The notes under the pieces: model-generated
Database searches by the model: none
The model's input: the letters and a program-made list of their open reading frames with translations, nothing else
Told to the model about the DNA's origin: nothing
Assembly: GCA_036377655.1 (NCBI GenBank)
Contig: DASUXZ010000098.1
Location: 1 to 37,534 of the forward strand
Source: Gemmatimonadales bacterium
Lineage (GTDB): Bacteria > Gemmatimonadota > Gemmatimonadetes > Gemmatimonadales > GWC2-71-9
DNA: 37,534 bases
Reading direction: 5' to 3'
Made by a program: the position numbers and the translations under genes
In this document: piece after piece, positions 1 to 37,534 of the stretch
Layout of the letters: each line of letters opens with the position of its first letter
Position numbering within the stretch: the stretch's first letter is position 1

Positions 1-14
1 GGAAGTCGAGGCGC

Positions 15-932
15 ATGGCACAGAGAGAAGAGGCCGCGGAGTCGCCGCTCGTGCTCGTGGCCAACGACCAGGAGTGGTCGGCCCGCTCGCTCGAGAGCAT
101 CCTGGCGCCGAACGGCTACGCCGTCATCCGCGCCCATACCGGGCAGCAGGCCCTCGATCAGGCGCGGTCCCAGCGCCCCGACCTGATCATCCTGGATGCG
201 CAGATGCCGGACCTCCACGGGTTCGACGTCTGCCGCATGCTGCGGGACGATCCCCGGTTCAGCGCCACGACACCGATCATCATCACGACGAGCGGGCCGT
301 CCGGGCGGGCGCAGCGGCTCGAAGCCTATCGGGCGGGCGCCTGGGAGTTTCTCGGCCAGCCGGTCGATGGCGAGGCCCTGCTCCTCAAGCTCCGGACGTT
401 CGTCCAGTCCAAGCTCGAGGTGGACGCCCTCCGGGACGACACCCTGCTCGACACGGCCACCGGCTTCTACAACATGCGCGGCCTGGCCCGGCGCGCCCGC
501 GAGATCGGTTCCGAGGCCCGGCGCCGCCGGCAGCCCCTCTCCTGCGTGGTGTTCGCGGCCGACGAAGGGACGCTCGACAATGAGTCGGCGGGCGTGACCG
601 AGCGGATCGGCCGCATCTTCCGCGAGGCCGGGCGGTCGTCGGACGCCGTCGGCCGCCTGGCGCATGGGGAGTTCGCATTCATCGCTCCGGCGACCGGCCC
701 GCAGGGCGCGCACCGCCTCGCCGAGCGCCTCGGGGATATCGTCGATGCCGCAGCCGTGGCGCGGGAAGGGAACGGCCCGATCCGTCTTCGCGCCGGCTAC
801 TGCGCGGTCGCCGACTTCGGCACCTCCGACGTCGATGCCGTCGAGCTCCTGCTTCGCGCCACCTCCGCCCTCCGCCAGCTCCGCGAGTCGGGCGATGCCG
901 AACGGATCCGGGAGTTCGCGGCCCGCAACTGA
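15..932 (+). CDS. Response regulator: atypical CheY-like receiver fused to a degenerate GGDEF domain
   Basis: ATG at 15. Receiver motifs are LVLVANDQE, DLIILDAQMPDLHGFDV and PIIITTSG. The usual K-P is Q-P (EFLGQP) and the acidic DD pair is ND. The C-terminal GGDEF-like domain reads DTATGFYNMRGL ... RSSDAVGRLAHGEFAFI: the A-site is AHGEF (nt 660-674) and an RxxD motif sits 5 residues upstream (nt 633-644). A hairpin terminator follows. Confidence 0.8.
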   Translation: MAQREEAAESPLVLVANDQEWSARSLESILAPNGYAVIRAHTGQQALDQARSQRPDLIILDAQMPDLHGFDVCRMLRDDPRFSATTPIIITTSGPSGRAQRLEAYRAGAWEFLGQPVDGEALLLKLRTFVQSKLEVDALRDDTLLDTATGFYNMRGLARRAREIGSEARRRRQPLSCVVFAADEGTLDNESAGVTERIGRIFREAGRSSDAVGRLAHGEFAFIAPATGPQGAHRLAERLGDIVDAAAVAREGNGPIRLRAGYCAVADFGTSDVDAVELLLRATSALRQLRESGDAERIREFAARN

Positions 933-975
933 GGGATCACGAGGCGCACCACGCTCACCCGAAGGATCGACGCGA

Positions 976-1013
976 AACCGCCCCTCGAGCGATCGAGGGG
1001 CGGTTCGTTTTGT
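976..1013 (+). terminator. Rho-independent terminator between convergent genes
   Basis: Perfect 13-bp stem aaccgcccctcga (976-988) / tcgaggggcggtt (993-1005) with 4-nt loop gcga, followed by cgttttgt. It lies 44 nt after the stop at 932 and 35 nt from the convergent gene end at 1048. Confidence 0.75.
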
Positions 1014-1047
1014 CCTCACGTCCCGGCTCGAAGATCCGGGGCCGACC

Positions 1048-3435
1048 TCATGACCCGGCCGCGAGCTCGCCCACGGGCTCTTCGTCCGCCGTGTACCCGT
1101 ACACGTACCGGTAGTACTTGTACTGGCCGTCCGAGGTGCGGACGTCATTGAGGACGGCGCCCAGGATCCGGACAGGGAGCCGGTCGAGAAGCTTGAGCTT
1201 GGCCTCGGCCATGGCGCGGTCCGTCTCTCCCGAGCGGAGCACCAGCATGATGTTGCCCGTAGCCGTGCCGAGCACGAACGGGTCGATGCCGGCGCCGAGC
1301 GGCGGGCTGTCCACGATGATCACGTTGTAGCGCGCCTTGAGGGTGGCCATGAGGTCCCGCATGGCGGCCGAGCCGAGGAGCTCGGGGCCGTGGTGATGGC
1401 GCGTGCCGCACGGAATGAGCGTGAGGTTCTTGTGCGTGGTGGCGCGCGGGATTTCGTCGAGCGTGGCCTCTCCCCGCAGGCAGTCGAGGAGGCCGGGGCG
1501 CCGGTCCGTATTGAACATCCGGTGCAGCTCGCCACGGCGGATGTCGCCGTCGATGAGGAGCGTCCGGTACCCGGCCTCCGCGAACGAGAGCGCGAGATTC
1601 GACGAGACGAGCGACTTGCCGTCGCCCGGCTCGGGGCTCGAGATCGTGAGCATGACCGGGCCCGCCGCACCGTAGGAGTGCGCCAGGTTCATGCGGATGG
1701 TGCGGAACGCCTCGACCACCTGGGCCGCTTCCTCCGCGTCGCGGTCGCTCGACTGCACCCGCTTGATGGCCGGGATGGCGCCGAGGATGCTGAGGCCGAG
1801 CTCCCTCGTGACCTGCTCCGGATAGCGGAAGCGCTTGTCGAGCCGGTCGAGCAGCAAGGCAAGGCCGAGCGCCAGGCCGAGGCTGATGCCGAAGGCGGCG
1901 AGGATGATCATGAGCGCGCTGTTGCTGCTCGGGCGCTGCGGCTCGACGGCCGGGTCGAGCACCTCGACGTCGGGAATGGCGCTCGCCTCGGCGAGGCGCG
2001 CCGACTGGTACTGGATCTGGAGGTTCGCGTGCATCTGCGCGAGCACGTCCCGATCCCGCATCAGGCTTTCCTCGGTGATCTGGCGACCCGGCATCGACTT
2101 GAGCTCGCCCTCGGCCTGGCCGAGGGTGGACTGCAGCGCCAGCTCCTGGGAGCGGAGCGCGCTGCTCAGCGTGCCGATGTGCTGCGGGATCACCTGCGTG
2201 CGGAGCGTGCTGATCTTCTCCTTCACGTCCTGCACGTTCTGCGACTTGTCGGTGTAGCGGAACGAGAGGTTCTGGAGCTCGAGCTCGTACTCCGCGAGCG
2301 CCTTGAGCGCGTTGTTGAGGTCGGCGGAGACGGCCGTGGACTGGATCGTCTGCAGCTCCGCTCCGACCGGCTGGCCGGTGCGGGCCCGCTCGAGCACCGT
2401 ATTGAGGCGCTGCCGGTCCTGCTGGATCTGCTCGAGCTGCGCGCGCTTCATGAAGTAGTCGGTCATCACCGTGTTCTGGGTGAGGCCGATGCCCGGCGCG
2501 ACGGCGGTGCCCTGCGTGGGACGCGTGATCGTCGCGGTCTGGAAGCTCGCGAGCTTCGCGTCCGCGACCTTGAGCGACTCGCCCACCTGCTGGAGCTTCT
2601 CCTCGAGCGTGATCGCGGTGGCCGTGGTCCGGCGGCGCTTGAGCTCGCCGGCGTAGTTCACGAACCGCTCGCCGATCGTATTGAGCGTGCGGGTGAGGCG
2701 CGCCGGATCCGCCCCGCTCAGCGAGACGAGGAGGAAGTTGCCCTCCTGCATCATGTTCGTGACGATGTCCTTCTGGAGCGCCGTGCTCGCGTCACGCGGC
2801 GTCATGAGATCGAACTCGATCTCCCGGTCGGCGCCGAGGAGCGATGCCGGCGGACGCCAGAGCATCCCGGCCTTCTCGCCGATCGAATCCCCGACGGCAC
2901 CCTGGTCCACCACCCGGCCTTCCCTGGTGCGCAGCGAGAAGCGGCGCCCCGTCTCGTCCACCTCGAGGACGTACGACGCCGGCCGCCACGGCCAGCGGGC
3001 GTCGAAGCTCTTGAAGAGGAGCGAGTCGGAGACCTTCTTCGGCTGCAGGAACAGCTTCTCCTGCACGATGACGCTGTCGAGCACCTGGGCCGTCGTGAGG
3101 AGCTGGACCCAGTTCTGGCCCTCGATCAGGCCCTTGCTCTCGCCGATCTGCCGGCCGTCTCCCCCCTCGGGTGAGCGGATGTAGATCGTGGAATTGACCG
3201 TGTAGATGGGGTCGATGAACCGGGTGGCGAGGAGGCCGATGCCGGTCCCGACGACCACGACCGCGAGGATGAGCCAGCGATAGCGCCTGATGGCCGCGAG
3301 GTACCGGCCGAGCTGCATCCCCCCTTCCGGCTCCATCGGCGGGAGCGGCTGCGGGGCAGGAGGTGCCGGAGGGGCGCCTTCCACGTAGGGTTGGACCGCG
3401 CCGGGCTCACTCGGGGGTAGCAGGTTGCCAGCCAT
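1048..3435 (-). CDS. Polysaccharide co-polymerase / bacterial tyrosine autokinase (Wzc/EpsB/GumC type chain-length determinant)
   Basis: 795 aa. There is an N-terminal TM helix (WLILAVVVVGTGIGLLA), a long coiled-coil periplasmic region and a second TM (ALMIILAAFGISLGLALGLALLL). The C-terminal kinase carries Walker A SSPEPGDGKS, Walker A' LLIDGDIRRG and Walker B IIVDSPP. The C-terminal Tyr cluster is DGQYKYYRYVYGYTADEE. ATG at 3435 with GGAG 10 nt upstream; an internal Met-34 start is not excluded. Confidence 0.85.
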   Translation of the reverse strand: MAGNLLPPSEPGAVQPYVEGAPPAPPAPQPLPPMEPEGGMQLGRYLAAIRRYRWLILAVVVVGTGIGLLATRFIDPIYTVNSTIYIRSPEGGDGRQIGESKGLIEGQNWVQLLTTAQVLDSVIVQEKLFLQPKKVSDSLLFKSFDARWPWRPASYVLEVDETGRRFSLRTREGRVVDQGAVGDSIGEKAGMLWRPPASLLGADREIEFDLMTPRDASTALQKDIVTNMMQEGNFLLVSLSGADPARLTRTLNTIGERFVNYAGELKRRRTTATAITLEEKLQQVGESLKVADAKLASFQTATITRPTQGTAVAPGIGLTQNTVMTDYFMKRAQLEQIQQDRQRLNTVLERARTGQPVGAELQTIQSTAVSADLNNALKALAEYELELQNLSFRYTDKSQNVQDVKEKISTLRTQVIPQHIGTLSSALRSQELALQSTLGQAEGELKSMPGRQITEESLMRDRDVLAQMHANLQIQYQSARLAEASAIPDVEVLDPAVEPQRPSSNSALMIILAAFGISLGLALGLALLLDRLDKRFRYPEQVTRELGLSILGAIPAIKRVQSSDRDAEEAAQVVEAFRTIRMNLAHSYGAAGPVMLTISSPEPGDGKSLVSSNLALSFAEAGYRTLLIDGDIRRGELHRMFNTDRRPGLLDCLRGEATLDEIPRATTHKNLTLIPCGTRHHHGPELLGSAAMRDLMATLKARYNVIIVDSPPLGAGIDPFVLGTATGNIMLVLRSGETDRAMAEAKLKLLDRLPVRILGAVLNDVRTSDGQYKYYRYVYGYTADEEPVGELAAGS

Positions 3436-3504
3436 CGTTGCAACACTCCACGAAAACCTTTGGGTGACCCCGGGATGCGGGGATGGGCCGTCCGGGGGCC
3501 CTGA

Positions 3505-3523
3505 CGCAAACTAAGTACCGCAG
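3505..3523 (-). promoter_or_regulatory. Candidate sigma54 (-24/-12) promoter upstream of the Wzc-type gene
   Basis: The minus strand reads CTGCGGTACTTAGTTTGCGTC. GG (3519-3518) and GC (3507-3506) have the canonical spacing of TGGCACG-N4-TTGCW. By my alignment 9 of 12 defined consensus positions match, including the invariant GG/GC and TTGC. It lies about 70 nt upstream of the ATG at 3435, and a sigma54 activator gene is divergent. Confidence 0.5.
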
Positions 3524-3573
3524 CGGGGGCTCGCAGTGGCGCAGGTCCCCAACGTGCGCGGTGGACCCGCCTT

Positions 3574-3605
3574 TGCATCCCTACCGCACCTGACGCAGGG
3601 ATGCA
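3574..3605. promoter_or_regulatory. Inverted repeat TGCATCCCT-N14-AGGGATGCA (possible enhancer/UAS or operator)
   Basis: Perfect 9-bp arms at 3574-3582 and 3597-3605. The centre is about 95 bp upstream of the start predicted from the sigma54 promoter. The right arm abuts the candidate -35 of the divergent activator gene. Confidence 0.4.
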
Positions 3606-3633
3606 TGACAGTGTGTCGCCGGGAAGCTACATT
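3605..3633 (+). promoter_or_regulatory. Candidate sigma70-type promoter for the NtrC-family gene
   Basis: ATGACA (3605-3610), 17-nt spacer, TACATT (3628-3633). This would give a leader of roughly 110 nt before the ATG at 3752. Confidence 0.3.
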
Positions 3634-3751
3634 GGTGGTGTCGTGGCGCAACAATGGGGTGTGGCTTCGAGCACACGATTTGCTAGGATCTGCCCCAGTC
3701 TGTGGTACTCGCGAAACTGTTTTCGATCGGACCAGCGCCAAGGAGCCTGAG

Positions 3752-5281
3752 ATGGGCAGCTCGCTCGCCTACAACGTCAAGCGGCCGGACGGGAGTTCGC
3801 CTTCCGATACGGAGCGGGATCCGCTCTCGATCCCGGGGGAGGTGAAGGCCAGTATCCGGATCCTCGTCGTGGACGACGAGCGGACCCTCCGGGAGAGCTG
3901 CGCGAGCGTCCTCCAGATGGACGGCTTCAACGTCACGGTGATGGGGCGGGGCGAGGAGGCGCTCGAGACGGTCCGGCGCCGCAAGTTCGACATCATCCTC
4001 GTCGACCTCTACATGTCCCAGGTCTCGGGGCTCGAGATCCTTCGCGCGGCGCTCGACGCCTACCGCGACACGATCGTCGTGGTGATGACGGGGAACCCGA
4101 GCGTCACGAGCAGCATCGAGGCGCTCAGGGCCGGCGCCTGGGACTATCTCCCGAAGCCGTTCTCCGCCACACACCTGCAGGTGCTCGTCGGCCGCGCGTC
4201 GCATGCGGTCATGGTGGGGCGGGAGGCGCAGGACCTCCGCCTTCAGCTCATGAAGCAGCATGGGCACAGCGACAAGATCGCGCTCATCGGGATGTCGCCG
4301 GCATTCCGCAAGGCGGTCGAGCTGGCCCGGAAGGTCGCGGCGACGGACGCGTCGGTCTTCATCAGCGGCGAGAGCGGGACGGGCAAGGAGGTCATCGCCC
4401 AGTTCATCCACCAGAACAGCCGCCGTGCGAGCCGGGCGCTCGTGCCGATCAACTGCGCGGCCCTGCCGGAGGGGCTGCTCGAGAGCGAGCTCTTCGGCCA
4501 CCGGAAGGGTGCGTTCACGGGCGCCGACCGGGACAAGCCCGGCCTCCTCGAGACCGCGAACGGCGGGACGCTCTTCCTCGACGAGCTCACCGAGATGTCG
4601 ATGCCGCTCCAGGCCAAGCTCCTCCGCGTCATCCAGGACGGCGTCGTCCGGCGCGTGGGCAGCGAGACCCAGGACGCGGTCGTGGACGTGCGGTTCATCT
4701 CCGCCACCAACCGGGATCCGCAGGAGGCCGTCGACCAGGGGGCGCTCCGCGGCGACCTCTTCTACCGCCTCCGCGTCGTGCCGATCAAGCTTCCGCCGCT
4801 CCGGAAGCGGCTCGAGGACATCCCGCTCCTCGCCAATCATTTCCTGACGTATTACTGGCAGCGCCATCGCCAGATGGGCGACCGGCTTCCCAAGCTGAGC
4901 GAGGAGAGCATCGCCTACCTGCGCTCGCGCCCCTGGCGCGGCAACGTCCGCGAGCTGCAGAACGCCATCGAGCACGTGGCCGTGCTCGCGGAGCCGGACC
5001 AGGTCATCCAGCCGGATCACATCCCGATCTACGACGACGGGCAGCCCGAGTGGCCGGCCGATGCGCCCGTGTCGTCGCCGGCGGTGATGGACGAGGCGTA
5101 CCATGCGGCCAAGGATCGCGTCATCGCCCAGTTCGAGCGCGAGTACCTGTCGCGGCTGGTCGGCCGCGCCGGCGGCAACATGTCGAAGGCCGCGCGGCTC
5201 GCGAGCATCGACCGGACGACGCTCTACCGCCTGATGGACAAGCACGCCTTCCAGCGCAACGACGTGCTCGAGGACGGCTGA
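3752..5281 (+). CDS. Sigma54-dependent response regulator (NtrC family enhancer-binding protein)
   Basis: I chose the internal ATG at 3752 with AAGGAG at 3740-3745; the track ORF starts at 3536. The receiver is canonical: ILVVDDE, ILVDLYM, VVVMTGN, DYLPKPF. The AAA+ sigma54-interaction domain carries GESGTGKE, ESELFGHRKGAFTGA (GAFTGA loop), TLFLDE, RVIQDG and RFISATN. The C-terminal Fis-type HTH reads GGNMSKAARLASIDRTTLYRLM. Confidence 0.9.
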   Translation: MGSSLAYNVKRPDGSSPSDTERDPLSIPGEVKASIRILVVDDERTLRESCASVLQMDGFNVTVMGRGEEALETVRRRKFDIILVDLYMSQVSGLEILRAALDAYRDTIVVVMTGNPSVTSSIEALRAGAWDYLPKPFSATHLQVLVGRASHAVMVGREAQDLRLQLMKQHGHSDKIALIGMSPAFRKAVELARKVAATDASVFISGESGTGKEVIAQFIHQNSRRASRALVPINCAALPEGLLESELFGHRKGAFTGADRDKPGLLETANGGTLFLDELTEMSMPLQAKLLRVIQDGVVRRVGSETQDAVVDVRFISATNRDPQEAVDQGALRGDLFYRLRVVPIKLPPLRKRLEDIPLLANHFLTYYWQRHRQMGDRLPKLSEESIAYLRSRPWRGNVRELQNAIEHVAVLAEPDQVIQPDHIPIYDDGQPEWPADAPVSSPAVMDEAYHAAKDRVIAQFEREYLSRLVGRAGGNMSKAARLASIDRTTLYRLMDKHAFQRNDVLEDG

Positions 5282-5301
5282 ATCTGGAAAGCACGCGCGT
5301 C

Positions 5302-6462
5302 GTGAGCGGAACGGCGGGCAGCGAGCGCCGGCGGCCGGGGCCCCAGGGCGCCGCGCCGCCGGCGCACGTCTGGGACCCCGCCCCGGCGCCGGCCGGGCCA
5401 CTCGCGCCTGCCCTCTGGGGCGCGCTGCAACGTGCGGTGGAGCAGGCCCAGCACCAGTGGGACAAGGTGGTCGAGCACGCCGTCACGCCGGAGGAAGCCG
5501 CGACGAACCTCGCCGCCCTCGCCAACGTCCTTCGCGCGTGCGCGGCCGGCGGCGACGCCGACCTCGAGTCGCTGCCGCGGACCCAGCTCGCCCGGCGGCT
5601 CGTCTCGGTGGTGCGCACCGGGTTCGTCGAGCAGGCCGCCGCGCTCGTACCGGCGCCGGACGGGGCCGGGCTGCTCGCCGTATTCGCCGCGTTCGAGCGC
5701 GTGGCGCGGCATCTCGAGCCCGACTGGGCGCAGCACCTCGCCGACCGCCTGACCGGCCCCGACGGGCTCGAGCTCGTGGTCGAAGTGGCGCACGACCTCC
5801 GCTCGCCGCTCACGTCCATCCTCTTCCTCGCCGAAACGCTGCAGCGCGGCCGGAGCGGCCCGGTGACGGAGGTGCAGGAGCGGCAGCTCGGGCTCGTCTA
5901 CAGCGCCGCGTTCGGGCTGAGCGCCATGGCGAGCGACGTGATCGAGCTCGCGCGCGGCGGCGACCGCCTCGTCGACCTCGACCCGATTCCGTTCTCCGTC
6001 CGCGACATCCTCGAATCGGTGCGCGACATCGTGCTGCCGATCGCGGAAGAGAAGGGCCTCACCGTCCGCCTCGAGTACCCGAAGGGCGACTTCCGCATCG
6101 GCCACCCCGTGGCACTGAGCCGCGTGCTGCTCAACCTCACCACGAACGCGCTCAAGTTCACGAACGAGGGGCACGTCGAGCTCGTGGGTCGCGAGGCGGC
6201 CCCGGGCAGGGTCGAGTTCAGCGTTCGCGATACCGGGCGCGGCATCCCGCCGCAGAACATGGCCACGCTCTACGAGCCCTTCCGGCGCCGCCAGCGCGAA
6301 GGCGAGTACGCCTTCTCGGGCACCGGCCTCGGCCTCTCGATCTGCCGGAAGCTCGTCGAGGCGATGGGCTCGCGCCTCGAGGTCGAGACCGAGGCGGGGA
6401 AGGGAACGCGGTTCCATTTCATCCTCGACCTCCCCTCCGCCGGCCAGTCGGGCGGCCTCTGA
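5302..6462 (+). CDS. Soluble sensor histidine kinase (HisKA + HATPase_c, no TM segments seen)
   Basis: H-box EVAHDLRSPLTSILFLAE, N-box LLNLTTNALKFT, G1 VRDTGRGIP and G2 GTGLGLSICRKLV. The start is uncertain: GTG 5302 is the first start after the NtrC stop at 5281, and CTG 5284 is possible. The track ORF start at 5050 overlaps the preceding gene. The roughly 170-aa N-terminal region has no motif I recognise. Confidence 0.8.
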   Translation: MSGTAGSERRRPGPQGAAPPAHVWDPAPAPAGPLAPALWGALQRAVEQAQHQWDKVVEHAVTPEEAATNLAALANVLRACAAGGDADLESLPRTQLARRLVSVVRTGFVEQAAALVPAPDGAGLLAVFAAFERVARHLEPDWAQHLADRLTGPDGLELVVEVAHDLRSPLTSILFLAETLQRGRSGPVTEVQERQLGLVYSAAFGLSAMASDVIELARGGDRLVDLDPIPFSVRDILESVRDIVLPIAEEKGLTVRLEYPKGDFRIGHPVALSRVLLNLTTNALKFTNEGHVELVGREAAPGRVEFSVRDTGRGIPPQNMATLYEPFRRRQREGEYAFSGTGLGLSICRKLVEAMGSRLEVETEAGKGTRFHFILDLPSAGQSGGL

Positions 6463-6722
6463 CCCTACCAGCAGCCCGCTGCCGGACATACCTTTAGCCC
6501 GCTCTCCGTGGTTCGACGGAGGCGCCGCAGGTCGCCGCCCATGATCGCGGCGGGGGCGGTCGGTGCGCCGGGAACGGCCGCGCCGGCCAGCCACCCGCTT
6601 CGAGTGGGACGGCGGATGCGGCCGCAATCAACCCGCCGGCACGCCGGCGCTCGACGGTCTCCTCGCCCTGGGCGGGGCAGGCGCGCGGGCGCACGGCGCC
6701 GCCGGCCGCACCCGAGTCCTTC

Positions 6723-8396
6723 GTGACCTACCCGCATCTGCGCCCCGGCCGCGCGGCCGAATTGTCCCTGCACGCCCCGAACGCCGCTCTCCTCATCGAC
6801 TTCGACAACGTGACGCTGGGGATCCGCTCGGATCTCACCAAGGAGCTCCGCACGCTCCTCAACAGCGACATCATCAAGGGGAAAGTGGCCGTTCAGCGCG
6901 CCTATGCCGACTGGCGGCGCTACCCGCAGTACATCGTGCCCCTCTCCGAATCGTCGATCGACCTCATCTTCGCGCCGGCCTTCGGCACGAGCAAGAAGAA
7001 CGCGACCGACATCCGCCTCGCGATCGATGCGATCGAGCTCGTCTTCACGCGGCCCGAGATCGGGACGTTCATCATCATGTCGGGGGACAGCGACTTCTCG
7101 ACGATGGTGATCAAGCTCAAGGAGTACGGGAAGTACGTGATCGGCGTCGGCATCCGCGAGTCGGCGAGCGACCTGCTGATCCAGAACTGCGACGAGTACT
7201 ACTCCTACAGCGACCTCGCCGGGCTCTCCCGCGAGGGAGAGACGCCCTCGATCCAGCGCGATCCATGGGAGCTCGTCGGCGAAGCCATCGCGCAGATGGC
7301 GCGGAACGGCGACGTCATGCGCTCCGACCGCCTCAAGCAGGTGATGCAGCAGATCGATTCCAACTTCGACGAGCGGAACGCAGGCTTCAGCCGCTTCAGC
7401 AAGTTCGTGGTCGAGGCGGGACAGAAGGGACTCCTCCAGGTCACCAAGCTCGAAAACGGCCAGTACGAGGTCGCGCCGCCGGCGGCGCGCGGCGGCCGTG
7501 CGGAGGCGGCCCGCCCGGCCGAGCCGGCGGGGCGCGGACGGGAGGAAAGCCGGAGCCGCGAGGAAGGCCGGAGCCGCGAGGAAGGCCGGAGTCGCGAGGA
7601 GGGCCGCACCCGGGACGAGGGACGTGGCCGGGGCCGGGGCCGCGGGCGCGGCCGGGGACGCGAGCGGGAGCGGGAGGAGCAGCCGGCGGCGCAGTCTGCC
7701 GCCCCGGCCGCGCGCCGCACCGACGGCACGCTCTCGCTCGCGCGCGCGTTCCAGCTCCTGACCGATGCGCTCGCGGAGCTCGGCGGTCCCGTATCGGCGG
7801 AACAGCTCCGCGGCCGGATGGCGGCGCTGCACGGGCGCGAGGACCCGCTGCTCGAGACGAGCCGGTTCGCACGGCTCCTCCGGCAGGCCAACGACGCCGA
7901 AGTCGCCGACGTGCGGAAGGTGGGAGACGACGACTACGAGGTTGCGCTGCATCGCCGGCCCGGAATGCCCGCCGCCCCGAAGCCGCCCGCCACGCCTGCG
8001 GCGGAGGCATCGGGCCCCAACGGCGCCGCGCCGGCCGCGCCTGCCGCGCCGACCGAGCAATCCGGCTCGATCTTCCGCCCAGGCCTCCGGTTCCGCCGCG
8101 GTTCGCGCGCTCCCATGCGGACGGCCGAGATCCCGCTCGTCGGCGTGGTGAGCATCGAGCCGCCGGCACCGGCGGCGCCCGAGGCACCGGCCGCCGAGGC
8201 CGCCCGCGAAGCGCCGGCCGAGAAGGCGGCGGGATCCGGCAAGTCGAAATCCGCGCGCGCCCCGCGAAAGTCCGCAAAGCGCGCCAAGGCAGCCGCGCCG
8301 GCTGCCGCCCCGGACGAAGCGCCCGCCGCGGAGGCGCCCGCCGAGGCACGACCGGCCAGAAAGCGCGCGAAGCCACGCGCGCGAAAGTCGGAGTGA
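6723..8396 (+). CDS. NYN (LabA-like PIN nuclease) domain protein with two OST-HTH/LOTUS domains, an Arg-rich repeat linker and a Lys/Ala/Pro-rich tail
   Basis: GTG start at 6723. NYN motifs are ALLIDFDNV, AYADW, KKNATDIRLAIDAIELV and FIIMSGDSDFSTMVIKLKEYGKYVIGVG. LOTUS-like 1 reads AIAQMARNGDVMRSDRLKQVMQQIDSNFDERNAGFSRFSKFVVEAGQKGLLQV. LOTUS-like 2 reads LARAFQLLTDALAELGGPVSAEQLRGRMAALHG...SRFARLLRQANDAEVADV. The linker is EESRSREEGRSREEGRSREEGRTRDEGRGRGRGRGRGRGREREREE. The tail is KSKSARAPRKSAKRAKAAAPAAAP...RKRAKPRARKSE. Confidence 0.8.
   Translation: MTYPHLRPGRAAELSLHAPNAALLIDFDNVTLGIRSDLTKELRTLLNSDIIKGKVAVQRAYADWRRYPQYIVPLSESSIDLIFAPAFGTSKKNATDIRLAIDAIELVFTRPEIGTFIIMSGDSDFSTMVIKLKEYGKYVIGVGIRESASDLLIQNCDEYYSYSDLAGLSREGETPSIQRDPWELVGEAIAQMARNGDVMRSDRLKQVMQQIDSNFDERNAGFSRFSKFVVEAGQKGLLQVTKLENGQYEVAPPAARGGRAEAARPAEPAGRGREESRSREEGRSREEGRSREEGRTRDEGRGRGRGRGRGRGREREREEQPAAQSAAPAARRTDGTLSLARAFQLLTDALAELGGPVSAEQLRGRMAALHGREDPLLETSRFARLLRQANDAEVADVRKVGDDDYEVALHRRPGMPAAPKPPATPAAEASGPNGAAPAAPAAPTEQSGSIFRPGLRFRRGSRAPMRTAEIPLVGVVSIEPPAPAAPEAPAAEAAREAPAEKAAGSGKSKSARAPRKSAKRAKAAAPAAAPDEAPAAEAPAEARPARKRAKPRARKSE
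7542..7679 (+). repeat. In-frame 18-nt tandem repeat degenerating into (RG)n and (RE)n codon repeats
   Basis: The units are gaggaaagccggagccgc / gaggaaggccggagccgc / gaggaaggccggagtcgc / gaggagggccgcacccgg / gacgagggacgtggccgg. They are followed by ggccggggccgcgggcgcggccggggacgc and gagcgggagcgggaggag. The phase matches the 6723 reading frame. Confidence 0.85.
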
Positions 8397-8992
8397 GGAA
8401 GGCGCGACGGGCAGCCACGCTGCCCGTTCGCTTTTTTGCCCGGCCGGCCGAGGTGGTCGCCCGGGAGCTGGTCGGGACGGTCATGCGATCGGAGATCGGC
8501 GGCGTCGTGACCGCAGGACGGATCGTCGAGACCGAGGCCTATCTCGGCGCCGAGGATCCGGCGGCGCACGGCTATCTCGGCCGCCGCAACGCGAGGAACG
8601 CCTCGATCTTCGGGCCACCCGCGACCTGGTACGTGTACCTCTCCTACGGCATGCACTGGTGCGCCAATCTCGTCGCAGCGCGCGAGGGGGAGGCCGCGGC
8701 AGTCCTGGTCCGCGCGCTCGAGCCGCTCGAGGGGATCGAGACGATGCGGGCGCGCCGGCGCGGGGTGCCCGACCGGCACCTCTGCGCCGGTCCGGGGCGT
8801 CTCTGCGAGGCCCTCGGCATCACCCGCGAGCTCGACGGCACCGTCATGGCCAGGTCGCCCGTTTCGGTCCTTCGGGACGGGGTACCCCGTCCCGAGGTCC
8901 GGGTGACACCCCGCATCGGCATCACGAAGGCCGCGGACTGGCCGCTGCGCTTCGTGCTGGCCGGCACCCGGTGGGCGTCCCGGGGCGGCTGA
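8393..8992 (+). CDS. mpg: 3-methyladenine (alkylpurine) DNA glycosylase, AAG/Mpg family
   Basis: Motifs: FFARPAEVVARELVG, GRIVETEAYLGAEDPAAHG, GPPATWYVYLSYGMHWCANLV, VLVRALEP and LCAGPGRLCEALGI. The GTG at 8393 overlaps the upstream TGA (GTGA). The track ORF 6563..8992 is only real in its last ~200 codons. Confidence 0.85.
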   Translation: MRKARRAATLPVRFFARPAEVVARELVGTVMRSEIGGVVTAGRIVETEAYLGAEDPAAHGYLGRRNARNASIFGPPATWYVYLSYGMHWCANLVAAREGEAAAVLVRALEPLEGIETMRARRRGVPDRHLCAGPGRLCEALGITRELDGTVMARSPVSVLRDGVPRPEVRVTPRIGITKAADWPLRFVLAGTRWASRGG

Positions 8993-9054
8993 GGACTCCT
9001 GTCGCGCCGGCCGTCCGCGAGGTATCCTCGGAGATCCTCCTTCCGGGGCACGCC

Positions 9055-11175
9055 ATGAAGGTCCTTCCGCTTTGCGTACTCGTCATTTCGGCAACGATCG
9101 GTATCGCGGCGCCGGCCGAGGCCCAGGTCGCGGCGAAACCGGTGCGCGCGGAGGCGCGCGATTCCTTCGCGGGTGCGGTGAAGGAGTTCGGCACGATGTG
9201 GACCTTCGACGCCCCCCCGCTCGCCTACTGGAAGGCGCGCTACGGCTTCGCGCCGGAGCCGGGCTGGCTCGACAACGTGCGCCTCGCCTCGATCCGGCTG
9301 CCCAACTGCTCGGCATCGTTCGTGTCCGCGCGCGGGCTCGTCATGACGAACCACCACTGCGCGCGCGCCTGCATTTCCGCGAATTCGCCTGCCGACACGA
9401 ACTACCAGCGAACCGGCTTCGTCGCGCGGACGCTCGAGGAAGAGAAGCGGTGCGCGGGACTCTACGTCGATCAGCTCGTCGGGGTCGAGGACGTCACCGC
9501 CCGCATCCGGTCGCAGGTCACCGCCACGGCGCCGGCGGCGCAGGTGGAGCAGCGGCAGGCCGCGATCGCGTCGATCATGTCCCCGTGCCAGGAGTCGGGG
9601 CAGATCTGCCAGGTGGTGATGTTCTACCAGGGCGCGATGTATTCACTCTACCGCTACCGGCGCTACGACGACGTCCGCCTCGTGATGGCCCCGGAAGAGG
9701 AGGTCAGCTTCTTCGGCGGCGATCCCGACAACTTCACCTATCCCCGCTACGCGCTCGACCTCACGCTGCTTCGCGTCTACGACGCCGGCGCGCCGTTCGC
9801 GCCCCGCAACTACCTCCGGTGGAGCGCCGACGGGCCGAAGGAGGGCGAGCTCGTCTTCGTCACCGGGAATCCCGGCTCCACCGGCCGCCTGCTCACGCTC
9901 GCGCAGATGGAGTACCTCCGCGACGTGCAGTATCCCGCCCAGCTCGACCTGCTCGCGCGCAACATCGCGTTCTACAAGGAGCTCTCGAGCGCGAGCGAGG
10001 CGGCGCGCCGACAGTACGAGAACCAGGTGTTCAGCCTCGAGAATGCGCAGAAGGCCATCACCGGGTACCGCGCAGGGCTGCTCGACTCGACCATCATGGC
10101 GCGCAAGGCGGCGTTCGAGCGCGAGGTGCGCGCCAAGGTGGCGGCCGATCCCTCGCTGCGCTCTCGCTTCGGCGGTGCCTGGGACGACATCGCGAGGGCG
10201 CAGGCCGAGCTCGCCCGCATCAATGTGCGCGCCCGATACTACGGGTTCGGCGGATCGCAGCTCCTCAACTACGCGGGCGGGATCGTGCGACTCCCTGCCC
10301 AGGCGGGTCTCCCCGACTCGCTCAGGCTTCCCCAGTACCGCGGGCGCGCGATCGACGCCGTCCGCCAGCAGCTCCTCGCCGACGCCCCGGTCGATCCGGA
10401 CATCGAGAAGCAGACTCTGGCCGCGCAGCTGACCGCCGCCCGCCGCGAGCTCCCGGCGAACGATCCCTTCCTGCAGGCCGTGCTCCAGGGCCGGAGCCCG
10501 GAGGTCGCCGCGGAAGCGCTCGTCGAGGGGACGCGGCTCGCCGATGCGGCGGTCCGCCGGCGGCTGGTGGACGGCGGCAGCGCTGCGGCAGCCGCGTCCG
10601 ACGATCCGATGATCGTCCTGGCGCGCCGGATCGAGCCGATCGCGCGCGAGGTCGGGATGCAGGCGGCCAGGCAGGAAGCGATCATCTCGGCGAACGGGGA
10701 GAAGGTCGGTCAGGCGCTGTTCGCGGCGTACGGCACGTCGCTCCCACCCGATGCCACCTTCACGCTCCGGATCTCGGACGGCATCGTGCGGGGCTTCCCC
10801 ATGAACGGGACGATCGCGCCCTATCGCACGACGTTCTACGGCCTGTACGGCCGCTCGGCGGACTTCGACGACGAGCCGCCCTTCCACCTTCCCGCGCGCT
10901 GGCGCGAGGCCGAATCACGCATCGCGCTCGGCCAGTCGCTCAACTTCGTCTCGACCAACGACATCATCGGCGGCAATTCCGGCAGCCCGGTCATCAACCG
11001 GAACGCGGAGGTCGTCGGGCTGATCTTCGACGGCAACATCGAGTCGCTCCCGAACCGCTTCATCTTCACCGACGAAGTCGCGCGCTCGGTGAGCGTGCAC
11101 TCGGAGGGAATCCTCGAGGCGCTGCGAAGCGTGTACGGCGCCGCTCGGATCGCGGAAGAGCTCGAGGGCAGGTAG
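9055..11175 (+). CDS. Secreted S46-family serine peptidase (dipeptidyl-peptidase 7/11-like)
   Basis: ATG at 9055. Signal peptide MKVLPLCVLVISATIGIAAPAEAQ. Family-typical motifs are GTMWTFD, CSASFVSARGLVMTNHHCA (catalytic His) and IIGGNSGSPVINRNAEVVGLIFDGN (catalytic Ser). Confidence 0.85.
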   Translation: MKVLPLCVLVISATIGIAAPAEAQVAAKPVRAEARDSFAGAVKEFGTMWTFDAPPLAYWKARYGFAPEPGWLDNVRLASIRLPNCSASFVSARGLVMTNHHCARACISANSPADTNYQRTGFVARTLEEEKRCAGLYVDQLVGVEDVTARIRSQVTATAPAAQVEQRQAAIASIMSPCQESGQICQVVMFYQGAMYSLYRYRRYDDVRLVMAPEEEVSFFGGDPDNFTYPRYALDLTLLRVYDAGAPFAPRNYLRWSADGPKEGELVFVTGNPGSTGRLLTLAQMEYLRDVQYPAQLDLLARNIAFYKELSSASEAARRQYENQVFSLENAQKAITGYRAGLLDSTIMARKAAFEREVRAKVAADPSLRSRFGGAWDDIARAQAELARINVRARYYGFGGSQLLNYAGGIVRLPAQAGLPDSLRLPQYRGRAIDAVRQQLLADAPVDPDIEKQTLAAQLTAARRELPANDPFLQAVLQGRSPEVAAEALVEGTRLADAAVRRRLVDGGSAAAAASDDPMIVLARRIEPIAREVGMQAARQEAIISANGEKVGQALFAAYGTSLPPDATFTLRISDGIVRGFPMNGTIAPYRTTFYGLYGRSADFDDEPPFHLPARWREAESRIALGQSLNFVSTNDIIGGNSGSPVINRNAEVVGLIFDGNIESLPNRFIFTDEVARSVSVHSEGILEALRSVYGAARIAEELEGR

Positions 11176-11196
11176 CGACATCGAGCCCGAATGGCG

Positions 11197-11240
11197 GAAA
11201 CGTCGAAGGCCGGAGCGGCTGCTCCGGCCTTCGACGTTTC
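11197..11240. terminator. Bidirectional hairpin terminator between convergent genes
   Basis: Perfect 20-bp stem gaaacgtcgaaggccggagc (11197-11216) / gctccggccttcgacgtttc (11221-11240) with loop ggct. The arms carry A3/T3 at their outer ends. It sits between stops at 11175 (+) and 11261 (-). Confidence 0.7.
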
Positions 11241-11260
11241 GGTGCCTGGGCCCGGCGGCG

Positions 11261-11929
11261 CTACCAGCTCTCCCGCGCGCTCCCGAGGCTGAACCGCACG
11301 CCACCGGTCACCGTGTGCACGGCGCCGCTGATGAGGCGGCCCTCGCCGAGGACCGTGCCGCCCTCCTGCGTGAAGCGATATCCGGGGACGGTCTGCAGCT
11401 GGTAGTGCCCGAACACGCTCACGCCGCCGACCCGGAACTGGAGGCCGCCCATGAACGCGCCGAATCCGCTGCTCCCGATATCCTGCGCCACGGCCGATGA
11501 CCCGCCGTCGAGCGGATCCGGCGAGACGACATGGATGATGCCGCCGCCGACGCCGAAGTAGGGCTGCATGTGGCCGCGCACCGGAAAGACGAGAAGGCCG
11601 AAGGTGTAGCGACGGATGTCGCTGAACGCGACGTTCTGCGGGCCACCGCCGGCGGTGTAGTCGATGTAGCTCGAGGTCTGCCCGTCGTCGAAGGCCTCTT
11701 CGACGGCGAGGTAGAGCGCGCCCTTCTTGGCCTTGATGAGCGCATGACCGCCCGCCATCGGAATCGCGCCGCGGCTCTGCGTCGGCGTCCGGAAGACCAT
11801 CATGCCGGCCTGGCCGCCGAGGTACCAGCGGTAGTCGTCACTCTGCACCACCTCCTGCGCGCGAACATCCTGGGCGCCCAGCGCCAGGGCGAACGCGATC
11901 ACCGGGATGCTGCGGCTGAGCAGGCTCAT
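11261..11929 (-). CDS. Outer-membrane beta-barrel protein (small OmpA-N/OmpW-like porin family)
   Basis: Signal peptide MSLLSRSIPVIAFALALGAQDVRAQE. The sequence shows an alternating hydrophobic/Gly-rich strand pattern (YLGGQAGMMVF, GFGAFMGGLQFRVG, VSVFGHYQLQTV) and an aromatic C-terminus ...SARESW. Confidence 0.7.
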   Translation of the reverse strand: MSLLSRSIPVIAFALALGAQDVRAQEVVQSDDYRWYLGGQAGMMVFRTPTQSRGAIPMAGGHALIKAKKGALYLAVEEAFDDGQTSSYIDYTAGGGPQNVAFSDIRRYTFGLLVFPVRGHMQPYFGVGGGIIHVVSPDPLDGGSSAVAQDIGSSGFGAFMGGLQFRVGGVSVFGHYQLQTVPGYRFTQEGGTVLGEGRLISGAVHTVTGGVRFSLGSARESW

Positions 11930-12130
11930 CGGACCATCTCCTGAATGCGGCTGGGGGCCCGGCCGCGCAGCGGATTGCGCGGGGCCCGTGGAAAAACGCG
12001 AGGCGCCCGTCGGGGCACCGCCGCGGGAGGCGCCGGGATCCGATGGCGCTTCCTAAGGCATTGTTTTTCAACGAGATAGCTGGCTGGTCGATGCCGGAGC
12101 ACTGTCCGGTGGCCGGCCGTCGCGGAAGGG

Positions 12131-12161
12131 AAAGTGCAAAGAGGGGGCCACCCCGGCCCCC
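12131..12161 (-). terminator. Possible terminator after kbl
   Basis: The minus strand after the TGA reads GGGGGCC-ggggt-GGCCCCC followed by TCTTTGCACTTT. The stem is 7 bp of GC and the T-run is interrupted. Confidence 0.4.
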
Positions 12162-12166
12162 CCGTG

Positions 12167-13384
12167 TCAGATGAGGCCGAGGCGGGTTCCGACCTTGCGG
12201 AAGGCGGCGAGCGCCTCGTCCAGGTCCTCGCGGGAATGCGCGGCCGAAATCTGGCAGCGCACGCGCGCCTGTCCCTGGGGGACGACCGGGAATCCGAAGC
12301 CCGTCACGAAGACCCCTTCGTCGAGCAGCAGCTGGCTCATGCGGATCGCGTCGGACGTCTCGCCGAGAATCACCGGGATGATCGGGGTCTCGCCCGGGAG
12401 GGGCCGGAACCCGAGGGCGAGGAGGCCGTCGCGGAAATACGACGCGTTCTCGGCGAGGACACGAACGCGCCCCGGATGCGCCTCGAGGAACTCGATGCTC
12501 GCGAGCGCGCTCGCCGCCACCGTCGGCGGAAGGGCGTTCGAGAAGAGCTGCGGCCGGGCGCGCTGCGTGAGGTAATCGCAGACCGCTTCGGACGCGGCGA
12601 CGAATCCGCCCGCCGCGCCGCCGAGCGCCTTGCCGAGGGTGGAGGTGATGATGTCGATCTCGCCGACCAGGCCGAAATGCTCCGCCGTGCCCCGCCCGTG
12701 GGCGCCGAGGACGCCGGTGGCGTGCGAGTCGTCCACCACGAGGACGGCATCGTGGCGACGGCAGATCTCGAGGAGCTCCGGGAGCTTCGCGATCGCACCT
12801 TCCATCGAGAACACGCCGTCGGTGATGACCATCCGCGTCCGCCGGTCTCGCGCGGCGGTGAGGAGCTCGACGAGATGGTCGAGGTCGGCATGGCGGAAGA
12901 CCGCGGTCTGGCACTTCGTGATCGCCTTGGCGAGCCGGATGCCGTCGATGATCGAGGCGTGATTCAACTGGTCGCTGATCACGATGTCCTCCTCGCCGAG
13001 CAGGGTTCCCGGCGTCGCCTCGTTGGCATTCCAGCAGCTCACGAAGCTGAGGCTCGCCTCGGTCCCGACGAGGCGCGCGCAGGCCGCCTCGAGGTCGCGA
13101 TGCACGTCGAACGTCCCGCAGATGAATCGCACCGACGCGGTCCCCGCGCCGTAACGCGCGAGCGCCTCCCGGCCCGCCGCGACGACCGCCGGCTCGTTGC
13201 TGAGGCCGAGGTAGTTGTTCGATGAGAGGATGATGACCTCACCGCGGCCTTCCATCCTGACGCGCGCCGACTGCGGTCCCTGCAGGTAGTTCAGGTGCTT
13301 GTAGACGCCTTCGGCGCGGAAGCGCTCGAGCTCGGCGGCGATCCGCCGGTCGAGCGAGCTCGGATGGTGCGACGTCGGGGCCAT
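12167..13384 (-). CDS. kbl: 2-amino-3-ketobutyrate CoA ligase (glycine C-acetyltransferase)
   Basis: 405 aa. Motifs: ILSSNNYLGLSNEP, FICGTFDVHRDLE, VVDDSHATGVLGAHGRGTAEHFG, and IITSTLGKALGG with the PLP lysine. AAGGGA lies 9 nt upstream of the ATG at 13384. Confidence 0.9.
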   Translation of the reverse strand: MAPTSHHPSSLDRRIAAELERFRAEGVYKHLNYLQGPQSARVRMEGRGEVIILSSNNYLGLSNEPAVVAAGREALARYGAGTASVRFICGTFDVHRDLEAACARLVGTEASLSFVSCWNANEATPGTLLGEEDIVISDQLNHASIIDGIRLAKAITKCQTAVFRHADLDHLVELLTAARDRRTRMVITDGVFSMEGAIAKLPELLEICRRHDAVLVVDDSHATGVLGAHGRGTAEHFGLVGEIDIITSTLGKALGGAAGGFVAASEAVCDYLTQRARPQLFSNALPPTVAASALASIEFLEAHPGRVRVLAENASYFRDGLLALGFRPLPGETPIIPVILGETSDAIRMSQLLLDEGVFVTGFGFPVVPQGQARVRCQISAAHSREDLDEALAAFRKVGTRLGLI

Positions 13385-13403
13385 GGCGTGTGATCCCTTG
13401 CGA

Positions 13404-15071
13404 TCAGGTAGGCGCCGCGCGCAGCAGGTCGATCACCGAGATGCCGTCCGCGGCGTTGATGGTGTGCGTGCCGATGAGGCCCGGGCCCCATGCAGGCAGG
13501 ATCTCGTGCACGACGCGTTCCGCATACCGCTCCGGCGAGAGCTCGAGCACTTCGTGGACCGTCATTCCGCCGCCGTAGACCGGCACGCCGATCTGCGCGG
13601 GGCGGTAGAGGCGGCCGCGGTGCCGGAAGAACTGGCCTCCCATCCGGGCGCGGCGCACGTCCGCCACCACGGGGTTCTCGGGATGCGGCGTGAACGGGCC
13701 GAACGGGCCGTCGGAGACGAGGATATGCAGCTCCTCGGTCCGGTCGATCCCGGGCTCGCCGATGCTCGTGAAGAGGTACCAGCGGCCTGCGTGCTCGAGG
13801 AGCGTCGCATCCACCGCGTCGATCCCGTCGACGAGGACGCGGTCGAGCGTCCACCCGTGCGGAAAGCGGTCCGCGCGGTAGAGCTCGATGCGGCGCCGCT
13901 TGTTCGTCTCCGGGATCATGTACCACGAATCGCCGATCCGGAACACCTGCGGATAGGAGAGATGGCAGTCGGTCTCGAGCGCCGTCGCCGGCGCGCCGAC
14001 CGGCCCGGAGGGTCCCATTTCCCAGACCGCGATCGTCCCTCGATTGCCCGCGTAGATGAGCTCCTCGAAGAACATCCACCATCGCTCGCCGTCCCGCACG
14101 ATGAACGGGTCGGCCCAGAAGCGGTCGGCAGGGGGCACGATCTCGCGGTAGCGGTGCATGACGCCGTGCGGCGTGTCGCCCGTGACCCCCCGCACGGCAT
14201 GCCACCCGAGCGACCATTGCAGGCGCCGCCCGCGATTGCGGAGCCGCTGCGCGACCCACCGGCGCGCGAGCCGCGTCCCGAGGCGGAGCACCGTCGCGTT
14301 GTCGGGAATGCGATAGAGGGGCTGCTGGTACGCGTCCCACAGCTCGACGTCGCCCGCCGTCGCCTGGCGCGGGTCCCGCCCGTCGTGGAGCCGTTCGAGC
14401 GAGCGCACGAGCATGCGCGAGGAGCGGCGATACATGTGCCGGATGTTCTGCGCGAAGGAAAACCGGCGCGTCGCGCCGACCGAGCGTGCGAGCGCCGTGC
14501 CCCCGTCGAGGTCCTCCGTGAGCCGCTGGAGGGTGACCCCGGTGACGGGCGAGTCCTCGAGCACCTCCCAGACGCCGGGCGGGCCGCCGCGGTTCACCCG
14601 GTTGTCGCCGTGATGAAACGACCAGACCCCGTCCCGCGCGGCACCGAGGACCGGACCGCGGAGGATCCGGAAGCCGCCGCGCACGAGGACGTCGAGGTTC
14701 GCCTCCCGGATGCGCGCGACGTCCGGATCGGTGATCCGGTCGCTGAAGCGCGTGGTCTCCGGCCGAACCCGGAGCACCGGCGCGGACGGCGCGAGGGTCG
14801 AGATCGGCACCGCGGGATCCGGGGCGGGGAGCCGGGCGCGCTTCGCATCGAGCCGCTCCGCGAGCGCAAAGCCGAGCCGCGCGCGATTGTGCCAGAGCCG
14901 CCCGAGGCGGGACCGCTTCACCTCGGGCGACGGATCCGCGTCGCGCTCCACCACGAGCACGATTTCCGCGAGGCCCCGCGAGACCACTTCGGTGAGTGCC
15001 GCTCCGAGCCAGGCCGGCACCTCGGGCCCGTCGAGCAGGAGGCCGAGGCGGAGCGGCGCCCTCCGGCTCAA
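13404..15071 (-). CDS. Two-domain protein: formyltransferase-fold N-terminal domain fused to a GH43-like / GINT-like beta-propeller-type C-terminal domain
   Basis: The N-terminal half resembles Formyl_trans_N: DVLVRGGFRILRGPVL, GVWSFHHGD, SPVTGVTLQRLTEDLDGG. The C-terminal half carries FWADPFIVRDGERWWMFFEE, SYPQVFRIGDSWYMIPE and DATLLEHAGRWYLFTS. I trimmed the track ORF (13404..15974) because its first ~300 codons shadow tdh. The proposed TTG start at 15071 overlaps the tdh TGA (TTGA), but the start is uncertain. Confidence 0.6.
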   Translation of the reverse strand: MSRRAPLRLGLLLDGPEVPAWLGAALTEVVSRGLAEIVLVVERDADPSPEVKRSRLGRLWHNRARLGFALAERLDAKRARLPAPDPAVPISTLAPSAPVLRVRPETTRFSDRITDPDVARIREANLDVLVRGGFRILRGPVLGAARDGVWSFHHGDNRVNRGGPPGVWEVLEDSPVTGVTLQRLTEDLDGGTALARSVGATRRFSFAQNIRHMYRRSSRMLVRSLERLHDGRDPRQATAGDVELWDAYQQPLYRIPDNATVLRLGTRLARRWVAQRLRNRGRRLQWSLGWHAVRGVTGDTPHGVMHRYREIVPPADRFWADPFIVRDGERWWMFFEELIYAGNRGTIAVWEMGPSGPVGAPATALETDCHLSYPQVFRIGDSWYMIPETNKRRRIELYRADRFPHGWTLDRVLVDGIDAVDATLLEHAGRWYLFTSIGEPGIDRTEELHILVSDGPFGPFTPHPENPVVADVRRARMGGQFFRHRGRLYRPAQIGVPVYGGGMTVHEVLELSPERYAERVVHEILPAWGPGLIGTHTINAADGISVIDLLRAAPT

Positions 15072-16111
15072 CCGCCGATCTCCAGGATGACCTTGCCCGC
15101 CTCGCCCGCCTTGATCACGTCGATGGCATCGGCGATCCGGTCGAGCGGAAAGCGGTGGGTGATGACGGGGCGGGGGTCGAGCTGACCGGAGCGGAGGAGG
15201 CGGATCATGGCGTCCCAGGTGCCGTACATCCGCCGCCCGGTGACACCGTAGAGCGTGAGTCCCTTGAAGATGATGTCGCGGGCAAAATCCACCTCGGTGG
15301 TGCGGCTCGGCGTGCCGAGGAGGTTCACGCGGCCGCCGAGGCGGGCCGCGGCGAAGGCCTGCGCGTGCCCCGCGGGATGGCCGCTCATCTCGCAGACGAG
15401 GTCGGCGCCGTCGCCGTCGGTGAGCTCGTGCATCCGCGCCGGGACGTCGTCCGTGGCGGGATCGAGCGTGAGGTGCGCGCCCATCTTCGCCGCGAGCGCG
15501 CGCCGCGTCGGGTTGAGGTCGCTCGCGACGACGAGCGCCGCGCCGGCGGCCCGCGCGACGCCGACGGCGAAGCACCCGATCGGTCCGCAGCCGACGACGA
15601 GCACGCGGCGTCCCGGGCTCGATCCCCCTTCGAGCACCGTGTGCACGGCATTCCCCATCGGGTCCATCACCGCGCCGATCTCGGCCGGAATGCCGCCGAG
15701 GCGCATGACGTTGGCGGCCGGCATCACGATGTACTCGGCGAACGCGCCGTCGCGGTCCACGCCGATGATCTGCGTCCGCCGGCAGAGATGGCCGTCGCCG
15801 ATCCGGCACTGGAGGCAGTGCCCGCAGATGACGTGACCTTCCGCGGTGACGAGATCGCCGACCTCGAGCAGTCCCGATGCCGCCGCCTCGCGGCCGAGCT
15901 CCGCTACCTCGCCCGAGAACTCGTGGCCGATCACGAGCGGCGGGTTGAGGCGGCCGCTCGCCCACGCGTCCCATTCCCAGATGTGCAGGTCGGTGCCGCA
16001 GACACCGGCGTAATGGACCCGGATCAGCACGTCGTTCGGCCCGCAGGCGGGCTTCGGCACGTCGCGCAGCACCATCCCCGGACCCCGTGACTCCTTCACC
16101 AGTGCCCGCAT
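15068..16111 (-). CDS. tdh: L-threonine 3-dehydrogenase (zinc MDR family)
   Basis: Starting at the internal ATG 16111: MRALVKESRGPGMVLRDVPKP, VHYAGVCGTDLHIWEWD, VIGHEFSGEV, CGHCLQCRIGDGHLC, VVGCGPIG. The start lies 1 nt after the upstream stop. Confidence 0.9.
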   Translation of the reverse strand: MRALVKESRGPGMVLRDVPKPACGPNDVLIRVHYAGVCGTDLHIWEWDAWASGRLNPPLVIGHEFSGEVAELGREAAASGLLEVGDLVTAEGHVICGHCLQCRIGDGHLCRRTQIIGVDRDGAFAEYIVMPAANVMRLGGIPAEIGAVMDPMGNAVHTVLEGGSSPGRRVLVVGCGPIGCFAVGVARAAGAALVVASDLNPTRRALAAKMGAHLTLDPATDDVPARMHELTDGDGADLVCEMSGHPAGHAQAFAAARLGGRVNLLGTPSRTTEVDFARDIIFKGLTLYGVTGRRMYGTWDAMIRLLRSGQLDPRPVITHRFPLDRIADAIDVIKAGEAGKVILEIGG

Positions 16112-16112
16112 G

Positions 16113-17720
16113 TCACCTCGCCTCGAGTGATTCCGCCTCCCGGACCGCGCGGGAATATATGCCGCGCAACTCGCCGGTTGTAGCACTCGACCCGCGGGCG
16201 TAGACCACGATCGTCCCGGCCTGGAAGCGGAGCGAGAACGGCGCGGCGAGCGCCGCTCCCTTCTCGCCGAGCGCGGCGAAGGGCGGGAGGCACGCGAGGC
16301 AGGCGCCGCCCGTGCCGAGCGTGTCCTCGGTGACGACGACCGACGGCGGATGCTCGCCGAGCTCGGCCTCGAGCAGGCGGAGATAGCGGTCGCGAAGTGC
16401 CGGGGCGAGCCGCGCGCTCACCGGCGTCTCGATCTGGAAGCGGCCGGCGGCCGGCCGTCCGGCAAGGAACGCGACGGCCGGATGGTTCCATGCGAGCACC
16501 GGCCCCGGTGGAAGTGAATCCGTGATGAACGCCGCCGCTGCGCGTTCGTCGGCCGCGGTCGCGTGCCAGGAGGCGTAGCGCGCGTAATGCGATTCCGCGG
16601 AGATCCTGCCTGCCACGAAGCGCGCGGCCCGGACCGCCTCGCCGAGCGGAAAGCGGCCGAAGGTCGCGAGCGCGAGCAGGAGGAAGGTCCCGGCGAGTGC
16701 CCCCCGCGAAGGGGCGCCGGGGATCGCGGTCCCGTCCCGGTCCGGCATCGCGAGGAAGGACGCCGCGAGGATCGCGAGCACCGGCGTGAGGATGTGCAGC
16801 CGGTACGGGTAGTAGGGCCGCTGCAGCAGGACGAGTGGCAGGGCGACGCCGACCCACGCGCCGAGCAGCCACCCGGCCCTCCGGTCGATGCGCGCGACGA
16901 GCGGGATGGCGGCGACGGCGATCGGGAACGCCACGAGCAGCGCCGGATCCGCGAGTGCGCCGTACGACAGCGACGTGGCGACCGCGCCGAGAAGCCCCGC
17001 GCTGTTCTTCGCCGAATTGAACCGGATGAAGGCATCCACGTACGCGGAGAACGAGCCGGTCGCTGCGGCCACGCCGAGCCAGAGCGCGATCGGCGCGAGG
17101 AATCCTGCGGCGACCGCGAGCGCCTGGCGCGTGCGGGCCTCCGGGCGCGGATCGCAGGCGATCGCCGCGGCGGGGACGACGAGGAATGCGGCGTAGTGCG
17201 GCTTGAGGAGCGCCGTCACCGCGACGCCGGCGCCGAGGATGGCGAACCGGAGCGGCCCTGGCCGGGGATCGCCGAGGAGGAACGGGGCCGCCGCGAGCAG
17301 GAGGATCCAGGCGACCCACCCATCCGGCTGGGCCGTGTTCATGAAGCCGGTATTGGCGTAGGCGAGGACCCAGACGCCTGCGGCACCGATGCCGGCCGCG
17401 CGGCCGGCGAAACGGGAGGCGACGCGAAACACGACGGCGGCCGCGGCGAGGAGCAGCACCAGGTCGAAGAGGCGGATGCCCCACGCGCCGCGGCCGGTCA
17501 CGAGCTGCACGAGCGCGGAGGGATAGAACGACAGGGGACCCTTCACGTCGAACGCATCGCGGTACGGCATCCCGCCGCGCACGATCACGTCCCCGACCCA
17601 GGCGAAGGCGCCGTGGTCCCACCCGAACGGCCAGGTGAGCGACGCCACGGCCCAGAGCGCCGCGATGGCGGCGGCGCCTGCGATCGAAAGGCTGATGAGC
17701 GCGCGGAGTGCGCGGTGCAC
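16113..17720 (-). CDS. Polytopic GT-C-fold membrane glycosyltransferase (family 39/87-like, ArnT/PMT-like)
   Basis: 535 aa with a GTG start at 17720, 1 nt after the upstream stop. About a dozen hydrophobic segments. The first loop reads WDHGAFAWVGDVIVRGGMPYRDAFDVKGP, which resembles the D...PYRDF loop of the DUF2029/GT87 and PMT_2 families. The soluble C-terminal domain is about 130 aa. The family assignment is tentative. Confidence 0.55.
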   Translation of the reverse strand: MHRALRALISLSIAGAAAIAALWAVASLTWPFGWDHGAFAWVGDVIVRGGMPYRDAFDVKGPLSFYPSALVQLVTGRGAWGIRLFDLVLLLAAAAVVFRVASRFAGRAAGIGAAGVWVLAYANTGFMNTAQPDGWVAWILLLAAAPFLLGDPRPGPLRFAILGAGVAVTALLKPHYAAFLVVPAAAIACDPRPEARTRQALAVAAGFLAPIALWLGVAAATGSFSAYVDAFIRFNSAKNSAGLLGAVATSLSYGALADPALLVAFPIAVAAIPLVARIDRRAGWLLGAWVGVALPLVLLQRPYYPYRLHILTPVLAILAASFLAMPDRDGTAIPGAPSRGALAGTFLLLALATFGRFPLGEAVRAARFVAGRISAESHYARYASWHATAADERAAAAFITDSLPPGPVLAWNHPAVAFLAGRPAAGRFQIETPVSARLAPALRDRYLRLLEAELGEHPPSVVVTEDTLGTGGACLACLPPFAALGEKGAALAAPFSLRFQAGTIVVYARGSSATTGELRGIYSRAVREAESLEAR

Positions 17721-17721
17721 T

Positions 17722-20670
17722 TCAGGCCGGCACGGGCCGGGTCGCGGGCTCCACCCGCACCGCGCTCACCTTGAACTCGGCGATCTTGGCGTACGGGTCG
17801 AGGCGGGGATTCGTGAGGAGGTTCGCGGCCGCCTCGCGGAAATGGAAGGGGATGAAGATCTGGCCGGGCGCCTGGCGGTCCGAGATGCGCGCGCCGATGA
17901 GGATCGACGCGCGGCGGCTCGTCACCCGCATCGTGTCGCCGTCCCCGATGCCGAGGCGGATGGCGTCCGCGGGACTGATCTCCGCGACCGGCACCGGCTC
18001 GCGGGAGTCGAGGCCCTCGGAGCGGCGCGTCATCGTGCCGGTGTGCCAGTGGTACATCTGCCGGCCGGTGTTCATGATGAACGGGAACTCGTCGTCCGGC
18101 AGCTCGGCGGGCGGGAGGTACTCGACGGCGACGAACTTCGCCTTCCCGTCCGGCGTCGGGAAGCGCTCGGCGAAGAGATACGGCGTGCCGCGATGCCCCC
18201 GCTCGGGCACGGGATACTGCAGGCCCGCGCCGCGGAGGGCGTCGTAGGTGACGCCCCGCCACGACGGCGTGACCGTCGTGATCTCCGCCATCACCTCTTC
18301 CGCATCGCGCCACGGCGTCGGGAGGCCCAGGCGGTTGGAGAGGTCGATGATGATGTCGAGGTCGCGCCGGGCGTCGCCCGGCAGGGGAACCGCCGGCTCG
18401 GTGAGCTGGATGCGGCGCTCCGTATTCACGTACGTCCCGCGCTTCTCGGCGAACGACGAGCCCGGAAGCACCACGTCCGCCCATCGTGCGGTCTCGGTGA
18501 GGAAGAGGTCCTGGACCGCCAGGAACTCGAGCCCGCGCACCCACGCCTCGGCGTGCGAGATGTCGGGGTCGGAGATCACCGGGTTCTCGCCCATGATGTA
18601 GAGGCCCCGGACCCCGCTCTCCGCGGACGTCATCTCCGTGACCATGAGGCCCGGCTTGAGCGAGAGCCGCTCCTCCGGCACGCCCCAGGCGCGCGCATAC
18701 TCCGCGCGGTTGGCGGGATCGGCGACCGGCCGGTAGTCGGTGTAGGCGAAGGGAATGGCGCCGACGTCGCTCGCGCCCTGCACGTTGTTCTGGCCGCGGA
18801 TCGGCATCATCTGTGCGCCCCACCGCCCGATCATGCCGCACGCGAACAGCAGGTTGAGGAGGCTCGCGACGATGTCGGTGCCCGTCGCGTGCTGGGTGAG
18901 GCCCATCGCCCAGAGGGTCGAGGTGCGCGGGCCGCGCGCGTACATCTCCGCCGCGGCGCGGATCGTCACCGCCGGGATGCCGGTGATGCGGGAGCCGACC
19001 TCGAGCGTGTACGGCTCGACCGCCTTCTTCACCACCTCGAAGCCGTGCATCCGCTTCCCGATGAACGTCCGGTCCTCCAGCCCTTCCGCGATGATGTGGT
19101 GCAGCATCGCGTTGAAGAGGGCGACGTCGGTGCCGGGCAGCATCTGCAGGTGGATGTCGGCGAGCTCCGCGAGCTCGAGCCGCCGCGGGTCCGCGACGAT
19201 GAGGCGGGCCCCCCGGGCCACCGCGCGCTTGATGAGCGCGCCGAACACGGGGTGGGACTCGGTGGTGTTGGCCCCGGCGATGAAGATCACGTCGCACGCT
19301 TCCTCGATCTCGCGCATCGAGCCGCTCGCGGCGGCCGTGCTGAGCGCGCGGTTCATCGCCGACACCGAGGTGGAGTGGCAGAGGCGGGTGCAGTGATCGA
19401 GGTTGTTCGTGTTGATGGCGCCGCGCACCATCCGCATGAAGGCGTAGTTGTCCTCGTTGGTGCACTTGGCGGACGAGAGCGCCGCGATCGCGTCCGGGCC
19501 GTGGCGTCCGCGGATCCGGAGGAGCTCCTGCGCCGCGAGGCTCAGGGCCTCGTCCCACGTGGCTTCACGGAACGGCTCGTACCACTCCGCCGGCGTGGCG
19601 ACCCGGTCGCGCACGTCGTCGCTCCCGCGGCGGCCACGGCCGGTGAGCGGCGGCTTGCCCACCTGCCGCTCGGGCGGGCGGGGTTTCTTCTTGCGGCCGA
19701 TCTCCTCGATGAGGTGCCACGGCCCTTCGCGGTGCCGCGGCCATTCGCCGGTCCAGCGCCAGGTGCCGTTCGCGTCCCGTTCCCATCCGCGGCGGATGAG
19801 GGGCTTCGTGAGGCGGTCGCGGTGCTGGGGGAAGTCGTAGCCGAATCGTCCCTTCACGCAGGTGGAGCCCTGGTTCGGCGTGTTCTCCTCGATCCACGGC
19901 GAGGTGACGCGCATGATCCTGCCGTCGCGCGCGTGCAGGTCCACCTGGCAGCCCACGGCACAGTAGGGACAGACCGAGCGGACGACGCGCTCCGGGCTCG
20001 CGAGCTTGTCCGCCCCGAACCGCTCGCGCGGGATGAACTCGAAGATCGCGTTGGTGGGGCAGACGCGAACGCACTCGCCGCACCAGGTGCAGCCGGCGTG
20101 ATCGGGATCGCCGTCGCCACCGACGATGATCTGCGCATGGCTCCCGCGCTCGGCGACGTCGAGCACGCCCACCTGCTGGATGTCCTCGCAGGCCCGCACG
20201 CAGCGGGTGCAGAGGATGCAGAGGCTCATGTCGTGCCGGATCATCGTGTCGCCGGGGCGCTCGTCCCCGGTGCGGAGCGGGAGCGTGCGAGAGACGACGG
20301 GGCGGGGCATGACCCCGTACCGCACGACGTGCCGCTCGAACTCGTTGCGTGGCGCGGCGCGCCCGCCGTTGGCGAGGTGCTCCCCCGGGTACCGCTCGAG
20401 CAGCATGGACAGCACGCCCTGCCGGTTGGCGACCGCGGCCGGCGACTCGGTCTCCACCGTCATGCCGTCCACGGCCGCGGTGGCGCACGCCGGCACGAGC
20501 TTCCCCTGGCCTTCCACCGACACGAGGCAGAGGCGGCAGTTCCCGACGTTCGGCAGCTTCGGATACCAGCAGAGCGTGGGGACGTCCACGCCGGCCGTGC
20601 GGGCGACGTCGAGGATCGTCGCGCCCGGTTCGAAGGAATGAGTACGGCCGTCGAGCACGAGGGTCGGCAT
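17722..20670 (-). CDS. Formate dehydrogenase alpha-subunit-like molybdopterin oxidoreductase (FdhA/FdsA/YjgC type, Cys variant)
   Basis: I chose the ATG at 20670 (MPTLVLDGR). 2Fe-2S motif: CWYPKLPNVGNCRLCLV...LVPACAT. 4Fe-4S motifs: CILCTRCVRAC and CTWCGECVRVCP. Mo-bisPGD N-terminal cluster: CPYCAVGCQV. The active-site stretch RLCHSTSV has Cys where selenoproteins have Sec. A molydopterin_dinuc-binding C-terminus is present. Confidence 0.85.
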   Translation of the reverse strand: MPTLVLDGRTHSFEPGATILDVARTAGVDVPTLCWYPKLPNVGNCRLCLVSVEGQGKLVPACATAAVDGMTVETESPAAVANRQGVLSMLLERYPGEHLANGGRAAPRNEFERHVVRYGVMPRPVVSRTLPLRTGDERPGDTMIRHDMSLCILCTRCVRACEDIQQVGVLDVAERGSHAQIIVGGDGDPDHAGCTWCGECVRVCPTNAIFEFIPRERFGADKLASPERVVRSVCPYCAVGCQVDLHARDGRIMRVTSPWIEENTPNQGSTCVKGRFGYDFPQHRDRLTKPLIRRGWERDANGTWRWTGEWPRHREGPWHLIEEIGRKKKPRPPERQVGKPPLTGRGRRGSDDVRDRVATPAEWYEPFREATWDEALSLAAQELLRIRGRHGPDAIAALSSAKCTNEDNYAFMRMVRGAINTNNLDHCTRLCHSTSVSAMNRALSTAAASGSMREIEEACDVIFIAGANTTESHPVFGALIKRAVARGARLIVADPRRLELAELADIHLQMLPGTDVALFNAMLHHIIAEGLEDRTFIGKRMHGFEVVKKAVEPYTLEVGSRITGIPAVTIRAAAEMYARGPRTSTLWAMGLTQHATGTDIVASLLNLLFACGMIGRWGAQMMPIRGQNNVQGASDVGAIPFAYTDYRPVADPANRAEYARAWGVPEERLSLKPGLMVTEMTSAESGVRGLYIMGENPVISDPDISHAEAWVRGLEFLAVQDLFLTETARWADVVLPGSSFAEKRGTYVNTERRIQLTEPAVPLPGDARRDLDIIIDLSNRLGLPTPWRDAEEVMAEITTVTPSWRGVTYDALRGAGLQYPVPERGHRGTPYLFAERFPTPDGKAKFVAVEYLPPAELPDDEFPFIMNTGRQMYHWHTGTMTRRSEGLDSREPVPVAEISPADAIRLGIGDGDTMRVTSRRASILIGARISDRQAPGQIFIPFHFREAAANLLTNPRLDPYAKIAEFKVSAVRVEPATRPVPA

Positions 20671-20760
20671 GCGCAGTCCGCGTGGAAGGGGCTTCCACTC
20701 GATAGTAGGCGGCGGCGATGGAGGGAGCAAGAGCGCTGCGGCGCCCCGCGCAACCTGCGG

Positions 20761-21618
20761 TCAGCGCTGCGCTTCTGCCGGCTGGCCGAGGTCGAGGGCG
20801 GGGGCGGTGAGGACCACGCCGGGGCTCCGGCGAGCGGCCCCGCGGCGGCGGGACCGGGCGACTTCGTCGCGGCACCAGCCGCAGTAGTCGCCGAGGAACG
20901 CCTCCGGCGCGAGCCCATCCGCGCTCGGGAGGATCACGTGCACGCCCGCCGGCGAGGTGAGGCCCTGCAGCTCGGCGAGGAAGCCGCTGCGGGTGGCCGC
21001 ATCGATGTCGCCGAGCGTGCCCGCATCGAGCACCACGAGGTCGAACGGCGCGGCGAAGGCGGGGAGCCAGCAGCCGGGCTGCACGAAGTAGCAGTCGGCC
21101 GACGAGGCGAGCCCTTCGTCGGCGAGCCCGGCCTCGACCCGCTCGACCACGCCGATGTCCGGGGCGATGAACGTGAGGGTGGTATCGTAGGCCGCGAGGA
21201 GGTAGGCGGCCCCCGCGACGCCGCTTCCCACGACGAGCGTCATGTCCTCCGGCTCGAGGCGCGGAAGGAGCGCGGCGAGCGCGCTGTCGGGCTCGAGGCT
21301 CCAGTGCGTCGGCTCGCGCTGCGCCTTCCGGAGCCGCGTGTACTGCTGCTTCCAGCGCCCGAACGGCGGCAGCTTGAGCCGGCGCACGATGAGCCGGTCC
21401 ACGGCTTCCTGCGCGAGGACCTCGGTGAGCAGGAACTGCCCCTCGTGGCTGTCCTGCATCTCGGCCACGGCCTCGTTCGCGAGGTCGAGGAGGCGGGTGC
21501 GTCCGATCGAGTTCTTGTACGTCTCGATCCGCTCGAGCACGTACTCCTGGTACTGCTGCTTGAGCGACGGGAGCGGGCGCCGCTGGCGGGCGCGGACGAC
21601 GTCGGCGCCCCTCAGCAT
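20761..21618 (-). CDS. Hypothetical protein; helical N-terminal domain plus Rossmann-like (methyltransferase-like?) C-terminal half
   Basis: 285 aa. The ATG at 21618 is embedded in the CDF gene end (ccATGcTGA). There is a Gly-rich loop MTLVVGSGVAGAAYLLA, then TFIAPD and FDLVVLDAG. I could not assign a family confidently. Confidence 0.5.
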   Translation of the reverse strand: MLRGADVVRARQRRPLPSLKQQYQEYVLERIETYKNSIGRTRLLDLANEAVAEMQDSHEGQFLLTEVLAQEAVDRLIVRRLKLPPFGRWKQQYTRLRKAQREPTHWSLEPDSALAALLPRLEPEDMTLVVGSGVAGAAYLLAAYDTTLTFIAPDIGVVERVEAGLADEGLASSADCYFVQPGCWLPAFAAPFDLVVLDAGTLGDIDAATRSGFLAELQGLTSPAGVHVILPSADGLAPEAFLGDYCGWCRDEVARSRRRGAARRSPGVVLTAPALDLGQPAEAQR

Positions 21619-22487
21619 GGCTCCACGTGGACCACGACTTCGTGCAGGTCGAGGCGGTCGCGGAGGAGCTGCTCCACCTCGTCGGCGATCCGGTGGGCGC
21701 TCTCGACGTCGGCGCGCCCGTCGACGGAGATCGTGAGCTCCGCGAACCGGGCCGCCCCGGCGATGCGCGAGCGGATCGCGTAGGCGGCATGGACCCCGGT
21801 CACCTGCTCGGCCTCGGTGCGGATCGTGGCGGCCTCGTAGGCGCGCTCGTCCACGAGCGTGGGGATGGCCCGGCGCACGATCTCGTAGCCGGTCCGCGCG
21901 ACGAGCAGGGCGACGATGATGGCGAGGACCGGGTCCGCCCAGGCGAGGCCCGCGGCCGAGAGGGCGAGCCCGCCGAGCACGGCGAGCGTGATGAAGACAT
22001 CGGTCCGCGTGTGCATCGCGTCGGCGATGAGCAGCTCGCTGCCGAGCCTCCGGCCCGCGCGCGATTCCCCCACCGCGACGGCGACGTTCACCAGCAGGGT
22101 GAGGACGAGGAGGACGACCGCGGTCGCGTCCACGTCGAGCGCCCGGCCGCCGCCGATGAGCCGGACGGTGGCTCCGCGGAGCAGCTCGAAGATGGACACG
22201 GAGAGGAAGACGACGATGAGCAGCGCGCCGAGTGTCTCGAACTTGGCATGACCATAGGGGTGCTCGGCGTCGGGGCCTTTCGAGGCCACGCCGATGATGG
22301 CGAGGCCGAGGACATTGTTGACGGCATCCACGGCGGATTGCATCCCGTCCCCCAGGACGGCGAGGGACCCGCTGGCGACGCCGACGATGACCTTGACCGT
22401 GACGACGAAGAGATTCGCGATGAGGATGCCGACCAGGACGCGGCGGATCCCGATGTTCCGGGTCGTCGCGTCAACCGGGCTCGGCAT
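21612..22487 (-). CDS. Cation diffusion facilitator (CDF) family metal efflux transporter
   Basis: I chose the internal ATG 22487 (MPSPVDATTRNIGIRRVLVGILIANLF). Motifs: GSLAVLGDGMQSAVDAVNN, HPYGHAKFETLGAL, LLIADAMHTRTDVFITLAV. The C-terminal cytoplasmic domain ends ...LHEVVVHVEPC. Confidence 0.85.
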   Translation of the reverse strand: MPSPVDATTRNIGIRRVLVGILIANLFVVTVKVIVGVASGSLAVLGDGMQSAVDAVNNVLGLAIIGVASKGPDAEHPYGHAKFETLGALLIVVFLSVSIFELLRGATVRLIGGGRALDVDATAVVLLVLTLLVNVAVAVGESRAGRRLGSELLIADAMHTRTDVFITLAVLGGLALSAAGLAWADPVLAIIVALLVARTGYEIVRRAIPTLVDERAYEAATIRTEAEQVTGVHAAYAIRSRIAGAARFAELTISVDGRADVESAHRIADEVEQLLRDRLDLHEVVVHVEPC

Positions 22488-22494
22488 GCGCTCC

Positions 22495-22523
22495 AAATTC
22501 GCAAATGGCCCGGGCGGTGTCAA
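22495..22523 (-). promoter_or_regulatory. Candidate promoter for the CDF operon
   Basis: The minus strand reads TTGACA (22523-22518), 17 nt, GAATTT (22500-22495), then 7 nt (ggagcgc) before the ATG at 22487. The -10 is weak. This implies either a leaderless or a very short leader. Confidence 0.3.
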
Positions 22524-22549
22524 CGGAGGGGCGGGCGGGACGCCGGCTC

Positions 22550-22578
22550 TTGCGCTTAGATATTTAGACAAATATCTT
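22550..22578 (+). promoter_or_regulatory. Candidate promoter of the ArsR/SdpR-like gene (leaderless geometry)
   Basis: TTGCGC (22550-22555), 17 nt, TATCTT (22573-22578), then only 7 nt before the ATG at 22586. There is no Shine-Dalgarno sequence. Confidence 0.4.
22558..22577. promoter_or_regulatory. AT-rich palindromic operator AGATATTT-agac-AAATATCT
   Basis: Perfect 8-bp inverted arms at 22558-22565 and 22570-22577. This is an AT island in GC-rich DNA. It overlaps the spacer and -10 of the candidate promoter, immediately upstream of an ArsR-family gene. Confidence 0.6.
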
Positions 22579-22585
22579 AGCGTCC

Positions 22586-22861
22586 ATGGACAAGCCCTTC
22601 CGCGCCCTCGCCGACCCCACCCGGCGGCGCATCCTCGAGCTCCTGAAGGAGCGCGACCTCGCCGCCGGCGACATCGCCGCCGAGTTCCCCATCGCCTGGG
22701 CCTCGGTGTCGCACCACCTGCAGGTGCTCAGGGACGCCGGCCTGGTGCTCGCCGAGCGGAACGGGCAGTCGATCCGGTACTCGCTCAACACCACCGTCTT
22801 CCAGGAGGTGATCCGTCACCTCCTGGAGATCGCCCCCACCCGCAAGAAGAAAGGAGGCTGA
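22586..22861 (+). CDS. ArsR/SmtB-family winged-helix repressor (SdpR-like, no obvious metal site)
   Basis: 91 aa. Motifs: FRALADPTRRRILELL, AAGDIAAEFPIAWASVSHHLQVLRDAGLV, RNGQSIRYSL. It has no Cys and no ELCVCD-type or alpha5 His/Asp cluster. Confidence 0.85.
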   Translation: MDKPFRALADPTRRRILELLKERDLAAGDIAAEFPIAWASVSHHLQVLRDAGLVLAERNGQSIRYSLNTTVFQEVIRHLLEIAPTRKKKGG

Positions 22862-22862
22862 C

Positions 22863-23522
22863 ATGCGCCGAATCCTTCCCGGCGTCCTCGCGATCCTCGC
22901 TGCGCTCGCCTTCGGCATCTGGGCGCTGCCGAGCCTGCCGGATCCGATGGCCTCGCACTGGGGGCTCGACGGCCGGCCCGACGGCTGGTCCTCCCGCAGC
23001 ACGACGGTGTTCGTCCTGCCGCTCTTCGGGCTCCTCATCGCGGCGCTGCTCGCCTTCGTGCCGCGGATCGACCCGCGCCGGCGGAGCCATGAGCAGCATG
23101 CGGGCACCTGGTGGGTCATCGCCAACGCCTCGCTCGTCGTCATCTCGGCGATCCACATCTTCGTGATCGGCTACGGACTCGGCTGGAACGTGCCGTTCAA
23201 CCAGGTGGTCGCGATCGGGATCGGAGGCCTCTTCCTGCTCATCGGCAACCTGATGACGCGGATGCGCCCGAACTGGTTCATGGGGATCCGGACGCCGTGG
23301 ACGCTGAGCAGCGACACCGTCTGGCGGAAGACGCACCGGGTCGGCGCGTACGGGTTCGTCGCGGCGGGCATCGTCTCGATACTCGCGGGCATCCTCATTC
23401 CCGCCCGCGCCGGGCTCGTGCTCATCGTGTCGGCCGCGATCGTCGGCGTCGGGAGCCTCGTCTATTCCTACGTGGCGTGGAGGCAGGAAGTGGGGCACGC
23501 GCCGAAGGAGGCGGAGCGGTGA
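22863..23522 (+). CDS. SdpI/YhfL-family membrane protein (DUF1648 + SdpI immunity-type domain)
   Basis: The ATG lies 1 nt after the ArsR stop. The DUF1648-like N-terminus reads PDPMASHWGLDGRPDGWSSR. The SdpI signature is GNLMTRMRPNWFMGIRTPWTLSSDTVWRKTHR. There are 5-6 TM helices. Confidence 0.8.
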   Translation: MRRILPGVLAILAALAFGIWALPSLPDPMASHWGLDGRPDGWSSRSTTVFVLPLFGLLIAALLAFVPRIDPRRRSHEQHAGTWWVIANASLVVISAIHIFVIGYGLGWNVPFNQVVAIGIGGLFLLIGNLMTRMRPNWFMGIRTPWTLSSDTVWRKTHRVGAYGFVAAGIVSILAGILIPARAGLVLIVSAAIVGVGSLVYSYVAWRQEVGHAPKEAER

Positions 23523-24505
23523 GGCGGGGGCGCGGCATGGCCCCGATGGTGGTCCTCATGGCGCTCGGCGGGCCGGTGGATGCGCAGGCGCCCGCCTGGA
23601 CGGAGCGGGAAGTCACGGTCGGGACCGCGCCGTTCGCTCTCCCGGGCCTCGTGACGGTGCCGGCGGGGAAGGGCCCGTTTCCGCTCGTCGTGCTCGTCCA
23701 CGGCTCGGGACCGAACGATCGCGACGAGACCGTCGGTCCGAATCGGCCGTTCCGCGACCTCGCCCACGGTCTCGCGGAGCGGGGAGTCGCCGTGCTTCGC
23801 TACGACAAGCGGACGCGGACCTATCCGATGAGCTTCGCCGGCCGGCCGTTCACCGTGCGGGAGGAAACGATCGACGACGCGATCGCCGCGGTGGAGCTCG
23901 CGCGCGGCCTCCCGGACGTGGACCCCCGCCGGGTCGTGGTGGCCGGCCACAGTCTGGGCGGGCTCCTCGCGCCGCGGATCGCGGAGCGGGACGGAAGACT
24001 GGCGGGCGTCATCCTGCTCGCGGGCGCGAGCAACGAGGGAATTCCCGACATGGTAGAGCGGCAGCTCGCCTACCTGCGCACCCTCGAAGGCGCCGACACG
24101 GTCATGATCGACCGGCAGAGGGCGGCGGTCGCACCGGGCATCGCGCGGGTCCGGGCTCTCACCCCGGCCGATTCGGCGGAGACCGGGCTCATCCTCGGCG
24201 CGCCCGCGGCATACTGGCTCGACCTGGCGGGGTACTCGCCGTTCGAGACGGTCCGGCGGCTCCGGATGCCGGTGCTCGTGCTGCATGGCGAGCGCGACTA
24301 TCAGGCCGGCCCGGACGGCTTTGCCCAATGGCGGTCGGCGCTCGGTGGCGATGCACGGATCGAGTTCCGCTCGTATCCCTCGCTCAACCACCTCTTCATC
24401 GCCGGGACCGGACCCGGCAATCCCGCCGAATACGGGGTTCCGGGAACGGTGGCAGGTGTCGTCATCGACGACATCGCCCGCTGGGTGGTCGCGCTGGACC
24501 CGTAG
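23519..24505 (+). CDS. Secreted alpha/beta hydrolase (S9/S33-like serine hydrolase)
   Basis: The GTG at 23519 overlaps the SdpI TGA (GTGA) and gives the signal peptide MRRGRGMAPMVVLMALGGPVDAQA; the alternative ATG is 23537. Motifs: PLVVLVHGSGPNDRDE, nucleophile elbow VAGHSLGG, LVLHGERDYQ, and SLNHLF with the catalytic His. Confidence 0.8.
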   Translation: MRRGRGMAPMVVLMALGGPVDAQAPAWTEREVTVGTAPFALPGLVTVPAGKGPFPLVVLVHGSGPNDRDETVGPNRPFRDLAHGLAERGVAVLRYDKRTRTYPMSFAGRPFTVREETIDDAIAAVELARGLPDVDPRRVVVAGHSLGGLLAPRIAERDGRLAGVILLAGASNEGIPDMVERQLAYLRTLEGADTVMIDRQRAAVAPGIARVRALTPADSAETGLILGAPAAYWLDLAGYSPFETVRRLRMPVLVLHGERDYQAGPDGFAQWRSALGGDARIEFRSYPSLNHLFIAGTGPGNPAEYGVPGTVAGVVIDDIARWVVALDP

Positions 24506-24584
24506 GCCGGTGGACGGTGGCTGGCCGATGCCGGCCTTGGCGCCGGGGACTGCGCAGCTTCTCCGCCATCCGGCGGCGCAGCGC

Positions 24585-25739
24585 CTAGATCGCCGTCAGG
24601 ACCGCACCCTTCAGGTAGCCGGTTTCGGGCACCGTCAGCAGCTCGGGGTGATCCTCGCCCTGGCCGAGGATGGCGCGCACCGCGATGCGGCGGCCGCTGT
24701 CCTTCGCCGCTTCGGCGAGCATCCCCATGAAGGCGTCCCGTCCGACGTGAAACGAGCACGACGCGGTGACGAGCGTGCCGCCCGGCGCCAGGATGCGCAT
24801 GGCCCTGAGATTGATCTCGCGGTAGCCGCGGAGTGCCTGCGGAACGGTGGCGCGTGACTTCGCGAATGCCGGCGGGTCGAGCGCGATCGTGTCGAACCGC
24901 TCGCGCGCCCGGTCCCAGGCGCGGAGCGCCTCGAAGGCGTCCGCCTCGGTCCACGCGATGTTCGAGAATCCGTTGAGGGCGGCGTTCTCGGCGCCCCGCG
25001 CGAGCGCCTCGGCGCTCACGTCGAGCGCCACCACCTCGCGCGCCTTCCTCGCGAGGTGCAGCGCGAAGGAGCCGTGATAGGCGAAGCAGTCGAGCGCCCG
25101 CCCGCCCGGCGCCGTGAGCTCGCCGGCGATCGTGCGCGCGGGGCGCTGGTCCACGAACGCCCCGGTCTTCTGCCCCGTCCACGGTGCCGCGAAGTAGCGC
25201 ACGGCGCCCTCCCGCACCTCGATCCGCTCCGGGACCGTTCCCCGGGCGAGCTCGATCCCGGTCTCGAGCCCTTCGCGCTTCCGCACCGGCACGTCGTTGC
25301 GGAGGAGGATGCCGGCGGGCGCGAGCACGTCGTCGATGGCATCGAGGATCTCGCCGCGCATCGTTTCGAGGCCGGCGGAAAGGAACTGCGCCACCACCCA
25401 GCGGTCGTAGCGATCGACCACGAGCGAGGGGAGCCCGTCGCCCTCACCGTGCACCACGCGCCATGCCGTGGCGTCGATCCCGGCGCGGCGGCGGAGCGCG
25501 GCGCGGATCGCGTCGCTCCACCAGGCACGATCCACCGGGCGATCGCCGCGCTCGAGCAGCCGGAGCCGGATCTCCGATCGCGGGGAATGGAGCGCCTGGC
25601 CGATCGGCTTCCCGCGCGGGTCGAAGACCCGAACGAGCCCCGGCGCCCCGGGCGCCTCGGTGACGTCGCTGCGATAGATCCACGGATGGCCGCGGACCCA
25701 GCGCTCGGCCCCCCGTGCCGTGACGCGGGCGGCGTCCAT
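24585..25739 (-). CDS. rlmI: Class I SAM-dependent rRNA (cytosine-C5) methyltransferase, RlmI-like (PUA + MTase)
   Basis: I chose the internal ATG 25739 (MDAARVTARGAERWVRGHPWIYRSDV). Motifs: TGQKTGAFVDQR, ALDCFAYHGSFALHLA, FDTIALDPPAFAK, LVTASCS. Confidence 0.75.
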   Translation of the reverse strand: MDAARVTARGAERWVRGHPWIYRSDVTEAPGAPGLVRVFDPRGKPIGQALHSPRSEIRLRLLERGDRPVDRAWWSDAIRAALRRRAGIDATAWRVVHGEGDGLPSLVVDRYDRWVVAQFLSAGLETMRGEILDAIDDVLAPAGILLRNDVPVRKREGLETGIELARGTVPERIEVREGAVRYFAAPWTGQKTGAFVDQRPARTIAGELTAPGGRALDCFAYHGSFALHLARKAREVVALDVSAEALARGAENAALNGFSNIAWTEADAFEALRAWDRARERFDTIALDPPAFAKSRATVPQALRGYREINLRAMRILAPGGTLVTASCSFHVGRDAFMGMLAEAAKDSGRRIAVRAILGQGEDHPELLTVPETGYLKGAVLTAI

Positions 25740-25781
25740 CAGCCGGTGGCCCCGGCGGCCGGCGCGTGCTTGATTTGCCTC

Positions 25782-26414
25782 ATGCCGAAGAATGTAGCCG
25801 CCATGGTGCGGCTCATGGTGGTCACCGACGACGCGCTCGTGCGCGGCCGCGACCTGGTGGCGCTCGCGCTCGCGGCGGAGCGTGGCGGCGCCACGTCGCT
25901 CCAGCTCCGGCTCAAGGATGCGACCCCGCGCGCGCTCGCGGACGCCGCGCGCGCCCTGATCGCTGCGCTTTCCATTCCCGTGCTCGTCAACGACCGGCCG
26001 GACGTCGCCCGCGCCGCGGGAGCCGCCGGCGTGCACCTCGGCCCGGGCGACCTCCCGCCGCGGCTCGCCCGCCGCGTGCTCGGCCCCGATGCGGTCATCG
26101 GCGCATCGGTCGGGTCCGAAGGCGAAGCGCTCGCCGGAGGGGATGCGGATTACTGGGGAATCGGCCCGTGGGCGGCGACGGCGACGAAGGGCGATGCGGG
26201 CGCCGCGATCGGCGCTGACGGCTTCCGCCGGCTCGCGGGCGTGGCCGGGGGTCGGCCGTGCATCGCCATCGGGGGCATCGTGCCGGCGGACGTGCCGGCG
26301 GTGCTGGCGGCCGGCGGAGGGGGCGTGGCAGTGGCCTCGGGCATTCTCGCCGCGGCGGACGTCGAAACCGCGGCGAGGAGGTACGCGGAGCGGTTAGGGA
26401 GTGGAGCGGGCTGA
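25782..26414 (+). CDS. thiE: Thiamine-phosphate synthase
   Basis: Motifs: RLMVVTDD, SLQLRLKD, LVNDRPDVARAAGAAGVHLG, IGASV, YWGIGPWAAT, IAIGGI, VAVASGI. The start is ambiguous: ATG 25782, 25803 or 25815. Confidence 0.8.
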   Translation: MPKNVAAMVRLMVVTDDALVRGRDLVALALAAERGGATSLQLRLKDATPRALADAARALIAALSIPVLVNDRPDVARAAGAAGVHLGPGDLPPRLARRVLGPDAVIGASVGSEGEALAGGDADYWGIGPWAATATKGDAGAAIGADGFRRLAGVAGGRPCIAIGGIVPADVPAVLAAGGGGVAVASGILAAADVETAARRYAERLGSGAG

Positions 26415-27386
26415 GGCGTCCCGCGCGCGGCGCGCCTCCCCGACGGCGCGCAGGTGCTCGCGGTAGGTGCGCGTGAAGACGTGGCGCCCGTCGGGCTGCG
26501 CCACGAAGAAGAGATACGGCACGGAATCAGGATAGAGCGCGGCCTCGATGCTCCGCTCGCTCGGCGAGTTGACCGGGCCGGGAGGAAGGCCGGGGTTCAG
26601 GTAGGTGTTGTACGGCGAGGCGAATCCGTAGTCCTTCTCGAAGAGCCGCTTCTTCCGCTCGCCGGTGCGGAGCATGATCGCGTACTGCACCGTGGGATCG
26701 GCCTGCAGCGCCATGCCGATCCGGAGCCGGTTGTGGTAGACCCCCGCGATCACCTCCCGCTCCGCATCCACGCGCGCCTCTCCCTCCACGATCGACGCGA
26801 GCGCCAGGAGCTCGCCGCGCGTGAGGCCCAGCGTGTCGAGGCGGGCCGTCCATTCCGGCTTCCAGCGCGTCTCGAACTCGAGGGCGAGCCGGCGCACGAG
26901 CTCGCGCGCGGTGATGTCGGGCGGGAGCTGGTAGGTGTCGGGACGGAGATAGCCCTCGAGCGACCGGGCGCGGATGCCGAGCGAGTCCGCGAGCAGGGAA
27001 TCGGTCGCGGCGGCGGCGAGCGAGTCGGCCGGGATCCCGAGGCGCTCCTCGACGAGGTCGGCGACCTCGCCGATCGTGAGCCCTTCGGGAATCGTGAGCC
27101 GCACCTCCTCCTGCCGCCCTTCCTGCAGGAGGTCGAGGAGCGCCGCGTGCGAGGAGCCGCGGGGGATCTGGTAGACGCCCGCCAGCACCGCGCGATCGCG
27201 CCCGGTGAGCTTGGCGCGCACCTTGAGCAGGAAACGGTTGCCGACGAGCCCGTGCGCGTCGAGCGAGTCGAGCACCTGGCCGAAGCTCGCTCCGGGCGGC
27301 ACGATGATCCGCTCCGTGGTGCCGTCGCCCGCGGGCACGCCGTCGCAGGCCGCGAGAAGGAGCAGCGCAGGAAAGAGTCGTCGCAT
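26394..27386 (-). CDS. mltG: Endolytic murein transglycosylase MltG (YceG family), lipoprotein-type signal
   Basis: MRRLFPALLLLAAC (lipobox-like). Motifs: LASIVEGEA, VYHNRLRIGMALQADPTVQY, YNTYLNPGLPPGPVNSP. The start overlaps the ruvX stop (ATGA). Confidence 0.85.
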   Translation of the reverse strand: MRRLFPALLLLAACDGVPAGDGTTERIIVPPGASFGQVLDSLDAHGLVGNRFLLKVRAKLTGRDRAVLAGVYQIPRGSSHAALLDLLQEGRQEEVRLTIPEGLTIGEVADLVEERLGIPADSLAAAATDSLLADSLGIRARSLEGYLRPDTYQLPPDITARELVRRLALEFETRWKPEWTARLDTLGLTRGELLALASIVEGEARVDAEREVIAGVYHNRLRIGMALQADPTVQYAIMLRTGERKKRLFEKDYGFASPYNTYLNPGLPPGPVNSPSERSIEAALYPDSVPYLFFVAQPDGRHVFTRTYREHLRAVGEARRARDASARSTP

Positions 27387-27832
27387 CAGGCGTTCCGTCG
27401 GCGGTCGAGGAACTGCTGCAGGAGGATGGCGGCCGCGAGCGCGTCCACGTCCTCGCGGCGGCCGCGCGCGCGCCCGCCCTGCTCGCGGATGACGCCGAGC
27501 GCGCGCGCGCTGCTCATCCGCTCGTCCTGCAAGTATAGGGGAAGGCCGGTCTGCCGGGCCATCGCGTCGCCGAGGTCGCGGGCGGCGATGGCCGAGGCGC
27601 CTTCCTCGCCCTCGCCCGTGAGGGGAAGCCCGACGACGAGGCCGACCGGCCGGTGCTCCGCGACGAGCTCGAGGAAGCGCCGCATCGGGAACCGCTTCCC
27701 GGGCCGGCGCACGAGCGTCGTGAGCGGAGACGCGATGAGCTGCGTCTCGTCGCTCAGGGCGAGGCCGATGCGGACCTCGCCCCAGTCGGCCGCGATGATG
27801 CGGCCGGCCGGGGGTATCGATGCGGGGGACAT
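27386..27832 (-). CDS. ruvX: Holliday-junction resolvase-like pre-16S rRNA nuclease RuvX (YqgF)
   Basis: 148 aa. Motifs: RIIAADWGEVRIGLALSD, GLVVGLPL, YLQDERMSS, DALAAAILLQQFL. Confidence 0.85.
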   Translation of the reverse strand: MSPASIPPAGRIIAADWGEVRIGLALSDETQLIASPLTTLVRRPGKRFPMRRFLELVAEHRPVGLVVGLPLTGEGEEGASAIAARDLGDAMARQTGLPLYLQDERMSSARALGVIREQGGRARGRREDVDALAAAILLQQFLDRRRNA

Positions 27833-27869
27833 GCCTGCCCGGCCCGCCGGGGACGGCGCGGGGCCGCCC

Positions 27870-29117
27870 CTACTGGGCCATCGTGGCGAAGAATTCCTTG
27901 TTGTTCTTGGTGCGCTTCATCCGCTCGAGGAGGAACTCGAGCGCCTCGACGGGCGGCATGTCCGCGAGGAAGTTGCGGAGGAGATAGACCCGGTTGAGCT
28001 CGTCCTTGTCCATGAGGAGCTCTTCCTTGCGGGTCGAGGTGCGCTGGATGTCGATGGCGGGGTAGATGCGACGGTCGGCGAGGCGGCGGTCGAGCACCAG
28101 CTCCATGTTGCCGGTGCCCTTGAACTCCTCGAAGATGACTTCGTCCATCCGGCTGCCCGTGTCGATGAGCGCCGTGGCGATGATCGTGAGGCTGCCGCCC
28201 TTGTCGATGTTGCGTGCCGCGCCGAAGAAGCGCTTCGGCTTCTGGAGCGCGTTCGCGTCCACGCCGCCGGAGAGGATCTTCCCGGAGTGCGGCACCACCA
28301 CGTTGTGCGCGCGGGCGAGGCGGGTGATCGAGTCGAGGAGGATCACGACGTCCCGGCCGTGCTCCACGAGGCGCTTGGCCTTCTCGATGACCATGTCCGC
28401 CACCTGCACGTGGCGGTCCGCCGGCTCGTCGAAGGTGGAGGAGATCACCTCCGCCTTCACGTTCTCCTCCATGTCGGTGACTTCCTCGGGGCGCTCGTCG
28501 ATGAGGAGCACGATCAGCACGATCTCGGGATGGTTCTCCGAGATGGCGTTGGCGAGCTTCTGCATGAGGATCGTCTTGCCGGCCTTCGGCGGCGCCACGA
28601 TGAGGCCGCGCTGGCCCTTGCCGATCGGGGAGAGGAGGTCCACCACCCGCATCGAGAGGTCGCCGTTCTTCCGCTCGAGGCGGATGCGGCCGTCAGGGTA
28701 GCGCGGCTTCAGGTTGTCGAAGCCGATCCGGTGCTTGGTCTTCTCCGGCTCCTCGAAGTTGACGCTCTCGACCTTGAGGAGCGCGAGGTACCGCTCGCCT
28801 TCCTTCGGCGGGCGGACCTGGCCCATCACCGTGTCTCCCGTGCGCAGGTCGAACCGCTTGATCTGGCTCGGGCTCACGTAGATGTCGTCGGGGCCGTACA
28901 GGTAGTTCCAGTCCTGGCTGCGGAGGAACCCGTATCCCTCGGGGAGGATCTCGAGCACGCCCTCGCCGCGGATCACGGTGTCCTTGTCGAGGAGCGACTG
29001 CTCGATCTTGAAGATGAGGTCCTGCTTGCGGAGGCCTGAGTAGTTGGTGATGTTCAGCTCTTCAGCCAACGAATGCAGTTCCGCGACGGACTTCTGCTTC
29101 AGTTCAGCGATATCCAC
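27870..29117 (-). CDS. rho: Transcription termination factor Rho
   Basis: 415 aa. Motifs: [52 protein letters not shown], Walker [40 protein letters not shown]. The start is GTG at 29117 with no Shine-Dalgarno upstream. Confidence 0.95.
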
Positions 29118-29300
29118 GGAGGGAGCTCCGAGCGGGTTGGCCGACGGTCGACGCGGCCGGGGGGTGGAGTTGGATCTGGACCTGGGATGAGAGCGGATCG
29201 TCGAAGACTCGGCGGATCGGGTATCGGCGGATCAGGTAACTGGGGAGTTCCGGCGGCGCGGAGCGTGTGGGTACGGAGGCGTGTGAGGCCGCGGCGCGAC
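29118..29300 (-). promoter_or_regulatory. C-rich/G-poor 5' leader of rho (rut-like; candidate autoregulatory attenuator)
   Basis: By hand count over 29161-29280 the + strand has 57 G and 22 C, so the rho-sense RNA is about 48% C and 18% G. The motif GATCCGC (sense) recurs three times (+ strand GCGGATC at 29193-29199, 29212-29218, 29227-29233). Confidence 0.45.
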
Positions 29301-29445
29301 CGGTAAGGCAAGTTGCAAAGCTAGAGGGGGCCGTATCGTCCGTCAAGACCGATCCCGTCACCCCGCGCCACCCCCGGCCACCCTCGACGATCTCCTCTTT
29401 GCCTTCGAAGCCTGGCGGGTCGTCCGCCTCGGGAACCGCGAGGTC

Positions 29446-30525
29446 GTGGATGCCGTGGTCGCACCGGCGCACCGGGGGCCTTCCGAGGCGCTCGCCGGCG
29501 GCCTCCGGCGGTGGCGAGGGGCGCATTACTGGTCGGACGCCGGGCGCACCGCCCTCGTGCTCGTGCGGCCGGTCGCCCCGGACCGGCCGGAGCGGTGGGG
29601 GCTGCACGCCCTCCTCGCCCTCCTCACGATCCTCTGCGCCCTTGGCGCCGGTGCCGCCCTCGCCGGCGACTGGTACCCCCCGCGCCCGCCGCGGCACCTC
29701 GGCGCGGTCGCGGGAACGATCGCGGCCGGGCTGAGCTTCTTTGCCGACGTGATCGCCGGGGGGTGGCGCGACATCCTCTCCGGCGCCTCGTTCGCCTTTC
29801 CGCTTCTCGGCATCCTGCTCATCCACGAGCTGGGCCATTACGTCGCGGCGCGCCGCTACGCCATCGACACCTCGCCGCCGTTCTTCCTCCCCGTCCCGCC
29901 GACCCTGTCGCCGATCGGCAGTCTCGGCGCGTTCCTGCGGCTCCGAACGCCGGTGCTCGACCGGCGACAGCTCCTCGACGTCGGGGCCGCCGGGCCGCTC
30001 GCCGGGTTCGTCGTCGCCATCGGCGTGCTCGTCTGGGGCTACTCGGTGTCGGAAGGCCTGTCGCTCGGGCAGGAAACGCCCGGGGAGTTCGTGACCTTCG
30101 CCGGCCGGCAGATCTATCTCGGCGACTCGATCCTCACCTGGGCGCTCCGCTCCTGGTTCTTCCCCGACGCCGCGGCTGTCGCCCTGAGCCTGCCTGCGTT
30201 TGCCGGCTGGACCGGGGCCTTCGTCACGGGGCTCAACCTGATGCCGTTGAGCCAGCTCGACGGCGGGCACGTCCTCTACGCGCTCCTCGGGCGGCGCCAG
30301 GCCGTCGTCGGCGGTCTCACGATGATCGGCCTCTTCGTGCTCGGATTCTTCTCGCCGAGCTGGTGGCTGTGGGGCCTCGTCGCACTCGTGGTCGGCGGCG
30401 GGCGGTGGACCCATCCCTCGGTGGTGACGCCCGGGCGCGCGGTGCCGCCGCGACGGCGGTGGATCGCCTGGGCGTGCATCGCGGTGTTCATCGTGACCTT
30501 CGTGCCCGCCCCGTTCCGGATCTAG
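29446..30525 (+). CDS. Site-2 protease family (M50) intramembrane zinc metalloprotease
   Basis: GTG start at 29446. HExxH is in a TM helix (LLIHELGHYVAARRY). The second motif is GLNLMPLSQLDGGHVLYA. There are multiple TM segments. Confidence 0.85.
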   Translation: MDAVVAPAHRGPSEALAGGLRRWRGAHYWSDAGRTALVLVRPVAPDRPERWGLHALLALLTILCALGAGAALAGDWYPPRPPRHLGAVAGTIAAGLSFFADVIAGGWRDILSGASFAFPLLGILLIHELGHYVAARRYAIDTSPPFFLPVPPTLSPIGSLGAFLRLRTPVLDRRQLLDVGAAGPLAGFVVAIGVLVWGYSVSEGLSLGQETPGEFVTFAGRQIYLGDSILTWALRSWFFPDAAAVALSLPAFAGWTGAFVTGLNLMPLSQLDGGHVLYALLGRRQAVVGGLTMIGLFVLGFFSPSWWLWGLVALVVGGGRWTHPSVVTPGRAVPPRRRWIAWACIAVFIVTFVPAPFRI

Positions 30526-30535
30526 CGCCGGCGCA

Positions 30536-30564
30536 TTGCGCCGCTCACGCGCGTTCGGCATAAT
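30536..30564 (+). promoter_or_regulatory. Candidate sigma70-type promoter of the small-protein cassette
   Basis: TTGCGC (30536-30541), 17 nt, CATAAT (30559-30564). It begins 11 nt after the S2P stop and lies about 44 nt upstream of the ATG at 30608, which has GGAGGA at 30595-30600. Confidence 0.5.
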
Positions 30565-30607
30565 GCACCTGTCCCGCCACACAGTACGACCGACGGAGGA
30601 GGCGCCG

Positions 30608-30895
30608 ATGAACCTCCAGAGCATGCGCACGCCTTCACGCGACCCGCGCGAGCCCGTCTTCCACGCGCTCGACCCGGTGCAGGTCGAGGGACGCGTCGTC
30701 GCCGTTTCCCTCATCGTCCGCCTCGCCGACGACGGCGCCTGGCGCGGCCGCCTCCGGTATTTCGACGATGCCGAGCCGCTCGCCGAGTGGGAGACCGCCG
30801 AGATCTTCTGCGGGGATACCGAGGACGAGCTCTGGCAGGGCGTCCAGCGCCTTCGCGAGCATCATTTCCGCGACCTCTTCCGGTCGCTCAGCTGA
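30608..30895 (+). CDS. Hypothetical small acidic protein (95 aa)
   Basis: The internal ATG 30608 has a strong GGAGGA RBS. Sequence: MNLQSMRTPSRDPREPVFHALDPVQVEGRVVAVSLIVRLADDGAWRGRLRYFDDAEPLAEWETAEIFCGDTEDELWQGVQRLREHHFRDLFRSLS. I recognise no family. It is tightly followed by the next gene. Confidence 0.55.
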   Translation: MNLQSMRTPSRDPREPVFHALDPVQVEGRVVAVSLIVRLADDGAWRGRLRYFDDAEPLAEWETAEIFCGDTEDELWQGVQRLREHHFRDLFRSLS

Positions 30896-30903
30896 GGAGC
30901 GCC

Positions 30904-31089
30904 ATGTCGGACGCCGATCCCGTCAGCAAGCTGCGCCACGACCTCTCCAACCCGCTCTCGGCCCTCCTGGCCGAGACGCAGCTGCTGCTCCTCAACGAGG
31001 CGGCGATCGATCCGGAAACCGTCGCGGGGCTGCGCGAGATCGAAGGGCTCGCGATCCGGATGCGCGCCCTCCTCCGGGACGGTCAGTAG
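30904..31089 (+). CDS. Stand-alone HisKA/DHp-like mini-protein (61 aa) with an H-box and no ATPase domain
   Basis: ATG at 30904 with GAGGAG at 30894-30899. Sequence: MSDADPVSKLRHDLSNPLSALLAETQLLLLNEAAIDPETVAGLREIEGLAIRMRALLRDGQ. RHDLSNPLSAL matches the histidine-kinase H-box (compare AHDLRSPLTSI in the kinase at 5302-6462). The length fits a two-helix hairpin. Confidence 0.55.
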   Translation: MSDADPVSKLRHDLSNPLSALLAETQLLLLNEAAIDPETVAGLREIEGLAIRMRALLRDGQ

Positions 31090-32864
31090 GCGGCGCGCCC
31101 GCGCGACTGCGCCACCGCGCCCGCGGCGAGATAGGCCGCCAGGAAGGCGAGGCTTCCGCCGCTCGCGACCGCCCGCCCGGTCCAGCCCAGCTCGCTCGTC
31201 GAGACGAATCCTTCGATCAGACCCGAGACCACGAGGCAGGTGACCGCCGCCCCGACCATGCGGATGGCGCGGCGCCCCGCGAGCACGAGCGCGTCGCTCC
31301 GCGTGAGCGGTCCCGGCGCGATGATCGCGGTCCCGAGGAGGAACCCGGCCGCACCGGCCACCCAGATCGCGAAGAGCTCGAGCGCGCCGTGGCCGAGGAC
31401 GAACTGCGAGAGGTACCCGAACAGCCCTGCATTGGTGAAATGGCCGGCCGTCGCGCCGAGCTGGAGCCCGTTGAAGGCGAGGAGCACGAGCGAGCCGATG
31501 CCGAGGAAGGCGCCGCCGGCAAAGCAGTAGAAGGCGACACGCACGTTGTTCGCGATGATGCCCGACGCCGCGAGCGGCCGGCCGCCCGCGTCGATCTCGA
31601 CGAAGCCCTCCCCGGCGGCGCTCCGCTCGACGCCGACTTCCGCGCGCTCGAGCAGCACGTCCGGCAGCACCTCGGCCGCCACTTCCGGCCGCTCGCGGAC
31701 CAGCCGATAGCCGACCGTCCCGGGAATCATGAACGCGAGGAAGGCGGCGAGCACGTACCGGCGCGCCGCGACGACGGCCCCGGGGCACTCGAACGCGAGC
31801 ACCCGGCCGACGGTGCCGAGCCGATGCCCGTCGCCGCGGTAGAGCGCGTTGTGCCCCGCCGCGACGAGCCGCTCCACCCGGCGGACGACGTCGGGCGCCG
31901 CGCGGTACGTCCGGAGCCGCGCGAGGTCCGCGGCGATCTCGCGATAGCGCGCGGCGAAGTCGGGAAGCTCCGCCGGCGCGAGCGACTCGAGGCCGCCCGC
32001 CGCCGCGCGCCGCACGAGCACCTCGAACTCGGCCCAGCGGTCGCGCTGGGCGGCCTCGAGCTGCTCGGCGAGCCCGCCGCGCGCGGCGCCGCGCGTCCCG
32101 AGCGCGCCGCGCCGGCGCTCGAGCTCCGCCGCATGGAGCGCGAGCAGCGACTCGGCCGGGTCCCCCGCGCCGACGTCCGCCGAAACGATCGCGGCGTCGA
32201 GGCGGGCGGCGAGGTTGCGCGCCAGGCGGTCGCGTGCGGCGGGGGGAAGGTCGCCGGCCCGCGCGGCGAAGCCGGAGAGCAGGCGGAACTCGTCTTCGTC
32301 GAGCAGGGGCGCCGCGAGCGCCGGCTCGCCGCCGCGCGGCCTCGCGAGGGCCGGGCGCTCCTCCGGCCGGTCGCGCACGACGATCGTCCCGGCGGCGAGG
32401 TCGCCGATCCGCTTCCCGCGCGGATGAAGCGCCACGAGCACCGCGCCGGCGAGGTATGGCGGCGGCAGGAAATCGGCGATCCTGAGCAGATTGCGCACCG
32501 CCGCGGAGCCGAGGCTCACGGCGTGGCCCGTGTCCGCGACGACCCGGATGCCGAGGGCCCGCTTGCCCGGTGTCTGGCCGTTCCGCAGGCCTTCGAAGAA
32601 CGTGAAGTACCCGTACCACCCCGCGAAGGCGACCATCACGATCACGGCGCCTCCGAGGCGGCCGGGCGAGAACCCGGCCCGCGCCATGAGCGCGATCAGC
32701 AATCCGCCCGCGAGGCCGACGCCGCCCAGGATGACGAAGTCGAGGAGCGCCGCCGCCGCGCGCGAGCCGAGGCCGGCGATCTCGTAGTCGAGCACGACGT
32801 GCTCGGGCGTCTCGACCTCGAGGTGCTGGCGGAGGTCACGCGGGCCGGATTGCAGTGCGGGCAT
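31083..32864 (-). CDS. Fusion membrane protein: N-terminal RDD domain + C-terminal SpoIIM (DUF95)-like domain
   Basis: 593 aa. The RDD region reads YEIAGLGSRAAAALLDFVILG...FEGLRNGQTPGKRALGIRVV...VRNLLRIADFLP...GKRIGDLAAGTIVVRD. The middle is a helical Arg/Ala-rich domain containing FAARYREIAADLARLRTY. The SpoIIM-like region reads IIANNVRVAFYCFAGGAFLGIGSLVLLAFNGLQLGATAGHF...VLGHGALELFAIWVAGAAGFLLG. Confidence 0.75.
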   Translation of the reverse strand: MPALQSGPRDLRQHLEVETPEHVVLDYEIAGLGSRAAAALLDFVILGGVGLAGGLLIALMARAGFSPGRLGGAVIVMVAFAGWYGYFTFFEGLRNGQTPGKRALGIRVVADTGHAVSLGSAAVRNLLRIADFLPPPYLAGAVLVALHPRGKRIGDLAAGTIVVRDRPEERPALARPRGGEPALAAPLLDEDEFRLLSGFAARAGDLPPAARDRLARNLAARLDAAIVSADVGAGDPAESLLALHAAELERRRGALGTRGAARGGLAEQLEAAQRDRWAEFEVLVRRAAAGGLESLAPAELPDFAARYREIAADLARLRTYRAAPDVVRRVERLVAAGHNALYRGDGHRLGTVGRVLAFECPGAVVAARRYVLAAFLAFMIPGTVGYRLVRERPEVAAEVLPDVLLERAEVGVERSAAGEGFVEIDAGGRPLAASGIIANNVRVAFYCFAGGAFLGIGSLVLLAFNGLQLGATAGHFTNAGLFGYLSQFVLGHGALELFAIWVAGAAGFLLGTAIIAPGPLTRSDALVLAGRRAIRMVGAAVTCLVVSGLIEGFVSTSELGWTGRAVASGGSLAFLAAYLAAGAVAQSRGRAAY

Positions 32865-32877
32865 CCTGCGATACTAT
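32850..32877 (+). promoter_or_regulatory. Candidate sigma70-type promoter for the membrane protein-DUF4129-DUF4350-MoxR-DUF58 operon
   Basis: TTGCAG (32850-32855), 16 nt, TACTAT (32872-32877), about 55 nt upstream of the ATG at 32932. The -35 overlaps the first codons of the divergent gene. Confidence 0.45.
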
Positions 32878-32931
32878 GAGGGCGCGGCCGGAAGTCCAGT
32901 CGTCCGCGAAACGCTCACGGCGAGGAACTCG

Positions 32932-33780
32932 ATGACCGTCGCTCTCCGCCCGCTCTCGATGGGCGAGCTCCTGGATCACGCCTTCCGGCTCTTCCGGGAG
33001 CTCTTCGTTCCGCTCGTCCTGGTGCAGGTGATCTGTTCCTCCCTGCCGCTCCTCCTCAACCTGTTCGGCGCGGCGAGGGGAACCGGGCCAGGCGTCGGCG
33101 ACCTCGTCACCTACCTCATCGCATTCGTCCTCGGTTCCCTCGCGAGCGCCGCCACCGCGTACATCATCTCGGAGAACTACCTCGGGCGTCCGCTCGCCGC
33201 GGGGGACGCGCTGCGGCGGGCCGTTCCGAGGATCGGCGACGTGATGCTCCTCTCGCTCGGCGTCGGCTTCGTGGTGGTCGTCGCGGCCCTGCCGGCCATC
33301 CTCATGATCGGCGCCGGCTCGATGTTCACCGTCTACGCGGCGACGAGCGGCGAGGGAGGGCTCGCCGGCGGGGGGATCGGCATGGTCCTGCTCGGGCTCG
33401 CGCTGCTCGTCATTCCCTTCGCGGTCTTCTCGGGCCTGTCGGTCGCCACGCCTTCGCTCGTGCTCGAGCCGGCCAGCGCCGGCCGCGCGATGAGCCGGTC
33501 GTGGCAGCTCACCAAGGGCTTCCGGCTCCGGATCATCGGGCTCCTGTTCGTCGTCCTCGCGATCATCGTCGTCCCGATGTTCGCGCTCTCGATGATCGGG
33601 GCGATGTTCGGGAGCGGCGAGTCGCGTGCCGCCGAGGTCTTCTTCACGGCGGTGGTCGGGGTGGTGTCGCTCATCGTCACGCCACTCCTCTACTGCGTGC
33701 TCACGCTGCTCTACTACGACCTCCGCGTGCGCAAGGAAGGGTACGACCTCGAGGTGCTCGCGAACGAGCTGCCCGCCTGA
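32932..33780 (+). CDS. Polytopic membrane protein (UPF0259/DUF975-like family often found next to DUF4129 genes)
   Basis: 282 aa with 6-7 hydrophobic helices. The N-terminus is LSMGELLDHAFRLFRELF and the C-terminus is LLYYDLRVRKEGYDLEVLANEL. The family assignment is tentative. Confidence 0.6.
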   Translation: MTVALRPLSMGELLDHAFRLFRELFVPLVLVQVICSSLPLLLNLFGAARGTGPGVGDLVTYLIAFVLGSLASAATAYIISENYLGRPLAAGDALRRAVPRIGDVMLLSLGVGFVVVVAALPAILMIGAGSMFTVYAATSGEGGLAGGGIGMVLLGLALLVIPFAVFSGLSVATPSLVLEPASAGRAMSRSWQLTKGFRLRIIGLLFVVLAIIVVPMFALSMIGAMFGSGESRAAEVFFTAVVGVVSLIVTPLLYCVLTLLYYDLRVRKEGYDLEVLANELPA

Positions 33781-33784
33781 GCCG

Positions 33785-34396
33785 ATGCAGCAGCCCTCGC
33801 CGGACTCCCTCCGGAGCGTCCTCGACTCGGTCTTTTCGGGCGCGGCCTACGCGTGGCGGCCCGACAACGAGACGTCGGCGGCGCTCGTGCGGTACTGGCG
33901 GGCGCTGCTCGCCTGGCTCGCGGACATGAGCGAGGCGAACCCGCTGCTCTACCGGCTCCTCATCGCGGGCCTCGCCGCCGTGCTCGTGGCGATCCTGGCG
34001 CATGCCGCGTGGCTCCTCGTGCGCACGGTGCGCGGCGCGGCCGTCCCGCTGAACCCCGACCTCCCGGAGATCGTCCGCGAGCGGCGGACCGCCGGCTGGT
34101 ACTTCGACGCAGCCGACGCGGCCGCGTCCGGGGGGCGCTTCGCGGAGGCGCTCCAGCTCGGCTTCGTCGGCGTGGCGCTCACGCTCGAGGAGCGGGGGCT
34201 CCTCCGCTATCACCCCGGCAAGACGCCGGCGGAGTGCACCCGCGAGGCGCGCGTCGCCGGGGCGGACCGGGACCGGCTGCGGTCGCTCGTGCGGACGCTC
34301 TATGCGTGCGCGTTCGGCGGCCGGCGATGCACCGCGGAGGAGTACGCCGCGTGGCGATCGCTCGCCGCGGGGGAGTGGCATGCGGCCGCGCACTGA
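33785..34396 (+). CDS. DUF4129 domain membrane-anchored protein
   Basis: The ATG at 33785 lies 4 nt after the upstream stop. There is one TM helix (LLYRLLIAGLAAVLVAILAHAAWLLV). The DUF4129-like segment reads AASGGRFAEALQLGFVGVALTLEERGLLRYHPGKTPAECTREA...LVRTLYACAFGGRRCTAEEY. Confidence 0.7.
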   Translation: MQQPSPDSLRSVLDSVFSGAAYAWRPDNETSAALVRYWRALLAWLADMSEANPLLYRLLIAGLAAVLVAILAHAAWLLVRTVRGAAVPLNPDLPEIVRERRTAGWYFDAADAAASGGRFAEALQLGFVGVALTLEERGLLRYHPGKTPAECTREARVAGADRDRLRSLVRTLYACAFGGRRCTAEEYAAWRSLAAGEWHAAAH

Positions 34397-35567
34397 GCTC
34401 GCCGTCGCCCTCGCGGCGGTGCTCCTCCTCGGGGTCATCGTGATCGCGGCGGGCAGCCGCGGAACACGCCCGGAGGACCAGGATGTCCGCCGCTCGACGT
34501 ACCTCGCCGGGCCGTTCGGCGCGCGCGGCTACGCCGAGGCGGCGGGGCGCCTCGGGATCACGGTCGCGCGCCACCGCGCGCGCACGCGCGACCTCCCGAC
34601 GCGGCCGGACCTGGGCCCCGGGACGACCTGGGCCGTGCTCGACCCCGCGGCGCCGCTCTCGCCGCTCGATGCGCTCGAGCTCGCGCGCCTCGCCGGCTCG
34701 GGCACGTCGCTCATTCTCGCCGGACCCGGCGCGGAAGCGGCGATGGTCTGCTACGGCTACGCGAGGCGGGCGACCGGCCCCGCATCCGCGCGCTTCGGCG
34801 GGGAGGACCTCGCCGTACGCGCGGTGCTCTTCCGGCTTCCCGACTCGCTCGCGCACCGCCGGTCGCTCCTCGACGACGGATCGGACGTCGGCTGCGGGCC
34901 GATCGCGGCGCGGGCGGAGGTCCTGCTCGCGACATCGGAGGCGCCGGTCGCGATCCGGCTCACGCCCGACTCCGGCGGGACGGTGACGCTCGTGGCCGAT
35001 GGGCAGCTCTTCGCGAATCGCGCGCTCCGCGAGACCGCCGCCGGCGAGTTCGCGCTCGGCCTCGTCGCAGGTCGCACCGCCCGACTCGTGGTGGACGAGT
35101 ATCATCAGGGCTTCGGCCCGGGCGGGGGGATGCTGTCGGCCGTGCGGCGCTGGCTCGGCGACTCGCCGTGGGGATGGGCGGTGATCCACCTCTTCGCGGT
35201 GGCGGTGCTTGCGCTGCTCGTCGCCGCGGTGCGATTCGGCCCGCCCCGGCGCGTGATCGTCCGGCGGCGGCGGTCCCCGCTCGAGCACGTGCGCGCGCTC
35301 GCCAATGCGCTCGCGGCGGCGCGGGGGCACGACGAGGCGATCGCGCTCCTGGCCCGCGGGCTCCGCCGCCGGCTCGCCCGTCCCGGCGAGCAGCTCCGCG
35401 GGGACGTGCGGGTCTGGCTCGCTTCGCTCGCGCGCCGCGTCTCGACGCCCCGGGCCGCCGCGGCGGTCGCAACACTCCAGTCGCTGACTCGCGGGGGGGC
35501 CGACGCCGTCGGCGTCCGCCGCGCCGCCCTTGCCGTGGAGGAGCTGTGGCAGGAACTGAAACCGTAG
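34380..35567 (+). CDS. DUF4350-like protein (N-terminal TM, periplasmic/extracytoplasmic domain, second TM, C-terminal helical region)
   Basis: The internal ATG 34380 overlaps the upstream gene by 17 nt. Motifs: MRPRTELAVALAAVLLLGVIVIAAG, STYLAGPFGARGYAEAAGRLG, LILAGPG, VTLVADGQLFANRAL, VVDEYHQGFG, and second TM WGWAVIHLFAVAVLALLVAAV. Confidence 0.65.
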   Translation: MRPRTELAVALAAVLLLGVIVIAAGSRGTRPEDQDVRRSTYLAGPFGARGYAEAAGRLGITVARHRARTRDLPTRPDLGPGTTWAVLDPAAPLSPLDALELARLAGSGTSLILAGPGAEAAMVCYGYARRATGPASARFGGEDLAVRAVLFRLPDSLAHRRSLLDDGSDVGCGPIAARAEVLLATSEAPVAIRLTPDSGGTVTLVADGQLFANRALRETAAGEFALGLVAGRTARLVVDEYHQGFGPGGGMLSAVRRWLGDSPWGWAVIHLFAVAVLALLVAAVRFGPPRRVIVRRRRSPLEHVRALANALAAARGHDEAIALLARGLRRRLARPGEQLRGDVRVWLASLARRVSTPRAAAAVATLQSLTRGGADAVGVRRAALAVEELWQELKP

Positions 35568-36529
35568 CGCCGATCGACGCCGCCCGCGCCGCCGAGCAGG
35601 GCGAGGCCATCCTGTCGCAGCTCGGACACGTGGTGCTCGGGCAGCCGTCCGCGCTCCGGGAGGCGCTCGCGGCGCTCGTCGCCCGGGGGCACGTCCTTCT
35701 CGAAGGCGTGCCCGGCACCGCCAAGACCCTGCTCGTGCGGACGCTCGCGCAGGTGTTCGGGCTTTCGTTCCGGCGGATCCAGTTCACGCCCGACCTCATG
35801 CCGTCGGACGTCACCGGCATCAACCTGCTCGGTGGCGGCGGCAGCTTCACCTTCCGCCCGGGTCCGATCTTCGGCGACCTCGTCCTCGCCGACGAGATCA
35901 ACCGCGCGCCCGCGAAGACCCAGGCCGCGCTGCTCGAGGCGATGCAGGAGCGGAGCGTCACGGTGGACGGCACGTCGCATCCGCTTCCACCCGCCTTCAC
36001 CGTGTTCGCGACGCAGAACCCGATCGAGTTCGAGGGGACCTATCCGCTCCCGGAAGCGGAGCTCGACCGGTTCCTCGTGAAGGTGAGCCTCGGGTACCCG
36101 GCGGCGGAGGTCGAGCAGGGGATTCTCGCCCGGGTCCTCGAGGGTTTCGAGGCGGACGATCCGGCGAGCTTCGGCGTCACGCAGGTGCTCGACGGACCGG
36201 GACTCGCGGCGCTCAGGCGCGCCGCGCGCGCGGTGCGGGTGGAGCCGAGCCTCACCGGCTACATCACGGCGATCGTGCGTGCCACCCGCGACGCGCCGGC
36301 CCTCACCCTCGGCGCCTCGCCGCGCGCCTCGGTCGCGCTCCTCAAGGTGAGCCAGGCGACGGCGCTGCTCGACGGCCGGACCTTCGTGACGCCGGACGAC
36401 GTGAAGGCGCTCGCGCCCGCCGTGCTGCGCCATCGTGTGGCCGTCGCGCCCGAGCTCGAGCTCGAGGGCGTCGCCGCGGACGCGGCGCTCGCCTCGATCA
36501 TCGAGCGGATCGAGGTGCCGCGCACGTGA
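35546..36529 (+). CDS. MoxR-family AAA+ ATPase
   Basis: Motifs: Walker A HVLLEGVPGTAKT, RIQFTPDLMPSDVTG, Walker B LVLADEINRAPAKTQAALLEAMQE, VFATQNPIEFEGTYPLPEAELDRF, GASPRAS. The proposed GTG start at 35546 follows GGAGGAG but with short spacing, and it overlaps the upstream gene end. The start is uncertain. Confidence 0.85.
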   Translation: MAGTETVAPIDAARAAEQGEAILSQLGHVVLGQPSALREALAALVARGHVLLEGVPGTAKTLLVRTLAQVFGLSFRRIQFTPDLMPSDVTGINLLGGGGSFTFRPGPIFGDLVLADEINRAPAKTQAALLEAMQERSVTVDGTSHPLPPAFTVFATQNPIEFEGTYPLPEAELDRFLVKVSLGYPAAEVEQGILARVLEGFEADDPASFGVTQVLDGPGLAALRRAARAVRVEPSLTGYITAIVRATRDAPALTLGASPRASVALLKVSQATALLDGRTFVTPDDVKALAPAVLRHRVAVAPELELEGVAADAALASIIERIEVPRT

Positions 36530-37534
36530 TCCTGCCGACGCGCCGCTGGATCGCCGGCGCCGCGGCGGCCGCCGTCCTCGCTCCGCTGGCGGCCATCGCG
36601 CCCGACCTGCTCGGGCTGTACCTCGTCGCCGTGCCGCTGTGGGTGGCGCTCTTCCTGTTCGACGGGGGGCGCGCCGCCCGTCATCCGTTGCGGATGGAGC
36701 GGGAGCCGCCGCCGGCATTCTCGGTCGGCCGCACCCTCGCCGTGACGTATCGGTGGATCCTCGGCGGGGCCGCGCCGCAATTCATCCGCGTTCGCGAGCT
36801 GTTTCCCGACCCGCTCGGCGGCGCCGGCGTCCCCGAGCGCGTCATCCGCCTCATTCCCGGCGCGAACGAGGAGCGGCTGGACGTCACGCCGGTGCGGCGA
36901 GGCATCGGGACCGGCGGAAAGACGACGGTCCGGCGCCTCGGCCCGCTCGGCCTCGCCTGGCGGCAGGACACGCTGGACGCGCCGTGGGAGGCGACGGTCT
37001 TTCCGCGGCTCGCCGGCGCCTCGCTGCGCGCCCTGCCCACGCGCGCCGCGCGGCAGCGGGAAGCGGGCCTCCGGGCCATGCGCCGTCCGGGAGAGGGCCG
37101 GCTCTTCGAGAGCCTCCGCGAATGGATTCCCGGCGAGGACACGCGGATCATCGACTGGAAGGCGACCGCGCGGCGGGGCAAGACGATCGCGCGCGTCTAC
37201 GAAGACGAGCGCCGGCAGCAGGTGCTTCTCGTCGTGGACGCCGGGCGGCTGCTCACCTCGGAATCGGACGGCGTTCCGCGGCTCGAGGCGGCCATCGAGG
37301 CCGCGCTCCAGCTCGCGCACGCGGCGGTGCAGCAGGACGACGACGTCGGGATCCTCGTCTTCGCCGATACGATCCAGGCGTACGCGCCGCCGGCGCGGGG
37401 GCGGCGCGGGCTCCGGGCGGTTCTTGCGGCGCTCGCCGCGGTGGAAGGCAAGCTCGTCGAGAGCGACTATCCGTCGGCCTTCCGCTACATCGCCGCGCGG
37501 AGCAGGAAGCGGGCGCTCACGGTGCTCTTCACCG
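36526..37534 (+). CDS. DUF58 (vWA-like) protein, 3'-truncated by the window end
   Basis: This ORF is not in the track because it runs off the window. My translation from the GTG at 36526 (GTGA overlap with the MoxR stop) reads VILPTRRWIAGAAAAAVLAPLAAIAPDLLGLYLVAVPLWVALFLF (2 TM). It continues ...GEGRLFESLREWIPGEDTRIIDWKATARRGKTIARVYEDERRQQVLLVVDAGR...VGILVFAD, which is the DUF58 signature. Confidence 0.8.
   Translation, partial: MILPTRRWIAGAAAAAVLAPLAAIAPDLLGLYLVAVPLWVALFLFDGGRAARHPLRMEREPPPAFSVGRTLAVTYRWILGGAAPQFIRVRELFPDPLGGAGVPERVIRLIPGANEERLDVTPVRRGIGTGGKTTVRRLGPLGLAWRQDTLDAPWEATVFPRLAGASLRALPTRAARQREAGLRAMRRPGEGRLFESLREWIPGEDTRIIDWKATARRGKTIARVYEDERRQQVLLVVDAGRLLTSESDGVPRLEAAIEAALQLAHAAVQQDDDVGILVFADTIQAYAPPARGRRGLRAVLAALAAVEGKLVESDYPSAFRYIAARSRKRALTVLFT

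Follow-up and report, generated by a model that had tools for sequence, protein, structure and literature searches.

A Gemmatimonadota NYN–LOTUS protein with an arginine–glycine box, predicted to be an endoribonuclease and encoded next to an MPG-type DNA glycosylase

We analysed a stretch of DNA of 37,534 nucleotides from a Gemmatimonadales bacterium (contig DASUXZ010000098.1, assembly GCA_036377655.1), in the following referred to as the window. It contains a gene for a 557-residue protein in which an NYN domain, a first LOTUS module, a linker with a run of Arg-Gly dipeptides (RG box), a second LOTUS module and a basic tail follow one another, an architecture common to all 26 sequences of our alignment A1. 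Homologous protein clusters number more than 6,000, the best 120 of them being 505–625 aa long, and given this number and the strongly conserved alignment, the open reading frame is a real gene. The reading frame and all sequence strings quoted for it in a preliminary description of the locus could be found in the 557-residue translation. Directly downstream lies the gene of an MPG/AAG-type 3-methyladenine DNA glycosylase (MPG). The features discussed below are:

6723–8396, + strand: complete open reading frame, 557 aa, GTG start, TGA stop (ORF list)
6783–7205, + strand: NYN domain (LabA/LK-nuclease type, PIN-like), residues 21–161 (Pfam PF01936)
7260–7478, + strand: LOTUS/OST-HTH module 1 (minimal LOTUS), residues 180–252 (Pfam OST-HTH borderline, AF2)
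7479–7730, + strand: disordered basic linker, residues 253–336, net charge +7, pI 11.5 (AF2 pLDDT <50, composition)
7542–7606, + strand: 18-bp in-frame tandem repeat, (EE[SG]RSR)x3 and the start of EEGRTR (TRF)
7620–7661, + strand: conserved RG box GRGRGRGRGRGRGR, residues 300–313 (alignment A1)
7731–7952, + strand: LOTUS-like module 2 (divergent winged helix), residues 337–410 (AF2, hhalign to module 1)
7953–8393, + strand: disordered Ala/Pro/Arg/Lys-rich basic tail, residues 411–557, net charge +14, pI 11.4 (AF2 pLDDT <50, composition)
8088–8150, + strand: short linear motif RFRRGSR (residues 456–462) … IPLVGVV (470–476) (alignment A1)
8358–8393, + strand: conserved basic C-terminal end RKRAKPRARKSE, residues 546–557 (alignment A1)
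8393–8992, + strand: MPG gene (Pfam Pur_DNA_glyco, E 1.2e-63)
8406–8437, + strand: terminator-like hairpin GACGGGCAGC-CAC-GCTGCCCGTT with T-run, in MPG codons 5–15 (consensus scan)

The NYN domain matches Pfam PF01936 with an E-value of 1.9e-24 and 87.3 bits against a cut-off of 24.2, covering profile positions 2–143 of 145. The active-site pattern of such domains comprises an Asp at the end of β1 with an Asn three residues on, an Asp at the end of β2, an Asp at the start of α3 and S-x-D at the end of β4; the predicted catalytic residues are D26 (with N29), D63, D96 and S120/D122 (and D124), found in DFDN (residues 26–29), TDIRLAIDA (95–103) and SGDSDF (120–125), while D63 (in YADW) is placed from its position alone. 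None of these residues varies among the 26 sequences of A1, and the DFDN and SGDSDF motifs occur in 70 of 70 orthologues, which together with the Pfam match bears out the earlier assignment of an NYN domain that keeps the acidic residues of a PIN-like RNase. The NYN profile A6 furthermore matches VPA0982 (2qip, E 5e-13) and the NYN domain of MARF1 (6fdl, E 1.3e-3), with correspondence of the Asp residues: D26/N29, D96 and S120/D122 pair with their VPA0982 counterparts, and D96 and S120/D122 with those of MARF1 as well. D26, D96 and D122 fall at the equivalents of VPA0982 D14/D92/D115 and human MARF1 D358/D426/D452, following the residue equivalences given in PMC11346440. From the homology to 2qip, an α/β/α PIN-like fold is expected. 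The AF2 model of this part (residues 1–173) is of low confidence with a pLDDT of 30–60, since the alignment is nearly invariant there and hence shallow.

Both modules that follow the NYN domain are modelled by AF2 as winged helices of about 75 residues in the order α1-α2-α3-β1-β2, which is that of the LOTUS fold, where about 80 residues form a winged helix-turn-helix from three helices and two subsequent strands. In module 1 (pLDDT >90) the helices span residues 181–195, 201–211 and 225–234 and the strands 239–242 and 248–251; in module 2 (pLDDT >90) they span 339–353, 359–370 and 379–391, and 395–399 and 405–409, respectively, and the same order was kept when module 2 was modelled alone (pLDDT 86.7). 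Against Pfam OST-HTH (PF12872), which has a cut-off of 23.8 bits, module 1 reaches 22.0 bits in isolation and 18.5 in the full protein, and OST-HTH is its top family in 52 of 53 orthologues, with a best E-value of 9.6e-6. None of 50 members of module 2 matched OST-HTH, even at E <= 1. Aligned to module 1 by hhalign, module 2 reaches 95% probability and an E-value of 3.7e-8 over 71 columns, and its profile recovers the second modules of the distant relatives P0260 and P0270, for which OST-HTH is the sole Pfam match (E 5e-4 to 1e-3) and which as whole proteins exceed the OST-HTH cut-off with 32.9 and 36.7 bits. Module 2 is tied to OST-HTH only transitively, via module 1 and these two relatives, and we propose that it is a divergent duplicate of module 1. 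A Foldseek search of both modules against the PDB gave no match at E <= 0.001. The LOTUS domain of TDRD7 (3rco) fits module 2 with TMq 0.69 and TMt 0.72 and the two modules with TMt 0.72–0.73, and winged helices of Fur/Zur, ORC/Cdc6 and RosR, those of Fur/Zur and ORC/Cdc6 being DNA-binding, rank with or above it; the fold search is unable to separate LOTUS from other winged helices here. Of the two LOTUS modules claimed in the preliminary description, the presence of two mutually homologous winged helices in LOTUS order is upheld, while the family call is weaker than was claimed, with module 1 below the cut-off and module 2 devoid of a direct match.

The same description had presented NYN plus LOTUS as the hallmark of MARF1, which overstates the novelty: the combination itself is not new in bacteria, where NYN with one or two LOTUS domains is a stereotypical architecture described since 2010 (PMC2848206). 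Bacterial LOTUS domains have since been tested in vitro for binding of RNA G-quadruplexes (G4; PMC7498356), and a cyanobacterial NYN+OST-HTH protein co-purifies with Rbp3 (PMC12232666). The closest known system are the bacterial LK-nuclease (DUF88/NYN, COG1432 'LabA-like') proteins with OST-HTH (Anantharaman, Zhang & Aravind 2010, PMC2848206; NYN.COG1432, Matelska et al. 2017, PMC5499597), which, like the window protein, are predicted to be standalone RNA-degradation enzymes; single-LOTUS relatives from Burkholderiales share 35–37% identity with the window protein over NYN and LOTUS-1 and also carry basic disordered tails. Unlike these proteins, the window family possesses a second LOTUS module too divergent for Pfam, an RG box between the modules and the RFRRGSR…PLVGVV motif, and whereas the 2010 survey found no conserved neighbourhood links to other known RNA-processing systems (PMC2848206), it has MPG as a fixed neighbour.

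By architecture, NYN with two LOTUS domains, the protein can further be likened to Arabidopsis DNE1 (DCP1-associated NYN endoribonuclease 1), an experimentally supported endoribonuclease with cleavage sites beside a G-rich motif (PMC10226599). DNE1, however, is eukaryotic, has the decapping factor DCP1 as partner and has no reported inter-LOTUS RG box or basic Ala/Pro tail. Mammalian MARF1/limkain-b1 is likewise an NYN endoribonuclease, which for its activity depends on four aspartates and on the LOTUS region; our NYN profile aligns to its NYN domain such that the catalytic D and S-x-D coincide, and its LOTUS domains, like those of the window protein, are minimal ones. Its two RRMs, eight LOTUS domains and decapping-complex-binding C-terminal region (PMC6294520) are absent from the window protein, in which Pfam finds no RRM and only two LOTUS-like modules are present, and its NYN domain is grouped in NYN.1, a eukaryote-specific cluster, instead of COG1432 (PMC5499597). 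On these grounds a MARF1 orthologue was ruled out, and the likeness to MARF1 appears to be one of function and architecture, not of orthology.

The two LOTUS modules are separated by a linker that carries a net positive charge in every one of the 52 parsable orthologues (minimum +1, median +5). Its low-complexity part starts with (EE[SG]RSR)x3 at residues 274–291 and a degenerate fourth copy, EEGRTR, detected by TRF as 65 bp of period 18 with 3.6 copies and 93% matches, continues with the RG box and ends with (RE)x3 (residues 313–318, up to 7676). All three elements had been pointed out before; the RG run alone among them is conserved, and it holds six RG dipeptides, not the five that were counted. 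The acidic/basic repeat is missing in most orthologues, is partial in P0002/P0004 and has a similar counterpart, (EGRESR)x4, in L054. These shorter or similar versions in orthologues argue against a misassembled repeat, an explanation raised at the outset, and the (EEGRSR)x3 block is a recent expansion confined to a minority of sequences in a few lineages. In the RG box, R305, R307, G308, G310 and R311, followed by R315, are invariant in A1, and a run of at least seven residues of R and G alone is found in 66 of 70 orthologues; the deep relatives P0213, P0220 and P0236 have no such run in the linker. An RGG/RG box is a disordered stretch in which at least three RG or RGG units lie close together. 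The window protein, with six consecutive RG dipeptides in a segment of pLDDT <50, falls under what is reportedly the usual 'tri-RG' definition of Thandapani et al. in 2013. It shares with eukaryotic RGG/RG motifs the disorder and the position beside predicted RNA-binding domains; in contrast to RGG boxes proper, it has an RG run with RGG occurring just once (residues 255–257), and the boxes of the orthologues mix RRG, RGR and RGG.

The tail, too, has a net positive charge, again throughout the 52 parsable orthologues (median +9.5). It had been compared to tails of the histone H1/AlgP type, which are Lys-rich, carry regular KPAA/AKKA-type repeats and are recognisable by profile. The stretch KSKSARAPRKSAKRAKAAAP (residues 507–526) illustrates the resemblance, which holds for composition; Pfam and NCBIfam gave no match on residues 411–557 beyond a low-complexity valS artefact, Arg outnumbers Lys (17 R, 10 K) and the DNA repeats are weak and short, so that an assignment to this type was rejected. 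Two short elements of the tail are conserved. In the RFRRGSR…IPLVGVV motif, R456, F457, R458, R459, G460, R462, G474 and V476 are invariant in A1, RF[RK]RG[SA]R occurs in 51 of 70 orthologues and recognisable variants persist in the deep relatives P0246, P0260 and P0270. The C-terminal end has the family consensus KRPRARxRKKAE, and about half of the orthologues show R.R..[RK]K within their last 14 residues.

Linker and tail together make up 231 of 557 residues (~40%), are disordered and strongly basic, and are flanked by acidic folded domains. This composition, with the conserved positive charge, the RG run in most orthologues and charge-patterned E/R repeats recurring in several lineages, would also suit a condensate scaffold that phase-separates in an RNA-dependent manner by virtue of its RG box, alternating-charge repeats and basic tail, with the NYN domain degrading RNA in bodies like P-bodies or BR-bodies; it is the RNA-granule idea of the preliminary description. 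Precedents exist in the germ granules organised by eukaryotic LOTUS proteins and in RNase E of alpha-proteobacteria, whose C-terminal disordered region, long, charge-patterned and Arg-rich as well, drives RNA-dependent condensates, so that condensate-forming bacterial RNases are already known (BR-bodies, e.g. PMC11321048). The catalytic fold of RNase E is unrelated to NYN, however, its disordered region scaffolds the degradosome, and the window protein is likened to it from composition alone. With the repeat block not conserved, three deep relatives without the RG run, and single-LOTUS Burkholderiales relatives being basic-tailed too, where tails may simply raise RNA affinity, we consider a primary role as condensate scaffold unlikely.

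On sequence grounds, the variant with two LOTUS modules and an RG box is restricted to Gemmatimonadota. The module-2 form is rare, with 207 cluster representatives among 1.84 billion, every named member belonging to this phylum, and among the Gemmatimonadota genomes recovered both the gene and its synteny are conserved. Specific to the Gemmatimonadota variant are the second divergent LOTUS, the RG box, the RFRRGSR…PLVGVV motif and the phylum-wide pairing with MPG. A role in anti-phage defence was discarded: PADLOC models matched neither the NYN protein nor MPG (0 families each), and, in contrast to typical defence islands, the gene occurs widely across the phylum and in conserved synteny. G4-based autoregulation finds no support either, because a canonical G4 motif is present in the gene's own mRNA in just 16 of 70 orthologues.

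Alongside the observed domain identities, the conservation of catalytic residues, RG box and basic charge, the restriction to one phylum and the gene pairing, we favour with some confidence a model in which the protein is a divalent-metal-dependent endoribonuclease of the LabA/LK-nuclease clade, likely acting on G-rich or structured RNA, with MPG in its operon. The N-terminal NYN domain would provide the active site of D26, D63, D96 and D122 with N29 and S120, and substrates would be captured by four elements that would bind nucleic acid, strung together like beads, namely the two minimal LOTUS domains, the Arg-Gly box in the linker between them and the long basic tail. The contrast between acidic folded domains and strongly basic disordered segments makes it probable that RNA is bound multivalently and for the most part by electrostatic attraction. 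RNase activity and RNA rather than DNA as the substrate are suggested by characterised homologues: in mouse MARF1, D178, D215, D246 and D272 are each needed for RNA cleavage and removal of the LOTUS region abolishes it (PMC6217404), and a CRISPR-associated bacterial NYN protein is a Mn-dependent endoribonuclease (PMC11346440). A preference for G-rich or structured single-stranded RNAs, which should abound in an organism of 71% G+C, is probable by analogy with MARF1, with DNE1, which cleaves adjoining a G-rich YGGWG motif (PMC10226599), and with LOTUS domains including bacterial TP0894, which bind G-rich/G4 RNA and do not prefer DNA G4; the second of the two bacterial domains assayed, NE0665, showed no binding of G4 RNA (PMC7498356). 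In the literature searched, we found no biochemistry on any family member or full-length bacterial NYN–LOTUS protein.

The RNase might instead be associated with ribosomes or with rRNA/tRNA, serving stable-RNA maturation or ribosome-dependent mRNA decay as does B. subtilis Rae1/YacP, with the basic disordered segments docking on ribosomes and neither G-rich recognition nor condensates involved, which we regard as quite unlikely. Rae1 is of a different NYN subfamily without LOTUS domains, and no rRNA, tRNA or ribosomal-protein genes are neighbours in the window or the related loci. Conservation and synteny among the recovered genomes would nevertheless befit a housekeeping function, and Rae1/YacP is a ribosome-dependent NYN endoribonuclease according to the passages citing it in PMC6294520 and PMC11346440. 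Synechocystis Slr1870 (NYN+OST-HTH) came down with Rbp3 in a co-immunoprecipitation in which ribosomal proteins were enriched as well (PMC12232666), and gene neighbourhoods link bacterial NYN genes to tRNA/rRNA maturation genes (PMC5499597).

Bacterial NYN–LOTUS proteins occur widely and are regarded as ancestral to MARF1 and DNE1. The strong conservation across the recovered Gemmatimonadota genomes sharply defines elements for their study (catalytic Asp, two LOTUS modules, RG box, short motif), and since RG boxes and LOTUS domains are both reported to favour G-rich/G4 RNA, an RG box between two LOTUS domains in a host of 71% G+C makes combined recognition possible. If RNase activity and G-rich preference hold true, the bacterial branch would gain its first functional assignment, with a bearing on how LOTUS-based RNA recognition arose; if not, a corrected annotation is still gained, comprising a second LOTUS missed by Pfam and an operon with a terminator embedded in coding sequence.

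The GTG start of MPG overlaps the stop of the NYN gene by 4 nt (GTGA, 8393–8396), so that the reported overlap with a glycosylase gene is correct, and its product is of the MPG type. That overlap had been mentioned only in passing. MPG lies directly downstream of the NYN gene in 70 of 80 related loci, with a GTGA, ATGA or TTGA stop/start overlap in 51 of the 70, and it still directly follows in five deep relatives whose other flanks differ. No other contextual feature of the NYN–LOTUS gene is as well conserved as its adjacency to MPG, and the two form a phylum-wide two-gene unit, which suggests sensitivity to alkylation damage as a testable phenotype. It should be noted that MPG acts on DNA and not on RNA, which counts against the RNase reading.

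The protein could accordingly be imagined as a DNA-repair nuclease that works with MPG, e.g. on base-excision-repair intermediates or flaps at alkylation lesions, and is tethered to the nucleoid by its winged helices together with the RG box and the H1-like tail. DNA and RNA alike are possible ligands of basic Ala/Pro/Lys/Arg tails. Besides MPG as the one constant neighbour, usually with the 4-nt overlap even where other flanks are different, this would be in line with the FEN/5'-3' DNA nucleases included in the PIN-like superfamily, with the DNA-binding winged helices among the top Foldseek matches of the modules and with an NYN gene beside the uracil-DNA glycosylase Udg4 in Gluconacetobacter (PMC5499597). 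However, all characterised LabA/LK-type NYN proteins (MARF1, DNE1, B. fragilis NYN) are RNases, LOTUS domains favoured RNA over DNA G4 (PMC7498356), and the Foldseek ranking does not discriminate, as no match reached E <= 0.001 and the TDRD7 LOTUS gave one of the better fits over a whole domain. Adjacency of the genes is evidence of co-expression and not of a common substrate, and the out-of-phylum NYN–LOTUS relatives L081 and L082 have no glycosylase neighbour. We therefore hold DNA repair as the task of the nuclease itself to be improbable and retain the endoribonuclease reading.

Both activities might be joined in a functional module of NYN–LOTUS–RG protein and MPG, an RNA-directed nuclease coupled to base excision repair, a highly speculative proposal to which we assign very little weight. 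The nuclease would recognise G-rich, G4 or R-loop RNA and could clear alkylation-damaged or lesion-stalled transcripts or RNA:DNA hybrids where the glycosylase works, with RG box and basic tail concentrating nuclease and glycosylase on nucleic acid, perhaps in the form of a condensate, and the hairpin in the MPG start would be a translation-sensitive attenuator setting the ratio of the two proteins. Independently of such a module, the hairpin may have a regulatory role in the endoribonuclease model: given the stop/start overlap in most genomes and the hairpin in the window's clade, MPG is probably made from the same transcript at a lower, translation-coupled level. RNA folding of 8385–8445 yields -37.5 kcal/mol with a z-score of -5.1. 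The terminator-like hairpin inside the first MPG codons is a feature of the clade to which the window belongs, its core being found in 41 related loci, where the rare codons GCA and TTT are used.

The NYN-LOTUS ORF at 6723..8396 (+) has a GTG start, encodes 557 aa and, judged by the comparisons presented here, is a real, strongly conserved gene, for whose product a predicted metal-dependent endoribonuclease is the best-supported reading. Recruitment of the enzyme to RNA would fall to a pair of LOTUS domains together with the RG box and the basic tail. Among 8,000 candidates scored in a search of 5.8 billion proteins, 6,352 matched; the best 120 of these are 505-625 aa long, and wherever the source name gives an organism it is Gemmatimonadota or Gemmatimonadales. 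Scanning one genome per species yielded at least 548 genomes with a relative of the gene, the best 80 loci all lying in Gemmatimonadota MAGs. In an alignment of 26 sequences almost no variation is seen in the NYN domain or in helical module 1, and the second module (residues 337-406), the RG run of the linker, the RFRRGSR…IPLVGVV motif of the tail and the basic C-terminal end are also conserved; the remaining linker and tail vary freely in sequence and length. DFDN and SGDSDF occur in 70/70 complete orthologues. The observation made in the preliminary description was confirmed and its interpretation supported in part: all peptide strings quoted there were found at the expected positions, and the reported overlap with the DNA glycosylase gene is real, TGA and GTG sharing the tetranucleotide GTGA. 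G+C content is about 71% throughout the window.

The nuclease domain matches Pfam NYN with E 1.9e-24. A profile built from the Gemmatimonadota family and two Burkholderiales relatives matched VPA0982 (2qip, E 5e-13) and the NYN domains of MARF1 (6fdl, E 1.3e-3; 5yaa, E 0.012), aligning D-x-x-N of VPA0982 with D26 and N29, the Asp of MARF1 'KNAAD' with D96, and MARF1 'S-T-D' with S120/D122. Since the literature equates D14/D92/D115 of VPA0982 with D358/D426/D452 of human MARF1 and D13/D118/D143 of a B. fragilis NYN protein (PMC11346440), D26, D96 and D122 are, by alignment, the putative equivalents of this set. Likewise D26/N29, D96 and S120/D122 would correspond to D178/D246/D272, N181 and S270 of mouse MARF1, mutation of which abolishes RNA cleavage (PMC6217404). 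D63, within YADW, is assigned by position as the probable second aspartate. All six residues (D26, N29, D63, D96, S120 and D122) are invariant in the 26-sequence alignment. Because the active-site residues align and are invariant, the NYN domain looks catalytically competent. The NYN part of the AlphaFold2 model reached a pLDDT of only 30-60, a consequence of how little the alignment varies in this stretch.

Both modules following the nuclease were modelled with high confidence, residues 180-252 (module 1) and 337-410 (module 2) each reaching pLDDT above 90 with the order helix-helix-helix-strand-strand; LOTUS domains have this winged helix-turn-helix topology. Neither carries an extra C-terminal helix, and both are therefore of the 'minimal' LOTUS type. 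Modelled alone from a shallow alignment of accepted fragments (A5), module 2 kept its topology at pLDDT 86.7. Module 1 scores just below the Pfam OST-HTH cut-off of 23.8 bits (22.0 in isolation, 18.5 in the full protein), and OST-HTH is the top family in 52/53 orthologous module-1 sequences (best E 9.6e-6). For module 2 a direct OST-HTH match was obtained in 0/50 sequences; profile-profile comparison relates it to module 1 (95% probability, E 3.7e-8, 71 columns). An exhaustive search of 1.84 billion proteins with the module-2 profile recovered the second modules of the distant homologues P0260 and P0270 at E of about 1e-6, fragments whose sole Pfam match is OST-HTH (E 5e-4 to 1e-3), and these two proteins as a whole exceed the OST-HTH cut-off at 32.9 and 36.7 bits with two matched stretches each. 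Foldseek against the PDB, with the full-length and module-2 models, gave generic winged-helix matches only, none at E <= 0.001, and LOTUS ranked no higher there than the DNA-binding winged helices of Fur/Zur, ORC/Cdc6 and RosR; the LOTUS domain of TDRD7 (3rco) is among the better whole-domain superpositions on module 2 (TMq 0.69, TMt 0.72). On the modelled structures, Foldseek thus confirms the winged-helix fold class and cannot prove LOTUS. PDB sequence searches with both module profiles returned nothing significant and no LOTUS structure, since LOTUS sequences are too divergent for that route. Sequence profiles and models together lead us to read module 1 as a probable, divergent LOTUS domain and module 2 as its duplicate, diverged still further. 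The earlier proposal of two LOTUS modules is sound in the main, the LOTUS assignment being weaker than it suggests, with module 1 just under the threshold and module 2 linked indirectly. Module 2 of this form is uncommon: at E <= 0.001 the 1.84 billion proteins yielded 207 cluster representatives, and every named member is from Gemmatimonadota.

Charge divides the protein between its folded and its disordered parts, and two further features lie within the latter:

Three folded domains: net charge negative, pI 5.0-5.5
Linker, residues 253-336: net charge +7, pI 11.5
Tail, residues 411-557: net charge +14, pI 11.4
7542-7606, + strand: 18-bp in-frame tandem repeat, 3.6 copies with 93% matches, coding for the acidic/basic hexapeptide block
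8088-8150, + strand (residues 456-476): linear motif RFRRGSR…IPLVGVV, near-invariant in close relatives within the otherwise variable tail

Since linker and tail are both net positive in 52/52 parsable orthologues (medians +5 and +9.5), positive charge is among the conserved properties of the disordered parts; the others are the RG box, a single short linear motif and a C-terminal end rich in K and R. A run of at least seven residues consisting of R and G only is present in 66/70 complete orthologues. RF[RK]RG[SA]R is found in 51/70, and variants of the whole motif, to which AlphaFold2 assigns no structure, are recognisable in the deepest relatives, e.g. LRFRRGTRG…PPPLLDGQ in P0260. The low-complexity block had been described as three EE[SG]RSR units followed by five RG dipeptides; the three units are present, followed by a degenerate fourth copy EEGRTR, but the RG dipeptides number six (residues 300-313). 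The comparison of the tail with H1/AlgP-type tails applies to composition, but no profile matches, Arg exceeds Lys and a regular repeat is missing. In the 26-sequence alignment the (EEGRSR)n block is limited to the window and a few relatives, where it is shorter, and is therefore a recent expansion rather than ancestral. At the same place in the linker, (EGRESR)x4 in L054 (a related locus; about residues 270-300) and (EEGRSR)x3 in the window occur in separate species, which suggests that in-frame repeats directly before the RG box expand recurrently or are unstable. Such disordered parts could be read by analogy with the disordered region of RNase E (PMC11321048), the protein then serving as a condensate scaffold, a reading we consider unlikely. 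At the nucleotide level, a canonical G-quadruplex (G4) motif at 7630-7657 (+), one of three on the + strand of the 37.5-kb window, falls exactly in the stretch coding for the RG box. Only 16/70 orthologues have one in the linker-coding stretch, so that GGN-CGN coding is the simplest explanation of the motif, and autoregulation through G4 was set aside.

RG/RGG boxes of eukaryotes are known G4 binders. LOTUS domains, including that of bacterial TP0894, are reported to prefer G-rich or G4 RNA over DNA G4 (PMC7498356), and Arabidopsis DNE1, with the same layout of NYN and two LOTUS domains as the Gemmatimonadota protein, cleaves next to a G-rich YGGWG motif (PMC10226599). By these analogies a preference for G-rich RNA is plausible in an organism of 71% G+C, and we would hold it tentatively, as clearly less likely than not. 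The broader endoribonuclease reading draws on DNE1, on the RNA preference of LOTUS domains and on MARF1, whose cleavage requires both the aspartates and the LOTUS region (PMC6217404). The protein might instead be an RNase linked to ribosomes or acting on stable RNA, in analogy to Rae1 (cited in PMC6294520, PMC11346440) and to Slr1870, recovered with Rbp3 in a pull-down in which ribosomal proteins were enriched too (PMC12232666); we regard this rival reading as improbable. A role in defence is unlikely, as the PADLOC defence-system models gave no match and the gene occurs widely, in syntenic position, across Gemmatimonadota.

In the window the gene follows an NtrC-type sigma-54 activator and a histidine kinase and precedes the MPG/AAG-type DNA glycosylase gene MPG (Pur_DNA_glyco, E 1.2e-63), a peptidase gene and an outer-membrane-like gene on the opposite strand:

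9067-11175, + strand: peptidase gene (S46, DPP7/DPP11-type), separating MPG from the outer-membrane-like gene

In 70/80 related loci MPG is the next gene downstream, on the same strand, most of the others stopping at a contig edge; in 51 of 70 loci the stop and start codons share GTGA, ATGA or TTGA. The two-component pair is upstream in 65/80 and absent from the most divergent loci; the outer-membrane-like gene follows MPG, likewise in 65/80. The S46 gene, with a counterpart in 0/80, was apparently inserted only in the lineage of the window. Five much more distant relatives (566-881 aa) have other flanks, with an AMP-binding enzyme gene immediately upstream in four (in L085 and L086 the two genes share 4 nt at the NYN start) and, in three, an HNH gene nearby (L085-L087). 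All five keep Pur_DNA_glyco directly after the NYN gene, overlapping or with a gap of <=7 nt; the whole family therefore shares NYN-LOTUS and MPG as a conserved pair. The 2010 account of bacterial NYN+OST-HTH genes (PMC2848206) reported none of the other known RNA-processing systems as a conserved neighbour, and in Gluconacetobacter an NYN gene adjoins that of another DNA glycosylase, Udg4 (PMC5499597). The protein could accordingly be imagined as a DNA-repair nuclease working with MPG, to which we assign a low probability. Apparent in-frame NYN-MPG fusions in two loci are artefacts, the ORF in L041 reading through a masked N run and that in L054 stemming from a frameshifted tail in a long-read MAG, so there is no Rosetta-stone evidence for the pair. 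Rfam and tRNA scans of the window found nothing, and the search for a sigma-70-like promoter around the gene was negative, a result that is uninformative for Gemmatimonadota.

The junction of the pair contains an additional element:

8406-8437, + strand: terminator-like hairpin, 10-bp GC-rich stem with 3-nt loop, then TTTTTT

It starts ten nucleotides past the NYN stop, within MPG codons 5-15, and the 61-nt region folds with -37.5 kcal/mol (z = -5.1). The core CGGGCAGC-loop-GCTGCCCG with T5-7 recurs in 41 related loci, all of the clade nearest the window, and is absent from divergent clades. Its codons are otherwise rare (GCA 18/306 Ala and TTT 2/73 Phe in five checked window genes), which speaks for selection acting on the nucleotide sequence, not on the MPG peptide alone. 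A covariation scan found eight core pairs invariant, with variation confined to the foot of the stem, where pairing is mostly kept, and shuffle controls not exceeded; the case for the hairpin comes from rare codons, stability and shape. We propose that it may act as a leaky intrinsic terminator or attenuator, which would lower MPG expression relative to the NYN protein, and a ribosome at the NYN stop might relieve termination.

The combination of NYN and LOTUS is not new, since it had already been described in 2010 (PMC2848206) and was restated in 2017 as common in bacteria and archaea (PMC5499597). Nor is the protein a MARF1 orthologue: it lacks RRMs and has two LOTUS domains, whereas MARF1 has eight (PMC6294520), and bacterial LabA-like NYN domains belong to the COG1432 cluster, in contrast to the eukaryote-specific NYN.1 of MARF1 (PMC5499597). 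Our literature search retrieved no paper on the Gemmatimonadota NYN-LOTUS family, and Gemmatimonas combined with NYN gave nothing relevant. What appears undescribed in the Gemmatimonadota variant is the second LOTUS that Pfam misses, the conserved RG box separating it from the first, the conserved linear motif of the tail, the invariant MPG pairing with its 4-nt stop/start overlap in most genomes, and the embedded terminator-like hairpin of one clade. Its main value lies in offering a well-defined starting point from which the function of the bacterial NYN-LOTUS branch could be studied for the first time.

The nearest annotated relatives outside the phylum, from Caballeronia (391 aa) and Eleftheria terrae (497 aa), are 35-37% identical over NYN and LOTUS-1, each with a single OST-HTH match below threshold and, after it, a long basic tail, which in Eleftheria contains RRGG-type motifs; basic disordered tails are therefore not unique to Gemmatimonadota. 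The Eleftheria comparison is a tblastn result, in place of direct BLASTP with the window protein, which gave low-complexity HSPs only. The deepest relatives, P0260 (829 aa) and P0270 (881 aa), with locus L083, contain several copies of an RRGRRGRGRE-type unit and an extra C-terminal segment with the helix-hairpin-helix-like sequence GVGKKTAETLLERFG, which received no Pfam call at E <= 0.1. A divergent subgroup (L048, L051, L056, L064, L077, L079) encodes orthologues of about 600 aa, in which poly-Gly/RG runs extend to about 22 residues and a conserved C-terminus, SFWSKVKRGLTGGA, replaces the KRPRARxRKKAE end, while the MPG pairing is retained.

Follow-up and report, generated by a model that had tools for sequence, protein, structure and literature searches.

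The window, by which we mean the whole analyzed stretch of 37,534 nucleotides of Gemmatimonadales DNA (contig DASUXZ010000098.1), carries on its minus strand the genes tdh (15068-16111) and kbl (12167-13384), kept apart by a single 555-codon frame, hereafter X (13404-15071). The earlier note on this DNA had described an inserted gene splitting tdh and kbl, and its coordinates and motifs all hold: GFRILRG, SFHHGD, TGVTLQRLTEDLDGG, FWADPF, SYPQVFRIGDSWYMIPE, and WYLFTS are each found in the translation of X. The TTG start codon of X (15071-15069) shares bases with the TGA stop codon of tdh (15070-15068), and the resulting TTGA overlap (15068-15071) is a predicted translational coupling site. The TGA stop codon of X (13406-13404) lies 19 nt upstream of the kbl ATG (13384), and this spacer (13385-13403) contains a Shine-Dalgarno-like AAGGGA at 13399-13394.

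The 347-aa tdh product was identified as L-threonine 3-dehydrogenase by NCBIfam NF003808 (422.9 bits; cut-off, 380) and the Pfam families ADH_N and ADH_zinc_N, and the 405-aa kbl product as glycine C-acetyltransferase (2-amino-3-ketobutyrate CoA ligase) by NF005394 (489.9 bits; cut-off, 460), both passing at the equivalog level. Serine palmitoyltransferase was rejected as an identity for Kbl, since those models scored far under their cut-off (329 versus 640). The window tdh shares 72-87% identity with its counterparts in relatives, matching the level of kbl and indicating that it is the native gene, and a kbl orthologue was found in 41/41 relatives searched. Tdh and Kbl are ordinary orthologues with no accelerated branch for either, and both proteins probably keep their ordinary function.

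Upstream of tdh, after a 1-nt gap, lies a gene for a 535-aa ArnT/PMT_2-like membrane glycosyltransferase (16113-17720), which the earlier note had correctly recognized as GT-C. Its AF2 model (pLDDT 90.7) had ArnT (5EZM/5F15) as top PDB fold, with a TM of 0.57. The window protein itself matched PMT_2 under the cut-off (E of 3e-4), 22 of 25 homologues match this family, and source annotations call the homologues GT39 or ArnT family. Another 1-nt gap separates the GT-C gene from an FDH-alpha-like molybdoenzyme gene (17722-20730), assigned from the Pfam families of its L143 orthologue, which is the ancestral upstream neighbor of tdh. On the minus strand between 11000 and 22000, the sole terminator-like site found was a hairpin with a T-run 3' of kbl (12002-12019); its position is only suggestive, since the count is no higher than in shuffled sequence (2 versus 1.9). 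Judging from the 1-nt gaps, the 4-nt overlap, and the lack of any intervening terminator-like site, tdh, X, and kbl probably form one transcript.

Domains and family of X

By the evidence of its homologues, X is a real gene. Those in congeneric genomes were full-length (E = 0; 80-82% identity over 99% of the length), and the scored candidates included 775 hits. The family comprises more than 586 species representatives from many phyla. The AF2 model of the 555-aa protein (pLDDT 92.2; pTM 0.91), the translation, and the family alignment agree on two domains: a formyltransferase-like domain (residues ~1-235; 14367-15071) and a five-bladed beta-propeller (residues ~282-555; 13407-14228).

A formyltransferase fold with Ser in place of the catalytic Asn had been proposed for the N-terminal half, and both Foldseek and profile alignment to ArnA bear this out. 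Foldseek matched this half to Fmt, the ArnA N-domain, and PurN (E values of 5e-9 to 3e-7), and the family profile matched Fmt at 9e-6 and ArnA at 3e-5; a search of the X protein with Pfam PF00551 gave no match. In the profile alignment, Ser151 of X (codon 14619-14621) corresponds to N102 of ArnA, His153 (14613-14615) to H104, and Asp189 (14505-14507) to D140, so that His and Asp are kept. The SLLP loop of formyltransferases becomes GDNR / HHGDN in X, and the domain carries the invariant motif WS.HHGDN..NRGGP. Roughly 30 N-domain residues are invariant in the family alignment, including His153, Asp189, and HHGDN.

The assignment of the C-terminal half to a GINT1_N or GH43-like propeller also stands: it scored 131.3 bits on PF24793 (GINT1_N; cut-off, 27), and Foldseek matched it to GH117, GH62, GH130, and GH68 propellers. 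Stand-alone propeller proteins of 265-310 aa carry the same invariant residues. X might accordingly be read as mainly a glycoside hydrolase or phosphorylase (GH43, GH117, or GH130-like) cutting back or recycling a sugar polymer, its N-domain being a degenerate structural or regulatory module. The propeller fold is in keeping with such an activity, as is the invariant Asp of the ADP motif (Asp321, in RFWADP; codon 14109-14111), which is placed as is usual in the clan; the propeller is, moreover, more strongly conserved than the N-domain and is also found alone. We nevertheless consider a hydrolase improbable, because the GH43 model gave just 21.7 bits (under its 32.2 cut-off), no invariant GH43-type blade-4 Glu was evident by inspection of the alignment rather than by structural superposition, X has no signal peptide, and the loci are biosynthetic, not degradative. 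The invariant residues of the N-domain argue against its degeneracy.

The tdh-kbl junction in related genomes

In most Gemmatimonadales relatives (~25 genera), tdh directly adjoins kbl, and X is absent genome-wide from the genomes with this arrangement. At the X-less junctions that were read, the kbl start overlaps the tdh stop, as ATGA in G020 and G023 and as GTGA in G009. Among X carriers it is X that overlaps tdh, through ATGA in L017 and L018 and TTGA in G004; called genes have a 4-nt tdh/X overlap in L140, L141, L143, L146, L147, and the P0038 contig, and the X/kbl spacer is 16-23 nt in L014, L017, and L018.

Within one X clade (SH-aLRT 100), all 15 members of known context have tdh-X-kbl. 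Their X proteins are 43-100% identical to that of the window, and the 4-nt overlap is nearly always present. The X tree broadly agrees with the Kbl tree, in which X-bearing genomes fall in three places amid X-less genera. This distribution implies one gain of X followed by several losses. By its conservation over a deep clade, the trio is old and stable, and a recent insertion, one half of an alternative that the earlier note had entertained, is contradicted. Other parts of that alternative did find support: tdh and kbl are adjacent in relatives, and X lies elsewhere in a genome from another family of the same order (G029), ~200 kb from kbl and inside a GT4/AsnB/GT2 cluster.

The upstream side of tdh also differs between X-bearing and X-less loci. 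Of 13 X-bearing loci, 11 have a glycan gene upstream of tdh, versus 1 of 8 X-less loci (Fisher p = 0.002, phylogeny ignored), counts that represent just two or three independent events. In G021, G009, G036, and G014, the FDH-alpha-like gene ends 67-257 nt before tdh and the gap is empty. The glycosyltransferases upstream of tdh in X carriers are GT-C or GT2: in the sister subclade, GT2 replaces GT-C, and methyltransferase, AsnB-like, and Wzx genes are also present. G023 has GT-C at the same junction with X missing, so the partnership of X with GT-C is not obligatory. The glycan genes bracket tdh instead of adjoining X.

Family-wide gene context and likely role of X

Polysaccharide genes are the neighbors of X family-wide. 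Across 80 X-family loci from many phyla, AsnB-like genes occurred in 23, Ugd in 17, NAD-epimerase in 13, heparinase II/III-like genes in 12, two GT2 clusters in 11 and 10, Wzx in 9, exosortase in 8, and DegT in 7. GT4 was the commonest family among genes directly flanking X (12/123), and GT-C was not a recurrent neighbor. Fusions point the same way, P0280 (954 aa) joining X to GT4 and P0289 being X with a PglD_N-like extension.

The earlier note had raised a tie to threonine/glycine catabolism or to 2-amino-3-ketobutyrate. X and the flanking glycosyltransferases would then use a product of Tdh and Kbl (glycine as an aminoacyl group on a sugar, 10-formyl-THF from glycine one-carbon units, or 2-amino-3-ketobutyrate/aminoacetone), and the position of X between the two genes would be selected. 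The substrate that GAR transformylase formylates is a glycyl amine, and the folate one-carbon pool draws on glycine cleavage. The resemblance of the N-domain to folate-dependent formyltransferases is compatible with this proposal, as are the persistence of the trio with its 4-nt coupling overlap over a deep clade and the flanking of tdh by glycan genes on both sides in the 11 loci mentioned above. The neighborhood comparison nonetheless makes such a link improbable. Neither tdh nor kbl lies within 8 kb of X in any of 75 loci from other lineages (species-representative set) or in the upstream 6 kb of the P0037 contig. Repeated losses of X have spared tdh-kbl, and in most relatives the pair occurs without X. 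Tdh and Kbl show no departure from ordinary orthologues, and neither the folate-loop SLLP nor the catalytic Asn is kept in X.

A second possibility is an Arn-like module, in which X N-formylates or N-acylates an amino-sugar nucleotide and the ArnT-like GT-C moves the sugar from a polyprenyl-phosphate carrier to an envelope acceptor such as lipid A. In fold and profile searches the N-half has the ArnA formyltransferase domain among its top matches, ArnT is the best fold match of the GT-C protein, and the two genes occur together in the window's subclade. Yet the N-half resembles Fmt no less than ArnA, it has other residues at the catalytic Asn and the SLLP loop, and nothing in the Arn pathway corresponds to the propeller. 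Genes of the ArnB, ArnC, or ArnD type are missing from the locus; the GT2 of the sister subclade is TuaG/EpsD-like and scored 28 bits on the ArnC model, for which the cut-off is 529. Family-wide, a DegT aminotransferase was rare near X (7 of 84 loci) and GT-C did not recur. G023 has GT-C without X. A strict Arn pathway is thus not supported, and we regard an Arn-like module as unlikely.

Set beside the observed anatomy, folds, residue substitutions, family-wide context, and phylogenetic pattern, the explanation that we favor, and consider reasonably probable, is that X is a glycan-synthesis accessory at the tdh/kbl junction, vertically inherited and not part of threonine metabolism. X would be a cytoplasmic enzyme assisting in making a surface glycan (polysaccharide or glycolipid). 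The X gene probably landed exactly at the coupled tdh|kbl junction in an ancestor of a single subclade within this Gemmatimonadales family, taking over the start that overlaps the tdh stop (ATGA/TTGA) and leaving kbl with its own RBS 19 nt downstream. The trio would then have been passed on vertically, with several losses restoring tdh-kbl. Transcription of X probably runs together with that of tdh and kbl, whose operon would act as an expression platform, and X probably partners glycosyltransferases across tdh, namely the ArnT-like GT-C here and GT2 and others in the sister subclade. Our best guess is that the N-domain carries out acyl/formyl-type transfer or handles sugar nucleotides and that the propeller binds sugar or phosphate or catalyzes a second step. 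Because the family has no member with known activity, the designation of X as a glycan enzyme draws on guilt by association and fusions. Long contiguity, the kept overlap, and glycan genes bracketing tdh are not predicted by a pure bystander model, and a functional or regulatory tie to tdh-kbl is thus possible.

Comparison with known systems

The E. coli kbl-tdh operon, which converts threonine to glycine and acetyl-CoA, encodes the same two enzymes in the order kbl then tdh, whereas here tdh precedes kbl and the pair is split by an unrelated 555-codon gene that holds the coupled start site. ArnT (GT83) and PMT_2 enzymes share the GT-C fold with the upstream product; ArnT is its best match, but sequence identity is just 17% and the other Arn genes are missing from the locus. 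X has the Formyl_trans_N fold of the ArnA N-domain, Fmt, and PurN, with aligned catalytic His and Asp and the R-G and TGVT...LD.G motifs, and it differs from them in the Asn-to-Ser and SLLP-to-GDNR replacements, in having no PF00551 match, and in carrying a propeller where they have a C-terminal OB-like or decarboxylase domain. Its C-half is, well over the cut-off, the same propeller as GINT1_N (PF24793), the N-terminus of plant GINT1, in which it is combined with a glycosyltransferase domain. Orf1 (formerly Ghy) of the A. baumannii outer-core locus is a stand-alone GINT1_N protein, likened to X through the family rather than by alignment. Unlike in GINT1 and Orf1, the propeller of X is joined to a formyltransferase-like domain, and neither to a GT64 domain nor standing alone.

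Organization of the gene chain and identity of Tdh and Kbl

The window, contig G000:C98 of a Gemmatimonadales MAG (~71% GC; MAG 74% complete), carries a tightly packed chain of minus-strand genes. The chain starts with the gene for an FDH-alpha-like molybdoenzyme (17722-20730), followed by the membrane glycosyltransferase gene GT-C (16113-17720), tdh (15068-16111), X (13404-15071), and kbl (12167-13384), and ends with a gene (11261-11929) whose 222-aa product matches no Pfam family. A gap of 1 nt precedes both GT-C and tdh, X overlaps tdh by 4 nt (TTGA), and kbl follows X after 19 nt that contain AAGGGA. The earlier note had described tdh and kbl as split by X; this was confirmed, and every motif that it quoted was found in the X translation. 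Between 11000 and 22000, a single terminator-like hairpin was located on the minus strand, 3' of kbl (12019-12002), in a scan whose count of terminator-like sites equaled that of shuffled sequence. No site was detected in a sigma-70 promoter scan. The 222-aa protein has a signal-peptide-like N-terminus; it lies 3' of kbl in nearly all relatives, with or without X, and its identity across them ranges from 24 to 91%.

Tdh exceeded the cut-off of NCBIfam equivalog NF003808 (422.9 bits versus 380) and fell below that of TIGR00692 (404 versus 458). Kbl exceeded the cut-off of equivalog NF005394 (489.9 bits versus 460) and remained below those of the Spt models (241-330 versus 500-670) and of BioF (372 versus 426). 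A sphingolipid reading, based on the GINT1 name and the presence of an alpha-oxoamine synthase, was dropped since the synthase proved to be a Kbl orthologue that clears its equivalog cut-off and scores far below those of the Spt models. The possibility that tdh is a xenologue imported with X was also dropped, since tdh identities to relatives parallel those of kbl.

Inheritance of the tdh-X-kbl order

Gene order was compared among relatives, designated here as genomes (G), loci (L), and X-family protein rows or their contigs (P). In ~25 genera that share the family and order of the window, tdh lies directly beside kbl, and searches of these whole genomes revealed no X. The proposed link of X to threonine catabolism, for which the earlier note named neighborhood comparison as a check, was not supported. 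At the junctions that were read, the start of kbl overlaps the stop of tdh, as ATGA in G020 and G023 and as GTGA in G009. The start of X in the window sits at the same tdh-stop overlap position that kbl uses in these X-less relatives. The tdh/kbl junction is best regarded as an insertion site that would have offered X ready-made transcription and translational coupling, which would make this a case of operon evolution in which a foreign gene hit a start/stop overlap exactly and captured the coupling site. In G029, from another family of the order, X lies in a GT4/AsnB/GT2 cluster ~200 kb from kbl.

The tdh-X-kbl trio was found in three congeneric genomes, at loci L017, L018, and L019, and on eight further contigs (P0024, P0031, P0014, P0028, P0035, P0026, P0050, and P0038). 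Among these carriers, X is 43-60% identical to the X of the window, versus 72-86% for Tdh/Kbl, and the 4-nt tdh/X overlap is kept in almost all. In the X tree, all 13 rows of trio context and 13 rows whose context was then unknown formed one clade (SH-aLRT 100) with no member of other context. Two of the latter rows, P0050 and P0038, were later found to carry the trio. A recent insertion of X was dismissed on the basis of this clade and of the occurrence of the trio across carriers as diverged as ~43% identity in X.

The Kbl tree, a single-gene tree in which most genomes compared are MAGs, placed the X-bearing genomes at three positions within one well-supported 22-row clade. These were a 10-row clade with X in every genome, the pair P0031 and P0026 as sister to the X-less G009 (support 100/99), and P0050 as sister to the X-less G007 (support 98/84). 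Branching in the X tree largely agrees with that in the Kbl tree within the trio clade, and these sequence comparisons are most simply read as one old insertion followed by vertical inheritance and several clean losses, with X persisting as it diverged. X may also have spread by recombination between relatives.

One trio contig (L147; GCA_041390165.1, JAWKQL010000013.1) belongs to a MAG labeled Dehalococcoidia. Its gene order (TMP-TENI, PUA-methyltransferase, tdh-X-kbl, NYN, Epimerase_2, and GT4) is Gemmatimonadales-like and its Kbl groups with that of G007; the contig is probably mis-binned or mislabeled.

Glycan genes upstream of tdh and around the X family

The ancestral upstream neighbor of tdh is the FDH-like gene, with nothing between the two in G021, G009, G036, and G014. 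This molybdopterin/Fe-S gene is a conserved upstream neighbor of tdh-kbl in many Gemmatimonadales genera; besides the window (17722-20730, minus strand), it was seen beside tdh-kbl at L102, L106, L108, L116, L137, L143, L148, L151, and L152. At uninterrupted junctions, 67-257 nt separate it from tdh.

We surveyed the junction of tdh with the FDH-like gene (or other upstream neighbor) at 13 X-bearing and eight X-less loci. Among the X-bearing loci, an ArnT-like GT-C occupied the junction in the genus of the window, L017 (two copies), L018, P0014, and P0024. A PTPS_related membrane protein was present in P0028, GT2 with methyltransferases in P0031, and AsnB-like, Wzx, methyltransferase, and GT2 genes in P0026; P0035 and P0050 had no glycan gene. 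Among the X-less loci, the junction held an SDR in G020 and G022, proteins without known function in G012 and G007, and GT-C in G023, and was empty in G021, G009, and G017. A glycan gene was therefore found upstream of tdh at 11 of 13 X-bearing versus one of eight X-less loci (Fisher p = 0.002), a difference that comes down to no more than two or three independent events. The pattern points to partners of X gathering as near to it as the operon permits, with tdh in the middle, and does not establish a fixed X/GT-C pair. X appears to have drawn partner glycosyltransferase genes to the far side of a housekeeping gene, tdh.

The FDH-like/tdh junction is itself a hot spot of gene gain, seen at L137 (G023), L138 (G020), L148 (G022), L149 (G012), L150 (G007), L141, and L146. 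Depending on lineage, it contains GT-C, SDR, 278-296-aa unknown proteins, or a GT2/methyltransferase/Wzx/AsnB-like block. At L017, GT-C is tandemly duplicated upstream of tdh (3826-5277 and 5412-6857), the copies being 36% and 48% identical to the GT-C of the window. Within the genus, GT-C diverges far more quickly than Kbl (62-65% versus 90% identity).

The upstream membrane protein had been called a GT-C enzyme, and structure prediction bore this out. Its AF2 model (pLDDT 90.7) has the GT-C fold and best matched ArnT (5EZM/5F15; E 6e-7, TM 0.57), followed by STT3, AglB, and PglB. Single-sequence and profile searches of the GT-C sequence against the PDB gave only noise. On Pfam PMT_2 the window protein scored 21.4 bits versus a cut-off of 26.1, and 22 of 25 homologues matched at E <= 1e-3 (best 8e-11). 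No ArnB, ArnC, or ArnD gene was found in the chain (11261-20730), the locus to which this search applied. The GT2 that takes the GT-C position in the sister subclade scored 28 bits on the ArnC model versus a cut-off of 529 and is TuaG/EpsD-like rather than ArnC-like. This GT2, and the FDH-GT-C-tdh-kbl order of G023, with GT-C and no X, led us to abandon a strict Arn pathway. The G023 order, together with the P0035 and P0050 contigs, which have X without GT-C, also eliminated a single cassette of GT-C and X.

A total of 586 X-family loci were confirmed in a species-representative genome set. They span many phyla, including Gemmatimonadota, Acidobacteriota, Bacteroidota, Pseudomonadota, Planctomycetota, Verrucomicrobiota, and Chloroflexota. 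Among the carriers are the cultured organisms Flagellimonas pelagia, Winogradskyella algicola, Litorivivens lipolytica, and Geomesophilobacter sediminis. Homologues of the window-type tdh/kbl (tblastn E <= 1e-10) were found near X only in one Gemmatimonadales clade. ORFs within 8 kb of X were clustered over 84 loci and the recurrent clusters were annotated. To call neighbor genes, the longest ORFs were taken greedily, which in high-GC DNA can select antisense frames; only Pfam-confirmed families were counted. The recurrent clusters were AsnB-like amidotransferase (23 of the 84 loci), UDP-glucose/GDP-mannose dehydrogenase (17), NAD-epimerase (13), heparinase II/III-like (12), two GT2 clusters (11 and 10), beta-helix protein (10), DUF218 (10), Wzx flippase (9), exosortase (8), and DegT aminotransferase (7). 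GT4 was the top family among genes directly flanking X (12 of 123); AsnB-like, Ugd, Wzx, GT2, and methyltransferases came next. Such neighborhoods mark polysaccharide biosynthesis loci, and on this evidence X most likely belongs to surface-glycan biosynthesis. Its recurrent fusion or adjacency to glycosyltransferases suggests that X acts on the same substrate or product as these enzymes.

Two family members link X to glycosyl or acyl transfer by gene fusion. In P0280 (954 aa), the formyltransferase-like domain and GINT1_N are joined by GT4 in a triple fusion, and P0289 (802 aa) is an X with a PglD_N-like C-terminal extension. In Gemmatimonadaceae, a gene for a fused homocysteine S-methyltransferase/MTHFR either runs convergent with X or lies a few kb from it (L045, L057, and L070, as well as L016, L050, L060, and L076). 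The proximity of this folate-related gene to a formyltransferase-like X may be mere lineage-specific gene order.

The position of X could instead be functional, with a glycan-decorating module, made up of X and the variable glycosyltransferases bracketing tdh, tied metabolically or regulatorily to threonine breakdown. In one version, glycine from Tdh/Kbl, or glycine-derived formyl-THF, would supply the Ser-His-Asp domain of X, which would attach an aminoacyl or formyl group to a surface sugar. The trio has persisted for long and glycan genes bracket tdh, neither of which a pure bystander model predicts. However, the analysis gave no positive evidence for such a tie, and the several losses of X that left tdh-kbl intact speak against either depending on the other; we regard the tie as quite improbable. 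If true, it would also be the first time that an activity is assigned to the GINT1_N fusion family. The finding probably has no bearing on threonine metabolism itself.

The two halves of X

The earlier note had assigned a formyltransferase fold with an Asn-to-Ser replacement to the N-half of X and a GINT1_N/GH43-like propeller to its C-half. Both assignments held, the first by Foldseek and by alignment of the catalytic triad with ArnA, the second by Pfam score and Foldseek matches. The AF2 model of X, built on 26 homologues, had a pLDDT of 92 and a pTM of 0.91. Neither a signal peptide nor a membrane helix was found in X, so the protein is predicted to be cytoplasmic.

Foldseek matched the N-half to Fmt, ArnA-N, and PurN in the PDB (E 5e-9 to 3e-7, probability 1.0), which places it in the formyltransferase N-domain fold, and the X family profile matched Fmt at 9e-6 and ArnA at 3e-5. 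X had no match to Pfam PF00551, and the NCBIfam ArnA, Fmt, and formyltransferase models gave weak scores (17-18 bits versus cut-offs of 201-777; E ~1e-3). The catalytic Asn is replaced: Ser151 pairs with ArnA N102. His153 (ArnA H104) and Asp189 (ArnA D140) are kept. In the profile alignment to ArnA, the H-x-S-L-L-P loop is absent and H-H-G-D-N-R stands in its place, with GDNR instead of SLLP. No variation was seen among the 26 aligned family members at Ser151, His153, the HHGDN motif, Asp189, or ~30 further positions of the N-domain, indicating that the domain is under selection and no relic. The N-half retains the His/Asp pair and has gained the invariant HHGDN, which suggests a catalytic domain akin to those of acyl or formyl transfer.

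The C-half scored 131.3 bits on GINT1_N (PF24793; residues 317-521) versus a cut-off of 27, and 132.7 bits in a whole-genome scan. Its Foldseek matches in the PDB were the five-bladed propellers GH117, GH62, GH130, and GH68. Profile matches of X to GH43 and GH117 structures were local only (E 3e-4 to 0.01), and membership in GH43 was rejected (PF04616, 21.7 bits versus a cut-off of 32.2). By alignment inspection, invariant Asp321 and Asp421 are present and the blade-4 Glu of GH43 is not evident. Stand-alone propeller proteins of 265-310 aa carry the same invariant residues as the C-half (D321, E336, H-L-S-x-P, D421, N-P, R476, Q493, Y-G, H536, and D548). This invariant set of Asp, Glu, His, Arg, Gln, and Tyr suggests that the propeller binds a sugar or an anion (phosphate or carboxylate) or performs a second catalytic step. 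Among 14 well-known control genomes, GINT1_N was above the cut-off only in Bacteroides thetaiotaomicron, a tractable organism.

X points to an unstudied family, without any known activity, in which a formyltransferase-like domain is joined to a GINT1_N propeller. Taken by itself, the N-domain matched 2,506 representative clusters, the best of them nearly all 550-600-aa fusions. Databases name X-family proteins 'hypothetical' or 'formyltransferase family', and our literature search found no characterization of the fusion family. An activity for it would close a gap in many polysaccharide loci. We take the propeller of X to be shared with plant GINT1. From the literature, it is probably also common to Orf1 (formerly Ghy; GenPept AGK44460) of the A. 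baumannii outer-core locus, a 294-aa protein of no known function that, beyond its own genus, best matches a 'putative formyl transferase'.

Follow-up and report, generated by a model that had tools for sequence, protein, structure and literature searches.

Can the phospho-acceptor hairpin of a histidine kinase exist as a complete gene product, and if so, what might it do for the cell? This question is raised by a two-gene cassette in a 37,534-nt contig from a Gemmatimonadales bacterium (DASUXZ010000098.1), the whole of which we call the window. The first gene (30608..30895, + strand) encodes an acidic protein of 95 aa, here called p95. The second (30904..31089, + strand) encodes a 61-aa protein, here called mini, and its ATG follows the p95 stop codon after an 8-nt gap. 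The original prediction described these two frames and a candidate phospho-acceptor at His12 of the smaller product, and we were able to reproduce the coordinates, both lengths and the histidine (codon 30937..30939, + strand). By codon position, the GC content of p95 reads 0.75/0.43/0.89 and that of mini 0.76/0.40/0.90 in a window of 72% GC, which matches real coding frames, so both frames look genuine. On the 5' side, a gene for an M50-family membrane metalloprotease (29446..30525, + strand; Pfam Peptidase_M50, E = 2.6e-18) separates the cassette from the divergent gene for transcription termination factor Rho (27870..29117, - strand; Pfam Rho_N, Rho_RNA_bind and ATP-synt_ab). On the 3' side, a gene for an RDD-SpoIIM membrane protein (31083..32864, - strand; Pfam RDD and SpoIIM) is convergent with mini, and the stop ends of the two genes overlap by 7 nt.

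Mini is a HisKA DHp domain only, with neither an ATPase domain nor a sensor. The window protein matches the HisKA profile PF00512 at E = 1.3e-4 and 22.4 bits, under the gathering score of 26.9 bits, and the same profile is matched by all 22 of 22 diverse mini relatives at E <= 0.01 (best 1.3e-10). These matches bear out the HisKA assignment that had been made from the window. The AF2 model of mini (pLDDT 91.5) is an antiparallel hairpin of two helices, residues 6-29 and 37-59, and the protein ends two residues past the second helix. Only about six residues of helix lie above His12 in this model, a shorter stretch than a typical DHp domain has. Foldseek, too, ranks DHp domains at the top: 7ltq, the DHp of GacS in 7n0e, RetS, ERS1 and EnvZ. 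The first two have a probability of 0.99, and TM scores are approximately 0.7 on the query with E values above 0.1, which are non-significant for so short a fold. A profile of the mini family finds nothing among PDB sequences at E <= 0.01, and there it was the fold comparison alone that indicated a DHp domain. NCBIfam gives no match for mini or p95, and the Spo0B-type Pfam family does not match mini. The H-box reads L10-R-H12-D-L-S-N16-P-L18 (LRHDLSNPL), and its His, Pro and Leu are unchanged in 76 of 76 sequences.

HATPase_c is not found on the mini polypeptide, which consists of the single hairpin. A sequence search of 1.84 billion representatives returned 102 mini matches, all but one of 41-207 aa, and none of the 102 has a catalytic domain. 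With the AF2 hairpin, this agrees with the earlier claim of a DHp domain that lacks catalytic and sensor domains. The exception in length, an 1100-aa repeat protein, has no aligned stretch and is spurious. Database proteins of 130-158 aa that end in mini are upstream over-extensions or frameshifted p95-mini assemblies rather than true fusions. A first contig scan also returned Acidobacteriota proteins with an HEVNNPLAA H-box, and these are mostly full-length kinases, not minis.

The gene is under strong purifying selection and is conserved across three Gemmatimonadales families. It is single-copy in 114 of the 126 sampled genomes of the window's family, and its relatives form 1522 clusters; most of the 120 clusters listed are around 60 aa long, and the natural range is 60-86 aa. 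A metagenome-assembled genome labelled G. aurantiaca is among those that carry it. Over 1500 clusters and over 190 genomes preserve its length and frame, an internal stop occurs in one match only, and dN/dS is approximately 0.14. The corresponding value for p95 is approximately 0.33, and purifying selection, for which the original prediction proposed a test, thus acts on both genes.

Two Shine-Dalgarno sites had been described for the cassette, and both are present. The p95 site, GGAGGAGG (30595..30602, + strand), lies 5 nt 5' of the p95 ATG, and the mini site, GAGGAG (30894..30899, + strand), overlaps the p95 stop codon and is not kept among relatives. The hexamers of what had been called a good promoter are also present (TTGCGC at 30536-30541, a 17-nt spacer and CATAAT at 30559-30564). 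However, this description was overstated on the window alone, because the -35 hexamer agrees with the consensus at three of six positions and a sigma-70 consensus scan of 29000-31300 calls zero promoters. The promoter call is rescued because a comparative motif sits at the same place in relatives. It consists of ATTGC[AG]T[AT]A, a gap of about 14 nt, and TAnAAT or TAnnTTT(G), and it lies 53-140 nt 5' of the cassette. In 298 kb of related loci searched on both strands, 19 of 19 occurrences of the 9-mer fall at this upstream site. The window's version, ATTGCGCCGCT-N-CATAAT (30535..30564, + strand), is a degenerate copy. Judged by sequence and position, mini has its own conserved promoter-like element.

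The p95 protein, translated just before mini, is a facultative partner. It contains 18 D/E residues, 12 R and no K, and Pfam and NCBIfam assign it to no family, consistent with its first description as acidic and of unknown family. Its AF2 model (pLDDT 85) has five strands and two helices, arranged as a beta-meander followed by two C-terminal helices, and its homologues form 39 clusters with the motif DDGAWRGRLRF...TAEIFC. Comparison with PDB folds gives no significant match; the best TM scores are below 0.5 (SAS-6 heads and CaMKII hubs) and are regarded as noise, and no GHKL-like fold was found in this search. Nothing in these comparisons points to the sensor or specificity subunit that p95 had been suggested to be. 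A candidate metal site (Cys68, His85 and His86) was set aside, as distant p95-like domains do not preserve the three residues. Wherever a locus carries both genes (27 of 27), p95 is directly 5' of mini at a distance of -4 to +11 nt, and in this respect the original description of p95 as a conserved upstream partner stands. The pairing itself is not constant: among the 126 sampled family genomes, 74 have both genes, 40 have mini alone, seven have p95 alone and five have neither. In one genome (G119), a decaying p95 fragment precedes an intact mini, and p95 is found at none of the 19 Gemmatimonadaceae mini loci probed.

The residues that are conserved in mini suggest what it may do. The putative phospho-acceptor His is present in 76 of 76 sequences, drawn from the three families and from longer relatives outside the order that join a receiver-like domain to the same DHp. 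The Asn at H+4 is kept in 74 of these (one Gln and one Ser are the exceptions), in agreement with the phosphatase motif H-E/D-x-x-T/N. An acidic residue at H+1 occurs in 44 of 47 sequences from the groups that include the window's (f1/f3), the window among them, and in four of 21 Gemmatimonadaceae orthologues. The two positions serve different activities in HisKA kinases: kinase activity requires the H+1 acid while phosphatase activity does not, and the reverse holds for the H+4 Thr/Asn (PMC3510030).

Receiver domains recur in the company of mini. In the longer relatives (about 190 aa), the DHp scores 29-44 bits, above the PF00512 cut-off, and the N-terminal domain has weak profile matches to the receivers KdpE, FrzS, NtrC and Spo0F (E approximately 0.01, range 0.001-0.1). 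One of these genes sits ahead of a kinase and NtrC-type regulator pair. In the Gemmatimonadaceae, the gene block runs AraC-type regulator, CheY-like receiver, TPR-like gene, mini and rho. The CheY-like receiver is a canonical single-domain one (Pfam E = 6e-16) and accompanies mini in 57 of the 63 loci whose upstream flank is long enough; for the AraC-type regulator, the count is at least 51 of 80. Receiver and mini do not form one operon, because the oppositely oriented TPR-like gene separates them. The N-terminus of the AraC-type regulator gives weak PDB profile matches (E 1e-3 to 1e-2) that mix receivers with IMPDH, and we have therefore dropped its assignment as a clear receiver. The window has no receiver gene adjacent to mini. 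Some genera have a receiver-HD_5 gene convergent with mini; it is not a fixed partner, since in the window's genome it is on another contig, beside aconitase.

From these sequence patterns, we consider a receiver-directed phosphatase or phosphotransfer module to be the likeliest role of mini, a view that we hold with moderate confidence. Two hairpins would form the usual four-helix DHp bundle, and the face below His12 would dock a receiver domain. Since mini has no ATP-binding domain, it should be unable to autophosphorylate. It might dephosphorylate a phosphorylated receiver through the His/Asn(H+4) phosphatase motif, or His12 might take a phosphoryl group and hand it to a second receiver, as in a minimal Spo0B-like relay. 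Taken by itself, the DHp domain of EnvZ forms a stable dimer and, even when separated from the ATPase domain, still shows phosphatase and phosphotransfer activity in vitro. The activity of this isolated domain is also referred to in PMC3591291. In the Gemmatimonadaceae, mini would be likely to work with the linked CheY-like receiver and with the linked AraC-type regulator, whose N-terminus is possibly receiver-like. The window's family would encode the receiver partner elsewhere, and p95 could be an optional accessory that shares its transcript with mini.

A less likely explanation, although one worth weighing, is that mini acts as a decoy: the hairpin would join the DHp of a kinase in a mixed bundle like that of RetS and GacS, or would sequester a response regulator, with no phosphoryl chemistry of its own. 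Mini is essentially just a dimerization surface, the GacS DHp from the RetS complex (PDB 7n0e) is among its best structural matches, and the approximately 40-55 kinases per genome are possible targets. However, a passive binder needs neither the invariant His nor the H+4 Asn. The genome also offers no close paralogous DHp, the best other match having 34% identity at E = 0.02. The sole support for a heterodimer with the kinase at 5302-6462 is a resemblance of 10 identities in 21 H-box positions (pairwise E = 0.007), and because the likeness is limited to the H-box, the idea that mini is a paralogue of this kinase was dropped. The receiver-directed role is favored over a passive decoy because the His is invariant, the H+4 Asn is kept and the H+1 acid is dispensable, and because the nearest relatives are fused to receiver-like domains and a CheY-like receiver is linked in the Gemmatimonadaceae.

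Mini might instead be half of a split histidine kinase, phosphorylated in trans by a separate HATPase_c protein before it phosphorylates a response regulator, which we judge to be improbable. Domain surveys predict HisKA/HATPase splits; of the HisKA proteins in SMART, 3.66% are without HATPase and 1.7% keep HE/DxxN/T (PMC3591291). The window mini does carry H-D-x-x-N, and these genomes have a few short frames that bear HATPase_c. Yet no gene for HATPase_c alone was noted beside mini in loci with annotated or probed neighbors, although an unlinked partner is conceivable, and the H+1 acid that kinase activity requires (PMC3510030) is missing in 17 of 21 Gemmatimonadaceae orthologues. In the AF2 model, moreover, the helix above the His, on which a catalytic domain would dock, is nearly absent.

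The most striking feature of the locus, which the original prediction did not mention, is its linkage to rho. Mini adjoins rho in every locus with enough flank, in all three Gemmatimonadales families. Rho is divergent and upstream of mini in every such locus of the f1/f3 groups, and in the Gemmatimonadaceae mini is directly upstream of rho on the same strand (19/19 and 68/68 loci). Four arrangements are seen, rho|mini, rho|M50|mini, rho|p95|mini and rho|M50|p95|mini, so the M50 gene may or may not intervene between rho and the cassette. The RDD-SpoIIM gene is frequent downstream of mini but not constant; in other genera the receiver-HD_5 gene takes its place, sometimes together with an iron permease gene. 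The receiver-like-DHp relatives outside the order are not adjacent to rho.

The receiver-directed model leaves this invariant linkage unexplained. As a long shot, the bare DHp dimer could be the smallest natural histidine phosphotransferase, operating in a kinase-independent relay with the CheY-like receiver and the receiver-like transcription factor whose output controls rho expression or Rho activity. If true, the relay would couple two-component signaling to global transcription termination across a bacterial order. A direct function, in which the hairpin modulates Rho or rho expression and the H-box is an inherited scaffold, seems more doubtful still. Adjacency to rho does persist over three families despite a change of orientation and the turnover of all other neighbors. 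Nevertheless, what is conserved is precisely the set of residues used in phosphoryl chemistry, the relatives outside the order sit elsewhere than beside rho, and the adjacency could be inherited synteny beside an essential gene. Finally, that mini is left over from the decay of a full-length kinase or is a chance frame in GC-rich DNA, for which the subthreshold HisKA score of the window protein might speak, is refuted by the comparative data: the gene is single-copy with its length, frame and low dN/dS maintained, a conserved promoter-like motif lies 5' of it, the downstream genes vary and are often convergent, and in the window there is no room for a decayed catalytic domain because the convergent RDD-SpoIIM gene, which ends at 31083, overlaps the mini stop; the original prediction had also pointed to the end of this gene in arguing against a decayed kinase.

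In the usual picture, two-component signaling consists of a kinase and a regulator, with Spo0B- or HPt-type intermediates as known extras. Mini is a natural protein cut down to the phospho-acceptor hairpin, and it has been retained through much of an abundant and little-studied soil order. It offers a natural test of whether a DHp without a catalytic domain serves as phosphatase, relay or inhibitor, and it gives studies of structure and specificity a minimal scaffold to work with. The linkage to rho poses the question of whether termination is wired to phosphorylation signaling in these bacteria. Because it has only 60 aa, it is often annotated as hypothetical and missed in censuses of signaling proteins. 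The literature on DHp-only or HisKA-only proteins yielded only a survey count (PMC3591291) and the unrelated split CheA and RocA cases, and in it we found no 60-aa DHp family, phyletic spread, p95 partner or rho linkage.

The HisKA-only proteins of that survey, listed as "possible split bifunctional kinases" (PMC3591291), fall into the same category as mini, HisKA without HATPase and with HE/DxxN/T, and are given there as a count only. Orthodox kinase DHp domains, such as EnvZ "domain A" and those with an NtrB-type H-box (HE[IV][KN]NPL), form the same hairpin and share with mini the His, the H+1 acid (in the window), the H+4 Asn and the Pro-Leu at H+5/H+6. Mini differs in being the whole gene product, without sensor, linker or HATPase_c, and in its unusually short helix above the His. 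The RetS-GacS complexes (PDB 7n0e and 6dk7) provide a precedent for a DHp that regulates another kinase through a mixed bundle, and their chains are among the best matches of mini. RetS, however, is a large hybrid kinase rather than a free hairpin, and mini has retained catalytic residues for which a binder would have no use. Sda and KipI of Bacillus and MgrB of E. coli are likewise small proteins that tune two-component signaling, and Sda is also a helical hairpin, but unlike mini they are not DHp homologues and have no H-box. The histidine phosphotransferases Spo0B of Bacillus and ChpT of Caulobacter, in which the catalytic domain is inactive, are DHp-like four-helix-bundle proteins that shuttle phosphate between receivers. 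They have approximately 190-225 aa and a C-terminal alpha/beta domain that resembles a degenerate catalytic domain, whereas mini has no second domain. The Gemmatimonadaceae set of a receiver, mini and an AraC-type regulator nonetheless recalls Spo0F, Spo0B and Spo0A.

The window encodes a 61-aa stand-alone mini-protein that belongs to the HisKA domain family by profile, H-box and fold. Pfam HisKA matches it with E=1.3e-4 (22.4 bits, below the gathering score of 26.9 bits), and the same profile matches 22/22 diverse aligned relatives (best 1.3e-10). Its AlphaFold2 model is a confident hairpin (pLDDT 91.5) with helices at residues 6-29 and 37-59. The PDB chains closest to this model are DHp domains (7ltq, the GacS DHp in 7n0e, RetS, ERS1, LOV-kinase chimeras and EnvZ), with probabilities up to 0.99 for the top matches but E-values that fall short of significance for a fold this small. 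A sequence profile of the family found nothing at E<=0.01 among PDB sequences. The HisKA assignment of the original prediction is upheld: the window protein scores below threshold, yet all of these relatives match and the fold is DHp-like.

The mini-protein gene (30904-31089, + strand) lies 8 nt downstream of the gene for p95, a 95-aa protein with a net charge of about -6 (30608-30895, + strand). Both open reading frames and their spacing are as originally described, as are two Shine-Dalgarno sites visible in the sequence (30595-30602 and 30894-30899, + strand). Codon-position GC (0.75/0.43/0.89 for p95 and 0.76/0.40/0.90 for the mini-protein) gives both the coding signature of this 72% GC genome, which is metagenome-assembled, 74% complete and 2.48 Mb long. 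On the upstream side are mltG/YceG (26394-27386, - strand), rho (27870-29117, - strand) and, between rho and the p95/mini-protein cassette, an M50 metalloprotease gene (29446-30525, + strand). A convergent RDD-SpoIIM gene (31083-32864, - strand) overlaps the mini-protein stop by 7 nt, so a decayed catalytic domain could not fit 3' of the mini-protein gene. No terminator-like hairpin was found between these two genes (overlap 31083-31089). Divergent from the RDD-SpoIIM gene is an operon at 32932-37533 encoding a membrane protein, DUF4129, DUF4350, MoxR (AAA_3) and DUF58/VWA proteins, a conserved, uncharacterised MoxR-type cluster. About 25 kb from the mini-protein gene, positions 3536-6462 encode an NtrC-type sigma-54 activator (receiver, Sigma54_activat, HTH_8) and, after it, a histidine kinase whose H-box reads VAHDLRSPLTS. 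Genome G198 has a HisKA match about 13 kb from its mini-protein gene that spans the same profile range as the window kinase.

The H-box residues suggest what the mini-protein may do. In the 76 sequences compared the His (His12 in the window) is invariant, as is Pro-Leu at H+5/H+6, and Asn occupies H+4 in 74/76. An acid is present at H+1 in 44/47 sequences from the window's family and its sister family versus 4/21 from Gemmatimonadaceae. In four HisKA kinases, Willett and Kirby found the H+1 acid to be required for kinase activity and dispensable for phosphatase activity, with the reverse true of the H+4 Thr/Asn (PMC3510030). The mini-protein family has thus kept the residue needed for phosphatase activity, while conservation of the one needed for kinase activity is relaxed. 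This is the pattern expected of a protein that would never autophosphorylate and would instead carry out phosphoryl chemistry on a receiver domain. Conservation of the His throughout points to a genuine phospho-intermediate (relay) or catalytic role. We lean modestly toward a receiver-directed phosphatase or phosphotransfer module.

Outside the order, the nearest relatives are about 190 aa long. They begin with a domain that gives profile matches to receiver domains (KdpE, FrzS, NtrC and Spo0F; E ~0.01-0.1) and continue with the same DHp, its H-box being RHD[IVM]NNPLT. They have no catalytic domain. This family of degenerate receiver-like and DHp domains is rare (L059 4650-8323; L073 3416-4018; P0223, P0246, P0252, P0254, P0255, P0259 and P0260). 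One member precedes a kinase and NtrC-type regulator pair, and another comes after a CNNM/CorC gene.

An anti-kinase or decoy role is unlikely, although it deserves some weight. The invariant His argues against a purely steric decoy, and the genome has no close paralogous DHp for heterodimerisation (best other match E=0.02). The heterodimer originally proposed with the kinase at 5302-6462 fares poorly, as the mini-protein shares the H-box alone with that kinase. It is less probable still that the mini-protein is the phospho-acceptor half of a split kinase with a separate catalytic-domain partner: no HATPase_c-only gene was noted beside it in those loci where flanking genes were annotated or probed, which argues against a dedicated split kinase, though a catalytic-domain partner encoded elsewhere in the genome may exist.

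In the window's family and its sister family, rho is divergent and upstream of the cassette in every locus with enough flank. All four arrangements between rho and the mini-protein gene occur (directly adjacent, or separated by M50, by p95, or by M50 and p95). The downstream neighbour changes among the RDD-SpoIIM gene, a receiver-HD_5 gene, and an iron permease gene followed by the receiver-HD_5 gene; the receiver-HD_5 orthologue of the window's genome is on another contig. A profile search extends the mini-protein family to Gemmatimonadaceae, with orthologues of about 62-86 aa. The block there consists of an AraC-type regulator (+), a CheY-like single-domain receiver (+), a TPR-like gene (-), the mini-protein (+) and rho (+), and this five-gene order is rigid (for example L057 3784-7006, L058 3088-7148, L074-L092 and L174-L253). 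Rho is encoded downstream on the same strand in 19/19 loci, and in 68/68 loci whose downstream flank reaches 1.5 kb or more. The Gemmatimonadaceae Rho has a long N-terminal extension rich in Arg and Gly, which the window's 415-aa Rho lacks. The CheY-like receiver is linked in 57/63 loci with enough upstream flank and is canonical (Pfam E=6e-16, with the DD, D, T and K residues recognisable in its sequence). At least 51/80 loci encode the AraC-type regulator, whose N-terminus is only weakly receiver-like (Pfam E=0.013; the PDB profile mixes receiver domains and IMPDH at E 1e-3 to 1e-2). Because the rho linkage is kept in all three families, the adjacency has outlasted a change in relative orientation and the turnover of all other neighbours. 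That the mini-protein has a Rho-directed function is, in our estimate, quite improbable.

A word-indexed search returned 1522 clusters of mini-protein homologues; among the 120 listed, the majority have about 60 residues. Among 301 genomes sampled across the phylum, the gene is single-copy in 114/126 of the window's family and found in 3/3 of the sister family. Its dN/dS is ~0.14 (Nei-Gojobori, 30 orthologues) at a near-saturated dS of ~1.2, and the three closest genomes give dN 0.03-0.10 versus dS 0.6-1.3. An exhaustive phmmer search of 1.84 billion representatives produced only 102 matches, spanning 41-207 aa except for one spurious 1100-aa repeat protein without an aligned stretch; none carries a catalytic domain. 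A decayed kinase or unconserved chance ORF, against which the original prediction had cautioned, is excluded by the single-copy conservation, the purifying selection and the lack of catalytic-domain relatives, and we give it almost no credence.

The p95 protein matches no Pfam or NCBIfam family and has only 39 homologue clusters in a word-indexed search. Its AlphaFold2 model (pLDDT 85) is a beta-meander of five strands followed by two helices, with no credible match among PDB folds, and its dN/dS is ~0.33. A profile search places it in 81 genomes of the window's family and 3 of the sister family. Where both genes are present, the distance from the end of p95 to the mini-protein start is -4 to +11 nt (27/27 loci), and at several junctions the two genes overlap in ATGA or GTGA, as is usual for translationally coupled genes. 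Genomes of the window's family contain both genes (74), the mini-protein alone (40), p95 alone (7) or neither (5), and no H-box ORF occurs downstream of solitary p95 in four loci examined. Since the pairing is facultative, p95 is an accessory rather than an obligatory subunit. The predicted conserved upstream partner thus holds for position but not for constancy, and no evidence points to the proposed sensor role. In genome G119 (L016 ~1380-1500; G119:C42:2148-2288) a 51-codon p95 remnant (…ADDGAWLGRLQF…) directly 5' of an intact mini-protein gene looks like a case of ongoing p95 loss. Distant p95-like domains in other families of the class (f4, f5 and f7; L061-L065 and L070-L072) have the pattern G-x-W-R/H-G-x-L-x-F ... 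T-A-D/N-I/L-F and are joined, in both N-to-C orders, to a second uncharacterised domain with the motif LPLPPFEVW. Pfam contains no family for either domain, and no DHp gene lies beside these fusions.

The original prediction also included a good promoter. Its hexamers are present at 30536-30564 (TTGCGC, 17 nt, CATAAT), but the -35 hexamer agrees at only 3/6 positions and a sigma-70 scan over the cassette region reported no promoter. What relatives conserve is ATTGC[AG]T[AT]A, about 14 nt and TAnAAT, often running into TTT(G), located 53-140 nt 5' of the first cassette gene whether that is p95 or the mini-protein gene and regardless of M50 upstream. In 298 kb of related loci (both strands), 19/19 occurrences of the 9-mer are at the cassette position, which backs the description of an autonomous cassette. 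The window element (30535-30564) is a degenerate copy of this promoter-like motif as seen in loci L008-L045. The second half of the conserved motif, TAnAAT(C/G)TTT, looks similar to TAnnTTTG, the -7 box of promoters of the Bacteroidota type. The motif could be a glimpse of Gemmatimonadales promoter architecture or a specific regulator site.

The literature searched contains no description of the 60-aa family, p95 or the rho linkage. HisKA-only proteins are already known as a statistical category: in a SMART survey, 3.66% of HisKA proteins are without HATPase and 1.7% keep HE/DxxN/T (PMC3591291). Complete kinases have a catalytic domain, and the mini-protein, which has none, is outside that class. 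It also differs in architecture from the Spo0B/ChpT-type phosphotransferases, whose second domain it lacks, although by analogy it may function like them.

Follow-up and report, generated by a model that had tools for sequence, protein, structure and literature searches.

The window analysed here, a stretch of 37,534 nt on the Gemmatimonadales contig DASUXZ010000098.1 (assembly GCA_036377655.1), ends in six consecutive genes, five of them on the + strand and the sixth divergent from them (Table 1). ORF coordinates, the 4-nt gap, the overlaps and the 67-bp divergent spacing all match an earlier note on this DNA. All six ORFs are real: GC3 is 0.92-0.96 and GC2 0.45-0.59 in every frame, as is characteristic of coding DNA in this genome of 72% GC. 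The DUF58 gene is cut by the window end, as had been noted, and 336 of about 439 aa are present, the full length being judged from the 439-aa homologue in locus L001. The genomic setting is the core chromosome, with rho and ruvX nearby, and PADLOC gave no defence-system match for any of the six proteins.

Table 1. Features of the six-gene locus (nt positions refer to the window, aa positions to the protein concerned)
Feature	Position	Strand	Details
RDD–DUF8413–SpoIIM fusion gene	31083-32864	-	593 aa
Fusion: RDD module	aa 1-175, nt 32864-32340	-	2 clear TM helices
Fusion: RDD-type cytoplasmic tail helices	aa ~190-257		
Fusion: low-confidence junction	aa 256-262, ~nt 32097-32079	-	
Fusion: DUF8413 helical domain	aa ~259-342		
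Fusion: SpoIIM module	aa ~346-593		6 predicted TM helices
Divergent intergenic control region	32865-32931		67 bp
Putative -10, TAGTAT	32876-32871	-	16-nt spacer from -35; 6 nt to fusion ATG
Putative -35, TGGACT	32898-32893	-	sigma-70-like, fusion gene
Shine-Dalgarno-like motif, GAGGA	32922-32926	+	5 nt before + strand ATG
UPF0259/DUF7847/GPDPase_memb-like membrane protein	32932-33780	+	282 aa
DUF4129 protein	33785-34396	+	203 aa; starts 4 nt past preceding stop
DUF4350 protein	34380-35567	+	395 aa; 17-nt overlap with DUF4129 gene
DUF4350: N-terminal TM anchor	aa 7-25		
DUF4350: extracytoplasmic alpha/beta domain	aa ~45-245		GIFT / beta-galactosidase-trimerisation-like
DUF4350: second TM	aa 266-284		
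DUF4350: Arg-rich helical tail	aa 285-395		predicted cytoplasmic
MoxR AAA+ ATPase	35546-36529	+	327 aa; GTG start; 22-nt overlap with DUF4350 gene
DUF58 protein	36526-37534	+	GTG start; 4-nt overlap with MoxR gene; cut by window end

Pfam recovered every family that had been named from the letters (RDD, SpoIIM, DUF4129, DUF4350, AAA_3 and DUF58), and a hydropathy scan agrees with the proposed topologies: about six TM helices in the polytopic first membrane protein, one in the DUF4129 protein, two in the DUF4350 protein and none in MoxR, while DUF58 has one clear N-terminal hydrophobic stretch (aa 27-45) and a weaker one (aa 8-26), which we interpret from the sequence as another TM helix. The first membrane protein scores 29.4 bits against GPDPase_memb, just below the cut-off of 29.6, and its homologue in L001 matches UPF0259, GPDPase_memb and DUF7847. 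It carries an N-terminal GE.lD..f..yR and a C-terminal YYDLRvr.EG.DLE motif (72 sequences), and its gene adjoins the DUF4129 gene in related loci. In the DUF4129 protein (2.3e-9) the helical domain lies C-terminal to the single TM helix (aa 54-72); in 67 homologues this helix is flanked by 98 Lys and Arg residues on its N side and by 171 on its C side, and the domain is predicted to be cytoplasmic. TgpA-type transglutaminases likewise end in a DUF4129 domain. The DUF4350 match is of similar strength (1.3e-9), the second TM helix of this protein is flanked by 74 versus 221 Lys and Arg residues, and the tail that follows is predicted to be cytoplasmic. Its AF2 model (pLDDT 81.4) resembles the non-catalytic domain of GH5/GH42/GH164 glycosidases, the IFT52 N-terminal domain (5fmr) and an OST subunit (6s7t_G), with Foldseek probabilities of 0.9-1.0 and E-values of about 5e-4 to 9e-2.

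MoxR is soluble and matches AAA_3 (1.8e-59, 199.8 bits) and AAA_lid_2 (4.6e-21); its Walker A (GVPGTAKT, aa 54-61) and Walker B (LADEINR, aa 114-120) motifs are intact and at least 90% conserved in 59 cluster-linked homologues, and its best solved relative is 2r44 (2.1e-69). The DUF58 protein (7.3e-27) has a borderline VWA_2 match (26.9 bits against a cut-off of 27). Its MIDAS motif is replaced by D238-A-G240-R241 (D-x-G-R in 96% of 56 homologues), and with so degenerate a site the protein may not bind ligands in the canonical vWA manner. Lys and Arg residues after the second TM helix number 35 versus 2, and the vWA domain is predicted to be cytoplasmic.

A consensus promoter scan of the control region found nothing above threshold; the sigma-70-like promoter of the fusion gene is read from the sequence. 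Its putative -10 lies so close to the ATG that it suggests a leaderless or near-leaderless mRNA. In the alignment, TACAAT/TACTAT-CGCTGC-ATG is kept 5' of the fusion gene in L001, L003, L005, L006 and L009.

The divergent gene joins RDD (PF06271, 1.6e-20, aa 30-159) and SpoIIM (PF01944, 2.6e-29, aa 375-555) in one polypeptide, and PF28475 (DUF8413) has precomputed matches both in homologues and in P0001, the database protein identical to this one. The earlier note had described a helical Arg/Ala-rich linker between the two. The stretch is helical, but it is not a mere linker, being made up of conserved RDD-type C-terminal helices followed by DUF8413, which SpoIIM-type proteins carry as their cytoplasmic N-terminal domain. 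AF2 models the fusion with good overall confidence (pLDDT 83.7, pTM 0.72). Among 18 fusions with 26-54% identity to the query, the invariant residues are R35, D42, G96, G100, K101, R124, D131, R152, D155 and T160 on the RDD side, W277 in the DUF8413 span, and N439, N440, G451, N465, G470, H492, E496, E551, G552 and S555 on the SpoIIM side. In the model, N439, N440 and N465 are placed mid-membrane, and H492, E496, E551 and S555 at the outer face. Foldseek found no significant solved relative of the SpoIIM/RDD fold (best E-value 0.8, TM-score at most 0.17); the weak, non-significant matches (all E >= 0.8) are to ZIP, MlaE and YetJ-type membrane proteins.

The fusion is genuine rather than a frameshift or assembly artefact, and it is old. 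RDD, DUF8413 and SpoIIM are present at full length in all but one of the best 120 clusters at 90% identity, RDD and SpoIIM share one chain of 489-647 aa in 86 of the best 150 cluster representatives at 50% identity, and the architecture is kept down to 26-30% identity. It is spread all across Gemmatimonadota and is present in one Planctomycetaceae and one Parachlamydia genome. Elsewhere the two are separate genes, lying next to each other in the same direction in Verrucomicrobiota, Myxococcota and Pseudomonadota (L062, L069, L072, L075, L078 and L081) or divergent in Chloroflexota, Gemmataceae and mycobacteria (L077, L082, L083 and L084; Rv3695/Rv3694c). RDD- and SpoIIM-type proteins are thus obligate partners, always paired whether fused, adjacent or divergent. 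This is what the Rosetta-stone argument put forward earlier requires, and the fusion into one polypeptide here indicates that the two modules work together.

The five-gene operon, made up of UPF0259/DUF7847-like membrane protein, DUF4129, DUF4350, MoxR and DUF58, travels with the RDD/SpoIIM pair across at least seven phyla, mycobacteria included. It is complete beside the pair in 27 of the 32 loci that have at least 6.5 kb on both sides; at least three of its genes are present in 30, and none in the other two. The neighbourhood recurs in three gene orders, which bears out the view that the six genes form a unit conserved beyond this genome: operon and fusion are divergent in Gemmatimonadales, tail-to-tail in Longimicrobiales, Gemmatimonadaceae and the split-pair locus L084 (from the Chloroflexota-type search), and co-directional in the gammaproteobacterium L075 and in Parachlamydia (L068), where they form a single operon with 4-nt overlaps. 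The fusion or the pair also occurs with no MoxR operon nearby (L040, L077 and L083), so it can work, or at least persist, alone. Judged by family content and gene order, the six genes probably make up a single inner-membrane system that is conserved, still uncharacterised and of the MoxR–vWA class. BatA-like vWA or transglutaminase genes had been suggested as possible further members downstream, but the operon of the relatives ends at DUF58 with variable genes beyond it, and no BatA/B, TPR or transglutaminase gene follows DUF58 in any related locus examined. The 80 loci share no conserved peptidoglycan-enzyme neighbour. An mltG/YceG gene lies near the cluster in L001 only.

MoxR-proper (MRP) operons likewise have an AAA_3 MoxR gene followed at once by DUF58, here with a 4-nt overlap. 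They continue, however, with BatA/BatB vWA-TM and TPR genes (Bacteroides Bat, Rhizobium RL3499-3502) or with a transglutaminase (TgpA type), whereas the partners here are DUF4350, DUF4129, the UPF0259/DUF7847-like protein and RDD–SpoIIM. Parts of this neighbourhood are already known: Makarova et al. (2015) described DUF4350+vWA+MoxR and SpoIIM+vWA+MoxR neighbourhoods, the latter with SpoIIM (COG1300) homologues adjoining vWA and COG0714 "in several bacteria" (PMC5898192). Their archaeal arCOG01314–vWA–MoxR (COG0714) loci resemble ours in combining a membrane-anchored DUF4350 protein, with a flavodoxin/GldG-like ectodomain, with vWA and MoxR proteins, and the HHpred fold assignment of DUF4350 in that paper is reproduced here by AF2 and Foldseek. 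The archaeal loci differ in carrying secreted vWA–Ig and S-layer-like Ig proteins, neither of which occurs at this locus, where the vWA protein is of the DUF58 type and predicted to be cytoplasmic. That paper says nothing of RDD ('RDD' has 0 occurrences), DUF4129, DUF8413 or the fusion.

The mycobacterial MoxR2 locus (Rv3689, Rv3691–Rv3695; in M. chelonae BB28_RS01875–01900 and RS24340) likewise brings together a membrane protein, DUF4350, MoxR, DUF58, SpoIIM-type and RDD proteins, as annotated in a published M. chelonae/M. tuberculosis gene table (PMC8191103). The same table matches the earlier statement that these families occur as separate genes in Actinobacteria: RDD (Rv3695) and SpoIIM (Rv3694c) are divergent genes there and a single polypeptide here. 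The literature searched gives no function for the Rv3689, Rv3691–Rv3695 cluster. Its "co-regulation" in M. chelonae may reflect the chromosomal region and not a regulon, because the co-regulated block is contiguous and includes glpK/glpF (PMC8191103).

The SpoIIM module shares PF01944 with B. subtilis SpoIIM of the DMP engulfment machinery and with the DUF95 proteins As-48C and LcyD, which are polytopic and act on extracytoplasmic or membrane-active polypeptide partners; unlike them, it has an N-terminal DUF8413 and is fused to RDD. Sporulation is not known from the host phylum. The view that these families lack an assigned function outside sporulation is incomplete, given the bacteriocin role of SpoIIM/DUF95 and the reports on the RDD protein SppI and on an RDD antiporter. 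Circular-bacteriocin clusters have SpoIIM/DUF95 as their hallmark membrane protein, its phenotype being one of secretion and immunity, and mature bacteriocin builds up inside cells of a DUF95 knockout (PMC6131525). SpoIID/SpoIIP, bacteriocin precursor, immunity protein and dedicated ABC exporter genes were not found near this locus. SppI/YteJ of B. subtilis and the Halobacillus andaensis RDD protein share PF06271 with the fusion, including the Arg and Asp residues R35, D42, R124, D131, R152 and D155. SppI, an inhibitor that binds the membrane protease SppA (PMC7568657), is a precedent for an RDD protein as the obligate membrane partner and regulator of another membrane protein; the partner here is of the SpoIIM type and not SppA, and the cluster has no linked antiporter or protease gene. 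The precedents diverge, covering scaffold, export/immunity, protease control and antiporter.

From context and topology we tentatively propose, with slightly less than even confidence, a MoxR/vWA motor that is tethered to the membrane and remodels a platform of RDD–SpoIIM, DUF4350 and DUF4129, the platform in turn acting on a client in the membrane or the periplasm. MoxR would form a cytoplasmic AAA+ ring tethered to the membrane by the TM-anchored DUF58 protein, whose cytoplasmic vWA-like domain, with its degenerate MIDAS, would serve as adaptor, the part that vWA proteins play for other MoxR ATPases. The targets of the motor would be the cytoplasmic helical domains, namely DUF8413 with the RDD tail, the DUF4129 domain and the Arg-rich DUF4350 tail; a sequence comparison of these three modules detected no similarity. 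ATP-driven remodelling would assemble or switch a platform whose core is the RDD–SpoIIM bundle (8-9 TM helices) with its invariant polar cluster and whose periplasmic part is the oligomerisation-type GIFT-like domain of DUF4350. The co-purification of Rv3694c and Rv3695 with Rv0954 (PMC8093794) is counted among the precedents. By analogy with three studied relatives (SpoIIM, DUF95 and the RDD protein SppI), the platform would most likely position, export or quality-control a membrane-embedded or extracytoplasmic polypeptide client in envelope homeostasis.

The SpoIIM-like module might instead recruit periplasmic peptidoglycan hydrolases or synthases at sites of growth or division, with MoxR/DUF58 controlling assembly of this scaffold. 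Vanderlinde et al. (2011) reportedly found the Rhizobium leguminosarum MoxR–DUF58–vWA operon RL3499-3502 to be required for morphology and envelope integrity, the invariant His/Glu/Glu/Ser cluster sits at the outer end of the SpoIIM helices, and the only genetically defined role of SpoIIM is the recruitment of SpoIIP/SpoIID (PMC5898192). Both Rv3694c and Rv3695 were also recovered with Rv0954, a protein associated with the divisome, as were PbpA and LamA (PMC8093794), but that co-IP list is long and holds no validation for either protein. Given also that peptidoglycan enzymes are not conserved neighbours in the 80 loci and that the cluster occurs in Parachlamydia, we regard such a scaffold as unlikely. 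MoxR-class ATPases with vWA partners have roles in the insertion of metal cofactors (NorQ/D, CoxD/E, chelatases), and the intramembrane Asn pairs and the His/Glu/Glu cluster resemble an ion or metal site. A bundle that itself transports ions or small solutes, as a cation/proton antiporter or metal transporter matured or gated by MoxR/vWA, possibly through metal insertion or removal, would fit these features, the weak Foldseek matches, and the report that the H. andaensis RDD protein is a Na+(Li+,K+)/H+ antiporter needing conserved R/D residues (PMC5996927). It is nevertheless quite unlikely: none of those Foldseek matches is significant, SppI has no salt or pH phenotype (PMC7568657), the DUF58 MIDAS is degenerate, and a transporter has no obvious need for three more membrane proteins with large cytoplasmic and periplasmic domains.

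For the archaeal arCOG01314 (DUF4350)–vWA–COG0714 loci, Makarova et al. predicted a secretion or membrane-remodelling complex (PMC5898192). As a novel secretion system of this kind, the complex would export specific surface proteins. The GldG/GIFT-like DUF4350 and the blocked bacteriocin release in the DUF95 knockout fit such a role. The bacterial cluster loci, however, have no conserved cargo, Ig-like or S-layer genes and no conserved ABC transporter neighbour, and the vWA protein is predicted to be cytoplasmic here but secreted in the archaeal model, which makes dedicated secretion a quite improbable function. An anti-phage or conflict role is extremely unlikely: MoxR–vWA modules are known in such systems and MoxR has a weak bpMoxR match of 36 bits, far outscored by AAA_3, but beta-propeller and effector genes are absent, PADLOC is silent, and the synteny beside rho and ruvX is stable across the phylum. 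As against the proposed motor-driven platform, the RDD–SpoIIM gene might merely sit beside an unrelated MoxR operon, given their divergent transcription in this window and the loci that have the pair or fusion only. We disfavour this as very unlikely, since the adjacency survives three rearrangements in at least seven phyla and the Parachlamydia fusion gene overlaps the DUF58 stop codon.

All six ORFs described in the earlier note were found in the window, together with the close-set operon junctions and the divergent spacer that it had reported (see table). The window has a G+C content of about 72%, and in each of the six ORFs GC3 lies at 0.92-0.96 with GC2 much lower, indicating that they are real coding frames in a genome of such composition. 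Every proposed family (RDD, SpoIIM, DUF4129, DUF4350, AAA_3 and DUF58) was recovered with Pfam, and the NCBIfam search returned no family for 5 of the 6 proteins. The vWA/DUF58 gene adjoins the MoxR gene, overlapping its stop codon, and runs off the end of the window after 336 aa; its homologues are about 439 aa long.

Coordinates and family matches of features in the window and in related loci (L numbers)
Feature	Position (strand)	Remarks
632-aa NYN-domain protein	6498-8393	
Formate-dehydrogenase-like molybdopterin oxidoreductase	17725-20760	
M50-family (site-2-protease-like) membrane metalloprotease	29446-30525 (+)	HELGH; between rho and the cluster
HisKA/DHp-like small ORF, ~61 aa	30904-31089 (+)	listed from GTG 30787; Pfam HisKA 20.6 bits, under cut-off
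RDD-DUF8413-SpoIIM fusion, 593 aa	31083-32864 (-)	Pfam RDD 1.6e-20; SpoIIM (PF01944) 2.6e-29, 161/163 profile positions
Start region of the fusion gene	32862-32898 (-)	TGGACT-N16-TAGTAT-N6-ATG
Divergent spacer	32865-32931	67 bp
First + strand membrane protein	from 32932 (+)	GPDPase_memb just under cut-off; homologue in locus L001 also matches UPF0259 and DUF7847
DUF4129 protein	from 33785 (+)	Pfam 2.3e-9; 4-nt gap (33780/33785)
DUF4350 protein	from 34380 (+)	Pfam 1.3e-9; 17-nt overlap
DUF4350 C124	34749-34751	
DUF4350 C172	34893-34895	
MoxR ATPase	from 35546 (+)	Pfam AAA_3 1.8e-59, 131/131 profile positions; AAA_lid_2 4.6e-21; 22-nt overlap
DUF58 protein	36526-37534 (+)	Pfam DUF58 7.3e-27; VWA_2 borderline; 4-nt overlap
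DUF58 D-A-G-R	37237-37248	aa 238-241
In-frame stop between RDD and DUF8413-SpoIIM genes	L062:10901	
In-frame stop, as above	L069:10784	
In-frame stop, as above	L072:1698	
In-frame stop, as above	L075:10658	
In-frame stop, as above	L078:10724	
519-aa ORF with C-terminal DUF4129 domain	L075:11625-13184	
ABC-2 transporter (tandem ATPase, two permeases)	L068:28-3964	directly 5' of the six-gene operon, same direction

The RDD-SpoIIM fusion is genuine and is not the product of a frameshift or of misassembly. It is identical to database protein P0001, annotated by NCBI as 'stage II sporulation protein M [Gemmatimonadales bacterium]'. The best 120 clusters at 90% identity are 58-100% identical to the query, and all but one of them carry RDD, PF28475 (DUF8413) and SpoIIM in a single chain of about 576-629 aa. 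In a wide search covering all 50%-identity cluster representatives from about 15 billion proteins, RDD and SpoIIM share one polypeptide in 86 of the best 150 representatives, and the whole architecture is kept in 18 aligned fusions with 26-54% identity to the query. The region joining the two membrane modules had been described as a helical Arg/Ala-rich linker. It is indeed helical at residues 190-342 of the AlphaFold model (mean pLDDT 83.7, pTM 0.72), but it is conserved and contains the domain DUF8413, and so is not a mere linker.

The model has a short junction of low confidence at residues 256-262, and in genomes where the RDD and SpoIIM-type proteins are separate the break falls exactly there. 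In locus L077, for example, the last helices of the separate RDD protein match fusion residues ~190-257, and the separate SpoIIM-type protein starts with DUF8413; PF28475 and PF01944 likewise occur together in 120/120 Chloroflexota-type homologues. Near-full-length tblastn matches in Verrucomicrobiota, Myxococcales, Pseudomonadota and Gimesia were rejected as fusions once their ORFs were seen to be two genes split by a stop. Such an arrangement, with a new start 2-6 nt beyond the stop codon, is found in six loci (L062, L069, L072, L075, L078 and L081), and true fusions among the fetched loci are confined to Gemmatimonadota, a Planctomycetaceae MAG (L066) and Parachlamydia (L068), where Pfam places RDD and SpoIIM within a single 565-aa ORF. 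In five of the six genomes with split genes the neighbours share a reading frame; between them lie a single stop codon (TGA, TAA or TAG) and then 2-6 nt, so that the fusion would be restored if that stop were lost; chance predicts a shared frame in 1/3 of cases, although with six genomes kinship may contribute to the excess. Programmed read-through is the less likely explanation, and ordinary coupled genes the more likely one, since an ATG or GTG of its own comes after every stop and the same stop codon is not used throughout; the shared frame in five of the six is notable all the same. RDD and SpoIIM are thus found fused, adjacent or divergent, and they remain paired in all three states, even where no MoxR operon is nearby (L083); the value of the fusion as Rosetta-stone evidence comes from this constant pairing. 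The locus set is biased towards fusion-like, RDD-containing relatives, and any ratio of fused to split pairs drawn from it is biased accordingly.

The neighbourhood recurs well beyond the host genome, as the earlier note had anticipated. A scan of GTDB species genomes with a peptide pattern within the RDD domain yielded 80 loci, a set biased towards relatives of the query that describes linkage among those relatives and is not a census. HMMs for eight modules were built from the window proteins, iterated over six-frame ORFs from the 80 loci and used to map every match. Thirty-two loci have at least 6.5 kb on each side of the RDD/SpoIIM gene or genes; 27 of them contain all five operon genes, 30 contain at least three, and two (L040 and L077) contain none. 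Gene order varies between lineages. The divergent, window-like order is found in Gemmatimonadales, a tail-to-tail order in Longimicrobiales, 'Palauibacter', many Gemmatimonadaceae and a proteobacterial MAG (L078), and a co-directional order in a Verrucomicrobiota genome (L062), Parachlamydia (L068), a Myxococcales MAG (L069) and beta- and gammaproteobacterial MAGs (L072, L075). Parachlamydia has all six genes in a single operon with overlaps of 4 nt, in which the fusion gene comes last and overlaps the DUF58 stop, and in the Planctomycetaceae MAG the operon lies about 4 kb from the fusion gene. A 1.2-Mb contig from the Chloroflexota-type homologue search (L084) carries a divergent RDD / DUF8413-SpoIIM pair, tail-to-tail with DUF58-MoxR-DUF4350-DUF4129-DUF7847 according to Pfam. 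Linkage kept through three rearrangements and at least seven phyla is strong evidence, at the level of gene order and sequence, that the six genes act as one functional unit.

Some relatives depart from this pattern. Several Longimicrobiaceae loci (among L036, L051, L040 and L042) have the fusion gene with no MoxR operon within 10 kb, and one Longimicrobiaceae MAG has two fusion-gene copies on different contigs (L036 and L051); these copies are possible paralogues independent of MoxR. In the gammaproteobacterial MAG L075, the 519-aa ORF joins a segment resembling the first membrane protein to a C-terminal DUF4129 domain; with its putative start codon, this ORF may be another fusion of components of the system.

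The membrane orientation of the components was predicted from positive-inside counts across family alignments. Three parts are predicted to be cytoplasmic, namely the portion of DUF58 that follows its TM segment(s), the DUF4129 domain and the Arg-rich DUF4350 tail; the 240-aa middle domain of DUF4350 is predicted to lie outside. MoxR is soluble, with intact Walker A (GVPGTAKT) and Walker B (LADEINR) motifs, and its nearest solved relative is an uncharacterised MoxR structure (2r44, 2.1e-69); PDB sequence relatives were found for neither DUF4350 nor DUF58. A DUF4350 model built on database homologues (pLDDT ~81 for the outer domain) resembles, by Foldseek, the non-catalytic trimerisation domain of GH42, GH164 and GH5 glycosidases as well as the IFT52 GIFT domain and an OST subunit, in agreement with the HHpred assignment of Makarova et al. 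(PMC5898192). The modelled fold suggests that the domain is a scaffold for oligomerisation or binding and not an enzyme. Two DUF4350 cysteines predicted to be periplasmic, C124 and C172, are invariant in 38 Gemmatimonadota homologues, which would be compatible with a disulfide and an extracytoplasmic location. The DUF58 vWA-like domain has D238-A-G-R-L in place of the MIDAS DxSxS. Judged at the DxSxS position, D-x-G-R is kept in 96% of 56 cluster-linked DUF58 proteins, and DUF58, as the putative adaptor, is therefore unlikely to use a canonical metal site for ligand binding.

The RDD part of the fusion consists of two clear TM helices and a small cytoplasmic beta-sheet region, with the eponymous Arg and Asp residues at the inner membrane face. 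The SpoIIM part has six helices that carry an invariant polar set: N439/N440 and N465 lie mid-helix, and H492/E496 and E551/S555 at helix ends, presumably at the outer face. Solved relatives of the fusion were sought by PDB profile search, with none below E=0.33, and by Foldseek, with a best E of 0.8. A shared MoxR/vWA docking motif among the DUF4129 domain, the DUF4350 tail and the RDD-tail/DUF8413 halves was rejected, as hhalign comparisons of the family alignments gave probabilities of at most 2%.

The ATPase belongs to the MoxR-proper type, with AAA_3, Walker A/B, AAA_lid_2 and an adjacent vWA/DUF58 gene, although an intact DxSxS is absent from the DUF58 partner. Operons of the Bat/Cmd or TgpA type continue after DUF58 with BatA/BatB, TPR or transglutaminase genes, and the earlier note had suggested that BatA-like vWA or transglutaminase genes may lie there. 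The suggestion was not borne out in related loci: unrelated genes follow DUF58 in L001 and L084, and neither the 80-locus HMM map nor additional Pfam scans revealed BatA/BatB-like TM-vWA, TPR or transglutaminase genes. DUF4129 is presumably linked with transglutaminases; our literature search found no paper on that link.

The set of families matches that of the Rv3689-Rv3695-type cluster, with RDD and SpoIIM-type proteins encoded as a pair that is fused here and in all Gemmatimonadota loci. A table for M. chelonae lists as neighbours DUF58, MoxR, 'stage II sporulation protein M', RDD, DUF4350 and a membrane protein, with the M. tuberculosis orthologues, in the same order, Rv3693, Rv3692, Rv3694c, Rv3695, Rv3691 and Rv3689; DUF4129 is absent from that list (PMC8191103). 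In the same study the whole of BB28_RS01830-01900, a block that begins with a short-chain dehydrogenase, takes in glpF/glpK and PadR and ends with the MoxR cluster, is reported to be 6-9 units down in the double lysogen. Because the affected block is contiguous and includes glpK/glpF, the apparent co-regulation may be regional, and it looks like a deletion or silencing rather than a response specific to the cluster.

Other systems share single features with the present one. The PF01944 domain is common to it and to sporulation SpoIIM of the DMP machinery; SpoIID and SpoIIP domains were absent from the window ORFs scanned (37.5 kb of the genome), and SpoIIM homologues are frequent in non-sporeformers (PMC5898192). 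Circular-bacteriocin DUF95 clusters have a setting of precursor, immunity and ABC exporter genes, whereas the neighbours here are the MoxR operon and a HisKA-like ORF. The archaeal arCOG01314 system (Makarova 2015) also combines DUF4350, a vWA protein and a COG0714 ATPase, but its loci encode secreted vWA-Ig and Ig-like/S-layer proteins (arCOG02884 etc.) of which there are none in the window or related loci, and the vWA protein here, unlike the secreted vWA-Ig, begins with TM segment(s) and is predicted to have its vWA-like domain in the cytoplasm. MoxR-vWA-beta-propeller conflict systems are defined by bpMoxR, beta-propeller and effector genes, a combination that the cluster does not have.

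MoxR ATPases act on specific clients via vWA adaptor proteins (PMC5898192). From the families, their pairing and their linkage, which are observed, we infer the whole of the following mechanism. DUF58 would be the membrane-anchored adaptor with its vWA-like domain in the cytoplasm, and each of the other components would present a conserved cytoplasmic helical domain. The MoxR ring would dock on DUF58 and then assemble or switch a membrane platform of RDD-SpoIIM, DUF4350, DUF4129 and the UPF0259/DUF7847-like protein. As to what the platform does, the earlier note knew of no function assigned to SpoIIM-like or RDD proteins outside sporulation, a statement that was too strong, given the published bacteriocin role of DUF95 and the inhibition of SppA by SppI. 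SpoIIM recruits the hydrolases SpoIIP and SpoIID (PMC5898192); DUF95/SpoIIM proteins are universal across circular-bacteriocin clusters, and in an lcyD knockout the mature peptide stays in the cell (PMC6131525); SppI, of the RDD family, binds to the membrane protease SppA and inhibits it (PMC7568657). All three concern polypeptides at the membrane, which favours a client-handling role. By this analogy the system may position, export or quality-control a membrane or periplasmic client within envelope homeostasis, a proposal to which we give somewhat less than an even chance.

Several rivals compete with client handling. The cluster could be a scaffold for peptidoglycan enzymes, as recruitment of hydrolases by SpoIIM would suggest; Rv3694c and Rv3695 both co-purified with the divisome-associated Rv0954, a proteomic hint (PMC8093794). 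It could instead be a secretion system, or an ion or metal transporter matured by MoxR. Mere adjacency would account for the RDD/SpoIIM pairs or fusions that lack a nearby MoxR operon (L040, L077 and L083), and these, with cytoplasmic modules that have no detectable similarity to one another, count against a one-system mechanism; the recurrent linkage described above argues for one. The degenerate MIDAS of DUF58 in turn calls the adaptor analogy into question. A defence (conflict) system, a role known for some MoxR-vWA modules, is disfavoured: none of the six proteins has a PADLOC match, the context is core genome, and MoxR scores 36 bits against bpMoxR versus 199.8 bits against AAA_3.

A bolder version of the client-handling proposal can be formulated, which we think unlikely as a whole. 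The cluster, which is conserved in lineages from Gemmatimonadota to Chlamydiota, Planctomycetota, Pseudomonadota, Chloroflexota and Mycobacterium tuberculosis, would encode an inner-membrane machine powered by an AAA+ ATPase that has so far gone unrecognised. Its new catalytic or translocating core would be RDD-SpoIIM, with an outer-face His/Glu/Glu site and mid-membrane Asn residues; the core would export, insert or clear membrane-active polypeptides, its state being set from the cytoplasm by the MoxR ring via the MIDAS-less vWA adaptor. If so, a common function would underlie SpoIIM (engulfment), DUF95 (circular-bacteriocin release and immunity) and RDD (SppA control), and three poorly understood families (SpoIIM/DUF95, RDD and DUF4350) would be explained at once.

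Public databases already annotate the components, and the mycobacterial cluster can be seen in such annotation. DUF4350-vWA-MoxR loci were described by Makarova et al. (2015), who also mentioned SpoIIM beside vWA and COG0714 (PMC5898192). Our full-text literature search found no paper treating the full gene set as a system, no mention of the RDD-SpoIIM fusion or of DUF8413, and no function assigned to Rv3689-Rv3695. The finding is a MoxR-vWA membrane system that will not surprise specialists and a solid, testable lead on conserved 'dark matter'. MoxR-vWA modules are among the most widespread prokaryotic AAA+ systems, with clients known for few, and this cluster, with its six or seven genes, is a well-delimited example that occurs in many phyla and also, as the MoxR2 locus, in M. 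tuberculosis. The fusion, its defined split point and the invariant residues are concrete handles for choosing co-purification partners, mutation targets and the compartment of each domain. Even if the system is merely a housekeeping assembly factor, annotation would improve for thousands of proteins in non-sporulating bacteria that are now called 'stage II sporulation protein M'.

The fusion gene starts without a Shine-Dalgarno sequence. The stretch TACAAT/TACTAT-CGCTGC-ATG, in which a -10-like hexamer stands 6 nt before the ATG, is kept in L001, L003, L005, L006 and L009, which suggests a leaderless mRNA; a consensus promoter scan of the control region called nothing.

The wider surroundings of the cluster are less constant. 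The first 27,000 nt of the window are ordinary chromosomal context, with genes for a response-regulator/GGDEF protein, a Wzz/GNVR tyrosine-kinase-type chain-length regulator, a sigma-54 activator, an aminotransferase, a Zn-dependent alcohol dehydrogenase and a CDF cation-efflux protein; an SdpI-like protein, a PUA-methyltransferase, RuvX and Rho are also encoded there. Rfam and tRNA scans of the whole window gave no match. In L001, rho comes directly after the HisKA-like ORF, so the M50 gene is not a conserved neighbour. An Iron_permease gene downstream of DUF58 was rejected as a seventh member, being confined to close relatives of L001. The ABC-2 transporter upstream of the Parachlamydia operon (L068) is suggestive because DUF4350 is GldG-like; it was rejected as a conserved partner, since no other locus has an ABC transporter next to the fusion cluster and counterparts of its permeases are absent from the other 79 scan loci and from L001/L002. 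The small ORF beside the fusion gene consists solely of a HisKA/DHp-like helix pair with the H-box KLRHDLSNPLSAL. It is convergent with the fusion gene, overlapping its 3' end by 7 nt, and more than 20 Gemmatimonadales loci have a homologous ORF of about 60 aa at this position, which makes the small ORF a possible seventh partner or regulator specific to the lineage.
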